From the IMG/VR virus record IMGVR_UViG_3300028840_003126, positions 1-41,387 of that record: DNA of 41,387 nucleotides. The stretch is one strand, 5' to 3'. The DNA is from a virus. Under the pieces are notes generated by a model. It had not been told where the DNA came from, did not search any database, and saw only the letters and a list, made by a program, of their open reading frames with translations. A program made the position numbers and the translations under genes. This document shows, one piece after another, positions 1-41,387 of the stretch; position 1 is the stretch's first letter, and the number at the start of each line of letters is the position of its first letter.

Positions 1-144
1 ATATATGGATCAAGGCCAATATAGGCTTTTAATTGTTCAAGTGATGCATCAATGTTTGAAAAGTCAGATGCAAACACCCTTAAATCATTATAAGGTTGAT
101 CAGCGCCAACATTTAAAACATCAGCTGCCGCCCAATCATGTACG
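1..144. repeat. Terminal direct repeat, left copy (identical to 41244..41387)
   Basis: Read directly. Bases 1-144 (atatatggatcaaggcc...cccaatcatgtacg) recur exactly as the last 144 bases of the window. Confidence 0.95.
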
Positions 145-602
145 GTTGCTGTGTTTGGAAATATTGAACTTTCCGCAGCCGTTCCTCTGTTATAATTGAT
201 AGCGGTGACTTGATCCTGGTATTGTGGCGCGTAAATCTGTTTGGTGGAATTAATAACATTTCTAACGGTATTCCCCGATACGGAATGGCCACCACCCGAT
301 AAAGTCACTTGGTTAACGGGATGAACGTCAATAACAATTCCATAATCACTTGCATGTGTATATTTACCATTTACCTGTGTCGTATTGCCTGTAATATGAT
401 TTCCTGTTATTGAAACATTGTTGGTGTTAGATGTAACCATAATTCCACCATAACCACGAAACGGATTAAACAAACTTATTCCTGTAGTGTCCCATTGTGG
501 GATTGAATCAAGACTGCCAGCATCACTAATATGCTCCCAAGCATAAGGCCACGTAATCCATCCAGAATCACCATCACTTATCGTTCTCGGTAAGTCTAAG
601 TC
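1..602 (-). CDS. Continuation of the beta-helix reading frame after the interruption; runs off the left edge and continues via the terminal repeat into 41243..40688
   Basis: Manual translation in the same frame as 618..2048: CLDLPRTISDGDSGWITWPYAWEH...NVSITGNHITGNTTQ...HSVSGNTVRNVINS...VFASDFSNIDASLEQLKAYIGLDPYI. No stop from 602 to 1. The frame is in phase with ORF 40688..41320. No canonical start codon lies near 602. Confidence 0.7.
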
Positions 603-617
603 ATTAGCATTGTCATC

Positions 618-2048
618 ATTAAAATAAATTCTCGATATTAAAGTGTCGCTCGCCGTTCCCTGTCTTATATATGCTGAGTGTGGTATCCGGCCAAAAACAT
701 TGATAATATTGTTGGCTATTGAACCATAATCACAACTTGAATAATAATGAATACCTTCAGCCCCGACATTTTCTACCTGATTGTTTGCCGTTACTACATT
801 AACCGATTGCTCTATCCTTATACCTGTTTGAACATCTCTTACATGATTACCGGAAACAATCGCTTTTCTTACCATGTCGGTTTTTATCCCTGCAATTCCT
901 GTATCATGTAAAGTTCCGGGTGCAAGCCATTTATATTGTCCTGATCTGTAAACCCGATTATTTGTTATCGTCACAGAATGGCAGTCTGTATCATCCCAAG
1001 TTATACCATGTGATTCATTCCCACCCACAGATATTGAATGGTTATAATATCCTGCATTATACATCCAGCAATCATTAATAATAATATTTTTAGAATTTGC
1101 ATTTGCCCCATTATCACCTATATGCATTCCATAAGATGTTGTCCCTGTTATTTTAAGTCTTTCAATCCTTACATCATTAACATCCCTGAAAAGAATTGCA
1201 GCTGCCTTAAAATAATCTCCATCCCACATCATTGTTGTATCATTTGGATATGTTTCATGTGTTATATATAAATCCTGAACTGCAATATTTGAAACACCAT
1301 CACCTCTTATACAATAATTCAAGGAATCAAATGTAAATCCGGATACTTCCCTATTAAAACCAAATAATGTGACATCATTTTTCATAAAAATTGATGAACC
1401 GATTCTATAATTACCAGCAGGAATAAGAACTTTTCCTATTCCATAGGTGGATGCTGAATCAATTGCAGCTTGTATTGCTACATGGTCTTCTGTGGCATCA
1501 TTCGGAGTTGCCCCTGTAAATAATATATTTATATATCTAGGATATATGTTTGTTAAAGTTGATGTTGTATCCAGCCAGGTTTCATTTACGGATATCGTAG
1601 AATCTGGATTTGCAATAATAGAATTATCATCAGCTTGATTTTCAATATTTCCACCGCTTCCCATATATTGCAATGCTGCAGTTGTTAATTTGCTTAATGT
1701 AATTACTGAATCTTCAATTCCCTGATTATCTAAAAGATTATTATAATCAGGATCCATTTGTTCCAATGTTTCATTTATCTGTCTGGTTCCATGCCAGATA
1801 GTTTTTTTATTTACATTATCAATATATAGATAATATTGGCCCCAGACTACAGATGAATTTTCATAAACACCGGGACTGGTTTCTGTTAGGTCATATGCCT
1901 TGGTATCTGTGTCATAATAGTATAGATCCACATCCACACCGGTCACTGCTGATTTATTTGGATATTCAAGAACCTTCATTATGGGTGATGTATTCTGGGC
2001 CAGCAATGGTGTGGCCAAAATTATAAAAATTAAAATAATATATCTCAT
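618..2048 (-). CDS. Signal-peptide-bearing right-handed beta-helix protein (pectate-lyase fold, tailspike/depolymerase-like), N-terminal ORF of 476 aa; not in the supplied ORF track
   Basis: ATG at 2048 follows tagggggaattt (SD-like GGGGG). I checked codon by codon and found no stop until TAA at 620-618. N-terminus is MRYIILIFIILATPLLAQ. The motif TEDHVAIQAAIDSASTYGIGKVLIPAGNYRI is typical of the Pectate_lyase_3 cap, and repeated xxNxxI coils follow. Confidence 0.85.
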
Positions 2049-2057
2049 AAATTCCCC

Positions 2058-2996
2058 CTATGTGATTATTATATCCTCACTGATAATGATATTTTCATAA
2101 TAAGATGATGTGACCACATCATCTGGTGCCATTTGAAACAACTCATTGCCCATTAATTCAATACCACCTTCATGGCCAATAGCCACACCGGACATCCATG
2201 ACCATTCCAGACGATTGTTTTCACATGATACAAGATAACATCTGTCTGAATCTTTATGTGGAAATATAATCAGATCATTGCCATTGATTTGGTTTTCCAT
2301 AATAATTTTATTTCTGTTTTGTTCTTCGGCAACTGTCAGTTTATTCCAAAAGGCAGAATAATAATAAACCAGACCCTTATAAAATTTTTTATTTACTGCA
2401 TTATCTAATTTATATCCGGATTGTAATAATGGAATAAAACCATGCTTAAATTGATTTCTCCAGGGCAAAGGCAATTGTATATCATATAATATTTCCCGGA
2501 TAGACACATGATCCACATATATTTTTCCTTCTGATGTGACCGGATCACCAGATTCCGGATATATCTGGAAAAAAAATGTAGTGCTGGCATCTGGTGTGGG
2601 CATGGTGGTTTCATAAACATGTTTTTTCCAGTATTCAAATGCTGTCCTGGACTCCACACTTCCATTTTCAAATTTGGCTTTGAATACCTGATTTGTATCA
2701 CTGGCCCTTTTTGCAAATAATGTACAGATGAATTTTTTACCTTGAATGGCAGATCCAAAATTTATTGTATGATCCACATACATATTTGCCAGGATGGAAT
2801 CATCTTCCACGCCCATCACATAATCCCCAAATGGTGTTGCGGTATCTGATTCCCTGGTGATGGTGGCACCATTTCCTGCTGTCCAATCATTTAAATTTTC
2901 TTCAAAACCCTGGTTGGTGACCAGTTCTGGACCCACAATTAAAATTCTGGGATTTTCAATCCCGGCAATGACATTGGCTGCTTCAATTTGTGCCAT
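2058..2996 (-). CDS. Tail fibre / receptor-binding-like protein (312 aa) with a CBM-like N-terminal segment
   Basis: ORF track. It starts 1 nt after the 1242-aa tail protein gene ends. NQGFEENLNDWTAGNGA resembles the opening strand of CBM4/9-type modules; this call is by eye only. Confidence 0.6.
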   Translation of the reverse strand: MAQIEAANVIAGIENPRILIVGPELVTNQGFEENLNDWTAGNGATITRESDTATPFGDYVMGVEDDSILANMYVDHTINFGSAIQGKKFICTLFAKRASDTNQVFKAKFENGSVESRTAFEYWKKHVYETTMPTPDASTTFFFQIYPESGDPVTSEGKIYVDHVSIREILYDIQLPLPWRNQFKHGFIPLLQSGYKLDNAVNKKFYKGLVYYYSAFWNKLTVAEEQNRNKIIMENQINGNDLIIFPHKDSDRCYLVSCENNRLEWSWMSGVAIGHEGGIELMGNELFQMAPDDVVTSSYYENIIISEDIIIT

Positions 2997-2997
2997 T

Positions 2998-5900
2998 TTA
3001 CATTCCTATAGCTTTAATGGTTAATATTAATTTTTGCAGATCCAGATGCAGGCTTTCTATGTGAAAATATGATGATCTGTCTATATCATAACGTCTTTCT
3101 GAATACACAGTGTTGAATCTGTCCCTTTGTTCTAATTCCAGGATTGGAATTGAATTCTGTTTTATGCTTTCCCGGATGGTGCCCAGATAACTGTGATTTT
3201 CATCTGCAATGGCTTTTGCCAGGAATTGATCTGTGATAAATCTGTTTTCCAGTTCCAGGCCACGCCTGTCCCATCCTGGTGTCCCAGATGTTTCATCACC
3301 ATTTGAATCATCCAGGATGGATTCCCAATTCACCTGGATGTAATCATAATAATGTTTCCAGATTCCCTGTGGCTGGATCCCTTCATTTAATAAATGCTTT
3401 TCACTGTAAAATGTGAAGGTGTCATCATATGTTTCCCTTTTATTCATGTTGAATTTTCGCTGGCTGTTGATCCATATGACAAAGGCAACCAGCTGTGCCA
3501 TGTCTGTCAGAACTTCCCTTAAAACCATGTTTGAAAAGTCTGCATATTGAATGACCGGATAAAAGCTTTCTGTATAGGACCACAGGACACCATTTTCACC
3601 AATGGTATTGCCTAAAATTTTATTGTTTCCGGATATCAGAAATGTGCTGTCATAATCTGAATGATCAATCACATCTTTTTCTGTGATGGTGATTGTTCCA
3701 CCACTGAATGTGGTTTCAATCAGATAGGATCCTTCTTTTTGATATCGTCTGTCAATGACCATGGCATATATTTTTTCGGTGGTGTCCACTGTGTGTGACA
3801 GAAAATGAATCATCTGCCGGTGTGGATCTGTCAATTGAATTGAATACATTTCATCTGCTGTGATGTCATATACAAAATAATGATATTCAAAATTTCCTCG
3901 GTCCAAAAGACATCCATGGATGGTGTTTTCAGTTGAATTTATGGCCATGTCCAAAATGACCTGGTATGCTTCCCGGCCAGTGATGGATTGCCCGGCTTCT
4001 GCTGAATCAGATGAAAAATTAAATAATGCTGTCAGACTTGATAAATTCCGATATAAAATGCAGGGTGATTTTGTCCCGGCACCTGAATCTGACCACTCCA
4101 TGAATGCCAGATAATTATATGTCCCATCAAATGTGATGGCCATGACATTGACATGGATATTTTTATTTGTATAAATATCATACATGGACCCTTCATTGCC
4201 CTGATAATCCACATATCTGATATCAGATTCAGCCAGGGTGTCATGGACCAGGCTGGACCATATGATCCACCGGTCATTGTTTGAATCCCACCGGACCACA
4301 TATGGATTTCCCAATTCAAAGGGAAAAGCCAGATTGCTTTGGTCGCCGGTCCCGGTCACGTTGTCATTCAGCATATAATGTCCGGCTGGGCAAAAATATT
4401 CTGTTCCTGAATTTGGATTTGATGGCCAGCCGGTTCCGAAATAAAACCGGCCATTGCCGGTGATGTTGTTGGTGTCCAAACCATTGGCATCATATAATAC
4501 ATTTTCTGATCCGGGATAATGTGACAACATCTGTGGATAAGGAATGCACAGATTTTCACCTGAACTTCTTAATGTGGAATATCCTATGGTCCGATGATCC
4601 GCACCATCATAATATCCATTCCGGTATTGCCTTTTTCCGGTCCTGGCATAGATCTGAAAAAAATCATAAAAATCAGTGATGCCACCGGTGTTGGCCCGGA
4701 AGGTAAAATTGAACCTGGTGGCCGGTGTCTTTGGCCACTTTTGTTCCCCAATGCCATGGATCTGATTCGCTGCATCCATGGCCAGGGCAGAAATTATGTG
4801 GACTGTTGTCAGGACATCTGTGGGTGGTGGCACTGTGTCAATATGTTCAAATCCTTCTGTTTCATCAAATGTCCACAATTCATCTTCAATTCCCAGCCAC
4901 CACAATTGCCTGTTTGCATCCCAGAATCCTGCAGTGACCTTTTTCCCATAAAATGGATATGGTGCCTGGCCAAATATATGAATAGTGGGATCATCAGAAG
5001 TCAATGCCAGGGTGTCAATGTTCCGGTCTGCACTTAAAATATTTGCTTTATCCAGGCATAGATCCACAATTTTATTTATGGGTAAATTCCTATACCAGTT
5101 TGCAGTGATCCAGTTTCCGGAATCATCCTGTCTGATGATCAGATCTTCTTCTAAATCCACTTGGCCAAATTTGGTGAAGTCATGTTCAAGATCAATGGAC
5201 CGGCCATCTGTTCCATATAGCCGGATCCTTCTGGTCACCCGGTCAAAATAGGCTGCACCGGATCCATAGGATGATATATATATCCGGATCCCATAAAGAT
5301 TCTGGACATCATCCAGACCGGATGGTTCCTGGGCTGTCGGCCTCCACCCTTCTGCTGCAGCCTTGGTCCAGGTGATGGTTCCATCCTGGGATAAATTGCT
5401 GCTGCCATCTGTGACTGTCAGTGATGCCCAGGTGTCAAATCCTTTTGAATACATCACAGAAATGGTGGATGATGCCAGATTTGAACTTTCACCCAGGATG
5501 ATGTTCAAACCATAGAATGGCCGGTCAGAATAAAAATATATATAATCACTGGCATCATCTAAGGCTTCATATTCATCCCCGGACACATTATTTTCACCGG
5601 TTTCTTCTGTGTAAGTGCTGCCATCATATCTGATCACCCGGATAAAATCAGTGACCAGATCTTCCCATTGTCCCTTGTTAAATTGAATTTTCGGGATCCC
5701 CTCTGCTGCCACTTCCGGCTTTAATTCATTTTCAACAATGACAATTCCTTCCCGGCTTTGCACATCAAAGGTGGTGCAATCCACAGTGATAGTGGTGGTG
5801 TCCTTTGCTGTCAATGTCTGGCCGGTGGTGTCTTCGGTCAATGTAGTCAGGGCACCATTGTCCCAGGAAAAAAGATCTGGATAAACAAATTTCAGTGATT

Positions 5901-6726
5901 TGACACCGGTGGTGGTGTCTTTGTCGATGTCTTTGATGGTGATGCCCTGCATCCCTTTTGATTCAAATTTATATTTTATTTTGAATACACCAGGCAAACT
6001 TCCGGATGGGACATCCACACTTTTTATATTGATTCCTTTTAGTTTCAAAAAATATCCGGACTGCTGGCTGATTTCAAATCCAGGATATCTTTCCAGTTCC
6101 TTCATAAAACCCATGGCCTGGAATGTCAGGATCTTTCTGTATTTATCCGGATGGATCATTTCCCTGGGAATGATTCCTGAAAAATACAGCAGCCTGGTGG
6201 TGTCTTGTTTATATCCCAATTTCACCCGGATCCAGGCAGTCAAATGAAGATTGAATAAACCGGAGGCATCTTTATTGTAGAAATATCCTTCACTGTTATC
6301 CACCACCACCTTCACATCATCTGCCATAAATGAATTCAAGGTTTCGCCTTCCGTATCCACCCGGATGGGACTGATTCCATTTTCCACCAGATAGTCTGTA
6401 TCTCCACCATGGATGATATATTTTTTAGCCACATGGAATCCAACAATTGTGGTGGGAAGTGTACCGGTGATGGTGATGGTGGTTTTTCCACCGGCATATG
6501 TGGGACTGGCAGATATCTGATAATCAATATCATAATCCACCAGTGGGATGGTCAGATAATCATTTTGTGAAAATATCCCGGTGGCATCACCGGATACTTT
6601 TAATTGTGTGGCTGAATCTCTGTCTGTGATTTCTCCATCAAACTGGCCCAGGATTTCTATTTTTTTTACCAGTTGTGTATGCAGTTTTTCCTGCTCTGCT
6701 GTGAAATTTGCTGTTATTGTTTTCAT
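2998..6726 (-). CDS. Large distal tail / baseplate-hub-like structural protein (1242 aa)
   Basis: ORF track. Its start overlaps the end of the tape measure gene by 4 nt (6723-6726). This position, directly after the TMP, is where siphophage Dit/Tal-type proteins sit. No specific motif recognised. Confidence 0.6.
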   Translation of the reverse strand: MKTITANFTAEQEKLHTQLVKKIEILGQFDGEITDRDSATQLKVSGDATGIFSQNDYLTIPLVDYDIDYQISASPTYAGGKTTITITGTLPTTIVGFHVAKKYIIHGGDTDYLVENGISPIRVDTEGETLNSFMADDVKVVVDNSEGYFYNKDASGLFNLHLTAWIRVKLGYKQDTTRLLYFSGIIPREMIHPDKYRKILTFQAMGFMKELERYPGFEISQQSGYFLKLKGINIKSVDVPSGSLPGVFKIKYKFESKGMQGITIKDIDKDTTTGVKSLKFVYPDLFSWDNGALTTLTEDTTGQTLTAKDTTTITVDCTTFDVQSREGIVIVENELKPEVAAEGIPKIQFNKGQWEDLVTDFIRVIRYDGSTYTEETGENNVSGDEYEALDDASDYIYFYSDRPFYGLNIILGESSNLASSTISVMYSKGFDTWASLTVTDGSSNLSQDGTITWTKAAAEGWRPTAQEPSGLDDVQNLYGIRIYISSYGSGAAYFDRVTRRIRLYGTDGRSIDLEHDFTKFGQVDLEEDLIIRQDDSGNWITANWYRNLPINKIVDLCLDKANILSADRNIDTLALTSDDPTIHIFGQAPYPFYGKKVTAGFWDANRQLWWLGIEDELWTFDETEGFEHIDTVPPPTDVLTTVHIISALAMDAANQIHGIGEQKWPKTPATRFNFTFRANTGGITDFYDFFQIYARTGKRQYRNGYYDGADHRTIGYSTLRSSGENLCIPYPQMLSHYPGSENVLYDANGLDTNNITGNGRFYFGTGWPSNPNSGTEYFCPAGHYMLNDNVTGTGDQSNLAFPFELGNPYVVRWDSNNDRWIIWSSLVHDTLAESDIRYVDYQGNEGSMYDIYTNKNIHVNVMAITFDGTYNYLAFMEWSDSGAGTKSPCILYRNLSSLTALFNFSSDSAEAGQSITGREAYQVILDMAINSTENTIHGCLLDRGNFEYHYFVYDITADEMYSIQLTDPHRQMIHFLSHTVDTTEKIYAMVIDRRYQKEGSYLIETTFSGGTITITEKDVIDHSDYDSTFLISGNNKILGNTIGENGVLWSYTESFYPVIQYADFSNMVLREVLTDMAQLVAFVIWINSQRKFNMNKRETYDDTFTFYSEKHLLNEGIQPQGIWKHYYDYIQVNWESILDDSNGDETSGTPGWDRRGLELENRFITDQFLAKAIADENHSYLGTIRESIKQNSIPILELEQRDRFNTVYSERRYDIDRSSYFHIESLHLDLQKLILTIKAIGM

Positions 6727-8789
6727 AATATACTATCATTTATTGACCTGCTGATTCTGTGCAAATGTTCCTGCTGCAGCTGTTTGACACCATCCAAAAG
6801 TTTTTGATCATCACCATAGACATTGCCATTGATAATCAATTGCCAGGATCCGGAATCCACTGTCCGGCTGTTATCTGTTGTCACATTGGATATGCTGCCA
6901 GGCTGCAGGAATGATGTCTGTGGTGGTGGTGCTGTTGATGGCAGATTGACCGGTGATGGTGCTGTTGCTGTTGCCGGTGACACGGATGTTGCTGTGGCAG
7001 CCGGTGATGATGATGATCCACTGAATGGTGCTGATAACATTGACCAGATATTTCCACCGGCACCTGATGTGAAGGCATCCACTAAAAATGACATAAATGC
7101 ATTGACAATTTTTGAAGTCAGAAATCTGGCCAGTTCTGCTAAAAGGAAATCAATGAAATTTTGCCATATTTCCTGGGCAGATCTGGTGCCCAGGATAAAA
7201 GCTTCCAGCATGGTCTGCATTGGCCGGTCAAATATCCCGGCCAGTTCCCTGGCTGTTTTCCTGGCCTGTTCTAATTCAAATTCTGATGCTTCTTTTATCC
7301 ATTCCTTCCGCATGTCCAGCATTTTTTTTCTTTCTTCTTCGGTGAATTCCCAATGTTCCAGCAAATAATCTGCCACGGCAATGGCTTCTGCCAGGCTGGT
7401 TTCACTGATTTCCTTGGCCATCTCTATCTGTTCCCTGTCTAATTCCACATTCCTTCTTTTAAGTTCCTGGTATTTATCAATGATGGCCTGGGCATCTGCA
7501 ATGATTTGTTTGGATGTCTTTTCACCGGATTCCCGGATCAATTGCATGGCACCATCATATTCTTCTGCCAGTCTTTTGGCAGCTGCCTTGGCTTTGTCCA
7601 GGGCCTTTGGATCCACCACTTCCCCGGCTTCACCACCACCCAGGTCCAGTGGTTTTCCCAGCTCTTTTCTTAATTCCACCACACGCTGTTGTAATAATAG
7701 ATATGATTCATGGGCAATCCTGGCATTTTCTTCCACCTTGGATGTGGCATCTTTGGCCTGCTGGGACTGGTCACCATATACATTGTTGATCAATTGCAAG
7801 TTTTCTTTTGCCTTGGCCAGTTGTGTGTTTGCCATCACCCATATATCCATAAACTGCTGGACTTGCTGGTCATTGTTGATAATCTTTTTGGAATGTTCAT
7901 CCAAACCACGCAGCAATTTCTGGAAGGATGGATCTATTTTGTTTAATACAGATAATTGAAATGATATGAATTGTTTTTCCAAACTTTTTAAAGCTTCGGT
8001 GGCAAAATTCATGGCATCTGCTGCCACACTGAAAAAATCATCCACCGGCTGATCAATCATTTTGCCTATCTGGACTTGAAGGTTTTCCCAGGCTGCTGCA
8101 GCATTGGTGGAATGGTCTGCAGATTCCAGGGCAGCATCACCGGCCACTTCCAGTCTTTGGGCCATCAGATTTGTGGCTGCCTGGACTCTTAATGTCCTTC
8201 TTTCGGCTGCTGACATTTTTGTCAGTCTTCTGCCCATGGCCTTGGCCAGATTTTCTTCTTCCCTTTGTACCTGGGTTAGACTCAGACCAAAATTATCCAG
8301 CAGTTCTGTGGATCCACGCAAAACACCACCCAGGATGTTCTGCAGCAGCTGCAATTCATCCCCACCCTTCCGGACAGCTTCAAACCTGGCAAATTTGGTG
8401 AAGATTTCCATCTGTTCATTTGTGGCACCTAAATCCAGGGCAGTGATGGCCTGTCTCATTAATTCCAGATCTGAAACAGATCCCCTGATATTTTTCCGCA
8501 TGGATTCCAGCAGTTCATCACTGTTGTCCAATTGCCGGAATGCCTTTTCCACGTTTCTGGCCTGGGCACCTAATTTTCCCAACTCCACCACGGCCAGGGC
8601 CAGTTCCTTCACAGCCAGGGCACCAATGAATCCGGATGTGACACCGGCCAGGCCCTTCATGGATGGCATGGCAGTCTTTGCTGACTTGCCCATATCATCA
8701 ATTGAATTGTCCATCCGTTTTGCATCACGGATGGCCCGGTCAACTTCCATTTGAACAATCAGCCGGATATCTTTGTCTTTTCTCGCCAT
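6723..8789 (-). CDS. Tail tape measure protein (688 aa)
   Basis: Long helical, coiled-coil-like composition with an Ala/Ser/Pro/Thr low-complexity tract near the C-terminus. It lies between the chaperone genes and the large tail protein. Confidence 0.75.
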   Translation of the reverse strand: MARKDKDIRLIVQMEVDRAIRDAKRMDNSIDDMGKSAKTAMPSMKGLAGVTSGFIGALAVKELALAVVELGKLGAQARNVEKAFRQLDNSDELLESMRKNIRGSVSDLELMRQAITALDLGATNEQMEIFTKFARFEAVRKGGDELQLLQNILGGVLRGSTELLDNFGLSLTQVQREEENLAKAMGRRLTKMSAAERRTLRVQAATNLMAQRLEVAGDAALESADHSTNAAAAWENLQVQIGKMIDQPVDDFFSVAADAMNFATEALKSLEKQFISFQLSVLNKIDPSFQKLLRGLDEHSKKIINNDQQVQQFMDIWVMANTQLAKAKENLQLINNVYGDQSQQAKDATSKVEENARIAHESYLLLQQRVVELRKELGKPLDLGGGEAGEVVDPKALDKAKAAAKRLAEEYDGAMQLIRESGEKTSKQIIADAQAIIDKYQELKRRNVELDREQIEMAKEISETSLAEAIAVADYLLEHWEFTEEERKKMLDMRKEWIKEASEFELEQARKTARELAGIFDRPMQTMLEAFILGTRSAQEIWQNFIDFLLAELARFLTSKIVNAFMSFLVDAFTSGAGGNIWSMLSAPFSGSSSSPAATATSVSPATATAPSPVNLPSTAPPPQTSFLQPGSISNVTTDNSRTVDSGSWQLIINGNVYGDDQKLLDGVKQLQQEHLHRISRSINDSIL

Positions 8790-8980
8790 TTTTTCCCCAG
8801 GATATCCATCAGATCTTCATACATCTTTTCAGATCTGATTAATTGATTTTTATAATCTTCTGACCTTACACACCTGATGGCCTTCCGAAAATAAATGATA
8901 TTAAAATCCAGTATTTCCAAAAATTTCGTGACATCATCTGATTCAAGTATGACAGTCTTTTCATCCAGATCAGCTTTCAT
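8759..8980 (-). CDS. Hypothetical protein (73 aa)
   Basis: ORF track. Coupled by overlap to its neighbours (8977-8980, and a 31-nt overlap with the TMP start). Confidence 0.5.
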   Translation of the reverse strand: MKADLDEKTVILESDDVTKFLEILDFNIIYFRKAIRCVRSEDYKNQLIRSEKMYEDLMDILGKKWREKTKISG

Positions 8981-9402
8981 TGATTTATATATGCAGACAA
9001 AACAGTGGAAATGAATTCCCTGATTTCACCTTTAAACACAATCCCTAAACCTATACTGGCAAATGATATTTTTTTGCCTGGTGATAATTCCTGCCATCTT
9101 TGTTTGAATGTTTTGGATGGATCTGCCCTTCTTTCCATCGGCTCTTTTGTTTTCGGATCCTTTGGTCTTTCCACCACTTGTTTCTGCAATACTGAAATAT
9201 CATGGGCCATTTGTTCCTGATTGCCCATTGCCTCATTGACTTTGGCAATGACTCCATTGTCCAGTTTTTTTATGATTGAATCAATTTTCTTTTTTATGGC
9301 TGGAATTTCCACTTTTATCAAAGTGTCCTGGACCTGGGTTTCTATCCTGGTCAATCTTTGCTGTTCCGGACAATTATATTCTGCTGTTTCTTTTGGTGCC
9401 AT
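8977..9402 (-). CDS. Hypothetical coiled-coil protein (141 aa)
   Basis: ORF track. Its ATG (9402-9400) overlaps the TAA (9404-9402) of the chaperone -1 extension as TAATG. Confidence 0.6.
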   Translation of the reverse strand: MAPKETAEYNCPEQQRLTRIETQVQDTLIKVEIPAIKKKIDSIIKKLDNGVIAKVNEAMGNQEQMAHDISVLQKQVVERPKDPKTKEPMERRADPSKTFKQRWQELSPGKKISFASIGLGIVFKGEIREFISTVLSAYINQ

Positions 9403-9635
9403 TAATGAACCTTCATATTTTGATTGATTGGTGGGCCAGGTTTTTTGGCCATGGCATTGCTGGCAGATTCTAAACGAAAAAGGAACTCACTGATATTGAC
9501 CAGATTTAATTCCCGGATATAATAATCCAATTTTATCCCGGTTTCTTTTGCCAGATATGCTGCTATTTCTGGCCAGCCAAAATTTCCTTTGCTTCCTGCA
9601 GGACCACTTCCGTTTTCCTGATTGAGTTTTTTTTT
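9402..9635 (-). CDS. -1 frame extension (T-part) of the tail assembly chaperone, reached by frameshifting from 9563..10033
   Basis: The -1 frame is open from 9650 to the TAA at 9404-9402 (checked codon by codon). It reads ...KKKLNQENGSGPAGSKGNFGWPEIAAYLAKETGIKLDYYIRELNLVNISEFLFRLESASNAMAKKPGPPINQNMKVH and has no start codon of its own upstream. It fills an otherwise ORF-free gap. Confidence 0.6.
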   Translation of the reverse strand, partial: KKKLNQENGSGPAGSKGNFGWPEIAAYLAKETGIKLDYYIRELNLVNISEFLFRLESASNAMAKKPGPPINQNMKVH

Positions 9636-10033
9636 AAAATCATGAAGACTTCATAAACCGCTTTGATATAGTCTTCATGTTCATTGGCTGGAATTTGTTG
9701 CATCCTGGCAATCACCAGATCTGTGACTTCTGATTCACTTAATTTGTTGAATTCCGGATCTTCCTGGTTTTCCAATATGACCAGGACAAAGGCCAATTGT
9801 CTTTTATTATTCAGATCAATATTGTCCACTGATTCATAACGGTCTTCAATTTCAGCATAGGCCCACAGATTTGGAATAGGGATCCGGATATCATCCTTAT
9901 AATAGTGAATTTTCCTGTACAGATCTTTCAATCTTCTTTGAACCTTCCGGGAATACATTTTATCCTTGTATTCCCGAATTTTTTCAAATCTGGGAATCAG
10001 ATCTAAGATCTTTTTTTCAATTTTTTCAGACAT
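9563..10033 (-). CDS. Tail assembly chaperone (G-like), zero-frame product of 156 aa
   Basis: ORF track. It lies between the tube-like gene and the TMP, and carries the slippery run about 22 codons before its stop. Confidence 0.65.
   Translation of the reverse strand: MSEKIEKKILDLIPRFEKIREYKDKMYSRKVQRRLKDLYRKIHYYKDDIRIPIPNLWAYAEIEDRYESVDNIDLNNKRQLAFVLVILENQEDPEFNKLSESEVTDLVIARMQQIPANEHEDYIKAVYEVFMILKKNSIRKTEVVLQEAKEILAGQK
9627..9635 (-). promoter_or_regulatory. Slippery A9 run (candidate -1 programmed frameshift site)
   Basis: The coding strand reads att tta aaa aaa aac in the zero frame. This contains the A_AAA_AAA and A_AAA_AAC heptamers inside the 0/-1 overlap. Confidence 0.6.
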
Positions 10034-10060
10034 CTGCCACCACCTAATCTTTTTTAATTG

Positions 10061-10792
10061 TTACGGAAAATAAACCAGTAAATCACCGGCATTGTCAATT
10101 TCAATATTTATGTCAAAACCAAATGATGTGAAATCACCGATGCCGGACCCGAAAGCAAATTCACCGGTCCTTTTGCACTTGGCTGCATAAATGACAGCAT
10201 CACCCTTGGTGCCACCGAATTTTTCCCTGGTCCGGATGGATGCATATAATTCAAATGAATCCGGAAGATCTGTGGGATCAATGGTTAAGGTTTCACCATC
10301 AGCAGCATCCAGGTAAAAATATGACACCTTCATGATGGTGCCATCTGAAAATGTTCCTGTATTCAGTGTGATGGTGGTGCCGGATATCTGATATTCATCA
10401 GCAGCAGCCGGTGCCCCACTTACTTGCAGCAATGGGATTTTATTTGATCCGGATTCCACCACACGCATTGTATTTGTGATGGGTGTTTGTGATGTGGTGA
10501 CTGCATTGGTGGCCACGGTTAATGATTCTTCCCGGATCCTTTTGACTGTCCCGGTTGCACTGGCACCACCGGTCAGGGTGGCCATCAATGATGCATTAAA
10601 TCCCAAAAATCCTAATCTTCCGGTGATGGGTTGTCCGGTGATTTCCACAATATTTCCACCGGAATCACCCTTCCGGCCAGTGATCGTTTCCAGGCCAAAC
10701 TGCAGGGCCAGTTCCTGAATTTCAAAAGCTTCCTTGCCACCGATAAAGGCAACACCTTCACCCCACATTATTTGATTTAAATTTTCGGCCAT
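10061..10792 (-). CDS. Major tail (tube) protein candidate (243 aa)
   Basis: ORF track. Size, Gly/Thr-rich beta-type composition and position directly upstream of the chaperone gene fit. No sheath-sized gene is present nearby. Confidence 0.6.
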   Translation of the reverse strand: MAENLNQIMWGEGVAFIGGKEAFEIQELALQFGLETITGRKGDSGGNIVEITGQPITGRLGFLGFNASLMATLTGGASATGTVKRIREESLTVATNAVTTSQTPITNTMRVVESGSNKIPLLQVSGAPAAADEYQISGTTITLNTGTFSDGTIMKVSYFYLDAADGETLTIDPTDLPDSFELYASIRTREKFGGTKGDAVIYAAKCKRTGEFAFGSGIGDFTSFGFDINIEIDNAGDLLVYFP

Positions 10793-10822
10793 GACTTATT
10801 CCCCCTTTTAAAATATTATTAT

Positions 10823-11038
10823 TTAATTTTTTTTATCATATATGATCACCAGTGACCGGTGATTTACATCCTGCTCTGCCTGCCTTATGATTTCAGGCCA
10901 GACCGGTTTTATTTCATCACCGGCAAAATAGACTTTTGATTGTTTTGTCTTTGGATTATATGCTCTAAATTTTGTGGCCCGGACCCGGATGGCCTTGATC
11001 TTCTTCTTTGGTTTTTCTTTTATTTCATCTTCCATCAA
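10823..11038 (-). CDS. Hypothetical protein (71 aa)
   Basis: ORF track. Overlaps the upstream gene by 4 nt. Confidence 0.55.
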   Translation of the reverse strand: MMEDEIKEKPKKKIKAIRVRATKFRAYNPKTKQSKVYFAGDEIKPVWPEIIRQAEQDVNHRSLVIIYDKKN

Positions 11039-11523
11039 TTATCCCCTTTGCTGATTATGGTGAATCTAATTTCTCCGATGACAAATAAATCACTAAAATC
11101 ATCACTTTCCTGTTCTTCAATCCCACCATGGATGATGTCTGCAGACATGTCCTGGATATCATCTGCCTGGCCCTGCAGACACAGATTTCCCTTGTTTGGT
11201 CTTTGGGCCTTTAATAATTCCCATATCTTCCAGATAATGGATTTGGTCACCTGGTCCATGTCAGATAAATCACCACCCTTGTTCACAGTCTGGATCATCA
11301 TCTGGGTTTCATCCTGATTGTCACTGGTTTCTGCCACATTGAATGACATAACACCAATGGCCGGAATTTCATGGCCATAATATGTTCTGATATCTTCCCG
11401 GAATTTGATGTGGATATTGTTTGCCTGGACCAGATCCGGCACCAGGTCATTTTCATCATATCCACCTTCACCCTTCAATAAATTGGTGATTTCTGTTTCC
11501 CAGGTGTTTAATGCATCATCCAT
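11035..11523 (-). CDS. Head-tail joining / tail completion candidate (162 aa)
   Basis: ORF track. Called from position only. Confidence 0.5.
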   Translation of the reverse strand: MDDALNTWETEITNLLKGEGGYDENDLVPDLVQANNIHIKFREDIRTYYGHEIPAIGVMSFNVAETSDNQDETQMMIQTVNKGGDLSDMDQVTKSIIWKIWELLKAQRPNKGNLCLQGQADDIQDMSADIIHGGIEEQESDDFSDLFVIGEIRFTIISKGDN

Positions 11524-12007
11524 ATATATATTTCCTGGCCATTGCTTCTGCTATCCTGTAATCCTTCGGATATTCAAAAAACTGGAATGGCCTTAATTGA
11601 TTTTGATATCCTGTATATTGGACACTACTGTCCATGATCAATTTTTTCTTTGATGACCTTCTGACATCTAAAAGGCCAGATTGCATTCTTCCGGTATCTC
11701 TCATCAGATTTGATCTTCTGGTCACTCTTTTTCCGGATGGCCTTAATCTTCCCTGGACTCCCCTTGTCCCTTCTGCTGGGACCACGGTGCCATCTGCCCT
11801 GGCATATTGTGGTGCAAACCAGGACCAGGTGACACCACGGTCTCTGCCACCACTTTTCAATCTTATAAACATACCAGTTAAAACACTGGTCATATATGTG
11901 TAGAAATTAATAAAAAATGGCCTCAAATTGGACATTCTTTTCTGATGGTCCTTTAAATATATTTTGGCTTCTTCACCATGGAATTCAATGCTGAATTTTT
12001 CCATCAA
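11516..12007 (-). CDS. Virion morphogenesis protein, Mu G-like (Phage_tail_S type)
   Basis: RPFFINF...GGRDRGVTWSWFAPQYARADGTVVPAEG...RVTRRSNLMRDTGRMQSGL resembles the Mu G family. This is recognition by eye. Confidence 0.6.
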   Translation of the reverse strand: MMEKFSIEFHGEEAKIYLKDHQKRMSNLRPFFINFYTYMTSVLTGMFIRLKSGGRDRGVTWSWFAPQYARADGTVVPAEGTRGVQGRLRPSGKRVTRRSNLMRDTGRMQSGLLDVRRSSKKKLIMDSSVQYTGYQNQLRPFQFFEYPKDYRIAEAMARKYIYG

Positions 12008-12303
12008 TCTTTCACCTTAAAATTTAGATCCTTTTCATAAACATTGGAATCACTGGTGGTGACCTGAAATGATATTTTATAGGATTCATCATCTGTCCCG
12101 GCCCGGACCTTGGCCATATATTGTGATCCTGAAACAGATTCAGATCCTGGCACAATCATGGCACTGGTCACATCATTGCCATCAGAATCTTCCACCAGGA
12201 CAGTGCTGCTGCCCAGGATCAATGTTTCCCCTGTGTCCAGGACTTTTTCAAAATCCACAGATACCGGGAATATTTCTGCTGATTTCTTTGTAAAATCTGC
12301 CAT
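12004..12303 (-). CDS. Small beta-rich protein (99 aa) sharing the C-terminal LNFKVK motif with the repeat protein
   Basis: ORF track. It ends ...EKDLNFKVKD, while the upstream gene ends ...KNLNFKVKN. Fourteen nucleotides (accttaaaatttag) are identical at both gene ends. Confidence 0.6.
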   Translation of the reverse strand: MADFTKKSAEIFPVSVDFEKVLDTGETLILGSSTVLVEDSDGNDVTSAMIVPGSESVSGSQYMAKVRAGTDDESYKISFQVTTSDSNVYEKDLNFKVKD

Positions 12304-14249
12304 TAATTTTTGACCTTAAAATTTAGGTTTTTAAAATATTCATGCAATTTGTTTACGTCTTTTTCATGTTCCTTGCTTTTTGTATAATAAAAATAATATC
12401 TGATTTCACCAAATGTGATCACCAATGGCTGTGGCACATCACCGATGGCTGCAGCTGCCTGTGGTGTGAAGATTATATCACCATATATGAATGTGGGATC
12501 TGACTTGGATCCAATGGCACTGGCCGGATCCGGTGTGATAAAAAATTGACCGGCAAAAACTTTCGGATCTGCTTTGGATCCAATGGCACTGGCCGGATCC
12601 GGTGTGATCGATAATGACCCATATATCACCACAGGATCTGTTTTATTGCCCAGGGCATTGATGGCATCTGGTGAAATAATTAGGCTGCCCAGGACCACAG
12701 TGGGATCTGACTTGGATCCAATGGCACTGGCCGGATCCGGTGTGAAGTTTATATCACCATATATAAATGTAGGATCCACCTTGGATCCAATGGCATTGAT
12801 GGCTGCCGGTGTCAAGGTCAGTGTGCCATATATAACTGTCGGATCTACTTTTCCACCCAGGGCATTAATCGGATCCGGTGTGACCAGTTCCACATTTGCT
12901 GGAATTGTGGGATCCACTTTTCTGCCCAGGGCATTGATGGCTGATGGTGTGATCGTCTGGCTGCCCAGGACCACAGTGGGATCCACTTTGGTTCCGATGG
13001 CATTAATCGCACCTGGTGTGATAATTAAACCACCACCCAGGACAAAGGGATCCACTTTTCTGCCCAGGGCATTGATGGCTGCCGGTGTGATGGCCAGGCT
13101 GCCCAGGACCACTGTGGGATCCACTTTTCTGCCCAGGGCATTAATCGCACCTGGTGTGATGGCCAGGCTGCCCAGGACCACTGTGGGATCCGCTTTTCTG
13201 CCCAGGGCATTGATGGCTGCCGGTGTGATCGTCTGGCTGCCCAGGACCACTGTGGGATCCACTTTGGATCCAATGCCACTGGCCGGATCCGGTGTGATGG
13301 GTGGCTGGCCAATGGCCACGGTGGGATCCACTTTTCTGCCCAGGGCATTGATGGCTGCCGGTGTCAAGGTCAATGTGCCATATACAACTGTCGGATCTAC
13401 TTTGCCACCCAGGGCATTGATGGCTGCCGGTGTGATGGCCAGGCTGCCATATATGACTGTTGGATCCACTTTGGTTCCGATGGCATTAATCGCACCTGGT
13501 GTGATGGCCAGGCTGCCCAGGACCACTGTGGGATCCACTTTGGATCCTATGGCATTGATGGCTGCCGGTGTGATCGTCTGGCTGCCCAGGACCACTGTGG
13601 GATCCACTTTGGTTCCTATGGCATTGATGGCTGATGGTGTCAAATTCAAACTTCCTTTCACAACTGTTGGATCCACTTTGGATCCTATGCCACTGATGGC
13701 ACCTGGTGTGATGATCAGGGCTGTGGCTGCAGTCAATACCTGTGGATGTGTTTCAGTTCCCAGATTTATTTCTGCATATCCGGTGCCATCTCCACTGTTT
13801 AACACCCGGAAATAATATGTGGTGCCACCAGTCACATTGGCAGTGGGCACAATGGCAAAATCAAATTCATAATCACTGCCGGCTAACATGTCAAATGTCG
13901 TTTGACCATCTGATTCCCTGTATGGCCCTTTTCCGGTGGTGTCTGACAATTTATTTGTGGTGACTGTATTATCTTCTGTGGCCTGGCCATTGGCATAATC
14001 AAAATGATTTGCTGATCCCAAAACGGTCCATGATGATTCATCTGTTGAATATTCAATACGCCAATATCCATTGTTTTGTCCACTCTCACCAGTGGATTCA
14101 TATATCCTGACCCTCAATCTAAAAATATCAGAATTGTTGGCCAGTGTCGGTTTCACATTTTCTGCTGCCAGGGCAGTGGATGGTTCTGCTGCATCATCAT
14201 CCATCATCCGCCAATTGCCCTGATTTGGTGTGAAGGCAGCATGGCCCAT
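12303..14249 (-). CDS. Repeat-containing fibre/decoration-like protein (648 aa): ~179-aa N-terminal domain, 19 x 23-aa repeats, short C-terminal tail
   Basis: ORF track. I/L/V/F-T/S-P recurs at residues 180, 203, 226 ... 594 with no indel. Confidence 0.85.
   Translation of the reverse strand: MGHAAFTPNQGNWRMMDDDAAEPSTALAAENVKPTLANNSDIFRLRVRIYESTGESGQNNGYWRIEYSTDESSWTVLGSANHFDYANGQATEDNTVTTNKLSDTTGKGPYRESDGQTTFDMLAGSDYEFDFAIVPTANVTGGTTYYFRVLNSGDGTGYAEINLGTETHPQVLTAATALIITPGAISGIGSKVDPTVVKGSLNLTPSAINAIGTKVDPTVVLGSQTITPAAINAIGSKVDPTVVLGSLAITPGAINAIGTKVDPTVIYGSLAITPAAINALGGKVDPTVVYGTLTLTPAAINALGRKVDPTVAIGQPPITPDPASGIGSKVDPTVVLGSQTITPAAINALGRKADPTVVLGSLAITPGAINALGRKVDPTVVLGSLAITPAAINALGRKVDPFVLGGGLIITPGAINAIGTKVDPTVVLGSQTITPSAINALGRKVDPTIPANVELVTPDPINALGGKVDPTVIYGTLTLTPAAINAIGSKVDPTFIYGDINFTPDPASAIGSKSDPTVVLGSLIISPDAINALGNKTDPVVIYGSLSITPDPASAIGSKADPKVFAGQFFITPDPASAIGSKSDPTFIYGDIIFTPQAAAAIGDVPQPLVITFGEIRYYFYYTKSKEHEKDVNKLHEYFKNLNFKVKN
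12402..13712 (-). repeat. 19 tandem 69-bp coding repeats (consensus ITPAAINAIGxKVDPTVVLGSLx)
   Basis: Exact 23-codon periodicity. Many units share identical runs of more than 30 bp (for example gccaggctgcccaggaccactgtgggatccacttt). Confidence 0.9.
14001..14040. repeat. 40-bp exact repeat, copy 1 (inside the fibre gene, encodes ESSWTVLGSANHF)
   Basis: aaaatgatttgctgatcccaaaacggtccatgatgattca is identical at 26672..26711. Confidence 0.9.
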
Positions 14250-14570
14250 TTATTTTATCCTTTTCCAAATATAACTGCATTTATCATGCAGTTTTTCATG
14301 TGGATCCCTGGGATAGATTGCACACCAATATGGCCTGGACCACATGATATTGCATTTTCCCTGCTGTATTCCATTTTCTGTTTCCCTGGTATATTTTTTG
14401 CAAGATCCATCCGGGTTTCTTAATTCAGGCACCGGCATTTTTGTCTGTTCGCAACACTGGCCACACCGGTTGCATTCACCGGTCAATTCCCAAACTTCAC
14501 CATTTTCCAGGATTGCTTTCCTGACAGCTGTCCTTGGTTCAATGATTGAAATTTCAATTTTTGTCGGCAA
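14250..14570 (-). CDS. CxxCxxCC-motif protein (YkgJ / UPF0153-like putative Zn- or Fe-chelating domain), 106 aa
   Basis: Contains GECNRCGQCCEQ plus further Cys residues (C..C..W.C). Its stop abuts the start of the repeat protein gene. Confidence 0.7.
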   Translation of the reverse strand: MPTKIEISIIEPRTAVRKAILENGEVWELTGECNRCGQCCEQTKMPVPELRNPDGSCKKYTRETENGIQQGKCNIMWSRPYWCAIYPRDPHEKLHDKCSYIWKRIK

Positions 14571-14985
14571 AGCTCATTTTCCAGACTGCAGCCTTCACCC
14601 TTTTATATTCAGCTGTCGCATTATATGCTTTGCCGGTCACTTTATATTTTCTGGCATCCCAAACTTTTTCCGGTTCTGTCGTTATTCTCAGCAGCATGGT
14701 TTCCTGGTCACCGGCATATCTTTTGACAATATCATATTTCAGAAATTTTGTCATCACTTGCCTGGCACATTCCACTTGTTCAAATGTGGGATCTTTTTCC
14801 GGGAATCCCAGGATTTTTAAAAACATAGGATAAATGACTTCACCACTGACCACAATTTTTTCACCGGCCAGTTCCTTCCCTGCTTCTGAATCCCACTGTG
14901 AAAATTCTTCAATTCCTGCCCAGGATGGCAATTGCTGCTTGACCAGTGGATTGACCTTGCTGATCATTTCCCTTGGAACCTTCAT
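14554..14985 (-). CDS. Hypothetical protein (143 aa), first gene after the 260-bp intergenic gap
   Basis: ORF track. SD-like aaaaggggaaaaaat precedes the ATG. Confidence 0.65.
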   Translation of the reverse strand: MKVPREMISKVNPLVKQQLPSWAGIEEFSQWDSEAGKELAGEKIVVSGEVIYPMFLKILGFPEKDPTFEQVECARQVMTKFLKYDIVKRYAGDQETMLLRITTEPEKVWDARKYKVTGKAYNATAEYKRVKAAVWKMSFADKN

Positions 14986-15130
14986 ATTTTTTCCCCTTTT
15001 TTATGGTTTTTGGCATACTATTTGTACAATCATAAAAATCATCATATGGCACATTATTTGCTTGCCTGTTTTTTGGCCTTTTTTCCGGTCATACAATTTC
15101 CATGCCAATTTTTAAAAGTTTATTAGACTC

Positions 15131-15181
15131 AAAATATGGGCGAAATAGGCCCATTTCCAGAAATCAATGGTTTTATATGCC
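15131..15181 (-). promoter_or_regulatory. Partial third copy of the AATGGTTT..ATATG box followed by a GGGC/GCCC hairpin
   Basis: The minus strand reads gcatataaaaccattgatttctggaaatGGGCctatttcGCCCatatttt. The box resembles those at 30768-30790 and 38408-38429. Confidence 0.35.
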
Positions 15182-15245
15182 TAAAATAGCCCAAAATTAA
15201 TAAAACTTTTTTTAAGCCATTTCCAGGCAATTTTCAAAACTTTTT

Positions 15246-15704
15246 TTATGTTTCTGAAATTCTGATTTCACAATCCTGCAGTGTCAGATCCTGGCCATCA
15301 GAAACAGATCTGTCAGATGTCAGATCAAAATAAAAATATATTTCCCTGTTGGCCTGGGTTGCATTATCATCACAGATGATTGCATACCTGGCACCATTTC
15401 CACTGGCCGGGATAGGACCACCGGATGCAGACCAGGTGATGTCCTTCAACTGGACCAGTGCCCAGTCACTTGCATCCACTTCTGTCCAGGTGTCCCAATC
15501 TGTGGAATTAAATGACAGTGATGTCCCACCGGCCACATATCCATTCCCGGCTGCAATTTCTGTCATTTCTGTTTCTGTGTTTGTGTCCGGGCCTGGTGCA
15601 GCTGCAGATGTGACCAGTTCAATATAAAAATTGGTCGGTTTTGTTTCACCTCGGAAATATTGTCCCAGGACCTGATATTTTCCTTTGTTTGTCCAGCCTG
15701 CCAT
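15246..15704 (-). CDS. Hypothetical structural-module protein (152 aa)
   Basis: ORF track. SD-like aagggggattaataATG. Confidence 0.65.
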   Translation of the reverse strand: MAGWTNKGKYQVLGQYFRGETKPTNFYIELVTSAAAPGPDTNTETEMTEIAAGNGYVAGGTSLSFNSTDWDTWTEVDASDWALVQLKDITWSASGGPIPASGNGARYAIICDDNATQANREIYFYFDLTSDRSVSDGQDLTLQDCEIRISET

Positions 15705-15724
15705 TATTAATCCCCCTTATTTTA

Positions 15725-16207
15725 TTAAATATATGGTTCAAAATTATCATCATTAAAAATGGGTTCATCTGACTGGCCATCATCCGGATACATGTGCTGA
15801 TCTTCTGTGTGATCCACTTGATTGATTTTCAAATTTGTCCCATTCAATGATATTACTATTCTACCTTCCCGGATGGATTCCAGGTAATTTTCCGCTTTTA
15901 TTCGCAGTTTGGTTTCCAGATCCTTACCAGACAGTTTATTATTTTCCTTTAATTTTGAATATCCCAAGGATGCTGCAATCAGCCTGGTGCAATATTCAAT
16001 CATTTCCGGTGTGGCCGGATCTGATGATATATTTGGAAATTTCTGGGCATTGGATTCATATGAAAATGAATATCCTGGCCCTGTTAAACTTTCAACTTGT
16101 CCGGATGCTGCACTGATAAAATCAGCCATATAATTTGTGACAAAATTGGTCGGCAAATTATTTGGAAGTTCATCCTGGACATTTTCTGATGTCGTGTATG
16201 TCGGCAT
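15725..16207 (-). CDS. Head-tail connector-like protein (track ORF extends to 16240; ATG 16207 preferred)
   Basis: AAAGGA lies 6 nt upstream of the ATG at 16207; there is no SD before 16240. Function is assigned by position after the capsid genes only. Confidence 0.55.
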   Translation of the reverse strand: MPTYTTSENVQDELPNNLPTNFVTNYMADFISAASGQVESLTGPGYSFSYESNAQKFPNISSDPATPEMIEYCTRLIAASLGYSKLKENNKLSGKDLETKLRIKAENYLESIREGRIVISLNGTNLKINQVDHTEDQHMYPDDGQSDEPIFNDDNFEPYI

Positions 16208-16288
16208 ATCTAATCCTTTAAAAAATGCCAGGCTGCCCATAACAAGTCAGACCTGGCATCGGTTTCCCCTGACCTTCATTCCACTGAT

Positions 16289-16684
16289 TTATTTCCGGAT
16301 GAAATCCTTTTCCAAAAGTTTGCTAATTTCTTTCTTTGACAATTTAGAAAGCTTGTTCCTGGATCCGGCTGGCAAAATTTTATTTTCATATTTCACAGCA
16401 ATCATCAATTCATATCCATGTTTATCAAACAGCTCTTTTCTTAGTTCCTGTTCTGCCTTTTCAGATTCTGACAATTCCTTCTGCTGTGCCTTTTCTGTGG
16501 CATCTGATAATTCATCCAGTGACATATCCCCAATGGATTTAATCTGGGCATCTTTGATGATTTCATCTGCTTTTTTCTTGGCATCTTCAATTATTTTTGC
16601 AGCTTCATCATGTGCATCTTTGATGATTTCATCTGCATCCGGCTGGGCAGCCTGGCCCTTTGTATCCTGCTTTTGTTCGGCCAT
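16289..16684 (-). CDS. Acidic coiled-coil protein (131 aa)
   Basis: ORF track. Contains internal repeats DEIIKDA / DEAAKIIEDA / ADEIIKDA. Confidence 0.6.
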   Translation of the reverse strand: MAEQKQDTKGQAAQPDADEIIKDAHDEAAKIIEDAKKKADEIIKDAQIKSIGDMSLDELSDATEKAQQKELSESEKAEQELRKELFDKHGYELMIAVKYENKILPAGSRNKLSKLSKKEISKLLEKDFIRK

Positions 16685-16741
16685 GATTTGTCCCTTTTAA
16701 AATTTAAAATTTTAGTTTTTTATTACATCAGATCTGATTGT

Positions 16742-17116
16742 CTAATCTGATGCATTATATCCACTGTTCACAATTAAATATGAATATTTATCTGTATTTG
16801 CTGTTTCAGATCCGGATGATGTGACAAAGACTGTGTCACCTGATGTGGCCACATCATATCTTAATGTTCCGGTTGCTGTTTTGGGTGTTAAATAGACAGT
16901 GCATGTGGTGTCCACCCCACTTACCACTAAAGTGTCTAAAGTTCCGGTTGTGGCCCATAGTCTTTCACCGGCAAATTGTGCATCACTGCCATATAAAAAA
17001 CCCTTCACCTGTGGATTCCACAGCCTGTTCATCTGTCCTGTGAATAACATGGTCATGATCAGTATTAAGCCAATGACCAGGAATGCTGTAAAAAATCCTG
17101 ATTTGAATGTTTTCAT
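16742..17116 (-). CDS. N-terminally membrane-anchored or secreted protein (124 aa)
   Basis: Hydrophobic N-terminus FFTAFLVIGLILIMTMLF. SD-like taaaagggacaatcATG. Confidence 0.6.
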   Translation of the reverse strand: MKTFKSGFFTAFLVIGLILIMTMLFTGQMNRLWNPQVKGFLYGSDAQFAGERLWATTGTLDTLVVSGVDTTCTVYLTPKTATGTLRYDVATSGDTVFVTSSGSETANTDKYSYLIVNSGYNASD

Positions 17117-17193
17117 GATTGTCCCTTTTAAAATAGATTTATATCCAATTAATTAAATAGACCGGACCTGATCTGTGGCCCGGTCATATTAAT

Positions 17194-18153
17194 TTAGGCC
17201 ACGGTGTCTAAAATCAAATACCCATAGGATGTGGATACATTTTTCACCTGGTATTTCCGGGTTGTTTCGTAAGATCTGACCTTCTTTTCATCATAGGTCC
17301 TGACTTCCGGATATCCCATTTCTTCAATGATCACCGTGTGTGGTGTGGTTCCTTCCACCGCTTCTTCACCCATCACATTGCCATTGTTGTCTGTTGGCAC
17401 ATAAATCAAAGCCACAGAATCATTCCACAGATCTGTGAAAACACCGGCATCTGTTGAATAGACCTTTTTCCCCACAATAATCCGGTCAACACCCAAAAGC
17501 TGTGCTGCCAGATCTTCTGTGACAATGCCCTTCTGTGAATATTTAAGATTTTCCAGCAATGCCGGGTGGAATCTCAGCTTTTCCCAGGCAGTGTATCCGA
17601 TCACCATGGTGTTCGGTTCAATTCCCATGTCTGCCCTGGCTGCAATTCTTCCGGTGGCCACATCACCGACTGGATCACTGGTGGCATATTCATTCCACTG
17701 GTTTCCACCGGTTAGTGTGGTTTTGTTTCCTGTGGCATAATAAGTGGTGGAAAATACGATATCAGCCACAGCCTTTTCCAGTTCCACTTCCAGGATCCGT
17801 TGTGTGAAATTGATGGATCTTTTTTCCAACTGCAGAACACGGCTGGCACCATATTTGGCTGCCTGGTCCAGTTCCTTATAATCCAGTGATGTTTCAATGG
17901 CATGTTCTGTGCAAAGGAATGTATCATTTGTCAAATGATAATCCGCTTTTTTGGCATTGGCACGCAGGGCACGCTCTGTGTCATAAATATAAAACCCTTC
18001 TTTGCCAAATTTGAAGAAGGTCCCGGATTCCCGGTCTGCTTTTATAACTGGTGCCACCAGCCGGGCAATGCCCTGGACTGGTCTGTATCCCACCGCAAAC
18101 TTTGTAAGGATGGGATCTGTTTCTGCACGTAATTGTGCTAATCTTCCGGCCAT
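17194..18153 (-). CDS. Major capsid protein (319 aa, HK97-fold / Phage_cap_E-like)
   Basis: Size and position after the protease/scaffold and decoration genes fit. The sequence resembles lambda-E-type coat proteins by eye. Confidence 0.75.
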   Translation of the reverse strand: MAGRLAQLRAETDPILTKFAVGYRPVQGIARLVAPVIKADRESGTFFKFGKEGFYIYDTERALRANAKKADYHLTNDTFLCTEHAIETSLDYKELDQAAKYGASRVLQLEKRSINFTQRILEVELEKAVADIVFSTTYYATGNKTTLTGGNQWNEYATSDPVGDVATGRIAARADMGIEPNTMVIGYTAWEKLRFHPALLENLKYSQKGIVTEDLAAQLLGVDRIIVGKKVYSTDAGVFTDLWNDSVALIYVPTDNNGNVMGEEAVEGTTPHTVIIEEMGYPEVRTYDEKKVRSYETTRKYQVKNVSTSYGYLILDTVA

Positions 18154-18209
18154 GATTATTTCCCCTTTTTAAAATTCAATTTTATTTAATTAGAATAAAC
18201 CGGCCAGAT

Positions 18210-18554
18210 TTAAATCAGCCGGACCCGGATGAATTCCCCGGCACCGGATGCCGTATCCAATGCCACACCATTGTTTTTTGGGATGTCATCCACATTGTCA
18301 ATGGTCAGGGCCACGGCTTTTCCATCGGCATCAGCAGACACATGATTCCCGGCTGTGATGGCACCACCTGATTCCACAACTGCAATACCAGACATTTGGA
18401 TTGTCACTGTTTCACCATCAGCAGCATCAAATAATGCAACACCGGCACATTTTGTGTCCACAACTGTTGTGCCCAGGCAATCCACAAAACGGTTTTTGGT
18501 TATAGCTTCCCCGGCCACAATGGTCCCCTTTGGACCTAATTGATAAGATTTCAT
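18210..18554 (-). CDS. Head decoration / DUF2190-like protein (114 aa)
   Basis: Small Gly/Ala/Val-rich beta protein directly upstream of the capsid gene. Called by eye. Confidence 0.55.
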   Translation of the reverse strand: MKSYQLGPKGTIVAGEAITKNRFVDCLGTTVVDTKCAGVALFDAADGETVTIQMSGIAVVESGGAITAGNHVSADADGKAVALTIDNVDDIPKNNGVALDTASGAGEFIRVRLI

Positions 18555-18614
18555 TATTATCCCCTTTTGGAATAAATGACTATTTTAATTATTTAGAATC
18601 AGATCTGCTGGCAA

Positions 18615-20150
18615 TTATTTGGCAGCATCTTTCTGGGCAGCATCATCCTGAAACTTGACCACTGCCTTTTCATATGCAGCATCAAATTCATCACCTTCCG
18701 TTTTCCCGGTTTCTTTTTCGGCTGCCTTTAATGCCTTTTCATGAATGGCCTGCCTGTCAGCTGCATCACCTTCAAATTGATCTTCCATTTTGTCACCACC
18801 TGGTCCGGTTGACTTTTCAGATAGGTCCACAATCAATTTCCCATCCTGGTCAACCTGGAAGATCTGTTCCAGCATTTCTTCAAATGCATTTAAGTGATCC
18901 ATTTCCACGGTCTTGCCATCAGCCTGAAATTTTACTGTTCCGGTCTGTGGCAACTGCTGCATAAATGGCACCATTGCTTCATCAATGATGGCCGGTGCAA
19001 TGTTCCGCTTTTTCAATTTGTCTGCTATGGCCTTGACTCTGGCATCAAATTTTTCACCGGCTTCCTTCTGTAATTTCTTTTTGTATTCTTCCGGTGACAT
19101 CCCAAAATCATTCTGGAATTTTTCCACATAGCCTTGATCTTTGGCATTCTGCAGATCTTCATCAGTGAATTGCTTTTCTGACATTGTTTTATCCCCCTGG
19201 TTAAATTTATTTATTTCGGTTTTTAAAATGGTTGATCCCTGATTTAATAAATTTTTAATTTCCTTCTTTTTTGTTTTTTGATCTTTGTCTTTGTCATATA
19301 GTACCTTATCAATAAAATCGGTGACCTTCCACCAGACTTGCCTGATTCCCCTTAATTTGGTGTCCATGTCAATGGCTGCTTTCAGATCCACTTCCTGGAA
19401 ATCAATTTCCTGCAGAAGATCCTGGACATCAATTTTAAATTGATCATCATCTTCCATTTTTATTTCATTCCGTTCATATTTCTGGTGGCAATCTTCACAC
19501 AATAATCTGTAGGATTTCGGGTGGTTCATGATGTCATAATACCTGGCTTTTTGACCACGGCCACGGCCAGACAATCCGGTCTTCCGGACATGGGCAAATT
19601 GCAATTTCTTTTTTGATTTGCACTTGAAACATTTTCCACCAAACTTTTCACGCAGTTCATCCATATCCACCTGGGCAAATAATTCATGATCGATGACCAC
19701 AGCTTCATCATCTGTTTCATCCAAAAATTCCATGATGGGAAGTTTGTGGAATGGTGCAGTGCCACCCAATAAAGCCAGGGCATTGATTCTTTTTTTGTCC
19801 GGGTTGACTTCCACAGACCGGTGTGGATATGCCCTGTTTTTTAATTCTTCAAACACTGCAGCCGGTATCTTCACCAGGTCAGTCACAATTTCATTTCCTT
19901 TGACCACCAGATTGTCCAGGAATCCCCTGGCTGGTTTTTCATCTGCCTGCCCTTCTTTGTTATGGCCAATAATGACAGAAGGAAAAAAACCATCCTTTTT
20001 TTCCTTTTCAAAATTGCCTATGGCTTCCTTGGCCCATTCTTTGGTATATGGAAATCCTTTGTGTCTGCCCAGCCTGAATATTTCCAGGCCACGTATATTC
20101 ACAGATTTGTCATCATTGACATCATGTGCATACTGTTTGAATTGTTTCAT
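18615..20150 (-). CDS. Prohead protease/scaffold-like protein (511 aa) with an embedded HNH-like Zn-finger nuclease motif
   Basis: The N-terminal ~145 aa resemble Mu gpI/DUF2213-type proteins. Residues 174-222 read CFKC..QFAHV..NH..CEDCH. The C-terminal half is acidic and coiled-coil (scaffold-like). Confidence 0.7.
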   Translation of the reverse strand: MKQFKQYAHDVNDDKSVNIRGLEIFRLGRHKGFPYTKEWAKEAIGNFEKEKKDGFFPSVIIGHNKEGQADEKPARGFLDNLVVKGNEIVTDLVKIPAAVFEELKNRAYPHRSVEVNPDKKRINALALLGGTAPFHKLPIMEFLDETDDEAVVIDHELFAQVDMDELREKFGGKCFKCKSKKKLQFAHVRKTGLSGRGRGQKARYYDIMNHPKSYRLLCEDCHQKYERNEIKMEDDDQFKIDVQDLLQEIDFQEVDLKAAIDMDTKLRGIRQVWWKVTDFIDKVLYDKDKDQKTKKKEIKNLLNQGSTILKTEINKFNQGDKTMSEKQFTDEDLQNAKDQGYVEKFQNDFGMSPEEYKKKLQKEAGEKFDARVKAIADKLKKRNIAPAIIDEAMVPFMQQLPQTGTVKFQADGKTVEMDHLNAFEEMLEQIFQVDQDGKLIVDLSEKSTGPGGDKMEDQFEGDAADRQAIHEKALKAAEKETGKTEGDEFDAAYEKAVVKFQDDAAQKDAAK

Positions 20151-20162
20151 GGTTATCCCCTT

Positions 20163-20402
20163 TTAATATATCAGATCCCGGTCATCCCGGTCATCTATAA
20201 TTTCAATGATTTTACCATCAGGATCCTGTTCCAGCATGGCCAGGGCAATGTGATATTCCGGGAATGGATCAGATGGTGATATACCATCCGGATCCATCTG
20301 GACATTCAATATGTCCTGGATCTTTTTATCATCACTGGTCCACTGGTTTCCTTCAATTGTGGCCTGTTCTCCAAATATTTGGATGGTCACTTCTGACATC
20401 AA
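20163..20402 (-). CDS. Hypothetical acidic protein (79 aa)
   Basis: ORF track. Overlaps the upstream gene by 4 nt. Confidence 0.6.
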   Translation of the reverse strand: MMSEVTIQIFGEQATIEGNQWTSDDKKIQDILNVQMDPDGISPSDPFPEYHIALAMLEQDPDGKIIEIIDDRDDRDLIY

Positions 20403-22060
20403 TATTTTCCCCTGACCAAATTATATATAAAATCAAAATATTCCGGATCACCAACTGCCAGGGCATATGGATCCTTATAATAATATTCTAATCCCATGGA
20501 CAATATTTCACTGGCCCGGCCACCATAATCCTTGCCCATATATGGATTTATAAATTTATCCCTTTTTGTGCCTTCATGCCTTCTGTATGAATCACCCAGC
20601 CAGGTTGTTCTTTCATTAAATGTTCTTTTCTGATAAAATCTTTGGATCTGTTCCTGGACTTTTGGGTGTAGATCTTCCAGCCAGTGTCCTAATTCATGGA
20701 CCACTGCCCTGGCACCAGAATTTGGTCCCAGGTTGACTGATGGACCACGGCCATCCGGATCCTTATCATGAAAATATGCCCTGGATGATGACACCTTTTT
20801 GAACTGCAGTTTATTGGCATCGGTCATGTCAGCAGGATCCAGGATGTCTTTGCTGATGAATCTGGTGAAATACTGGATGCCGGACCTGATCTGACTTTGC
20901 ATCTGTGTGTCCCTGGTCCGGATTTTATGTCCCAGCTTAAATCCAAAATCTCCGGATTCCTTGACATACAATTTCTGACTTAAATCACTGGTCAGATTTC
21001 GCCTGGCATCATTGACTTTGGATAATTGTTTATGCCATTTATTCCATGCTTTTTCCTGCTGATCAGCCAGGGTTTCCATCTTATTTTTTAAATCAAAATA
21101 TTTTCTTTTCAGATCTGCTGGCCAGTTTTCATTTGGATCCCAGGATTGTGCCACCCTGAATCCTTCACCCTGGACATTTAACCACTTATTGTTTAATTCA
21201 TCCAGTGGTTCAGTGAATGATAACCATGTATTTTTATATTGATCAGATAGATTTTCCATTTTAATAATGGATTTCATCCTGGATTGATGTGTCTTGATGA
21301 TATCTTTCCGGATGACCGCAGGATCTGTGGCCACCGGTGGTTTTTTCTTTGGCACTTTTTTCCTGGCTGCTGCCCTGGCTTTTTTAACCTTATCCGGTGT
21401 GACAAATTTCATTTCATCCGGTTTCATCACCGGATTTCCTGATGATGCCTTTAAATTTTCAGATATATGCACCGGTCTGATCCGGCACCGGCAATTATGA
21501 TCCAGTGGTGGCTGCAGGATCTTCCAGACCGGATCATTTGCCGGTGCAGTATATTCATTATTATCCCGGTGTGATTTTCTTTCCCGGCCATCCAATGTGG
21601 TGACATATTGCCATAATGGAAATTCAGATATATCTGACTGTTTCATCATGGCCATACTGCCTTCATTTAAGGCAGTTTGCATATTATTCCGGAATACAGT
21701 TTTTAAATGATAATCATTTAAGGCATGCATTCCTGAATTCATGAATATTGTGTCTACATTTGCCAGCCATTCTGCAGTGGGAATTCCGGTGGCCAGGGCA
21801 TTGTCAATTGATTTTTTTATGTCATCCAATAATCTTTGGCTGTCTATTTTGGCCACAGTAAATGCAAACTTTCTGGACTTTTTATCCAGCTTTAAAAATT
21901 CATTTTTGGTGATGATGTTTTTTGATATAAAAAATTTCACAGCTTCATCATAAGCTGTGGGAATGTCATCAGCCTGAAATTCTTTTGCCTTCATTTTTCC
22001 CATAAGATCATTCATGTCATTCCTGCCATATAGATCAGCCAGGATCATGGACCTGGCCAC
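20399..22060 (-). CDS. Head morphogenesis protein (Mu F / SPP1 gp7 family) fused to a C-terminal HExxH domain, 553 aa
   Basis: YVTTLDGRERKSHRDNNEY...PPLDHNCRCRIRPV is the Phage_Mu_F signature. VVHELGHWLEDLH lies at residues 453-465. Confidence 0.8.
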   Translation of the reverse strand: MARSMILADLYGRNDMNDLMGKMKAKEFQADDIPTAYDEAVKFFISKNIITKNEFLKLDKKSRKFAFTVAKIDSQRLLDDIKKSIDNALATGIPTAEWLANVDTIFMNSGMHALNDYHLKTVFRNNMQTALNEGSMAMMKQSDISEFPLWQYVTTLDGRERKSHRDNNEYTAPANDPVWKILQPPLDHNCRCRIRPVHISENLKASSGNPVMKPDEMKFVTPDKVKKARAAARKKVPKKKPPVATDPAVIRKDIIKTHQSRMKSIIKMENLSDQYKNTWLSFTEPLDELNNKWLNVQGEGFRVAQSWDPNENWPADLKRKYFDLKNKMETLADQQEKAWNKWHKQLSKVNDARRNLTSDLSQKLYVKESGDFGFKLGHKIRTRDTQMQSQIRSGIQYFTRFISKDILDPADMTDANKLQFKKVSSSRAYFHDKDPDGRGPSVNLGPNSGARAVVHELGHWLEDLHPKVQEQIQRFYQKRTFNERTTWLGDSYRRHEGTKRDKFINPYMGKDYGGRASEILSMGLEYYYKDPYALAVGDPEYFDFIYNLVRGKY

Positions 22061-22119
22061 AACTTCTGAATATTCATCAATCGGAAAATATTTTAATCTT
22101 AGATCCCTTTTGATTTGTT

Positions 22120-23517
22120 TCAGATTTTTTTTTTACTGTCCTTTTTGAACCAATTTAAAAAACCGGTCCAGGTTTTCACGCCCTGATTCTGGTATTGCTC
22201 ATATAATTGTTCATATTCATCCGGATCCGGGATAAAATCATCCTGGAATTCCTGCATGTCTTTTCTGTTGTCCGGTTTTTTGGCCTGTGGTTCCCCACTT
22301 TGCACTTCTGATGGCTGCAAAATATCCATTCCATCTGTGGCCATCGGAATGCCGGTGGATTCATGTGCCCATTGCACCGGGATTTTCATTCCGGCATTGA
22401 CCAGATTTGCCAGTGTCTGTGATAGTGAAATCAGGGCACCAATGTCAATGCCTAAAAATTTGAATTTGGGATATACATCTGTCAGGAAATTATAATCCAC
22501 CAGCCTTTTTATAATTTGCTCATTGACAGCATGTGAAATGTCAAAGGCATCAAAGGCCACATAATCTTCCATGGTCTGGGCATGTGTCTGTCCCAGGGCA
22601 TAGGATCCCTGGCCCCTTTTTCCTTCTTCACTGGACAGTGTTTGGCCAATGATGATTTTGCTGATTTCTTTGTTGCACCGTTCAATGAAATTGTCATAAC
22701 CGACTTCACCGGATCTTTCAGCTTCCAGGAAATCCACCACAAAACCTTTTGGCACTCGGATCCCGGTATCCTTCCGGACAGCTTCCAGAATTTCATCCAC
22801 CTTGGCAATTTCTTCCGGTGTGGCCTTGGCTGGCATTTCCACCCTGGTCAATGGCATTCCAAATCTTTCAGAAAATATGGCCCAGAATTTTGCTTCATTT
22901 TCTTTTAACCACACCCAGAATGCAGACTTTGCACCAAATGAATCACCATATGGGTTTTCATCATTTGGTCCATTGATAATATGGACAAATTTGTATGTGG
23001 GCATCACTTTTTCTTCCGGATCAAATTGCTTTATGATCCATCGGCCATATCTGTCAAACTTGAATGTGAAATATTTGGCCGGTTTAAATCGCAATGATTG
23101 CAATCCCACTTTGCCCTGGTATCTGCCACGGACCAGTCTGGCATAATTGATTTCTGTCAGGCTGAATCCTTTGCTGATTTTATCCAGCATGGCTTCCAGG
23201 TCATTTTCAAAACTTCCATGCATGGCTTCCAGTTGATGATTGACAAAATCTGAAATCTGGATGTCCCTGGCAGAATCAGATGCAGGATCCACACGCCATC
23301 CCTTTTTCATCAGTTTCTGTCTTCTGGTGGCCAGGACACTGGTGAAATGTGTGTCCCTTTCCACCTTTTTTTCCAGATATTCCATCCCTTTGGATGATAT
23401 CAACTTGTCCGGGTTTTCTTTGTCGGATATTCCATATTTATATAAAATATCATACCCGGCTGCAGCTGCCTGGGTGAAGATCCTGGGATCCGTTTTGGTG
23501 TTTTTTTGTTCTGCCAT
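22120..23517 (-). CDS. Portal protein (Mu gp29 / DUF935-like), 465 aa
   Basis: Size and position between TerL and the Mu-F-like gene fit. Sequence character resembles the family by eye. Confidence 0.8.
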   Translation of the reverse strand: MAEQKNTKTDPRIFTQAAAAGYDILYKYGISDKENPDKLISSKGMEYLEKKVERDTHFTSVLATRRQKLMKKGWRVDPASDSARDIQISDFVNHQLEAMHGSFENDLEAMLDKISKGFSLTEINYARLVRGRYQGKVGLQSLRFKPAKYFTFKFDRYGRWIIKQFDPEEKVMPTYKFVHIINGPNDENPYGDSFGAKSAFWVWLKENEAKFWAIFSERFGMPLTRVEMPAKATPEEIAKVDEILEAVRKDTGIRVPKGFVVDFLEAERSGEVGYDNFIERCNKEISKIIIGQTLSSEEGKRGQGSYALGQTHAQTMEDYVAFDAFDISHAVNEQIIKRLVDYNFLTDVYPKFKFLGIDIGALISLSQTLANLVNAGMKIPVQWAHESTGIPMATDGMDILQPSEVQSGEPQAKKPDNRKDMQEFQDDFIPDPDEYEQLYEQYQNQGVKTWTGFLNWFKKDSKKKI

Positions 23518-23540
23518 AATTTGGTTTTTTTAGATGGTTT

Positions 23541-23828
23541 TTAATTTGCTTTTTTTTCTGCCACCAGGTCATCTACATTTTTGATGGCATCCCAGACATC
23601 CTTTGAATTTTTAAATATATCCACCAGTTCTGTCTGTGACAGATCACCATCTTCTGCATGCTTGCCAATAACTGTCAAAGCTTCATCCAGTTCTTTGGCC
23701 ACCGGGTTTAATGCCTTGGCCCATTTGGATCCAGACATGATGATTTTTTTCAATCCCCACTTGCCACCAAAATATGTGAACACCAGGGCCAGGATTGTGC
23801 TGATGATTGTAGTCAGATCAAAATCCAT
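23541..23828 (-). CDS. Small protein with an N-terminal TM helix (95 aa)
   Basis: TTIISTILALVFTYFGG followed by an amphipathic charged region. Confidence 0.6.
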   Translation of the reverse strand: MDFDLTTIISTILALVFTYFGGKWGLKKIIMSGSKWAKALNPVAKELDEALTVIGKHAEDGDLSQTELVDIFKNSKDVWDAIKNVDDLVAEKKAN

Positions 23829-23886
23829 GATCTTCCCCTTTCTTTATTTGTTTATGTCCCGGCAATACATTAAAAGATTGCCACCA

Positions 23887-25458
23887 TTAATTTATAAAAT
23901 CTGAATAACTTTCATTTGAATGATCTACCTGATCAATGATCGATGCAGCCAGATTTGATGTGATGATCTGGCCACCTTCCACAGCCAGCATTCCCAGGTC
24001 CGGTTCCAGCAGCATTTTATCATTTGCACAGGCCATGGCCATATTGGTTGAATCAAAGGCATCATCACCGATTTCCGGTTTTATGGCTTCCAGGGTGGGA
24101 TAAGATGAATTATTCATCACTTCCCGGATATTAAGCAAACATTGCTTTAATCTGAAAGCCATTTTTGCAATGTGCCGGTCATCTGTTTTGTCAAAATATG
24201 GAATGATCAGTTTTTTTGCTTCAATCTTCACCTTGGTGATCCCACCGGCCAGGTACTTAAATCGGCCAGTGTTCCACTTTGGTGTGAAGGCCCATTTTTC
24301 CCAATTAGATGGCTTATTCTCCGGAAATTCCTGCCTGTCTATATCAATTAGACCACGGTCAAATAATCTGTCATTTAACATGGCAATATCATTTGCTTTC
24401 AAGGCATCACCATATCCGGCACTGACACCATAATATTCCCACCAGTCACCGGCTTCTTTCATGATCAGTTCCGGATCTGTGGTGGATTCCCATTCCTTGC
24501 CATTCAGCCACAGGGCCACATCACCGATCATTTCAATAATATCCATCCTATAAACTGAATGCTGTTTCCCTTCCCCGGAATGGCCCATATCTAATCCCAG
24601 ATAAGTGGTTCCCCTGGGCCTGTAGGATCCGGACCGGTATTCCACACCCTGCCATCCGATCCGCAATGCTTCCATCAGGCATTCACGCAGATGTGTTTCC
24701 CAGATAAAATTCCTGGCATCTGTATATTTCAAAAGATAGATTCTCAGCCACTGATCATCTGTCAGTTTGTCCCTGATTTCTTCAATGGCCACTTTATCAT
24801 ATATGCCAAATTCCAGGCCATCATATATATCAAATTTTGGGACCAGGGCATATCCAGGATCATTTTCATATTCAAACATCGGACCTTTTCCCCACTGGAT
24901 GGTCCCTGACAGCCGGATCCGCAATGGAAGGCCAGACACATTTTTCCGGCCACCACGCTGGATGACTCTGTTTGTCCAGATTTCAAGATCCATGTCATCC
25001 CATTCTTCACCACGCAGTATTGTTGCATTTTCACTGTCAAAATTAGATCTGATGCCAAATGTTTCTGCACCGGATCTGTTCAAAAATTCATATTTTGTTT
25101 CACTGATCTGTTTTTTGCCACGCCTGGTGGCAATCCAGGATGATAATATTTCAGATATTTCAATAAATTCCAGCTGTTCTTTTAGGGCATTATTTGCCTG
25201 TTTCTGCACCGGACCAAAAATCATTTCTTTTTCATATGGATTTGTGGCCACTTCTTCCAGGCATACAGCTTCCATGTCCCAGGTCTTTCCAAATCTCGGT
25301 GGCCACACCTGGACCACCTTTGGATGTTCCTTTATCACTTGCATGGCTATGATCTGCCAGGGATCTGTATCCTTGCCGGTTTTGTGTTTTATCCATGATG
25401 GTGTGTCACCCTTGAATTTCATCACAGCTTCTTCCACCCTCAATGATGCCTTAATCAT
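23887..25458 (-). CDS. terL: Terminase large subunit (523 aa)
   Basis: Walker-A-like VWPPRFGKTW. Size and position upstream of the portal gene fit. Confidence 0.85.
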   Translation of the reverse strand: MIKASLRVEEAVMKFKGDTPSWIKHKTGKDTDPWQIIAMQVIKEHPKVVQVWPPRFGKTWDMEAVCLEEVATNPYEKEMIFGPVQKQANNALKEQLEFIEISEILSSWIATRRGKKQISETKYEFLNRSGAETFGIRSNFDSENATILRGEEWDDMDLEIWTNRVIQRGGRKNVSGLPLRIRLSGTIQWGKGPMFEYENDPGYALVPKFDIYDGLEFGIYDKVAIEEIRDKLTDDQWLRIYLLKYTDARNFIWETHLRECLMEALRIGWQGVEYRSGSYRPRGTTYLGLDMGHSGEGKQHSVYRMDIIEMIGDVALWLNGKEWESTTDPELIMKEAGDWWEYYGVSAGYGDALKANDIAMLNDRLFDRGLIDIDRQEFPENKPSNWEKWAFTPKWNTGRFKYLAGGITKVKIEAKKLIIPYFDKTDDRHIAKMAFRLKQCLLNIREVMNNSSYPTLEAIKPEIGDDAFDSTNMAMACANDKMLLEPDLGMLAVEGGQIITSNLAASIIDQVDHSNESYSDFIN

Positions 25459-26336
25459 TTATCATCCTTTTCGGCTGTCTTCTGCTTTTCATAATTTTTC
25501 AGGGCATCATCCTGGTTTCTTTTATCCATGGCTGTGGTGATTTTATCTTTCAGGTCCTGCAGACCGGATTTCTGTTGCTGCATAAATTCTTTCAGATCCT
25601 GGGATTTTCCTTCTTCACCCTGCAGATATCCATCAATATTGTCCTGTTCCTGTTTTTTGGCCGGTGTCATCAATTGCTGGTCTGCAGACATACCCAGGAC
25701 ATTCATCAATTCCGGGATCCTCTTGATCAATGGATTTTCCTGCCATTCCAGGACAGTGATGGTTTCATCATCATGGTCATAATCATGTTCTGAATCTGCT
25801 GCCCGGATCTGGCTGGTTTTCTGGCTGATCTTTTTTGGCTGCAATGTCCCTTTGTCCAGGACCTGTTGCAATGACATTGCCAGGATCTGAAACACCCTGG
25901 CATGTGTGATGCCGGTGATCTGTTTTAAATTGTCCACCTTGCCATCTTCAAATGCCTGCAGGAATGCCATGACCGGTCCCAATTGGACCGGACAATATTG
26001 AAAATTATCCTTGCATTCATCAAAATATGGACAGCCGGTGCATTCCTGATATTTGCCGGTGATGGCCGGTGCCATCAAATGCAATTTTCTGGATCTTAAT
26101 CCATGTTTATATCCATTCAGGGATGACCTTTTCTTCCCACCTGGTGTTTTGGGACCGGTGGCACTATCCCACATTTTGTGAAGGTTAGCATAATAGTGTG
26201 GAACTTCATGGATGTTTTCCTGGCAGGATGGACAATGGGCCACAGGGCCATCATCCAGATCTTCTGTCCATTGGCTGGTCCGGAAATATTCCCGGCATGA
26301 CTTGCAGAAAAAATGTTTTGAATCTTTGTCTGTCAC
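25455..26336 (-). CDS. Terminase small subunit candidate / Cys-rich DNA-binding protein (293 aa), GTG start
   Basis: Overlaps the terL start by 4 nt. CKSC..CPSC and CTGC..C..C clusters. The start codon at 26336-26334 is GTG, with GAAGG 7 nt upstream. Confidence 0.5.
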   Translation of the reverse strand: MTDKDSKHFFCKSCREYFRTSQWTEDLDDGPVAHCPSCQENIHEVPHYYANLHKMWDSATGPKTPGGKKRSSLNGYKHGLRSRKLHLMAPAITGKYQECTGCPYFDECKDNFQYCPVQLGPVMAFLQAFEDGKVDNLKQITGITHARVFQILAMSLQQVLDKGTLQPKKISQKTSQIRAADSEHDYDHDDETITVLEWQENPLIKRIPELMNVLGMSADQQLMTPAKKQEQDNIDGYLQGEEGKSQDLKEFMQQQKSGLQDLKDKITTAMDKRNQDDALKNYEKQKTAEKDDK

Positions 26337-26339
26337 ATT

Positions 26340-26415
26340 GTGGCCTTCATTATTTATGGCACTTTCGACTTCGATTGTCTATTATAACAATATAAATGCC
26401 TTAAATGAAGGCCAC
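26340..26415 (-). promoter_or_regulatory. Perfect 12-bp inverted repeat (gtggccttcatt / aatgaaggccac, 52-nt loop) occluding the RBS of the TerS-like gene
   Basis: Arms at 26340-26351 and 26404-26415. In the minus-strand mRNA the 3' arm contains GAAGG and ends 3 nt before the GTG start. Confidence 0.5.
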
Positions 26416-26428
26416 ATATCAAAGATTA

Positions 26429-26641
26429 TCAAACATTATCAAATATATGATGATGTTTTTTCAGATAGTCTATTAAAAATTGACCCTGGATCTGATATCT
26501 TCCATTTGGGATCCGGATATAATCCAGCATGCCATTGTGGATCCTGGACCTGACAGTCTGATAATGGATTCCCAGGATCCCGGCCACTTCACACAGTGAA
26601 TATAATTTATCCGGATTTATGTGATCTGTTTTCAGATTCAT
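26429..26641 (-). CDS. Excisionase-family HTH DNA-binding protein (70 aa)
   Basis: LYSLCEVAGILGIHYQTVRSRIHNGMLDYIRIPNGRYQI matches the HTH_17/excisionase pattern by eye. Confidence 0.65.
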   Translation of the reverse strand: MNLKTDHINPDKLYSLCEVAGILGIHYQTVRSRIHNGMLDYIRIPNGRYQIQGQFLIDYLKKHHHIFDNV

Positions 26642-26668
26642 ATGCTTTCCTTATTTTTCTAAGATCTT

Positions 26669-26755
26669 TTAAAAATGATTTGCTGATCCCAAAACGGTCC
26701 ATGATGATTCAATTTCCTGGAATACAATTAAAAAATGTGATTTTGCTTTTTCCAT
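26669..26755 (-). CDS. 28-aa micro-ORF MEKAKSHFLIVFQEIESSWTVLGSANHF (C-terminus encoded by the 40-bp repeat)
   Basis: The ATG at 26755 lies 1 nt after the TGA of the upstream ORF. TAA at 26671-26669. Below the track size cutoff. Confidence 0.3.
   Translation of the reverse strand: MEKAKSHFLIVFQEIESSWTVLGSANHF
26672..26711. repeat. 40-bp exact repeat, copy 2
   Basis: Identical to 14001..14040. Confidence 0.9.
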
Positions 26756-26756
26756 A

Positions 26757-27002
26757 TCAGTTCACCTTCAATATTTCCGGCCAGCAGCCACCGCACTTTG
26801 TGCAATATACCGGCATCTTATATAAACCTAATTCCATGCGCCACCACAATGGTGTATAAATCCACCACTTCTGGTGCCTTGCCCTGCACCACCAGGATGG
26901 CTTTTGCCGGTTGATGGATCTTTCAACCTGGTCCTTTTGTTTTTCCAATTCACCGGCATAAATTTTTTTGACCTGGGCCATGATTTCATCTTCTTTTTTC
27001 AT
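26757..27002 (-). CDS. Hypothetical protein; the zero-frame tail is implausibly Trp-rich, so a -1 shift at the A4G run (26902-26905) is likely
   Basis: The track product ends ...SWWCRARHQKWWIYTPLWWRMELG... The -1 frame from the same point reads AILVVQGKAPEVVDLYTIVVAHGIRFI and stops at 26820-26818. Confidence 0.5.
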   Translation of the reverse strand: MKKEDEIMAQVKKIYAGELEKQKDQVERSINRQKPSWWCRARHQKWWIYTPLWWRMELGLYKMPVYCTKCGGCWPEILKVN

Positions 27003-27015
27003 AAATTTTCACCTT

Positions 27016-27043
27016 TTTTTTAATTTTTATTTTTAGTTTCATT
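27016..27043. repeat. 28-bp AT-rich direct repeat, copy 1 (ttttttaatttttatttttagtttcatt)
   Basis: Identical to 27343..27370. Confidence 0.9.
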
Positions 27044-27342
27044 TTTTTTATTTCTCCATTTATGTTCTGTGGCCTTGTTTGGATAGGAGTGGACCTGGGT
27101 GTCCCTTCCATAGACTCAAAGGCCCTGGATGCCCTTAGTTTACATAATGGTTATTATGTAACAGATTTCTGTTATTCATTGTTTATCTATGTGTATAATT
27201 GTGTAAGTATGTATAATTCATTCAGTTCCCCACTTGATTCCTGATTTCGGTGGATGACTGTTTTTCAGATGGGTGTGCCTGGCAGCATGATTGTGATAAT
27301 AACCTATTAATATAGTATCTTGTAAGAATCGTTTCGGTCTGC
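27044..27342. ncRNA. ORF-free structured segment between the 28-bp repeats (candidate ncRNA and/or attP arm region)
   Basis: No credible ORF. Nested stems: GGCCTT 27071-76 with AAGGCC 27119-24, enclosing GGAG-GGAC/GTCC-TTCC (27086-27109). Hairpin taacag/ctgtta at about 27160-27175. Confidence 0.3.
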
Positions 27343-27370
27343 TTTTTTAATTTTTATTTTTAGTTTCATT
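27343..27370. repeat. 28-bp AT-rich direct repeat, copy 2
   Basis: Identical to 27016..27043. Confidence 0.9.
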
Positions 27371-27385
27371 GGGTGATATTTTATA

Positions 27386-27718
27386 TTATTCCTGGGATTC
27401 CCTGGTGAATGTGGGACAGTTTGCAAAGTGTGGTTTCCATCCCAGGATTCCTGGTGGTGCATCCTTGATTGTTATTCCACGGTGATTGACTATGGTGCCA
27501 CCATTGACAGTTGGATCCGGTTCCACTGGCATGGTCCTATTGTTTTCTGTCCTAATAAATGATATCATTTCACCACAGTATTTGCATGCTGTCTTCTGGC
27601 TGAATTCAAGCTTAGATACAATTTGTTCCCGGTGTGTATAGCAGATAGGTATCTTCACATCAGGATCATCAGTGGACCATTCAAATCCTGCTTTGTTATC
27701 ACATAGAAAGCAATTCAT
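27386..27718 (-). CDS. Zn-ribbon protein (track ORF extends to 27760; ATG 27718 preferred)
   Basis: GAAGGGA lies upstream of the ATG at 27718. The product starts MNCFLCDNKAG and also contains CKYCG ... HFANCP. Confidence 0.6.
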   Translation of the reverse strand: MNCFLCDNKAGFEWSTDDPDVKIPICYTHREQIVSKLEFSQKTACKYCGEMISFIRTENNRTMPVEPDPTVNGGTIVNHRGITIKDAPPGILGWKPHFANCPTFTRESQE

Positions 27719-27965
27719 ATTGATTCCCTTCTGATTTAAATGAATACTTGCACTGATCAATGCAGTTCATTCCCTGGTCACAATACTTATGTTTCCTGCC
27801 CTTCCTGGCCACCAGGCTGACACATCTGGCCTGGTGGTGTGTGATAGGATGAAACATGCACTGCAGATGATTACAATGGCCATGCATGGCCCTGGTGCCA
27901 CAGATCCGGATGATCACATCATCCCTTACATTTTGGACATAATATTGCATCGGTATGATTAGCAT
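27699..27965 (-). CDS. Cys/His-rich small protein (88 aa)
   Basis: ORF track. Contains HGHCNHLQC..H..HH..C...C..C..C. Confidence 0.5.
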   Translation of the reverse strand: MLIIPMQYYVQNVRDDVIIRICGTRAMHGHCNHLQCMFHPITHHQARCVSLVARKGRKHKYCDQGMNCIDQCKYSFKSEGNQYELLSM

Positions 27966-28010
27966 CTAAAATGTAGTATTTATGGCACTTCTCACATTTT
28001 ACATATTCGC

Positions 28011-29045
28011 TCAAAACTTGCCACCTTCTTTTATATCATGATTAAGTTTTTCCCTGGCCTTTTTTAAGATCTGGACAAAGCCAGTCTGGTGTTTTGGTGC
28101 CTGCAGATCTGTGGTGCCACGCAATTTGATTGTTTCCGGACTGATCACATCAGCAATGTGTATATATCTCATAGTGGTTTCCAGCCAGGCATGGCCCATC
28201 AGGATCCGCAATTGTTCCACCCTGGTGCCATGGATCACTGAATATGTCCCAAAAAAATGCCGGAAACTGTGTGTGCTGATCCGCTTTGTGATATCAGCAT
28301 TTTTCCTGGCCCTGGCAATGACACCTTTTATGCCAGAAATATTTAACCGGCCACCATGATGTTTCCGGCCATACTGGATAAACAAGGGATCTGAATCCCT
28401 GTGATTTTGTACATACTTAATATCCTGATAATAGGCTGCAAAAAATTCAGCCACCATTGCACCGGCTGTCAGATAACCAAAAGGGACCAGCCTTTCCCTG
28501 CTTTTTATCCTGGGCACCACCAGGGCAAAATTATTTTCATGAATCTGAATGCTGCCAATATTCAGTGCCTGGCATTCACTGACCCGGATCCCGGTATCCG
28601 CTAAAAGACACAGGATGGCTGCATCCCTTCTGCCAATGGGCTTGGAGGTCTTGCAGGAATAAACCATCCTGGTCAGTTCATCCGGTGTGAACATTGATGG
28701 GATCTTGATTTCTTCCTGGATAGGACCAATTAATTCACACGGATTTTTTATATGATATCGCTTTGAATACCAGTCATAAAATATTCTGATCGATGCCTGT
28801 TTTATTTTTTGGGTGTTGATGCTGTTCTTCTGGTCCACTTTCAGGTGGATAATATAATCCTGGACATCTTCCATGGTGATTTCTTCCGGATTTTCTTTTT
28901 TTGTCCAGGCAAAAAATGACCTGATATTCATCAGATATCGATTGACAGATGATTCCCTTTTGTCCTGGTTTACAATTTTATATTTCTTGAAATCTTCCAG
29001 GGCAAATTCCAGTTCCCTGTTATTTTTCAGATCCATATTATCCAC
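28011..29045 (-). CDS. int: Tyrosine recombinase / phage integrase (344 aa)
   Basis: Catalytic signature ADTGIRVSE (R), HSFRHFFGT (HxxR), LMGHAWLETTMRYIH (H/W and Y), with an N-terminal SAM-like domain. Confidence 0.9.
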   Translation of the reverse strand: MDNMDLKNNRELEFALEDFKKYKIVNQDKRESSVNRYLMNIRSFFAWTKKENPEEITMEDVQDYIIHLKVDQKNSINTQKIKQASIRIFYDWYSKRYHIKNPCELIGPIQEEIKIPSMFTPDELTRMVYSCKTSKPIGRRDAAILCLLADTGIRVSECQALNIGSIQIHENNFALVVPRIKSRERLVPFGYLTAGAMVAEFFAAYYQDIKYVQNHRDSDPLFIQYGRKHHGGRLNISGIKGVIARARKNADITKRISTHSFRHFFGTYSVIHGTRVEQLRILMGHAWLETTMRYIHIADVISPETIKLRGTTDLQAPKHQTGFVQILKKAREKLNHDIKEGGKF

Positions 29046-29649
29046 CCATCACAAATAATGATGAATAAAACACCAGGTGGACCAGCCAGATCATCACAGC
29101 ATATCTGATCAGCCATTTTATATATATCCGGATCCACATTTTCATGATTGTATAATTGTATTTTCTTTCAAAGATCCTGCCTTCCAGATTATGTTTCATC
29201 AGAAAATAGACACCAATAAACCAGGCCATATTAAAGATCATCCACCACCGGATGATTTTGACAAAATGCCAGGCATCAAACCACCAGGCAGGAATGGCCA
29301 GGAAATAATCAATGGCCACAATTCCGGTGTGCAGATCAAAAAATGTTTTCCTGGATAAAATTTTATAATTAGGCAATTTATGCAAATACCAAAACACTTT
29401 TTCATCATCAATTGTTTTAAATTCTAACCTTACAGGATCCACAGGGCCATCACTCCATGTGGTGTCCACATTATACTTTCTTAATGGATCCGGATACCAC
29501 CAGGATCCATAATCCGGATCATCCACAGTTCCTGGATTGAATATTGATTTTTCATAATGGTGGACCAGGGTGTCTTCCATATCATTTAATAACGGCACCA
29601 AAAATGCCAGGAACAAAACAATTGCATAATATTTTTTTACTTTTTTCAT
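29038..29649 (-). CDS. Polytopic membrane protein (203 aa)
   Basis: N-terminal signal/TM plus Trp-rich hydrophobic C-terminal helices. Overlaps the integrase start by 8 nt. Confidence 0.65.
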   Translation of the reverse strand: MKKVKKYYAIVLFLAFLVPLLNDMEDTLVHHYEKSIFNPGTVDDPDYGSWWYPDPLRKYNVDTTWSDGPVDPVRLEFKTIDDEKVFWYLHKLPNYKILSRKTFFDLHTGIVAIDYFLAIPAWWFDAWHFVKIIRWWMIFNMAWFIGVYFLMKHNLEGRIFERKYNYTIMKMWIRIYIKWLIRYAVMIWLVHLVFYSSLFVMGG

Positions 29650-29894
29650 AGTCCCAAATCTCCCTGCTTTTGATTTTTTTCAAGATATCTGTCTTTTAAT
29701 TCCTGGAATGTTTGCTGATATTCATTCCGGATCTGCCAGGTTTTTTCAGCATCAAAAAAATTTCTGCCTTCCACTGGAATGCTTTTTTTGATGGCCTTCA
29801 AAAATTCAAGGATCCTGGGATATGAATATCTGGTGAATTCACTTTCATCCAGGGTGAAGGTGAAATATTCATCAAACTTTTCAATTTTCATCAT
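29646..29894 (-). CDS. Hypothetical protein (82 aa)
   Basis: ORF track. Overlaps the downstream gene by 4 nt. Confidence 0.6.
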   Translation of the reverse strand: MMKIEKFDEYFTFTLDESEFTRYSYPRILEFLKAIKKSIPVEGRNFFDAEKTWQIRNEYQQTFQELKDRYLEKNQKQGDLGL

Positions 29895-30168
29895 CGAATT
29901 CCTTTATGATTTTAAGCCATTCCCTGTACCATGATTTCAGATCCCTTTTCAGCAGTTCCACATTGCTGGTCCTGGCAAAATTTTTATCCACATAATTGTC
30001 AGTCACCAGCATCTTATATTTCCCTGGCCGGTGTTTTTCCAGCCAGGTGAAGATCTGATCACACTGATCACCCATGGCCTGTGACAGTTTTTTCTGTGTG
30101 GCTGCCACATATTCCAGTGGATTTTCTTTTTTTGTACCTAAATTTTCCGGTGTTTCCATATATGCCAC
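29881..30168 (-). CDS. Hypothetical protein (95 aa)
   Basis: ORF track. First gene after the iteron region. Confidence 0.6.
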   Translation of the reverse strand: MAYMETPENLGTKKENPLEYVAATQKKLSQAMGDQCDQIFTWLEKHRPGKYKMLVTDNYVDKNFARTSNVELLKRDLKSWYREWLKIIKEFDDEN

Positions 30169-30238
30169 CCTATATTGATTATTGCTGTCCCACTGTCCAT
30201 CACAATGATTAATTATTTATTATTATTAGATTTAAACC

Positions 30239-30338
30239 TGGCCAAATGCCTGGTCAACCGGTGGCCAGTCAGATCCTGGTTGACCACTGATTGACCATCT
30301 GACCATTGATTGACCACTGATTGACCACTGTTTGGCCA
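30239..30338. repeat. Iteron array: six direct T(T/C)G(A/G)CCA copies at 11-bp phasing plus inverted copies
   Basis: TTGACCA at 30280, 30291, 30310 and 30321. CTGACCA at 30299 and TTGGCCA at 30332. Inverted TGGCCAA at 30239, TGGTCAA at 30251 and TGGCCAG at 30262. An AT-rich tract follows at 30341-30375. Confidence 0.75.
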
Positions 30339-30485
30339 GGGATAATTATTTGTTTTATGTATATTTATGCAAAATCCGGGACAGCAGGACACCATTTTTA
30401 TTTTTTCTCTCATATTACAAGTGTTATAAAAAGCAAAAATTTTCGCCTTTTTTTCTTGTTACATGGCTGGCGATTTTTTGAATAA

Positions 30486-30707
30486 TTACTTTTTTAGTTT
30501 ATTCACCATGTCCTGGGTGATGGGTGTTTCTACTTTCCAGTGACCGGTAACCTGTGGATTGTCTTCTGGATCCACTTTATATATTGGATTGTTTCCTTTT
30601 CTAAATTCTTCCAGGATCATCACCAGGTGTGCCCTGATCGATGCCAAAAGCCAGAAAAATATCACCACAATCACTATGGTAATCATTGATATCATGATTT
30701 TTTCCAT
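30486..30707 (-). CDS. Small single-TM protein with a charged C-terminus (73 aa); holin-like topology
   Basis: MISMITIVIVVIFFWLLASI followed by a Lys/Glu/Asp-rich tail. Preceded by leader element A and GAAGGGAAG. Confidence 0.65.
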   Translation of the reverse strand: MEKIMISMITIVIVVIFFWLLASIRAHLVMILEEFRKGNNPIYKVDPEDNPQVTGHWKVETPITQDMVNKLKK

Positions 30708-30722
30708 TTTCTTCCCTTCTGC

Positions 30723-30758
30723 AAAAAAACGGCTTCCATATTTCGATTCTAAGGGCCG
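30723..30758 (-). terminator. Leader element A: bulged hairpin with the conserved 15-nt loop followed by U7
   Basis: The minus strand reads CGGccCTTagaatcgaaatatggAAGCCGttttttt. Twenty-three nt (30731-30753) are identical to 38371-38393. Confidence 0.55.
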
Positions 30759-30767
30759 ATCTCTGCC

Positions 30768-30790
30768 AGGTTAATGGTTTTGTATGGACC
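30768..30790 (-). promoter_or_regulatory. Leader element A: conserved upstream box
   Basis: The minus strand reads ggtccatacaaaaccattaacct. The 13-nt aaaccattaacct is identical to 38408-38420. Confidence 0.45.
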
Positions 30791-30856
30791 TTTTATTGCT
30801 TTCAGGCAGGCCCTGGATACAGACCAGTCTGATATGTTTTGATCATATGACAGTGA

Positions 30857-31303
30857 TCAGAATTTGACATCCACAATTGTGTTTTTAGGAATTCCGGGTG
30901 ATTCCCGGTCACCAATATAAAATATATTAATACTTCTGGCGATTGCTGATTGATTTCTGGCACTGTCATTGGCACACACATATGCGCAGGCATAAGTCTG
31001 TGATCTTGGATATGTATATTCAACATACATTGAATCAATTTCATTGTGTATGTGGGCAGCTGTGGCCAATAAATGTGGATAATGAATTGTTGAATCAATT
31101 TGGACATTTTTAATTGATGTGTCTGCAGGCCATTCTGTCAAGCTTTCAAAATAAAGACTGTCTGGATTTGTCAATACAAATAAATCATAACTGTGCATAT
31201 CTGGTTCCGTGTTTTTATCCCATCTGAACTTCAATGTGATGGTCTGGCTGCAGCCGGTGGCCACCAGGACCAGGCAGAATAAAATACTGATAAAAGTCTT
31301 CAT
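30857..31303 (-). CDS. Lipoprotein-like secreted protein (148 aa; track ORF extends to 31378)
   Basis: AAAGGAA lies upstream of the ATG at 31303. The product starts MKTFISILFCLVLVATGCSQ (lipobox-like VATGC). Confidence 0.65.
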   Translation of the reverse strand: MKTFISILFCLVLVATGCSQTITLKFRWDKNTEPDMHSYDLFVLTNPDSLYFESLTEWPADTSIKNVQIDSTIHYPHLLATAAHIHNEIDSMYVEYTYPRSQTYACAYVCANDSARNQSAIARSINIFYIGDRESPGIPKNTIVDVKF

Positions 31304-31328
31304 GATAATTCCTTTCATGTTAAATGAT

Positions 31329-34322
31329 TTAATCATCCCATTCATCCTTTTTGGAATCAAACAGATCCCGGATTTCAATGGGCATTTTTTTCATGTCAAA
31401 AGCAATTGCCCTTTTTCTATATTCACCAAACCTGGCCCGGTTATCCCCTGCCTTGGCATAATGATATGGCAGATTTTTAAGATAATCCAGGATGGTGGTT
31501 TTCTTGAATATCTGGAAGACACCCTGATCCCTTAAATGCCGGATCCAGTCATTGTATATTTCATTATAGCAGATATATAACACACCTTCCAGCTTATCAA
31601 TGCTGATGGTGTTCTTTGTCCGGCCAGTATTCTGCATATAAGATAAATCATTAAAAAATTTGACTGTGATATCTTCTTCTTCTTTTCTCAGTCTTTCCTG
31701 TTTACACTGTTCCACTACAAAATCCATGAATTCCTGGTCCTTTTCATGGTAATCCAAAAGCCAAAAGCAGGCAGCAGGGATGGCATAATTGATGGCTGTC
31801 CTGTTGTCTGAAACACCATTTTCATTGATGTGTGATATAAATTTTTCAATACCTTCCAGGACCTTTTCCTTTTTGGCTGTGGTTTTATTTTTGATGATGT
31901 CCACCAGGATGCATGACAATCTGCTTTGATGTTCCAGCAGCCATTTCCAGGATGCTGTTTTATTTTCTGTGATTTCAGTGAATCTGATCACCACGCACCT
32001 GGACAACAATCCTTTGTCCACAGGTGAATCTTCACCACTGACCCACAGTGTTCCATTGACCACATTGATCTGCCTTTTCTTAATGCCACCCTTGCCTGCA
32101 CCGATCCTGTTGTAAATGTTTTTAGTGATGCCCAGCATCTTGATTGCTTTGCTGTCAGTGCTGTTCAAATATTCATCGTACCATCCAGGCAGGCTGGAAA
32201 GCTGTTCCATAAATTTGAAGGTCCCATCCGGTGTGGCAGATTCCCATGGCTCTGACCGGCCATCAAATCCGAAAAATGACAGCAGGACAGATGTGCTGGC
32301 AGACTTCCCGGTCCCGGATGGGCCATATGGATAAAAAAATGGAAAACATTTGTGTGTGGCTGCAATCTCGTTTAAATAGACTGTGGCAGCCATAAATCCC
32401 AGGGCCAGATATGCCTTGAATGAATTGTCCTGGCCATCATCAATCATATTGTGGAAGTGATCAATGACAGCATTTTTGAATTCCGGATCCGGACCATCTG
32501 TGATGTTCATGGTGGGTGTGTCACCGGAATAGACCAGGACATCTTTTGCCTTGAATCCTTTGCTGTCAATTTTGATGATGCCATCCTGATTTATTTCATG
32601 GACCTTGCCATTTTTGATGGCACAATTTTCAAACAGCCATAGATTGTGTTCCGGCACATATCCATATTTTTGGATATAGTGGATCACTTCTTTGATATTG
32701 GCCTGGCCTTCTTCATATTTCCACATCCTGTAAACTTCTGCCTGTGTGCCATAAAAATAATAGGATCCCTGGGCCACACACTTCAATCTGAATTGCTGCA
32801 GACCGGCCCGGTCTTCCGGTGAAAATATCACAGGCACGGACACTTCTTTTTTCTGGTTTTTTAAGATGCATTCATAATGCAGTTCATCATCCATGACAAA
32901 GATCTTCCGCAATTTCAAAACAAAATCTGATATCTTGACAGTGCTGCCATCATGTGATTTTTTAAAATAGCAGTTTTCATGTTCAATCAGGCCAAAATCA
33001 TCTTTGGGAATTTCCTTTTTTTCAGCCTTGGCCAATTGCCAGGCAGATTTCATTTTGTCAATCTGTTTTTTGATGGCTGTCCGGACCACCACCTTTGGAT
33101 ATTTGGACTTGATAATTTCCAGATATCCTTCCACCAGGATGTCATCTTCCACCTTGGCAATTCTTTCCAGGACCGGATGCAGCAGCTGTGATATTCTGAT
33201 GGTTTCATCACTGTCTGGCAGGCATAATATTTGATATTGGATCCCATCCACTGCCTTTTCTAAAAGGTTGAAATATTCACCGGCTGGATCTGTTTTTAAG
33301 GTCCTTAAATATTCATCGATATCTTTTTTATCAGGCAGCCGGATGATCCGGACCTGGACAAAGCCAGTCAACTGATCAATGATTTTATGGGTGTACATTT
33401 CACCTGGTGGCATCTTCTCCGGATGTGCCGGATCCGGTGGATCATTATCAAATGAAAAATAAACAATCTTGCCAAAACAATACCTTTTGATATAGTCAAT
33501 CTGGTCCTGGGATGGCTGGCCGATCCAGGCAGCAATATTTTTTTCACCTGAAACACGCATGGCAGTGATCCGGTCATTTTCACCTTCCACCAGGACCACG
33601 GTGTCATGATAAAAGGCATTCTGGCCATAGAACAAATGATTGTTCATTTTAAACTGATTTGCCAGCTGATATTGTACTTTTTTTAAGGGATCTTTGAAGG
33701 TGAAGTGTGACACTTTTTTATTGATGAAATGTGGGAAGATATAAACATTCTTTGGAAGGAAATCACCGGTCTGGCCATCCCGGTCCCGGACCAGACCCGA
33801 TGCAATCAGATCTGATTCCTTGAATGATTTTTTTAAATGATTAAAAAGGCCATTCCTTCCGGATCCGGTCCAGCCGATCATGAAGGTCTTTATGGCTGCC
33901 ACAGTGTGCCCACGTTTTCTGGACAGCCAGGATCTTGCCTTTTCATCATCCTGCAGTTTCTGATGATAATAGTCTGCAGCAGCCTGGAATATTTCCTGCC
34001 TGGTGGCCAGGCCATCATCTTCCGGCTGGCCATTGTCAATATTATATCCCACCTTTTCTGCCAGGTAAACCAGGGATTCATATGCTGACTTATTATGCAG
34101 ATCCTGGATAAAATTAAAAACAGATCCACCGGCATCACACTGGAAACAATTAAAATATTGTTTTGATGCATGGATCCGGAAACAGTCATGGCCATGGCAA
34201 AAGGGACATTCCTGCAGATTGAACCAGCTGATGCCCACCTTTTTGACCTGGCTGGATGTTTCAGATCTGATAATGTCCAGGATGTTCACCCGGCCCTTTA
34301 CTTCTTCAAAATCATTTGCCAT
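31329..34322 (-). CDS. Bifunctional DNA primase-helicase (997 aa): CHC2 Zn finger, Toprim, P-loop NTPase
   Basis: CPFCHGHDCFRIH..FNCFQCDAGGSVFNF (DnaG-type Zn finger). VVLVEGENDRITAM (Toprim). YPYGPSGTGKSAS (Walker A). Confidence 0.9.
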   Translation of the reverse strand: MANDFEEVKGRVNILDIIRSETSSQVKKVGISWFNLQECPFCHGHDCFRIHASKQYFNCFQCDAGGSVFNFIQDLHNKSAYESLVYLAEKVGYNIDNGQPEDDGLATRQEIFQAAADYYHQKLQDDEKARSWLSRKRGHTVAAIKTFMIGWTGSGRNGLFNHLKKSFKESDLIASGLVRDRDGQTGDFLPKNVYIFPHFINKKVSHFTFKDPLKKVQYQLANQFKMNNHLFYGQNAFYHDTVVLVEGENDRITAMRVSGEKNIAAWIGQPSQDQIDYIKRYCFGKIVYFSFDNDPPDPAHPEKMPPGEMYTHKIIDQLTGFVQVRIIRLPDKKDIDEYLRTLKTDPAGEYFNLLEKAVDGIQYQILCLPDSDETIRISQLLHPVLERIAKVEDDILVEGYLEIIKSKYPKVVVRTAIKKQIDKMKSAWQLAKAEKKEIPKDDFGLIEHENCYFKKSHDGSTVKISDFVLKLRKIFVMDDELHYECILKNQKKEVSVPVIFSPEDRAGLQQFRLKCVAQGSYYFYGTQAEVYRMWKYEEGQANIKEVIHYIQKYGYVPEHNLWLFENCAIKNGKVHEINQDGIIKIDSKGFKAKDVLVYSGDTPTMNITDGPDPEFKNAVIDHFHNMIDDGQDNSFKAYLALGFMAATVYLNEIAATHKCFPFFYPYGPSGTGKSASTSVLLSFFGFDGRSEPWESATPDGTFKFMEQLSSLPGWYDEYLNSTDSKAIKMLGITKNIYNRIGAGKGGIKKRQINVVNGTLWVSGEDSPVDKGLLSRCVVIRFTEITENKTASWKWLLEHQSRLSCILVDIIKNKTTAKKEKVLEGIEKFISHINENGVSDNRTAINYAIPAACFWLLDYHEKDQEFMDFVVEQCKQERLRKEEEDITVKFFNDLSYMQNTGRTKNTISIDKLEGVLYICYNEIYNDWIRHLRDQGVFQIFKKTTILDYLKNLPYHYAKAGDNRARFGEYRKRAIAFDMKKMPIEIRDLFDSKKDEWDD

Positions 34323-34412
34323 TTTAATTCCTATTCATTAATAAATCCGGCAGCTTTTCAATCCACTACGTTTGTTGATAACGGGAAAAATGGGAAAAAG
34401 CCACCGGATTTT

Positions 34413-34631
34413 TTATAATAATTCAATCTGATCATCATCAATTTTTATGCCATCACCTGGCCGGACCTTTTCAAAATTGCTGGTCTGATTTTCTTTTCTT
34501 TTTTTATTGATGCCCAGGCAGTATTCACACAAAATAGATCTGGTCTGTTCACTGACCAGTTCCGGATAATGATTCCGGCATTTAATGCAATATTCATATT
34601 TCATTATCTGACCTTTAATTGTGCATGACAT
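34413..34631 (-). CDS. Zn-ribbon protein (72 aa)
   Basis: CIKCRNH....CEYCLG. Confidence 0.6.
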   Translation of the reverse strand: MSCTIKGQIMKYEYCIKCRNHYPELVSEQTRSILCEYCLGINKKRKENQTSNFEKVRPGDGIKIDDDQIELL

Positions 34632-34733
34632 TTATGACACTGGAATGAATGATGGTCCTGGTGCCTGTATAATTCAGCCTTGCATTTTACACAGATCCAC
34701 AGGACCAGAACAAAGGGTGTGGGATAGACTTTT

Positions 34734-35018
34734 TTAATGTCCATCTGGTGTGGCCTTTTTTAATTTATGGAACAATTCAATGAATTCAATTCTGTTCATG
34801 AAGATCTTTTCTGCCACCAGTTGTGCCACTTCCAGATTGTAACATGTGCTTATATTGTCTGTGTCTTTTGTGTTAATTGATATATCATAGGCAGTATATG
34901 CATAATCATATTTTGGGTTTTCGTCTATGTATTTTGATATAATGATGTCACCAGATGGTATGTTTAAGGCTTCACCTGGCTTTTCAATCAGCCAGATTCC
35001 CCTGGTCAATTCTTTCAT
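34734..35018 (-). CDS. Hypothetical protein (94 aa; the track start at 35033 is a TTG)
   Basis: AAAGGGA lies upstream of the ATG at 35018. Confidence 0.6.
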   Translation of the reverse strand: MKELTRGIWLIEKPGEALNIPSGDIIISKYIDENPKYDYAYTAYDISINTKDTDNISTCYNLEVAQLVAEKIFMNRIEFIELFHKLKKATPDGH

Positions 35019-35029
35019 GATATTCCCTT

Positions 35030-35155
35030 TCAATTAAATAATGATTTTAATGTTTTAAAAAGGCCAGGGCCATAATTTTCCAGATAAAAAACTATCAGCA
35101 AAAATATGACCATGGCCAACAATATCAATGCTGTTTTAATCAGTCTTATATTCAT
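35030..35155 (-). CDS. 41-aa single-TM micro-ORF MNIRLIKTALILLAMVIFLLIVFYLENYGPGLFKTLKSLFN
   Basis: Manual translation. It fills the 35034-35135 gap and is below the track cutoff. Confidence 0.35.
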   Translation of the reverse strand: MNIRLIKTALILLAMVIFLLIVFYLENYGPGLFKTLKSLFN

Positions 35156-35324
35156 TTCTGATCCGTCTGTGCTGCTGTGCTTTTAATTCTTCCAGGGTGG
35201 CATTTACAGGATCTTTTGCAATTGAAAAGCATTCCCTGCAGACACCATGTGATGGATTGCCATCAATTAATTCACCATCCTGGATCAGTTCCCTACACCA
35301 TGCACATATTGTCTTTATTTTCAT
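35136..35324 (-). CDS. Zn-ribbon protein (62 aa; track ORF extends to 35357)
   Basis: ATGA overlap with the upstream micro-ORF at 35324-35321. Contains CAWCRE....GVCRECF. Confidence 0.6.
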   Translation of the reverse strand: MKIKTICAWCRELIQDGELIDGNPSHGVCRECFSIAKDPVNATLEELKAQQHRRIRNEYKTD

Positions 35325-35479
35325 TGTCCACCACCTTTTCCACTGCCATTCAGCCATGCAGTCCTTTTGGCAGCTTCTTCCGGTGTTTTATGATCTGATT
35401 CCGGCTGCCATTTGCCATCAGGATCATAAAATCCCACGGTCCACAAACCTGGTTCTGATTTGATATAAACATAATTCAT
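35321..35479 (-). CDS. 52-aa ORF MNYVYIKSEPGLWTVGFYDPDGKWQPESDHKTPEEAAKRTAWLNGSGKGGGQ
   Basis: Manual translation. ATGA overlaps at both ends (35479-35476 and 35324-35321). GGATGGTGG lies upstream. Confidence 0.5.
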   Translation of the reverse strand: MNYVYIKSEPGLWTVGFYDPDGKWQPESDHKTPEEAAKRTAWLNGSGKGGGQ

Positions 35480-35733
35480 GATCTGCCACCATCCTTTCTG
35501 CCAGCCATATCCTTGCTGATTTTCATTTCATCCTTGAAATATACTATCATTAATAATATTATTTTATATATAACCATAACAACAAAAGCAGCCAGGGCCA
35601 CATGACCCAATATTTTTAAATCCACCATTATCATAATTGCGATAAAAGCTGCTGCTGCAATAATTAAACCTAAAAGAATTTTTGAAAAATTCTTCAATTG
35701 CCTCTTAATGAATATTTTTGTTATTTCATTCAT
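35476..35733 (-). CDS. Two-TM small membrane protein (85 aa; track ORF extends to 35796)
   Basis: AGGATGGTGG lies upstream of the ATG at 35733. Contains ILLGLIIAAAAFIAIMIMV and HVALAAFVVMVIYKIILLMIV. Confidence 0.6.
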   Translation of the reverse strand: MNEITKIFIKRQLKNFSKILLGLIIAAAAFIAIMIMVDLKILGHVALAAFVVMVIYKIILLMIVYFKDEMKISKDMAGRKDGGRS

Positions 35734-35924
35734 GATTTGCCACCATCCTTTTTTCTTTTTTTCCAAATTGCCCGGCCACAAAAGATGCACACCCATCCAA
35801 TAAATGACCAGTTCAATGTGTGTACATCAAAGGGAAACATTTCATGGCCACAATCCCGGCAAAACTTATGACAATTTGAACCCAATTCCTTTGCTAATAT
35901 TATATTCTTTAATGTAGATTCCAT
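35730..35924 (-). CDS. Zn-ribbon protein (64 aa), the C-terminal part of track ORF 35730..36110
   Basis: GGAAGGA lies 3 nt upstream of the ATG at 35924. Contains CRDCGH...CIFCG. Its stop overlaps the next ATG as ATGA. Confidence 0.5.
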   Translation of the reverse strand: MESTLKNIILAKELGSNCHKFCRDCGHEMFPFDVHTLNWSFIGWVCIFCGRAIWKKRKKDGGKS

Positions 35925-36240
35925 TATCCTTCCTTGGAAGCCAATTGTCATATAATTTAAATTCAATTTTGACATGCCTTTTGTGTTTTCCATGATAATG
36001 CACTCCTGGACATTGTTTTTCTGTTGCCAGTGATATCCGGCACTGGTGCAGTTCATTATCATATTCAATATCCACCAGTGTCCCTGGTTCAATGCCTGCT
36101 TTTTTTGCAATTGGCATCGGGATGATTATCAGGCACCTTTTATTGCCTGAATAATCAGATGTTTTATAATAGATATTATCCAGGGAATATCTGGATCCAC
36201 CATCCGATTTTCTTAAATCCCTAATTGATTTGAAGGCCAT
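35866..36240 (-). CDS. AbrB/SpoVT-like DNA-binding protein (124 aa; track ORF extends to 36420)
   Basis: IIIPMPIAKKAGIEPGTLVDIEYDNE fits the looped-hinge-helix pattern. ATG at 36240. Confidence 0.55.
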   Translation of the reverse strand: MAFKSIRDLRKSDGGSRYSLDNIYYKTSDYSGNKRCLIIIPMPIAKKAGIEPGTLVDIEYDNELHQCRISLATEKQCPGVHYHGKHKRHVKIEFKLYDNWLPRKDNGIYIKEYNISKGIGFKLS

Positions 36241-36481
36241 ATATGCCACCTTTCTTTTTTGTGACCCTGGCAAAATAATCAAAGACATCCGGATATATTG
36301 CCCGGTCACTGTTTTCAAGTTTGTAATTAATGCCATATCCGGTCCGGCCCAGAATATGGACATTGTATATTTTATTACCATAATAGATCCACCAGTTTCC
36401 TTCCCGGTCACGCCACACATATTTATCAGGGATGGTCTGCTGGATCACACCTTCCGGATATTCATCAGATTTCAATATCAT
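36221..36481 (-). CDS. Hypothetical protein (86 aa)
   Basis: ORF track. Confidence 0.55.
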   Translation of the reverse strand: MILKSDEYPEGVIQQTIPDKYVWRDREGNWWIYYGNKIYNVHILGRTGYGINYKLENSDRAIYPDVFDYFARVTKKKGGIYGLQIN

Positions 36482-36484
36482 GAT

Positions 36485-36904
36485 TTAAGGTCCCTTATAA
36501 TACATGATTAAATCAATTTCAATGATCCTTCCGGATCCATAATGATTCAAATAAAATAGACATCCTGGATCCATAAGATTTCCAGATGGAAGATATATAT
36601 ATCCCAATGGCCGGTCAGATTTGTTGCTTTTAAAGATGGTTAATATTTCCTTTTTGATTTTGGCCATTCCCTTATATTCCAGGTATCCATCATATACATT
36701 TAAGGATCCAAAACCAGCAGATGTTTTATTGCATATCAGACCGGTGATCCTTTGTCCAGGATAAACAAACTGGCCATTTTTAGCATAAAGACTTTGCAGA
36801 ATCAGGGTGGGATATTTTTCAAAATTAATCAGATTTATGGGTGTGCCATCATTGAATGCACACAGTTTGAATCCATCATATTTGAATTCAACTATTTTGA
36901 TCAT
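36485..36904 (-). CDS. Hypothetical protein (139 aa; the track start at 36937 is a GTG)
   Basis: AGGTGGTGG lies upstream of the ATG at 36904. Confidence 0.6.
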   Translation of the reverse strand: MIKIVEFKYDGFKLCAFNDGTPINLINFEKYPTLILQSLYAKNGQFVYPGQRITGLICNKTSAGFGSLNVYDGYLEYKGMAKIKKEILTIFKSNKSDRPLGYIYLPSGNLMDPGCLFYLNHYGSGRIIEIDLIMYYKGP

Positions 36905-36917
36905 GCCACCACCTTTT

Positions 36918-37040
36918 TTATTTTCCTGTATCACCACGCTTATATGTGATATTATTTTTGGCCATAAATCTGGCCATCTTTTTAAAAACTCTTTTTTCCT
37001 TCCAGTTTATAAATTTTGCCAGAAGTTTTTTATAAATCAT
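36918..37040 (-). CDS. 40-aa basic micro-ORF MIYKKLLAKFINWKEKRVFKKMARFMAKNNITYKRGDTGK
   Basis: C-terminal part of track ORF 36918..37208. It fills the 36938-37029 gap, with GGGGA upstream of the ATG at 37040. Confidence 0.3.
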   Translation of the reverse strand: MIYKKLLAKFINWKEKRVFKKMARFMAKNNITYKRGDTGK

Positions 37041-37257
37041 AGATCCCCAAATCAATATCATTAATTTTAAATTCACCTTTTTTATATGAATACTGGCATT
37101 TTTCAATGCAGCCTTCACCGACTTCACACACCCATCTTCCAGATCCATCCTTTGTTGGATAATGATCAATACATTCATATCCATGACTTGTTTCATTGCT
37201 GAATTCACATTGTGGATGTGTGCAGGATCCTGTCTGTTCTCTTTTTGGGCAGGCCAT
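37030..37257 (-). CDS. Cys-rich small protein (75 aa)
   Basis: ORF track. Eight Cys residues, including C..C and C....C spacing. Confidence 0.6.
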   Translation of the reverse strand: MACPKREQTGSCTHPQCEFSNETSHGYECIDHYPTKDGSGRWVCEVGEGCIEKCQYSYKKGEFKINDIDLGIYDL

Positions 37258-37259
37258 AA

Positions 37260-37460
37260 CTATAATTCCAAAAGCTGCTGCAGGGCATCCACTGCATATT
37301 CTAACTGGTCAATGGATTCCTGTGACTTTTCTGCATACTGGCCATCCTGCATGTTTTCAGGAATGTTTTCAAAATATTCCTGTTCTTCTTCCATGATGCC
37401 TTCCAATTGATTCAGGATTTTTGAAATCCTTTGTCTTCTGTTTTTGTTCATGATTGCCAC
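37260..37460 (-). CDS. Small acidic helical protein (66 aa)
   Basis: ORF track. Confidence 0.6.
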   Translation of the reverse strand: MAIMNKNRRQRISKILNQLEGIMEEEQEYFENIPENMQDGQYAEKSQESIDQLEYAVDALQQLLEL

Positions 37461-37463
37461 CTC

Positions 37464-37775
37464 TCAATTTTGTGAAAATATGGGATGATAATTCAGCATC
37501 AGGTGAATAAACACCTGGTATTTATCTTTATTTGGAAAATGACATTGATCAGGATCCAGCCGGATCCCGGTGGAGTGCAGCCGGTCAAATAAATAGGATA
37601 AATGAAGGAATCCATCCAGGTCCAGGGCCTGGTCAAATTTCTGTATCACTTGATATGATATATTACTGTTTCCGGATATAAAATTATAATAAGTTTGCTT
37701 ATTCAGATCTGCATCATTGATCAATGTATTGACTGATTTCTTCCGCAAATGCCTGAATATTTCAAGGGATGTCAT
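37464..37775 (-). CDS. HTH (Cro/CI-type) regulator candidate (103 aa)
   Basis: SVNTLINDADLNKQTYYNFISGNSNISYQVIQKF has HTH character. It is the first gene after an operator-like palindrome. Confidence 0.55.
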   Translation of the reverse strand: MTSLEIFRHLRKKSVNTLINDADLNKQTYYNFISGNSNISYQVIQKFDQALDLDGFLHLSYLFDRLHSTGIRLDPDQCHFPNKDKYQVFIHLMLNYHPIFSQN

Positions 37776-37860
37776 ATTGCTTTTCCTTCCATTTATTTGT
37801 CCTTCCCGGCTTCCCTGGCCAGGTAGTCTAAATATAATAGACTATATTCGGAAAAGCAAT
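37776..37860 (-). promoter_or_regulatory. Perfect 11-bp inverted repeat (attgcttttcc / ggaaaagcaat) whose 3' arm abuts the ATG of the HTH gene
   Basis: Arms at 37776-37786 and 37850-37860. In the mRNA the 3' arm is GGAAAAGCAAT, immediately followed by the ATG. Confidence 0.45.
37824..37844. promoter_or_regulatory. Operator-like palindrome TAGTCTA-N7-TAGACTA
   Basis: Perfect 7-bp arms read directly, lying inside the loop of the larger inverted repeat. Confidence 0.45.
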
Positions 37861-37874
37861 GATAAACATTAATT

Positions 37875-38345
37875 TTAAGATTGATTTTTTATAATGCCAT
37901 TTGTGATATGGGCATGCTGAAACATGTGACCAGGGCAGGATTTATATGGTGCCTTGTCCCGATGAAATATTATTTTATCCTGGCCAATATCGAATATTTT
38001 CATCAATGGGATGATCAATCTGGTGCAGGCCACATCAATCATTTCCACCGGTGGTGCTTTTTCATCATAGTTTCCCACAAAACAGATGGCAATTGCCTTT
38101 TTATTCATTCCACCTTCTTTGATATGGGCACCTGGCAAATGCAATGGCCTTCCCACCAGGACTTCATATGTATTGTCAATCAATTCAATCCCATAATGAT
38201 ATCCAACATCTGACCATCCATTTTCATTTATATGCCAGTTCCGGATGGCACGCCAATTGAACACAGTGCCATCTGTAGACAATGAATGATGGATCCCAAT
38301 GTGTGTCCAGGGCCTGAATATTTTCTTTTTTCTGCTAAATATCAT
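37875..38345 (-). CDS. N-acetylmuramoyl-L-alanine amidase endolysin (Amidase_2/PGRP type), 156 aa; the track start at 38423 is too far upstream
   Basis: THIGIHHS, GYHYGI and FHRD..YKSCPG motifs. GGAAGGGGA lies upstream of the ATG at 38345. The longer track ORF reads through the hairpin-U7 element. Confidence 0.85.
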   Translation of the reverse strand: MIFSRKKKIFRPWTHIGIHHSLSTDGTVFNWRAIRNWHINENGWSDVGYHYGIELIDNTYEVLVGRPLHLPGAHIKEGGMNKKAIAICFVGNYDEKAPPVEMIDVACTRLIIPLMKIFDIGQDKIIFHRDKAPYKSCPGHMFQHAHITNGIIKNQS

Positions 38346-38361
38346 GATTATCCCCTTCCAT

Positions 38362-38397
38362 AAAAAAAGTGGCTTCCATATTTCGATTCTAAGCCAC
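38362..38397 (-). terminator. Leader element B: 7-bp stem, conserved 15-nt loop, U7 (A7 and T6 flank it on the plus strand)
   Basis: The minus strand reads GTGGCTTagaatcgaaatatggAAGCCACttttttt. Confidence 0.7.
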
Positions 38398-38407
38398 TTT
38401 TTTAGAT

Positions 38408-38429
38408 AGGTTAATGGTTTCATATGTCC
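38408..38429 (-). promoter_or_regulatory. Leader element B: conserved upstream box
   Basis: The minus strand reads ggacatatgaaaccattaacct. Confidence 0.45.
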
Positions 38430-38481
38430 TGCCCGGTGATCTTACTAGGGCAGCCAGGTTTTGACAGGATCCAGCCTGGTT

Positions 38482-39102
38482 TCACCAGATATTGAACCGG
38501 AAATTGCCCAGGAACAGATTATCAGATCCATGCCGGACATATTGAATTCCATATCTATTCACAAAGACACCGGCACCAATTGCCGGATATTGTCCAAACC
38601 CGGCACTGATCATAAAATCCACACCCAATGGCAGGACTTTCTGATATTCTTCTTCAAAAAATTTCAGATATGCCTGCCGGTTCAAACTTGTTTGAATATG
38701 GAAGGAATCCACCTTGCATGGTGCAAAGGCATCCACCCGGCCATCTATAAATTTGGCAGAAAATGCCCTGGTGGATTTTTGATATGGAATCATCACCGGT
38801 GGACCCGGATCCGGATCCGGCATGTCAATGATGATGATTTTACCTTCTTCGTCTGTTCCCCTATTTCTGATCATTGCATCTAAATCCAGGACCTGGATGG
38901 AATCAATTTCCGGCTGGGCAGGGATCCATTTGATTATTTCCACAGTGTCTGGTGGGACTGTTTCATCCACGGTGAAATATAGGGTGTCAATTTTTTCCAC
39001 CATTTCATATATTGTCACCACCCTTGGTTTAATAAAATATAAAACCGTGAACACTGATAGGATGATTACAACAATCATCAGAATTGCTGTTGTTTTATTC
39101 AT
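38482..39102 (-). CDS. N-terminally anchored envelope protein (206 aa) with an OMP-like aromatic C-terminus
   Basis: AILMIVVIILSVFTVLYF. A PDPDPGPP linker. The protein ends GNFRFNIW. Confidence 0.6.
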   Translation of the reverse strand: MNKTTAILMIVVIILSVFTVLYFIKPRVVTIYEMVEKIDTLYFTVDETVPPDTVEIIKWIPAQPEIDSIQVLDLDAMIRNRGTDEEGKIIIIDMPDPDPGPPVMIPYQKSTRAFSAKFIDGRVDAFAPCKVDSFHIQTSLNRQAYLKFFEEEYQKVLPLGVDFMISAGFGQYPAIGAGVFVNRYGIQYVRHGSDNLFLGNFRFNIW

Positions 39103-39548
39103 CGGTGACTTCCCACTGATTCAATTTTGGTTGTATGGGTTCCAGATGTAATATATCGCACTCGATAACCCCAACAAAAGGCAGGTGAATCACCGGATAT
39201 ATCCAATTCATAGGCAATGGAATCTGTGCCAGCTGCACAGGTGATGGCTGACATTGCTTGCCAGGGACCATATCTTGTTGGATGTTTTGCCCTAACTTTG
39301 GAATATTCTGGTGTGACACTTACTGTGTCACCTGTAAGATTTTTAATATATCCACCCACATTTATTGATCCACCCATGTCATCTGGCCTATCAAATAATA
39401 TGGTTCTGGTCAAAACGGTGTCTGCATTTGTCAGGGTGTCCAATGCTGCCGGTGATGAATCAATGCCAAATAAATCATTCTGACCGGTTATCTGCCCATG
39501 AATAATAACTGATATAAATAAAAATATAATAATAAATATTTGTTTCAT
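39099..39548 (-). CDS. Secreted protein (149 aa)
   Basis: MKQIFIIIFLFISVIIHGQ is signal-like. First gene of the low-GATC cassette. Confidence 0.65.
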   Translation of the reverse strand: MKQIFIIIFLFISVIIHGQITGQNDLFGIDSSPAALDTLTNADTVLTRTILFDRPDDMGGSINVGGYIKNLTGDTVSVTPEYSKVRAKHPTRYGPWQAMSAITCAAGTDSIAYELDISGDSPAFCWGYRVRYITSGTHTTKIESVGSHR

Positions 39549-39563
39549 TTTAAATCCCCCTAT

Positions 39564-40691
39564 TTAATTTCGATTGCCTGATATTGTCCATGGATGCCAT
39601 TTATTAATTTGATGCCATCCCTTAAAACATGGACCAAACTTTTTATAATTATTTCCTGGATTTATTATTCCATTAATTGTTTTGATGCAATTAGACACAG
39701 ATATAAAATCCTTATTATTTAAATTTATTTGATCTATAATGGGCCTAAGCCCGAATCCATATGTGGAATAATATATATTTTTTGCAAAGATTCCAGATGA
39801 TGGCACATTCAAGGTGTCATCCCAGACTTCATTCTTTTTAAATAGTATTTTATCACCCGGTCTTGTATATCTGGCATTCACTTTTTCAATCGTCTTTATG
39901 GGATTTTCGGATTCAAGCCCTGAATTATTATCATTCCCATTTGTATAATCTACATAGCTTGTCCAAGATGGATTTTGAAGATAATTATAATAATCCTGAT
40001 GTTCTGCCAATGTACGCCTTTTATTGCTTATTCTTATTTCCCCAATTTTTCCGGCCATCATTAAAGTTCCATCGTCTATGGCACCAATAGCTGCTACCAT
40101 TGAATCTCCACCTGTAAAATCAGTATTAGCAACATCAAAACCACCATAAATGCCTTTGCGATAATAAAGTATACTATCCTTGCCCGTACTCCAAGTCATA
40201 CCAATAAACCACCAACCATAACCATAAGTTGTCGCAGGCCAGCCGATATTATCAGCTTCCCCACCTATACCGGCACCAGCTTGATAAATATTTGAATTTT
40301 TACGGATCCAAAAATTATTTCCAGATGGACCGGATTTTAAGAAAATAACGTATTCAACCCCTGTGTCATCGTCATTTTTGAACCACGCTTCAATCGTTCC
40401 TGCCGTATCAAGCCCATGAGATACAAAAACCACACTATCAGATATTAAGGCATCATCTATCCCATCCCAAACAGTATAAACACTATCACTATCAACTGTC
40501 GGCCTTTCACCTATGGCCTTATAAGTGCATAGGACAGCATTTACATGATCCGCCCAAGTGTCAAGAGTATCATTACTTTGTGTAAATCCTATGCCCTGTT
40601 TCCAATAATAAATGGTGTTTGCATCAATTGGATTGAATTGAGCTGATAAAATTACAGGAATTATTAGTATCAATAATAAAATATATTTCAT
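39564..40691 (-). CDS. Secreted LamG/concanavalin-like lectin-domain protein (375 aa) with a beta-helix-cap-like C-terminal part
   Basis: MKYILLLILIIPVILSAQ. WDGIDDALISD is the LamG_3-type motif. YVDYTNGNDNNSGLESENPIKTIEKVNARYTRPGDKILFKKNEVW resembles a beta-helix N-cap. Confidence 0.7.
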   Translation of the reverse strand: MKYILLLILIIPVILSAQFNPIDANTIYYWKQGIGFTQSNDTLDTWADHVNAVLCTYKAIGERPTVDSDSVYTVWDGIDDALISDSVVFVSHGLDTAGTIEAWFKNDDDTGVEYVIFLKSGPSGNNFWIRKNSNIYQAGAGIGGEADNIGWPATTYGYGWWFIGMTWSTGKDSILYYRKGIYGGFDVANTDFTGGDSMVAAIGAIDDGTLMMAGKIGEIRISNKRRTLAEHQDYYNYLQNPSWTSYVDYTNGNDNNSGLESENPIKTIEKVNARYTRPGDKILFKKNEVWDDTLNVPSSGIFAKNIYYSTYGFGLRPIIDQINLNNKDFISVSNCIKTINGIINPGNNYKKFGPCFKGWHQINKWHPWTISGNRN

Positions 40692-41387
40692 TCTTCTATT
40701 CTCCTGATTATAAGGTTATCAAAAGTTTGAATTGAATCTTGGCTTTGTATGGCCCATCTTGCTACATCACTGTGATATCCGGCTGAATCTTGCAAAGCTG
40801 TGTGTGAACCATTTGTGTTCTGAATAATCACACTGTAAACTGTATCATTTGCTGTCACTATAAAATGATCATTATTTGTGACAATGGCTGATGGATTAGA
40901 TCCGGTTGAAATTACTGTTGCACCACCACCAGCATCATTATACATAAATCTTACGGTGGAATCTGATTGCATTGAAAATCCCAGCCAGTTGTTATTGTCT
41001 TCATAATGAAAATAAAACCAGGCTGTCCTGCCCGTTACCCAGCCATTTTCAAAATCAAATTCCGCAACATAATCAGAATCTGATAATGCAATACTTGCCC
41101 TAGCTGTCGAGCCATCATCTGTGGTGGCTTTTTTGTTTTTTATTCCCATGTTTCCTAATTCTGGGATCCAGATACTGTCAATATCAGAAAATTTTGGTAC
41201 TGTCAATGAATCATTATTTATTCTGCCAAATTCATCTGCAAATATATATGGATCAAGGCCAATATAGGCTTTTAATTGTTCAAGTGATGCATCAATGTTT
41301 GAAAAGTCAGATGCAAACACCCTTAAATCATTATAAGGTTGATCAGCGCCAACATTTAAAACATCAGCTGCCGCCCAATCATGTACG
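40688..41387 (-). CDS. C-terminal part of the interrupted beta-helix gene (jelly-roll-like C-terminal domain); the upstream part lies at 602..1 through the terminal repeat
   Basis: Track ORF 40688..41320 begins at an internal GTG. The frame stays open to 41387 and is in phase with 1..602. ATGA overlap with 39564..40691. Confidence 0.75.
   Translation of the reverse strand, partial: VHDWAAADVLNVGADQPYNDLRVFASDFSNIDASLEQLKAYIGLDPYIFADEFGRINNDSLTVPKFSDIDSIWIPELGNMGIKNKKATTDDGSTARASIALSDSDYVAEFDFENGWVTGRTAWFYFHYEDNNNWLGFSMQSDSTVRFMYNDAGGGATVISTGSNPSAIVTNNDHFIVTANDTVYSVIIQNTNGSHTALQDSAGYHSDVARWAIQSQDSIQTFDNLIIRRIEE
41244..41387. repeat. Terminal direct repeat, right copy (identical to 1..144)
   Basis: Same comparison. 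This is the signature of a circular assembly overlap or true terminal redundancy. Confidence 0.95.

Follow-up and report, generated by a model that had tools for sequence, protein, structure and literature searches.

A phased 23-residue repeat protein between the head and tail genes of a long-tailed phage, proposed as the rope of a beads-on-a-string neck fibre

What does a phage gain from a protein that consists largely of one short repeat? The question is raised by a 648-aa protein encoded in the window, by which we mean the whole stretch of 41,387 nucleotides analysed here. Its gene belongs to a long-tailed phage with a Mu-like head, whose genes include a tape measure and a tail tube, and it lies between the head genes and that for the tube. 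The places of the capsid, portal and tail tube genes agree with the position between head and tail modules that a sequence-only reading had assigned (Table 1). We propose that the protein is the rope core of a beads-on-a-string fibre at the phage neck, a reading from gene context and analogy that we hold with a little more belief than doubt.

Table 1. Features of the repeat locus and flanking landmark genes (window positions)
Feature	Position	Strand	Basis or remark
648-aa repeat protein CDS, proposed rope/fibre core	12303..14249	minus	ORF list
N-terminal domain, residues 1-179 (ends ...ETHPQVLTA), Ig-like beta-sandwich, proposed distal tip	13713..14249	minus	
18 canonical 23-aa units, residues 180-593	12471..13712	minus	family of ~508 clusters at 50% identity
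Degenerate unit 19, residues 594-616, FTPQAAAAIGDVPQPLVITFGEI	12402..12470	minus	in register
C-terminal tail, residues 617-648, RYYFYYTKSKEHEKDVNKLHEYFKNLNFKVKN, proposed collar-interlocking piece	12306..12401	minus	
99-aa Gp77-family Ig-like collar / fibre-tail adaptor	12004..12303	minus	PF23148
106-aa CxxCxxCC (YkgJ-like) protein	14250..14570	minus	PF03692, E 0.003
152-aa Gp80/Fiber-1-like protein, proposed bead	15246..15704	minus	PF23140
Tail tube	10061-10792		PF27173 YomU_Tube
Major capsid protein	17194-18153		phrog_1005, E 1.6e-74
Mu-type portal	22120-23517		

The array is regular throughout. The motif [ILVF][TS]P occurs 19 times, at residues 180, 203 and so on to 594, always at a spacing of 23 and without an indel; a motif scan of the 648-aa protein finds it outside the array only at residue 6. 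The nineteen perfectly phased repeats described from the sequence alone are hence present, as 18 canonical units and one degenerate unit, and unit mapping places all 19 at window positions 12402-13712, exactly where they had been reported. The canonical consensus is ITPxAINAIGxKVDPTVVLGSLx. Across the 18 canonical units P3, G10, K12, D14 and P15 are invariant, and the variation falls mostly at positions 4, 11, 18, 19 and 21-23, in keeping with the earlier remark that it concentrates at a few positions. Roughly 35% of unit positions are hydrophobic. Unit 19 shares 36-49% DNA identity with the other units.

At the DNA level, TRF detects periods of 69, 138, 207 and 276 bp (scores 597-937), and the mean identity between units is 64%. 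Nineteen maximal exact runs of at least 30 bp connect different units, the longest of 62 bp, which matches the identical runs of more than 30 bp noticed before. Several of these exact runs lie at a lag of five units and thus point to block duplication. Were successive units to bind the two halves of a dimer in turn, a two-unit super-period should appear; none was found across 28 arrays (Wilcoxon p 0.65), and in the window array itself the score is marginally higher at lag 46 (3.27) than at lag 23 (3.17). A half-unit period of about 11.5 aa was looked for and not found either. The length polymorphism that the sequence-only reading had suggested is plausible, given long identical runs and a unit number that varies across the family, but the identical recorded copies show none. 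We rejected a diversity-generating retroelement or another diversity-generating system: there is no reverse transcriptase in the scanned ORFs, and the units differ from one another, which is not the pattern of a template and its variable copy.

The 23-aa unit defines a family in metagenomic data, with about 508 clusters at 50% identity and with a unit number that ranges from 3 to more than 20. Curated databases hold no usable repeat family for it: Pfam gives a partial DPC1 match only, NCBIfam gives noise, and sequence and profile searches of the PDB with the repeat return only noise (TCP-1 delta, poneratoxin). The whole 648-aa protein has no tblastn match among GenBank phages, and one family member matches only Brujita-like phages there, at E 0.1. 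The earlier statement that the unit fits no nameable fibre repeat thus holds for Pfam, NCBIfam and PDB sequences, but the unit is not entirely unseen. By HMM comparison the repeat region matches phrog_8501, 'minor tail protein', at E 1.7e-14, and so do 12 of 18 family members (best 1.1e-18). This phrog most likely corresponds to gp24 of mycobacteriophage Brujita. The name 'minor tail protein' is an uncurated annotation.

The DPC1 match (diatom pyrenoid component 1 motif) was rejected. It scores 27.3 bits against a cut-off of 27 with no single stretch passing, covers just positions 5-26 of the 65 in the profile, and is found in 4 of the 18 members. DPC1 is without known function (10.1101/2023.10.26.564148).

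Downstream of the array, the start codon of the 99-aa Gp77-like gene overlaps the stop codon of the repeat gene (TAATG), an overlap which indicates that the repeat gene is translationally coupled to the Gp77-family gene. The 99-aa protein matches PF23148 at E 5e-9 (37 bits, cut-off 27), has a precomputed PF23148 match as well, and reaches gp77 of phage GP4 by local jackhmmer at 1e-28. The final seven codons of the repeat gene and of the Gp77-like gene are identical at 19 of 21 nt. Stop/start overlap and shared final codons are suggestive of a rope joined to, or interlocking with, the Ig-like collar. A homologous C-tail followed by a Gp77 gene is also found in P0022. The N-terminus of a 1490-aa neighbour in locus L002 was considered as a further Gp77-like domain and dropped, with nothing from BLASTP and only weak Big_1/Invasin matches from Pfam.

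Upstream, the 106-aa CxxCxxCC gene abuts the repeat-gene start, and the gene for the 152-aa protein lies about 1 kb from it. The alignment of the 152-aa protein with PF23140 is full-length and colinear, at E 0.007 and 17 bits, which is below the cut-off of 27. Against GP4 gp80, hhalign gives E 1.5e-3 and a probability of 17%, and PF23140 is precomputed on three homologues with 67-68% identity. A profile of the 152-aa family did not recover the gp80 of 8JOU from the PDB at E <=1. The homology to Gp80 is weak, and the 152-aa protein is a putative bead. A neck whisker had been among the guesses made from position alone. It is now the best reading, with a Gp77-family gene as the next gene and a Gp80/Fiber-1-like gene 1 kb away.

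Does this arrangement recur? We scanned IMG/VR contigs for repeat loci with a 12-sequence alignment of two units. A gene of the highly conserved 152-aa family lies within about 1.3 kb of the repeat gene in 12 of 15 independent loci (the window, L026, L007, L008, L030, L031, L032, L033, L035, L036, L039 and L040), of which L030-L040 were found through the repeat motif alone. The linked homologues are 51-66% identical and either adjacent or within that distance. In each of the three remaining loci the flank is truncated. At least 11 more contigs, matched to each other by identical length, appear in the match lists of both families, and the bead family comprises more than 800 clusters. The other genes of the phages with linked loci are unrelated to the genes of the window.

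The bead homologues are only 25-32% identical in L001 and L011, where the N-terminal domain of the window protein is joined to another repeat type, and in L023, which has no repeats. The bead gene hence seems to co-vary with the type of repeat. A triad of a Gp80-like gene, a repeat protein with homologous C-tail and a Gp77-like gene occurs in L026-28 and again in L039, and the repeat proteins of L026-28 carry a different, beta-helix-like N-terminal domain. Thus repeats, tail and collar stay linked as the heads at the N-terminus are exchanged. In L007, L008 and Brujita the repeat/bead pair lies in a tail-tip module without a Gp77 gene. Since this holds for many members, a neck location cannot be generalised to the family.

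To explain these linkages, we propose the following fibre. The 18-19 units would form an extended polypeptide, and each would dock the 152-aa Gp80/Fiber-1-like protein, as monomer or dimer, by supplying the strand or strands that complete an incomplete beta-sandwich in the partner. End-to-end packing of identical beads would impose the exact phasing of 23 residues, and the number of units would set the length of the fibre. At one end the 32-residue C-tail would interlock with a ring of the Gp77-family Ig-like collar that encircles the head-to-tail adaptor. At the other end the Ig-like N-terminal domain would form the distal tip, probably a weak adhesion or binding module. The anatomy of the repeats, the homology to Gp77, the gene linkages and the modular nature of both termini are observed; we infer the stoichiometry, the polarity, the neck location and the physical threading, the last from synteny and analogy.

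The closest analogue is Fiber I of GP4 (PDB 8JOU; Zheng et al. 2023, as described in PMC11445570 and PMC12609058), and a Gp77-family collar gene is present in both phages. In GP4 the fibres are anchored by 15 copies of the 93-aa Ig-like gp77, set in a ring around the head-to-tail adaptor (PMC11445570). In GP4 and Bas63, dimers of Fiber-1 or whisker protein are threaded as beads on an extended rope joined to the Ig-like collar (PMC12609058). Fiber-1 and whisker subunits combine an N-terminal helix with an incomplete beta-sandwich. In the 8JOU entry there are 10 chains of gp80 and 3 of gp77. The GP4 gene order is gp80-gp79-gp78-gp77, and the window likewise has a Fiber-1-like gene, one or more intervening genes, a gene for a large protein and a Gp77 gene. 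GP4 gp79, with about 11 units of about 20 aa, lies between bead and collar genes as the window repeat gene does, but its repeat sequence is unrelated to the 23-aa unit. The GP4 rope is not identifiable by sequence: gp79, the candidate, and gp78 are absent from the PDB and have no Pfam family. The two systems differ further in that GP4 is a podophage whereas the window phage is long-tailed with a Mu-like head, in that the GP4 rope carries five dimers against an array of 18-19 units here, in the 179-aa N-terminal domain that the window rope adds, and in the weak similarity of the 152-aa protein to GP4 gp80.

Felixounavirus phages (Bas63, Sf14 and Felix O1; PDB 9MT4; PMC12609058) also have an Ig-like neck collar with whisker dimers on a rope. 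The polarity is alike: the collar protein of Felix O1 and Bas63 has an N-terminal rope followed by the Ig domain, and the window has rope, tail and a separate Ig gene. Their rope is a short N-terminal extension of the collar protein, whereas the proposed rope of the window has a 648-aa protein to itself, in which a tip domain precedes the 19 units. The Felix O1 collar and whisker share no detected sequence similarity with the window proteins. By our estimate, Felix O1 ORF54 offers at most about 48 rope residues to two whisker dimers, or about 23 aa per dimer. This disagrees with the estimate from GP4 gp79, which, if it is the rope, would supply about 20-23 aa per monomer.

Brujita gp24 (132 aa) is a bare relative: five units of about 23-24 aa of the same repeat type (Y/I-x-P-x-x-I-x-S-S-A-x-V-x-K-P-T-V-x-x-G) and no tip domain. 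It adjoins gp23 (133 aa), a member of the 152-aa family by hhalign (probability 80%, E 1.4e-5), and judged by their sequences the two may form a minimal rope/bead pair. By contrast with the window gene, gp24 lies in the tail-tip/lysis region without a Gp77 gene, and the tblastn match is weak (E 0.1). We found no published structure or function for gp24. Hoc and wac of T4 share with the proposed fibre a non-essential-looking Ig-like display module and the concept of a neck-associated fibre. Yet Hoc consists of Ig domains in a row and wac of a trimeric coiled coil; 23-aa beta repeats are absent from both, and neither is homologous to the proteins described here.

The N-terminal domain is modelled by AF2 as a confident beta-sandwich (pLDDT 90, pTM 0.84). 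It had been taken for a jelly-roll, but its best Foldseek matches are of the Ig-like/E-set type (RhoGDI, complement C3 MG, cohesin, integrin) and not viral jelly-rolls, and all are weak (E 3.4e-4 or worse, TM <=0.43). A BFVD structure search with the domain gave no match at E 1e-3 or better. The domain stays constant across more than 20 loci; it occurs alone, at 180-240 aa, as well as joined to at least eight unrelated C-terminal modules. The CxxCxxCC gene lies directly upstream of the gene for this domain in the window, in L001, L002 and L004, and in most IMG/VR loci. On most members of the 23-aa family the N-terminal domains are lectin-like or enzyme-like (LamG, DNRLRE, beta-helix). A mixed MAFFT alignment of domain and repeats was discarded, as the repeats were mis-aligned onto the domain.

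Could the array instead fold by itself, as the sequence-only reading implied with its new solenoid or fibre fold? The array would then be a fibre shaft. A single chain would wind into a right-handed beta-solenoid whose 19 rungs, one unit each, span about 9 nm; alternatively, three chains would intertwine as a trimeric beta-helix. In this reading the 152-aa protein would be an assembly chaperone or another, separate part of the fibre. The AF2 monomer is indeed a regular, all-beta solenoid with about four short strands per unit; pLDDT is 65-81 over the first ~250 residues, with stretches at 70-81. Its top PDB matches by Foldseek are all right-handed parallel beta-helices (HK620 tailspike, Ag43, TibA, RbmB), and the model resembles such helices in the HK620/P22 tailspikes and the Ag43/TibA passengers, whose rungs count about 19-23 residues. 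A rung of some 22-23 residues is typical of beta-helices, so the unit length fits, and the share of hydrophobic positions is also compatible with a shaft. Against this, overall pLDDT is 62 and pTM 0.50, the Foldseek scores on this model are weak (best E 4.4e-3, TM ~0.2), and AF2 tends to over-predict solenoids for tandem repeats. The moderate monomer model is what one would expect if the array needs partners. Beta_helix, PbH1, NosD and Pectate_lyase signatures of Pfam are absent from the 648-aa protein at E <=0.1 and from 18 repeat-family members at E <=0.01. Beta-helix tailspikes and autotransporters do not depend on a co-encoded bead, five uncapped units in Brujita gp24 are unlikely to make a stable solenoid, and a self-folding shaft leaves the near-obligate linkage to a Fiber-1-like gene unexplained. 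A new fold is thus not established, the linkage points to the known threaded rope, and we regard a self-folding shaft, the main rival of the rope reading, as unlikely, if worth keeping in mind.

The fibre may also point the other way. The N-terminal domain would then be the virion anchor, for example a capsid decoration or neck-binding domain that perhaps acts together with the CxxCxxCC protein, and array and tail would be exposed and exchangeable. Tail fibres as a rule have a conserved N-terminal anchor and a variable C-terminus, and a constant domain that precedes so many unrelated modules, stands alone elsewhere and always has the same upstream partner gene fits this rule. But in L026-28 another N-terminal domain precedes the array and C-tail, again with a Gp77 gene, the last seven codons are common to C-tail and collar gene, the rope is N-terminal to the Ig domain in the Bas63/Felix O1 collar, and most N-terminal domains of the family resemble working heads rather than anchors. 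We consider the reversed orientation improbable. Still far less credible is a unit number produced by assembly, with the tandem array collapsed or expanded. Exact runs reach 62 bp, longer than typical k-mers, and short-read assemblers could be misled by them; yet the same 648-aa product is recorded on 4 contigs, units that are on average just 64% identical in DNA differ enough to anchor reads, and frame and phasing are unbroken along the whole array.

For the rope-and-bead fibre we know of just two or three solved cryo-EM phage structures. Apparently, this type of fibre is widespread in uncultured phages. If the rope reading is right, the repeat provides a sequence signature for ropes and links repeat number to fibre length. 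It would also be evidence that uncultured long-tailed phages commonly have this architecture and that a cultured mycobacteriophage has it too. Such a fibre would be a plug-and-play scaffold made by nature, in which tip and anchor can be exchanged and the length tuned, and it would be relevant to host-range evolution and to engineered phage display or adsorption appendages. Names that are probably wrong for these proteins, the generic 'minor tail protein' and the predicted beta-helix, would be corrected as well.

A broader proposal, which we hold at slightly less than even confidence, is that the Fiber-1-like bead recognises the 23-aa unit as a modular docking code. Rope and bead families would then form a widespread, portable fibre cassette with a length set by copy number, a swapped N-terminal head and a C-tail that chooses the attachment site. 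Unequal recombination could alter the length, which ranges from 3 to more than 20 units; the heads would be Ig-like, LamG, DNRLRE/CBM or beta-helix enzyme domains, and the C-tail would pick the neck collar or the tail tip.

The repeat array of the 648-aa protein starts at residue 180 and consists of 19 units of exactly 23 residues each. The motif [ILVF][TS]P is found at residues 180, 203 and so on to 594, and only once elsewhere in the protein. Since every spacing is 23, the indel-free phasing claimed by a sequence-only reading is borne out. Eighteen units are canonical (consensus ITPxAINAIGxKVDPTVVLGSLx) and unit 19 is degenerate. Positions P3, G10, K12, D14 and P15 are invariant. As had been described, variation is focused at a few positions (4, 11, 18, 19 and 21-23).

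At the DNA level, TRF detects a 69-bp period and multiples of it (top score 937), and the mean identity among units is 64%. Different units do share long stretches of DNA: 19 exact runs measure 30 bp or more, up to a maximum of 62 bp. Hence, the earlier description of the repeats is right in all checkable details. Three of the longest runs are spaced at a lag of five units, the trace of a block duplication. The identical 648-aa protein is recorded on four contigs, and we regard it as highly improbable that the repeat number is an assembly artefact. The G+C content is 52.9% in the repeat region, 44.9% in the part of the gene encoding the N-terminal domain (residues 1-179) and 40.8% in the window. 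The high value could stem from amino-acid composition, from an array of foreign origin, or from both. A 413-aa open frame antisense to the array is a shadow ORF due to repeat composition and no candidate for an independent gene.

Coordinates of features in the window and in compared loci
Feature	Position	Strand	Remark
Large proteins without annotation (1242 aa, 312 aa)	2058-6726	-	after tape measure gene
Gp77-family protein, 99 aa	12004-12303	-
Shared gene end, Gp77-like gene	12007-12027	-
Repeat protein ORF, 648 aa	12303-14249	-	from ORF list
Shared gene end, repeat gene	12306-12326	-
Repeat region	12402-13712
Antisense open frame, 413 aa	12574-13815	+
CxxCxxCC (YkgJ-like) gene	14250-14570	-	PF03692, E 0.003
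Gp80-like protein, 152 aa	15246-15704	-
Mu-type portal	22120-23517
Terminase			in window
Integrase	28011-29045
11-bp tandem array	30276-30338
Primase	31329-34322
Weak Laminin_G_3 protein, 375 aa	39564-40691	-	window end
CxxCxxCC genes elsewhere	L001 1383-1697; L004 1240-1563; L002 9680-9997		also most of L010-L022
GP4 gp79	L029 17948-18925	-	Ralstonia phage
Felix O1 ORF54	L043 6710-7210

To explain the array, we lean towards a beaded neck fibre, by analogy with known phages. The 648-aa protein would be a rope carrying bead subunits, a Gp77-type collar would anchor it at the neck, and the Ig-like N-terminal domain would form the tip. The stop codon of the repeat gene overlaps the start of the 99-aa gene (TAATG), whose product is a member of Pfam Gp77 (E 5e-9, above cut-off). 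About 1 kb upstream of the repeat gene, the 152-aa gene matches Pfam Gp80 weakly but over its full length (E 0.007), suggesting a weak homology to gp80. The repeat gene and the Gp77-like gene end alike: their final seven codons are identical at 19 of 21 nucleotides (LNFKVKN vs LNFKVKD). A related protein, P0022, ends in a homologous tail (…YNKDLTFKN), and its gene also precedes a Gp77 gene. These shared ends would fit a C-terminal tail that mimics or exchanges the terminal strand of the collar. That the same parts are arranged with reversed polarity seems unlikely to us.

In GP4, Fiber I is reportedly a "chain-like extended fibre". PDB 8JOU contains ten gp80 and three gp77 chains. Fiber I of this podophage has gp77 and gp80 among its components. 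Fifteen Ig-like gp77 subunits form a ring around the head-to-tail adaptor, where they anchor the fibres (PMC11445570). The collar-whisker complex of Bas63, treated as homologous to GP4 Fiber I, has whisker dimers on a rope "such as beads on a string"; the rope threads grooves in the whisker monomers and completes their incomplete sandwiches (PMC12609058). GP4 gp79 (325 aa) is encoded between gp80 and gp77. It has ~11 tandem repeats of ~20 aa (residues 18-248), dissimilar to the 23-aa unit, and its sequence is absent from the PDB. By its gene position and its repeats, gp79 is an attractive candidate for the GP4 rope. Felix O1 ORF54 carries Cys52, Cys69 and Cys90, as in the Bas63 collar, and ORF55 (110 aa) corresponds to the whisker. 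Hence, their GenBank labels ("hypothetical protein" and "head protein") are uninformative or outdated.

Genetic linkage bears on the rope reading. By a local iterative search, 12 of 15 independent loci with the repeat gene also have a homologue of the 152-aa protein (51-66% identical), either adjoining that gene or no more than ~1.3 kb away; eleven repeat loci had been obtained via the repeat motif alone. The flank is truncated in each of the other three. At least 11 more contigs are common to the hit lists of both families. The phages with linked genes otherwise have nothing in common with the window. Where the N-domain protein has other or no repeats, the bead homologue is just 25-32% identical. 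In mycobacteriophage Brujita, gp24, the sole cultured family member found (132 aa, five units and nothing more), adjoins gp23, for which hhalign gives a match to the bead family at a probability of 80%.

Alternatively, the array could be a self-standing beta-solenoid or trimeric shaft, a live but rather doubtful alternative. AF2 models the repeats as a regular beta-solenoid with ~4 short strands per unit, at moderate confidence for repeats and tail (pLDDT 62, pTM 0.50). The best Foldseek matches are right-handed beta-helices (E 4e-3 or worse, TM ~0.2). If the array is instead a rope, one unit per dimer would give ~18 dimers and one per monomer ~9. A fully extended rope (~3.3 Å per residue) would, by our estimate, make a chain with a length in the range of 100 nm or more. 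Felix O1 ORF54 has at most ~48 residues before its Ig domain for two whisker dimers, ~23 residues per dimer. The repeat arrays show neither a two-unit nor a half-unit periodicity that would discriminate between the stoichiometries.

The repeat family is large, with 159 matches in 90% clusters, and among 1.84 billion representatives 508 clusters at E ≤1e-3, 317 at 1e-10 and 135 at 1e-30. In Pfam, NCBIfam and the PDB the repeat protein has no sequence relatives except a partial, uninformative DPC1 match; it also matches phrog_8501 ("minor tail protein"). The period is mostly 23; occasionally a unit has 22, 24 or 25 residues. The array usually follows an N-terminal globular domain that differs between members (Laminin_G_3, DNRLRE, beta-helix, others), and it closes with a short tail in which strand-like motifs are repeated in tandem. 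In most of the family members P0001-P0120, 2-4 such ~10-aa motifs of several types (e.g. LTLEDRxT, VTSQKRKV, GRYILALDSS) reach the last residues. They may be attachment elements.

The N-terminal domain is a confidently modelled beta-sandwich (AF2 pLDDT 90). Its nearest solved relatives are Ig-like/E-set domains, with weak scores, and it has no match among viral models. Its distribution is separate from that of the 23-aa repeat: some proteins (180-240 aa) consist of the domain alone, and in others it is joined to C-terminal modules of at least eight unrelated kinds. Thus the 648-aa protein is a chimera of two mobile modules. Fusions after the domain end (ETHPQVLTA) occur in loci L011-L023 and in P0003, P0005, P0020, P0065, P0069 and P0073; partners include tandem repeats of 13, 20, 22 and 24 aa, Ser/Thr-rich linkers, helical repeats, a Kelch-like region and LamG. 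Several of these other repeat types may be alternative ropes matched with divergent bead proteins. Directly upstream, a ~105-aa CxxCxxCC gene forms a conserved pair with the N-domain gene in ~17 of 21 loci, irrespective of the C-terminal module.

In L026-28, a bead gene and a Gp77 gene accompany a repeat protein whose C-tail is homologous but whose N-terminal domain is different and beta-helix-like; L039 has the same triad. Hence, repeat, tail and collar appear to form one set with an exchangeable head. In many family members the repeat/bead pair lies in the tail-tip module without Gp77. We therefore infer a neck location for this phage and L026-, L038- and L039-like phages, not for the entire family.

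The window is approximately a single 41.4-kb phage contig, with its structural genes on the minus strand throughout. Between integrase and primase, CTGATTGACCA, an 11-bp unit in ~6 tandem copies, may represent iterons or an array to which a regulator binds. Given the Laminin_G_3 protein at the window end and the 1242- and 312-aa proteins past the tape measure, the phage seems to have distinct distal-tail receptor-binding proteins besides the proposed neck fibre. Compared to GP4 and Bas63, the proposed rope is separate and much longer. It is built from a defined 23-aa unit, would carry a tip domain and is broadly distributed in metagenomes. In line with the rope reading, the rope-before-Ig order within Felix O1 ORF54 is matched here by two coupled genes. 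The system would be a further variant of the GP4/Bas63 architecture.

Follow-up and report, generated by a model that had tools for sequence, protein, structure and literature searches.

A short intergenic element recurs at the heads of three gene blocks in the genome of a temperate tailed phage of a poorly sampled lineage, and we would describe it as a composite regulatory cassette that contains a promiscuous 22–23-nt motif. It seems best filed as a candidate, not proven, relative of the promoter-early stem-loops (PeSLs) of T4-type phages. In the explanation that we prefer, the cassette acts as punctuation: it would block transcription that runs on from upstream accessory genes, might start transcription afresh, and would be a hotspot of recombination. 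We hold this explanation tentatively, at rather less than an even chance. Sequence comparison indicates, with far greater firmness, that the bipartite layout of the element is real and under selection.

The window, by which we mean the whole stretch of 41,387 nucleotides that was analysed, repeats its first 144 bases at its far end in a repeat search and thus represents a complete circular or terminally redundant genome of ~41.2 kb. Its GC content is 40.8%, all of its credible genes lie on the minus strand, and most of them are preceded by a AAAGGGGA-type Shine-Dalgarno (SD) sequence. We scanned 30 of its proteins against Pfam and/or PHROGs. The window encodes a DnaG-type primase of 997 aa, a tyrosine integrase, an Amidase_2 endolysin, a minor-tail-like repeat protein and a virion structural protein, as well as a 523-aa terminase-like protein (23887–25458) whose single tblastn match, 31% identical, is annotated as a "DNA packaging protein" in a Microcystis phage. 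There are no tRNA genes in the window, and it has no nucleotide-level match to annotated phages.

Two copies of the element, A and B, fill intergenic gaps on the minus strand, each bounded upstream by a stop codon (30802 for A, 38482 for B) and downstream by the SD and start codon of the following gene (30707 and 38345). Read directly from the sequence, copy A consists of a box, ATACAAAACCATTAACCT (30785→30768), a spacer, GGCAGAGAT (30767→30759), a 5′ arm, CGGCCCTT (30758→30751), a 15-nt loop, AGAATCGAAATATGG (30750→30736), a 3′ arm, AAGCCG (30735→30730), and seven T's (30729→30723). The SD region that follows, GAAGGGAAG, and the ATG of a 73-aa protein occupy 30705–30722, with the SD itself at ~30719→30711, and the ATG begins 28 nt beyond the end of the loop. 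Copy B has the box ATATGAAACCATTAACCT (38425→38408), the spacer ATCTAAAAAA (38407→38398), the arms GTGGCTT (38397→38391) and AAGCCAC (38375→38369) around a loop identical to that of copy A, AGAATCGAAATATGG (38390→38376), and again seven T's (38368→38362). Its SD region, GGAAGGGGA, and the real start ATG of the Amidase_2 endolysin, 30 nt from the loop, lie at 38343–38361. The two copies have in common a 13-nt box, a 14-nt gap, a 23-nt core (30753–30731 in A, 38393–38371 in B), the seven T's, the SD and the ATG. The letters of both copies are as the initial annotation had described them. Both the 13-nt box and the core, CTTAGAATCGAAATATGGAAGCC, occur exactly at two places in the window, the core with 0 matches in 100 shuffles, and the repeat search returns the A/B pair as 64 nt at 78% identity. 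The likeness of A and B is far beyond chance.

The hairpins differ in how well they fold. The stem of copy A needs a 2-nt bulge, and its minimal hairpin folds no better than shuffled sequences; extended into the A/T-rich flanks, it reaches −13.7 kcal/mol (z −2.0). Copy B, with a 13-bp stem AAAAAAGTGGCTT/AAGCCACTTTTTT (38362–38403 with its T-run), reaches −14.2 kcal/mol with its A/T extension, and its loop stays open. A terminator scan with a loop limit of 3–8 nt calls neither site, and the loop is 14–15 nt in all copies of the lineage, above the short loop (~3–8 nt) of intrinsic terminators. The same DNA also has the geometry of a promoter. A promoter scan finds TTAACC, 17 bp and TAGAAT at both copies, with 9 of 12 consensus matches and ATAyrAAA upstream. 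The −35-like hexamer lies in the box (30774–30769 in A, 38414–38409 in B), the 5′ arm falls inside the 17-bp spacer, and the −10-like hexamer (30751–30746 and 38391–38386) begins with the final base of the 5′ arm and continues for five bases into the loop. Each box also holds a TATRAA-like hexamer, TACAAA (30784–30779) in A and TATGAA (38424–38419) in B.

Conservation of loop and box in relatives had been named beforehand as a test of the element, and the layout is indeed kept. In IMG/VR 3300017971_000567 (L017, L016), ~75–82% identical, the cassette stands before the orthologs of both the amidase and the 73-aa protein; site A is present in a contig whose primase is 95% identical (L033), and site B in two contigs whose amidases are 81% and 83% identical (L096 and L097, respectively). 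All these copies preserve the box CATAyrAAACCATTAAC, its distance of 14 nt to CTTAGAA, the stem and the greater part of the loop, whereas the sequence of the spacer has diverged. At more distant relatives, with ~60% primase identity (L028–L032), the element is absent and iteron arrays follow the primase gene instead.

The outer stem varies and yet pairs, as the initial annotation had noted for the two copies, and the relatives extend this point. The L033 cassette differs from copy A only within the hairpin and at one base at the start of the box, and the change in the stem is compensatory: its arms CGGGCCTT...AAGGCCG pair better than those of copy A, CGGCCCTT...AAGCCG. The stem is GAAAGTGGCTT/AAGCCACTTTC in the L017 copy at site A (A′) and 14 bp long in L096. 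In a 9-sequence alignment, 72.6% of cells pair in register compared with 65.6% in shuffles (1 of 500 reaches the observed value), and no more than 61.5% pair when the arms are slid against each other. All six lineage copies form a stable hairpin with an open loop, at −13 to −16.5 kcal/mol and z −2.0 to −5.5. The T-run is less constant. A stem with G+C followed immediately by seven T's is found in A, B, L033, L096 and the first core site of the siphovirus fragment L001 described below, with stems of 6–14 bp. The exactly seven U's of the initial description thus hold for A and B and fail in the two L017 copies, A′ (CACTTTCAGG, 3 T) and B′ (CATTTTCTTC), where most of the T's are paired with A's further upstream. 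The element thus does not always include a terminator that has to be overcome. The promoter-like hexamers fare no better in the relatives: TAGAAT has G or C in place of its final T, which is normally the best-conserved position of a −10, in L017, L033, L096 and L034/L035 (TAGAAG or TAGAAC), and in all seven lineage boxes the TATRAA hexamer ends in A rather than T, with no consistent −35.

A third box, which the initial annotation had listed as a weaker one, proves to be stronger than that. It reads CATATAAAACCATT at 15179→15166, and 13 of its bases, ATATAAAACCATT, match the box of the relatives exactly. It heads a cassette on the minus strand (15130–15179) in which the box CATATAAAACCATTG (15179–15165) is followed by a hairpin of its own, ATGGGC/CTATTTC/GCCCAT (15154–15136), and then ATTTTG; no −10-like hexamer lies 17 bp from this box. 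Site C is kept in a relative (L039). Because the box here goes with a different hairpin, box and hairpin are separable modules. Virion and tail genes make up the block that follows this cassette, which forms the start of a conserved island of ~180 nt (15185–15007; 68–82% identity) with unrelated sequence on both sides. Upstream, the window has an extra 152-aa gene that is absent from the L017-lineage relative; downstream, a 4-gene block of ~3 kb, including a 648-aa repeat protein, is likewise absent there.

At site A, too, a gene change between relatives abuts the cassette. The lipoprotein-like gene upstream of copy A is homologous to its counterpart in the L017 lineage only over the first 50 aa and is otherwise replaced. 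The copies within a genome also resemble one another: L017 A′ is 75% identical to copy B of the window and 67% identical to its positional ortholog A, with a stem of B type, and the centre of the loop is TCGA in both window copies, GGCG and GCCG in L017, and TCGA in both copies of L001. The variable trinucleotide of the motif behaves in the same way, being shared by the copies of one genome but not across genomes. In several copies, the bases just 5′ of TTAGAA could form a mini-stem with this variable centre (GCG/CGC in L040, GAG/CTC in L060, GGC/GCC in L017 B′, TCG/CGA in L001 and L092), in registers that are inconsistent with one another.

A search of the window with a covariance model of the copies detects no other instance, but the model finds two weaker sites in L001. 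This unrelated siphovirus uses the same layout, with three cassettes placed about its capsid and tail genes. The one ahead of the major head gene consists of TATATAAACATACC, then CGCTTAGA with a canonical hairpin and eight T's; the one behind that gene has GGTATAAACATATAGG followed by the core and seven T's; and after the major tail gene (site 2) come a canonical terminator, then GGTATAAATATATGGG, then the core. The site 2 core has no hairpin of its own and sits between terminator and ribosome-binding site (RBS), where a promoter would be. At both L001 core sites and in all six copies of the window lineage a TATRAA hexamer (TATAAA in L001) starts exactly 34 nt before AGAATCG, although the intervening sequence differs; L001 has no −35 in register. 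Loop and start codon are 28 or 30 nt apart in the copies of the lineage, and 30 or 33 nt apart in those of L001.

These placements bear on the function that had been proposed for the pair in the window, the co-regulation of a split lysis cassette. Copy B does precede the amidase endolysin, as stated. The 73-aa protein downstream of copy A has the single N-terminal transmembrane (TM) segment that had been described for it; the holin-like character is not supported, as the protein has no holin family match and its tail, with seven K/R and seven D/E, has no excess of positive charge. The third box with its different hairpin, together with the bracketing of capsid and tail genes in L001, implies that the element is not specific to lysis, and the split-lysis idea is a conjecture that finds no support here.

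The core reaches well beyond this lineage. Its motif is TTAGAA-N3-4-AATATGRAAGCC, 22–23 nt long, in carriers that range from 32 to 55% GC. Exact or near-exact cores occur in L001, which is also found on a 236-kb contig (L011), and in a RepA plasmid (L005/L010); the core is also present in the phage-like contigs L034/L035/L068, L061, L075/L083 and L078, and five more loci (L040, L059, L060, L092, L094) are probably further carriers. No protein or other nucleotide similarity connects these carriers with the window, so that 23 nt are 100% identical in elements with no other nucleotide similarity. Among matches to a relaxed pattern, those with TTAGAA have A before AATATG in 8 of 9 cases compared with 15 of 39 of the rest (Fisher p = 0.009); given these statistics, we treat the outer members of this set of loci as probable rather than certain. 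Scans of the genomes of 185,579 species and of metagenomes return single-copy matches only, mostly due to chance and inside genes. Rfam 15 has no match to the window or to 13 core loci at the gathering threshold, with chance-level matches only at E up to 10, and a literal search of the literature does not find the motif. Outside the window lineage, only L061 has the core inside a strong stem, and most other carriers have it with neither stem nor T-run (L005, L034/L035, L040, L078, L092 and L001 site 2). In L035, L068, L075 and L078 it lies antisense to the flanking open reading frames (ORFs), in long non-coding regions. Since the core occurs elsewhere outside hairpins and antisense to genes, it must have some function of its own.

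We consider the punctuation cassette the best explanation of these observations. In that model, a modular intergenic cassette, present three times in this genome, would combine an A/T-rich box (CATAyrAAACCATT...), fixed spacing, a hairpin, a T-rich tract and the RBS of the next gene. RNA from upstream, often accessory, genes would fold into the A-tract/stem/U-tract hairpin and be terminated or attenuated there; in the window, the genes upstream of the cassettes encode a lipoprotein-like protein (copy A), a TM protein of 206 aa (copy B) and a protein of unknown function. The same DNA would present the promoter-like arrangement of AT-rich box, TTAACC, 17 bp and TAGAAT, with the A of the loop ATG at +1. 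A transcript started at the loop ATG would lack the 5′ arm, and so it would escape termination and read into the downstream gene. As near-identical repeats, the cassettes may, we propose, act as sites of homologous exchange, which would explain the likeness of copies within a genome, the B-type L017 A′ and the insertions and deletions that abut cassettes. An alternative register for transcription, in which the invariant AAATAT is followed by a pyrimidine-purine start just after GCC, would fit the conservation pattern better than TTAACC-17-TAGAAT, but without any −35.

PeSLs, as described in two reports (Arbiol et al. 2010, PMC2839356; Comeau et al. 2014, PMC4122927), consist of an AT-rich stretch, a −35 hexamer, a stem-loop, an SD and an ATG, and in most of them the stem-loop sits between the two hexamers or extends over the −10. 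Transcription that arrives from upstream ends at the stem-loop and is started anew by the promoter, while cassettes recombine with one another and so shuffle genes. The resemblance appears to extend to the AT-rich stretch before a −35-like hexamer, the position of the stem-loop between the hexamers or over the −10, the repetition of the cassette in the genome, the insertions, deletions and replacements between close relatives that abut cassettes, and the homogenisation or exchange of copies. There are also clear differences. PeSLs match the sigma-70 consensus, whereas the hexamers here match at 9 of 12 positions and the T of the −10 is not kept in relatives; PeSLs form dense series in the hyperplastic regions of T4-type genomes, compared with two to three copies here; and PeSL stems are G/C tracts for which no conserved loop is reported, in contrast to the 15-nt loop with its free-standing motif. 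Our phage is also a temperate one of 41 kb rather than a T4-type myovirus, and the promoter and terminator activities of its element are predicted ones.

Several of these observations count against the punctuation model. The loop of 15 nt is longer than that of typical intrinsic terminators and the T-run of L017 A′ is weak. Outside the lineage the core is usually free of a hairpin, which, judging from those loci, speaks against the model and leaves the core's own function there unspecified. The small number of cassettes, only two to three per genome, would count against the PeSL-like form in particular. The promoter reading, a putative one, is weakened by the loss of the −10 T in relatives, by L001 without a −35 and by site C without a −10.

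A different emphasis would place the motif rather than the cassette at the centre. The core may be an undescribed, self-standing cis-element of unrelated phages and plasmids that is read by a conserved component of the host, a possibility that we consider doubtful. It might be a compact promoter or start module, with AAATAT and a pyrimidine-purine start after GCC or with a leaderless AUG; alternatively, it might be the binding site of a host RNA- or DNA-binding protein. The window lineage would then have embedded the motif in a terminator hairpin and coupled it to an upstream box of its own, and the variable trinucleotide would be a determinant of specificity.

Alternatively, the core, perhaps together with the box, could be a DNA-binding site for a host or otherwise widely shared factor, acting as a roadblock, in silencing, or as a regulator or nucleoid-protein site, with the hairpin secondary. 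The persistence of an asymmetric core without stem or T-run speaks for such a site, as does the resemblance of the box ATATGAAACC to the 3′ half of the core, ATATGAAAGCC, which makes the two direct repeats 44 bp apart. In addition, the L005 core lies ~60 nt and the L078 core ~115–120 nt upstream of canonical sigma-70 promoters. The absence of any protein common to the carriers suggests a factor of the host, and no gene for a common trans-acting factor was found among the carriers, whose contigs are partial. A precedent might be seen in the stoperators of cluster A mycobacteriophages, asymmetric 13-bp repressor sites that are intergenic, in one orientation, and present in tens per genome. Our sites are similarly short, asymmetric, conserved and intergenic within operons, in one orientation relative to transcription, but stoperators match the phage's own repressor, whereas the two to three sites here share their core with elements that have no protein in common. 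The compensatory changes in the stem favour a folded single strand instead, no candidate binding protein was found, the sites number only two to three per genome, and a binding site would not explain the fixed distance of 28–33 nt to start codons. We consider this reading unlikely.

The fixed distance to the RBS is, on the other hand, what one would look for in an element of the 5′ untranslated region (5′ UTR), either a site of RNA processing or stability or a module of translation. The core is single-stranded in the 15-nt loop, and the L001 sites come after capsid and tail genes, whose mRNAs commonly differ in stability. As a translation module, the loop AUG would open a short ORF (MEA... or MKA..., mostly ~7–27 codons long) that crosses the 3′ arm and the T-run to end close to the downstream start; its translation could open up the hairpin and be coupled to that of the next gene. 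An ATG is found in every copy, and at L001 site 1 only 2 nt separate the stop of the short ORF from the real start. No SD precedes the loop ATG, however, in a genome whose genes have strong AAAGGGGA-type SDs, and the peptides are not kept beyond three codons inside conserved DNA. The wobble position of GCC is invariant, which indicates selection at the level of nucleotides rather than peptides. Several copies are, moreover, antisense to neighbouring ORFs. Thus we find a 5′-UTR role decidedly unlikely. The view that the core encodes a small peptide (LRIEIWKP or LESKYGS frames) was rejected, given the absence of a start in copy A, L017 B′ and L001, a stop in L017 A′ and the invariant wobble.

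The initial annotation had favoured antitermination or attenuation: a nut-like boxA with a boxB loop, or a promoter-proximal terminator overcome by a Q-like factor. A put-like RNA with a direct action on RNA polymerase would be a further form of this idea. What stands of this proposal is the bipartite layout with its conserved loop. The lambda-type nut site (boxA, spacer, boxB) and the put RNA of HK022 likewise join a box through a short spacer to a hairpin whose loop is conserved, and they occur twice per genome, oriented with transcription; the two to three copies here keep a fixed 14-nt spacing and the orientation of the genes. The loop centre, alike within genomes and different between them, behaves as if it were co-evolving with a specificity factor, and the TATRAA 34 nt upstream could be a −10 that makes the hairpin promoter-proximal. 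Yet that hexamer ends in A and has no consistent −35. The consensus of lambda boxA is CGCTCTTA or GCTCTTTAACAA, and our box, AAACCATTAACCT, does not resemble either form; boxB is a short stem with a 5-nt loop, and nut hairpins are not themselves followed by U-tracts, whereas here the loop is 15 nt and a U-tract, one that is not kept in L017, follows the hairpin. No N, Q, sigma, late activator or other regulator was recognised among the 30 scanned proteins, from which small arginine-rich ones could escape; a Q-family member, the gene for which in qut-type antitermination lies next to a late promoter with a promoter-proximal pause and a terminator further on, is likewise missing from these proteins. 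The core is common to a plasmid and unrelated phages that share no protein, which makes recognition of the loop by a phage-specific antiterminator unlikely, and the third box is paired with another hairpin. Together with the lack of an Rfam match, these points leave antitermination very unlikely in our estimate.

We give equally little weight to the view that the sites are ordinary intrinsic (Rho-independent) terminators related by recent ancestry, through duplication, gene conversion or horizontal transfer, with a loop and box whose conservation has no function. The A-tract, stem and seven T's do have the form of a bidirectional terminator, and terminators of siphovirus late operons similarly show a stem and a T-run after genes, as do the L001 sites that directly follow the genes for the major head (capsid) and major tail proteins. 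In contrast to such terminators, the element has a conserved 15-nt loop and a conserved box at a fixed distance, and its core persists without stem or T-run and is 100% identical between otherwise dissimilar elements. The box is kept at the third site with another hairpin and between phages that are ~75–82% identical while the spacer diverges, and a neutral loop would not stay constant while adjacent stem bases change.

Other candidates could be dismissed. An attP core is contradicted by two window copies that lie 1.7 and 9.3 kb from the integrase gene, by two L001 copies inside a structural operon, and by a sole host-genome match (L002) that is a DUF1801-type gene with no prophage beside it. 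A mimic of CRISPR repeats or a host REP-like repeat was rejected, as neither arrays nor multi-copy hosts appeared in the genome and metagenome scans. A 23-bp block with a variable trinucleotide is suggestive of a promoter for a T7-type single-subunit RNA polymerase, but no polymerase of this kind is encoded in the complete genome, where the DnaG-type primase is the sole large enzyme, and one carrier is a plasmid. By inspection against consensus sequences, no consistent match across variants was found to sigma-54, ECF, sigma-28, Bacteroidetes −33/−7 or sporulation-sigma promoters, nor to IHF, DnaA, LexA, CodY, cre or dif/Xer sites. Two high-GC phages (L036, L037) were set aside as irrelevant.

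If the punctuation model is true, the principle of the mobile regulatory cassette extends beyond T4-type myoviruses to a small temperate phage of an uncultured host. It would also give a concrete handle on the swapping of accessory genes, here the lipoprotein-like gene and the minor-tail block. The 22–23-nt motif, with up to 100% identity across unrelated phages and a plasmid and absent from Rfam, is in its own right a candidate for a new recognition signal. Its reader, once known, would reveal by what route varied mobile elements of one host range connect to shared machinery of the host.

The first and last 144 nt of the window (1-144 and 41244-41387) are identical to each other, and we therefore regard it as a complete genome, circular or terminally redundant, with a length of about 41,243 bp. 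The ENA and Logan assemblies contain near-identical contigs of 41,384 nt. A gap of approximately 1.8 kb (296-2057), with a GC content of 35% against 40.8% overall, separates the end of the tail genes from a 210-aa gene. On neither strand does this gap contain an ORF longer than 77 aa, and the two longest ORFs on its plus strand match nothing in PHROG. Cos or pac sites, regulatory RNAs, or the lysogeny switch could reside here.

A perfect 40-nt direct repeat, reading TGAATCATCATGGACCGTTTTGGGATCAGCAAATCATTTT on the minus strand, occurs at 14001-14040 and 26672-26711, and identity ends abruptly at both flanks. The first copy falls within a 648-aa minor-tail-like ORF, in a 3-kb block missing from a relative, while the second occupies the intergenic gap upstream of a 70-aa excisionase-like gene; the repeat could be a recombination scar or could mediate regulatory pairing. 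The 648-aa ORF, for which PHROG gives a match to a family of minor tail proteins, carries tandem repeats at 12442-13736, with about 14-19 units of 69 nt (23 aa). The entire gene is absent from the relative of the L017 lineage.

Directly downstream of the integrase gene, a 250-nt non-coding gap (27761-28010) is highly structured, with several long inverted repeats and a minimum free energy of -71.9 kcal/mol, and we consider it the likelier place for the attP region. Two long intergenic hairpins are found at 34323-34412 and 26337-26428. The one just upstream of the primase gene has a 17-bp stem (AAATCCGGTGGCTTTTT...AAAAGCTGCCGGATTT); the other, upstream of a 293-aa gene, has a stem of approximately 13 bp (GTGGCCTTCATT...AATGAAGGCCAC) with AATCGAA in its loop. 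The arms of the latter are similar to those of the hairpins that follow the conserved box (GTGGCTT/AAGCCAC and GGCCTT/AAGGCC). Directly upstream of box B, a second minus-strand hairpin (38426-38470) reads CTGCCC-TAGTAAGATCACC-GGGCAG. Its counterpart in L096, a contig with site B, lies at about 38-70 (GGGTGAAT...ATTCACCC), and AAGATC is common to both loops.

Phages with approximately 60% identical primases carry short direct-repeat arrays laid out as large inverted structures (L028, 12925-13253; L031, 12300-12419; L032, 5975-6213), with repeat units such as GGGACATTCAC, in at least four copies, and others of the TGGACA type. These arrays, which occupy the space downstream of the primase gene or, in L032, two genes further downstream, are probably replication origins. 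No comparable array follows the primase gene of the window.

The 23-nt hairpin core is also matched in a host genome, at the 3' end of a DUF1801-type gene of a Spirosomataceae MAG (L002, JAWKMH010000010.1, 6448-6921; TTAGAATCGAAATATGGAAGCCA), with AACCATTA 9 nt upstream. This match runs past the 19-nt seed, an unusual extension; because of the size of the database, we judge it to be chance. Among phage-like contigs carrying the core, additional TTAGAAT-like words lie near it in L034 (about 4700-4900, oriented), L035 (3620-3760), and L068. In these contigs, ATTCTAAC occurs twice upstream of the core in inverted orientation, and downstream of it stands TTTAGAATC in L034 and L035, with TTTGTAATC at the same place in L068. 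The flank ATTTAAAGCyCTTAGAA is common to these contigs, L078, and L075. Together, the extra words and common flank suggest that those phages carry a larger conserved non-coding unit.

Follow-up and report, generated by a model that had tools for sequence, protein, structure and literature searches.

We analyzed a window of 41,387 nucleotides (the whole stretch of DNA studied here), which is a circular temperate phage genome of 41,243 bp plus a 144-bp assembly overlap. Three consecutive genes with predicted signal peptides, designated g1, g2 and g3, lie in its late operon, in which the order is tape measure, 1242-aa hub-like protein, the 312-aa g53, g1, g2, g3, the membrane protein g4 and the endolysin g5. 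The genes and their parts are as follows:

6723-8789, minus strand: tape measure protein (phrog_1538, phrog_32115)
2998-6726, minus strand: 1242-aa hub-like or tail-tip-like protein, conserved in contigs L001, L004, L005, L007, L033-L035 and L037
2058..2996, minus strand: g53, 312 aa, without signal peptide, conserved partner directly upstream of g1
1..2048, minus strand: g1, first 682 of 867 codons, tailspike-like (signal peptide, N-module, beta-helix)
1998-2048, minus strand: g1 signal peptide, aa 1-17 (sequence features)
1554-1997, minus strand: g1 N-module, beta-sandwich and linker, aa 18-165 (HMMER hits, alignment A1, AF2 model)
129-1541, minus strand: g1 right-handed beta-helix, about aa 170-640 (PHROG, Pfam and PDB matches)
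40688..41243, minus strand: g1, last 185 codons and stop, contiguous with 1-2048 on the circle
40688..41243 plus 1-128, minus strand: g1 C-terminal beta-rich domain, aa 641-867 (48% identity to P0004)
41244..41387, no strand: assembler overlap, exact duplicate of 1-144; genome circular or circularly permuted
39564..40691, minus strand: g2, 375 aa, open reading frame with signal peptide
40641-40691, minus strand: g2 signal peptide, aa 1-17 (sequence features)
40002-40418, minus strand: g2 weak ConA/LamG-like region, aa 92-230 (Laminin_G_3)
39735-39965, minus strand: g2 right-handed beta-helix N-terminal cap, aa 243-319 (PDB matches, aa 239-320)
39099..39548, minus strand: g3, 149 aa, no family match
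39495-39548, minus strand: g3 signal peptide, aa 1-18 (sequence features)
38482..39102, minus strand: g4, 206 aa, N-terminal membrane anchor, native composition, downstream boundary of the cassette
37875..38423, minus strand: g5, Amidase_2 endolysin (Pfam 6.5e-12; phrog_822 1.6e-18)

The three reading frames and N-termini quoted in the original prediction are exact (39548 to 39099, 149 aa; 40691 to 39564, 375 aa; 2048 to 1 with 41243 to 40688, 867 aa), and so is the proposed wrap across the genome ends: both ends of the window are a 144-bp exact direct repeat, and the 867-aa g1 is unbroken in contigs that were assembled independently and are permuted differently (JGI, 41,366 bp; ENA k141, 41,384 and 41,246 bp; Logan, 10.6 kb). 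Therefore, the wrap is real and not a chimera. The phage, which encodes an integrase, is an uncultured temperate siphovirus.

The g1 product matches phrog_2234 (tail spike; 3.7e-17), Pfam Beta_helix (9.6e-6; 25.7 bits, cut-off 25.9), NosD (6.5e-4) and the AlgE4 beta-helix in the PDB (4.8e-5, aa 174-448), and tblastn matches it to Vibrio phage tail proteins; the identity to P0004 extends over both the helix and the C-terminal domain. The beta-helix is likely to have a role in cleaving or modifying glycans. It should be noted that an identity as mannuronan C5-epimerase was considered and rejected: the AlgE4 heptapeptide YGFDPHE aligns with YGMHIGD of g1, and the motif YG(F/I)DPH(D/E) is absent, so that, as judged from the alignment, the AlgE4 A-module and g1 have the fold in common and not the catalytic motif. 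The AF2 model of the g1 N-terminus comprises a helix (2-16) and a sandwich (20-86) at pLDDT of about 90. Fold searches with the N-module returned generic Ig-like/CnaB matches, plus non-significant tailspike matches; the BFVD matches were weak (E>=1e-3), mostly to tailspike or tail-fibre N-termini. A signal-less g1 isoform starting internally at Met24 was also rejected; this start has no G-rich upstream motif, and the Met is not conserved in relatives.

The g2 product matches Laminin_G_3 at 22.3 bits (E=1.6e-4), below the curated cut-off of 27.6, and its aa 239-320 match PDB 7v6m_A (2.6e-10) and the GH136 lacto-N-biosidase 6kqs (7e-6); a single-sequence AF2 model reached a pLDDT of only 31.6. 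Because the protein ends about 55 residues past the beta-helix cap, g2 may be a truncated remnant; no continuation of the helix was found in other frames. The g3 product belongs to no recognisable family and is an orphan in our searches. Of the LamG-like, jelly-roll-like and pectate-lyase-like domains predicted originally, the g1 beta-helix stands and the weak LamG-like match belongs to the 375-aa protein, whereas the 149-aa protein matches no family. A glycan-type character of the g1-g3 products (beta-helix, ConA-like) is nevertheless supported by the predicted domains.

Word-indexed protein searches with g1 and g2 retrieved the queries themselves, and no homologue of g2 besides g2 was found; a metagenome scan with g1/P0004 had no match, an IMG/VR scan with a beta-helix alignment produced only weak pectate-lyase-motif matches, and IMG/VR scans with the 206-aa g4 and the 312-aa g53 found nothing. 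The g53 product had no Pfam or PHROG match. An apparent similarity between g53 and the g1 C-terminus covers 24 residues only.

Composition and mosaic structure

The g1-g3 region is one of two strong compositional outliers in the genome. The GATC counts given in the original prediction, 1 in 661-1500 versus 12 in 20161-21000, are exact, and only 0.14% of 840-nt windows outside the g1-g3 region contain one GATC or fewer. The 4.2-kb cassette has 5 CCWGG sites versus 38 expected at the genome rate, 3.1 GATC per kb versus 8.9, and 3.6 CCGG per kb versus 9.7. In addition, 4-mer divergence of the cassette windows is more than 10 MAD over the median, and synonymous codon usage differs from that of the genome (for example, CTG 0.06 versus 0.46 and ATC 0.09 versus 0.43). 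Thus, the distinct oligonucleotide make-up holds by 4-mers, site densities and codon usage alike. The claimed absence of CCGG/GGCC texture is correct only in part: both words are rarer per kb in the cassette, yet they are still about 3-fold over-represented relative to base composition.

An artefactual origin of this anomaly, either as an end-of-contig chimera or from lower GC or amino-acid content alone, would fit the position of the region at the ends of the window and its GC of 0.36 versus 0.41. This explanation is refuted, and its probability is negligible: four independent assemblies have the same order, with g1 internal in the permuted contigs; low GC alone is insufficient as a cause because the segment at 35-37.5 kb, native and equal in GC to the cassette, keeps normal site densities; and the measure of synonymous codon usage already corrects for amino-acid content.

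The foreignness is patchy along g1-g3, and is concentrated in two cores, with a further CCWGG-poor stretch upstream of g1:

129..1028, minus strand: foreign core 1, g1 aa 341-640, beta-helix core
40152..40691, minus strand: foreign core 2, g2 aa 1-180, signal peptide included
2058-2459, minus strand: g53 C-terminal third, CCWGG-poor and of low GC (0 CCWGG versus 3.7 expected)

In core 1, the codon-adaptation score is -0.05 to -0.45 (the 1st percentile of the genome is 0.03), CpG outside CCGG occurs 30 times versus 5.5 expected (p=3e-13), and CpG and GTA are near unbiased. In core 2, the codon score is -0.34 to 0, and CpG outside CCGG occurs 12 times versus 3.3 expected (p=1.6e-4). Much of the cassette is near-native in codon usage; this applies to the g1 C-terminal domain, in which CCWGG is scarce, and g3 is native-like. 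By these measures the two cores look young and foreign, and the rest of the region looks partly adapted to the genome. The older segments have acquired the avoidance biases of the genome and not its palindrome enrichment.

The cassette is therefore a mosaic of young and older segments that reaches into the C-terminal third of the upstream g53, and the proposal of a single unit fails on both counts, mixed ages and extent. Of the boundaries proposed at about 39100 and 2050, the first agrees with the native g4 downstream (4 nt are shared by the g3 stop and the g4 start), and the profile is not uniform; the second is misplaced, as the low-CCWGG stretch begins at about 2460, within g53. Composition and domain shuffling suggest that recombination recently brought in parts of the region. 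The swap is deduced rather than seen directly, because exact-sequence look-ups of g53 and g4 retrieved only contigs with the same cassette, and no sister strain with an alternative one; no repeats flanking the cassette were found as an insertion mark.

Predicted N-terminal signals and their conservation in relatives

The predicted signals, with a slash at the cleavage site, are MR-YIILIFIILATPLLA/Q for g1, MK-YILLLILIIPVILSA/Q for g2 and MKQ-IFIIIFLFISVIIHG/Q for g3. Each has K/R in the n-region, 14-15 uncharged residues before the cleavage site, A/G at -1 and Q at +1. Among the 53 open reading frames, only g1-g3 and one small head-module frame combine a hydrophobic N-terminus with a following [A/S/G]Q. 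As originally proposed, the three N-termini resemble cleavable signal peptides: they have every feature of Sec/signal peptidase I signals that can be read from sequence. They also agree with the Q-rule. In Bacteroidetes, this rule, defined in PMC5837995, applies to a mean of 71% of signal peptidase I substrates (PMC5837995; see also PMC10653852). The host is probably in the Bacteroidota/FCB group; the capsid protein gives no host clue, because the Mu-like heads that it matches span many phyla.

HMMER matches of g1 fall into two classes, N-module-only (aa 2-165, up to 51% identity) and beta-helix (aa 168-864, best 48%); some beta-helix matches have their own signal and Q without the N-module. 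The N-module (g1 aa 1-165: signal peptide, beta-sandwich and linker) was found in at least 40 metagenomic proteins with unrelated C-terminal domains. Alignment A1 includes 20 N-modules of 27-46% identity, with unrelated C-termini, and is too divergent for pattern scans; a word-indexed protein search with the N-module alignment found nothing. One motif scan of low sensitivity did not detect the N-module in 185,579 reference genomes, and the searched collection of cultured phages had no match to the N-module or to the 1242-aa protein. Among 44 members of the N-module family, 36 signals parse strictly and 6 more by eye. The strictly parsed signals contain K/R in 35 of 36 cases, an uncharged stretch before Q with a median of 15 residues (range 11-18), A (21), S (10), G (4) or T (1) at -1, L/V/A/I at -3 and Q at +1. 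Gln at +1 is present in all three of g1-g3 and in about 42 of the 44 family members, and the Q18 column of A1 is at least 90% conserved.

It could be argued that the hydrophobic N-termini are not signals but structural elements, such as a trimerisation or baseplate-insertion helix of ordinary, cytoplasmically assembled fibres. The tail-operon location, the modular architecture and the helical aa 2-16 of the AF2 model are compatible with this view. However, what is conserved in the segment is a physico-chemical pattern rather than a sequence. The -3/-1 rule is followed, with Gln at +1, in about 95% of members, and the uncharged stretch falls short of the length needed to cross a membrane. Such a segment is also found on unrelated LamG-only and small proteins of the locus, as well as on beta-helix relatives without the N-module. 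We regard this explanation as quite improbable.

Export and cleavage of g1-g3 are, accordingly with respect to these features only, what we would predict. No lipobox was found in g1-g3, and a type IX C-terminal sorting domain (Por_Secre_tail/TIGR04183) was detected neither in g1-g3 (Pfam, NCBIfam) nor in the proteins of relatives (Pfam), so that type IX cargo is rejected. Since both elements are missing, g1-g3 would get no farther than the periplasm unless lysis frees them.

About ten related phage contigs (30-54% GC) encode signal-bearing proteins at the g1-g3 position, including L004-L008, L033, L034, L035 and L037. In a Pfam scan covering L004-L007, these proteins matched Beta_helix, CBM_4_9 or Laminin_G_3 in L004-L006 and no Pfam family in L007; the L006 analogues of g2 have strong Laminin_G_3 matches (1e-13 and 3e-14). 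Immediately before the signal-bearing fibre gene, L004, L005 and L007 have a g53 homologue (BLASTP), and L033, L034 and L037 have a g53-like gene, judged by position, size and N-terminal motif. In this phage and in nine relatives alike, the signal-bearing genes are placed in the tail module after those for the tape measure and hub proteins, and the signal proteins remain with the tail module even where the lysis gene does not follow. Because signal-bearing genes are kept at the equivalent position, g1-g3 are not a one-off insertion.

This bears on the proposal of a moron or lysogenic-conversion unit, i.e., a recently inserted, independently expressed block of foreign secreted proteins with no tail role. 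A moron is expressed from signals of its own and is distributed sporadically among phages; lambda lom, which lies near tail-fibre genes, offers a parallel. Distinct composition and codon usage, the signal peptides and the integrase also speak for this proposal, as do phages of Porphyromonas gingivalis (Nixviridae), in which five Q-rule genes have been proposed as possible host-surface modifiers (PMC10367356). Similarly to g1-g3, predicted signal peptidase I cleavage of the Nixviridae proteins exposes Gln, which was read as an adaptation to host export (PMC10367356); unlike in those five genes, the signals here are a family-wide feature of the tail-fibre position, where the proteins that carry them are tailspike-like, LamG-like or small. 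The signal-peptide proteins of lambda lom/bor and gp40 of Xanthomonas phage PBR31, which resembles tail-associated hydrolases and was proposed as a lysis aid (PMC10975493), likewise come from genes that lie within or next to the late, tail or lysis genes. In contrast to morons, g1-g3 are tightly packed or overlapping in the operon (gaps of 9 and 15 nt, two 4-nt overlaps), leaving no room for their own promoter or terminator, and hold the standard position at the tail-operon end, at which about ten relatives have signal-bearing genes as well; sigma-70 and terminator consensus scans were uninformative. Furthermore, the N-terminal 165 aa of g1 are a lineage-conserved phage module, not found in bacterial genomes by the low-sensitivity motif scan, and codon usage is close to native in much of the cassette. 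The moron proposal is thus disfavoured as highly improbable.

Proposed role of the module in infection

Tail-fibre and depolymerase genes are the main host-range determinants of phages, and their products are assumed to be virion parts assembled in the cytoplasm. As noted originally, cleavable signal peptides would not be expected on tail fibres; this premise holds, and it accounts for the interest of the locus. Like P22 gp9, the K1F endosialidase and the Klebsiella depolymerases (PHROG 2234), g1 has a right-handed beta-helix with a pectate-lyase-type N-cap, and like tailspike/depolymerase receptor-binding proteins in general, it is encoded at the end of the tail module, combines a conserved N-module with swappable C-terminal specificity domains and has a mosaic, recombination-driven evolution. 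These known receptor-binding proteins lack a signal peptide and are assembled cytoplasmically, whereas here a predicted Sec/signal peptidase I signal with Gln is found on every protein of the locus, and virion membership is unproven.

Our main reading, which we consider about evenly balanced between being right and wrong, is that the region is the exchangeable host-glycan module of this lineage, located at the distal tail-operon end and matured outside the cytoplasm, with g1 acting periplasmically and g1-g3 absent from the virion. The genes would be transcribed late with the tail-lysis operon, and the products exported by Sec and cut by signal peptidase I, creating a new N-terminal Gln that host glutaminyl cyclase may convert to pyroglutamate. 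If exported and cut, g1-g3 would thus have the cell envelope, rather than the cytoplasm, as their site of folding and action. There, late in infection, g1 would trim or modify the host surface polysaccharide from the periplasmic side, with help from g2 and g3, so that receptor or capsule is cleared and progeny escape instead of being trapped. Because it must match host glycans, the module would evolve like a receptor-binding locus: recombination would keep the N-module, whereas the beta-helix core and the 5' half of g2 would be recent replacements and all other parts older ones. Among the original proposals, a swapped host-range module fits best, given the conserved N-module, the variable C-terminus and the two sharply foreign cores.

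A bacterial parallel is WceF of Pantoea stewartii. This beta-helix enzyme of tailspike fold is exported and trims the exopolysaccharide of its own producer, possibly in periplasmic transit (PMC7949094). The likeness to g1 is in the fold and in the export, predicted for g1; unlike g1, WceF is encoded in a chromosomal exopolysaccharide cluster, has a Tat and not a Sec signal (PMC7949094), and is without the phage N-module. A phage parallel exists as well. PblA and PblB of Streptococcus mitis phage SM1 are proteins of the tail-fibre type whose action extends beyond the virion to the bacterial surface; unlike g1-g3, they have no signal peptide, reach the surface via phage lysis and come from a Gram-positive host.

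An exclusively secreted role fits awkwardly with a conserved N-module and variable C-termini right after conserved hub-like genes, which is a hallmark of virion-anchored fibres. Alternatively, g1 might be a real tailspike, exported and processed periplasmically. In this case g2 and g3 would be exported along with it and would serve in assembly or as accessory factors, and the N-module would dock on the tail tip, at the 312-aa or the 1242-aa protein, only once lysis has mixed the compartments; we view this as possible, if rather unlikely. It agrees with the position of g1 at the tail-operon end, the conserved N-module with variable C-termini in at least 40 proteins, the co-occurrence of the N-module with homologues of the 1242-aa and 312-aa proteins, the resemblance of the linker motif I-DS-IT--KL to tandem repeats in family members (e.g., P0096 and P0039), the weak BFVD matches to tailspike N-termini and the lack of N-module matches in the one motif scan of 185,579 reference genomes. 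In P22, moreover, tailspikes attach late to finished particles. On the other hand, we know of no Sec-exported proteins assembled into virions of tailed phages, which makes the prior low; g53, without a signal and with its C-terminus in the exchanged stretch, could itself be the receptor-binding protein; the genome motif scan is low in sensitivity, and the structural matches are not significant. It is possible, though rather unlikely, that a whole lineage of FCB-group phages builds receptor-binding fibres outside the cytoplasm, by Sec export, trimming to pyroglutamate and attachment to finished tails only at lysis. If true, virion assembly would here include a step that follows export and takes place in a separate compartment, for which no precedent is known in Caudoviricetes.

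Returning to the exchangeable glycan module, its two-tier mosaic of young unbiased and older segments is a natural time series of a very strong genome signature being imposed on imported DNA, and the Q-rule signature would serve as a sequence-only marker of host phylum for uncultured phages. An uncultured phage family thus places predicted host-type export signals systematically on every protein at its tail-fibre locus. If such phages secrete tailspike-like glycan enzymes late in infection, the annotation "tailspike" does not imply a virion protein here; if their fibres are assembled after export, this would be a new assembly route.

Genome form and gene content

The region of interest and its neighbours, listed from the upstream side, are as follows.

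2998-6726, minus strand: 1242-aa hub-like protein
2058-2996, minus strand: 312-aa protein, directly upstream of g1
2048 to 1 and 41243 to 40688, minus strand: g1, 867-aa beta-helix protein
40691 to 39564, minus strand: g2, 375 aa
39548 to 39099, minus strand: g3, 149 aa; a 206-aa protein and the endolysin lie downstream

The three cassette ORFs, g1-g3, and their N-termini are exactly as originally quoted. The window ends are an exact 144-bp direct repeat (41244-41387 = 1-144), which leaves a circle of 41,243 bp of unique sequence. The same genes, permuted, are found in sister assemblies of 41,366 bp (JGI 3300017963) and of 41,384 and 41,246 bp (ENA, k141_*; the longer one with a 141-bp overlap), and in a 10.6-kb Logan contig. 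Because g1 is internal in the permuted sister contigs, the wrap is genuine, and the repeat reflects assembler overlap in a genome that is either circular or circularly permuted; it points to an artefact of a circular map, not a biological terminal repeat.

Each of the 53 plausible genes is encoded on the minus strand. Recognisable head and tail functions are a Mu-type portal, a Mu-F protein, an E-type major capsid protein, a tube protein and a tape measure protein; a primase, a tyrosine integrase and an Amidase_2 endolysin were also recognised. With this gene content, the tyrosine integrase indicates a phage of temperate type. The integrase is joined here with a Mu-type portal, Mu-F head genes and a BcepMu-like capsid protein (28011-29045, 22120-23517, 20399-22060), and no transposase was seen among the scanned proteins of the window. 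In a Logan contig (SRR6963591_203228, ~6400-8800), the cassette and endolysin are identical to those of the window and the small early genes partly differ; the early region is mosaic between near-identical phages.

The g1 protein matches phrog_2234, "tail spike protein" (3.7e-17), and Pfam Beta_helix slightly below the cut-off (9.6e-6); the closest PDB entry is the beta-helix of AlgE4 (4.8e-5), and tblastn adds distant matches to Vibrio phage tail proteins. Identity as an epimerase was rejected, because the AlgE4 catalytic motif is not conserved. A LamG-like domain had been proposed for the 149-aa protein; a weak ConA/LamG signal is present, but in g2 (aa 92-230), whereas g3 is an orphan with no family match. 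In g2 this region is followed by a beta-helix N-terminal cap (aa 243-319; 7v6m_A, 2.6e-10; GH136 lacto-N-biosidase, 7e-6), and the protein stops ~55 residues past the cap. Given this early end and no continuation in another frame, g2 may be a truncated remnant. Its C-terminal third (39564-39965) begins a right-handed beta-helix with a GH136-type N-cap and ends after a few turns, just before the start of the next gene, as if a longer secreted beta-helix protein had been cut to a stump. T9SS sorting domains and lipoboxes are absent from g1, g2 and g3.

Composition of the cassette and of the genome

The distinct oligonucleotide make-up claimed in the original prediction is borne out: in 4-mer usage, cassette windows exceed the genome's median divergence by >10 MAD, and one GC-rich gene at 12.3-14.2 kb is the sole other outlier. 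The counts of 1 GATC in 661-1500 against 12 in 20161-21000 are exact, and a count of <=1 occurs in 0.14% of equal-sized windows elsewhere. The CCGG/GGCC-rich texture, said to be absent, is only diluted: CCGG is rarer per kb in the cassette, but CCGG and GGCC both remain there at ~3x the level that base composition predicts.

Site densities in the rest of the genome and in the cassette
CCWGG: rest of genome, 337 vs. 39 expected; cassette, 5 sites (38 expected at the genome's rate)
CCGG: rest of genome, 361 vs. 66 expected, 9.7 per kb; cassette, 3.6 per kb
GATC: rest of genome, 328 vs. 131 expected, 8.9 per kb; cassette, 3.1 per kb
CpG outside CCGG: rest of genome, ~8-fold depleted; cassette, locally normal

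The CCWGG-poor stretch starts at ~2460, within the upstream 312-aa gene. Synonymous codons differ as well (rest vs. cassette: Leu CTG, 0.46 vs. 0.06; Ile ATC, 0.43 vs. 0.09; Arg CGG, 0.25 vs. 0.04). Low GC is not the cause of the anomaly, because site densities stay normal at 35-37.5 kb, a native region with the same GC.

The cassette is not, however, a single foreign block. The codon-adaptation profile (log2 RSCU against native genes; background mean 0.32, 1st percentile 0.03) shows a mosaic of two strongly foreign segments and a near-native remainder. The first segment, g1 aa ~341-640 (window 1028-129), has codon scores down to -0.45 and 30 CpG outside CCGG vs. 5.5 expected (p = 3e-13); the second, g2 aa 1-180 (40691-40152), includes the signal peptide and has 12 CpG vs. 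3.3 expected (p = 1.6e-4). CpG, GTA and ACG show almost no bias in either core, and GAG depletion is just ~3-fold. Codon usage is near-native in g1 aa 1-340 and 641-867, in the second half of g2 and in g3; these parts share the avoidance of GAG/CTC, CpG, CTA and GTA with the genome, without its CCWGG/GATC enrichment. We read this composition as suggesting imported DNA of at least two ages. Neither flanking repeats marking an insertion at the cassette nor a sister genome with an alternative cassette were found; the contig of the relative L001 ends within the 1242-aa gene.

The signature of 2049-39098 is itself unusual. GAG/CTC is nearly absent (80 vs. 928 expected, both strands; GAG makes up 3% of Glu codons), CpG outside CCGG is ~8x depleted, CTAG occurs 2 times vs. 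261 expected, GCGC and CGCG are ~0, and GTAC has an observed/expected ratio (o/e) of 0.10; CCWGG (8.5x), CCGG (5.4x), GGCC (3.5x) and GATC (2.4x) are over-represented. Synonymous codons are shaped to this signature, with sites mostly at codon junctions, e.g., xxC-CTG-Gxx and G-ATC. No DNA methyltransferase was seen among the scanned proteins of the window. The close relative L001 shares the whole signature; L006, from the same JGI sample as L001 and related to the window's, shares the palindrome enrichment only. Two IMG/VR relatives, L004 (3300012956_000019) and L005 (3300024520_000057), have the opposite pattern over ~20 kb (o/e of 0.00 for CCGG and CTAG, 0.05-0.10 for CpG, and in L005 also 0.00 for GGCC, GTAC and GCGC), which is in all likelihood classical multi-site restriction avoidance.

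A second compositional outlier comprises five genes at 12004-15704 (GC 53%, GATC up to 27 per kb). Its 648-aa protein (12303-14249) matches phrog_8501 (minor tail) in three stretches, and the block is wholly missing from L001, between homologues of the flanking genes. About a dozen late genes, g1 and g3 among them, have a purine-rich motif, AAAGGGGA(A/T), 5-10 nt ahead of the start codon (e.g., 2049-2065, 39549-39563 and 18154-18175); it is probably a Shine-Dalgarno-like G-run that avoids GAG. Typical Bacteroidota rarely use Shine-Dalgarno-like sites, and the motif would be unusual if the host is one of them.

Predicted signal peptides, shared across the family

Searched exhaustively with HMMER, g1 gave 288 protein matches, which fall into two classes. 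The first covers aa 168-864 (best match P0004, 48% identity); its member P0005, 32% identical to g1, has a signal of its own, "LLLAQPQ". The second covers only aa 2-165, i.e., an N-terminal module (N-module) of signal peptide, beta-sandwich and linker, followed in its members (218 to 1147 aa) by unrelated C-terminal domains. AF2 with the N-module alignment gave a helix at aa 2-16 and a confident beta-sandwich at aa 20-86; fold searches with the N-module returned generic Ig-like matches and non-significant matches to tailspike N-termini, and nothing else.

In the N-terminal hydrophobic segment, the pattern is kept while the sequence is not conserved. Across 20 aligned N-modules, conservation of the Gln that follows the hydrophobic stretch is >=90%, and 36 of 44 members parse strictly (six more by eye). 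Among those parsed, 35/36 have K/R in the n-region, the uncharged stretch before Q has a median of 15 residues (range 11-18), and the cleavage site reads L/V/A/I at -3, A21/S10/G4/T1 at -1 and Q at +1. This is, as far as the pattern can tell, the signature of Sec/signal-peptidase-I substrates in Bacteroidetes, known as the Q-rule, which is followed by a mean of 71% of such substrates in 334 Bacteroidetes species, with high shares also in some other FCB members, e.g., Ignavibacterium (PMC5837995). The exposed Gln is cyclised, stabilising extracytoplasmic proteins (PMC10653852). The signals of g1-g3 look genuine, because a hydrophobic helix of purely structural function would not retain the -3/-1/+1 rule when placed on unrelated proteins; g1, g2 and g3 should then mature outside the cytoplasm. 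The rule points to a putative host in Bacteroidota or the wider FCB group. The sole phage precedent found for Q-rule proteins comes from P. gingivalis phages, in five genes whose function is unknown (PMC10367356).

Only one other window protein has a hydrophobic N-terminus followed by GQ (MKTFKSGFFTAFLVIGLILIMTMLFTGQ): a 124-aa ORF directly after the major capsid gene (16742-17116), kept in L001 at 60% identity, whose hydrophobic stretch is long enough for a membrane span.

Synteny in relatives and possible roles of the cassette

The comparison covered ten contigs, with GC from 30 to 54%: six from IMG/VR (L004-L009) and four of 27-44 kb (L033-L035, L037). The latter four are binned into MAGs labelled Deferribacteres, Calditrichota (two) and Chromatiales; such bin labels are unreliable at phage-contig size, and these are probably phage contigs. 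A homologue of the 1242-aa protein is present in 7/10 contigs (L004, L005, L007, L033-L035, L037), with a signal-less ORF of ~300 aa in all of these except L035, and one to three proteins with a signal plus Q downstream. The N-module protein has 589-1147 aa, and the Pfam domains found in it (L004-L006) are a beta-helix plus CBM_4_9 or Laminin_G_3; next come proteins of ~150-420 aa, one of which, among those scanned, is LamG-like (L006). L006 and L008 differ in having a giant fused tape-measure-like protein, and the matching ORF of L009 has no signal. No homologues of g2 or g3 were found in these contigs, and no cultured phage searched carries the 1242-aa protein or the N-module. Since a lysis gene after the signal proteins is missing in several relatives' contigs, these proteins travel with the tail module, not with lysis genes. 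In the window, the junctions at the cassette (9-nt gap, 4-nt overlap, 15-nt gap, 4-nt overlap) leave no room for separate expression signals. This operon structure and the lineage-wide conservation contradict the proposed moron or lysogenic-conversion unit.

The conserved N-module adjoining conserved hub-like genes would also suit a g1 that is a virion tailspike after all, added after export once lysis mixes the compartments; no precedent for such an addition is known, which speaks against it, and we consider this main rival unlikely, though it would be more novel than an enzyme of the envelope. In the latter reading, to which we give roughly even weight, g1-g3 would work in the envelope at a late stage of infection, as an enzyme that trims receptor or capsule, together with helpers of lectin-like type. 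Two known proteins are comparable: WceF, which is tailspike-like and Tat-exported (PMC7949094), and an esterase of phage PBR31 that bears a signal, resembles tail hydrolases and is encoded next to the lysis genes (PMC10975493). The region is probably an exchangeable module of this lineage, directed at host glycans and reshaped by recombination beyond the conserved N-module.
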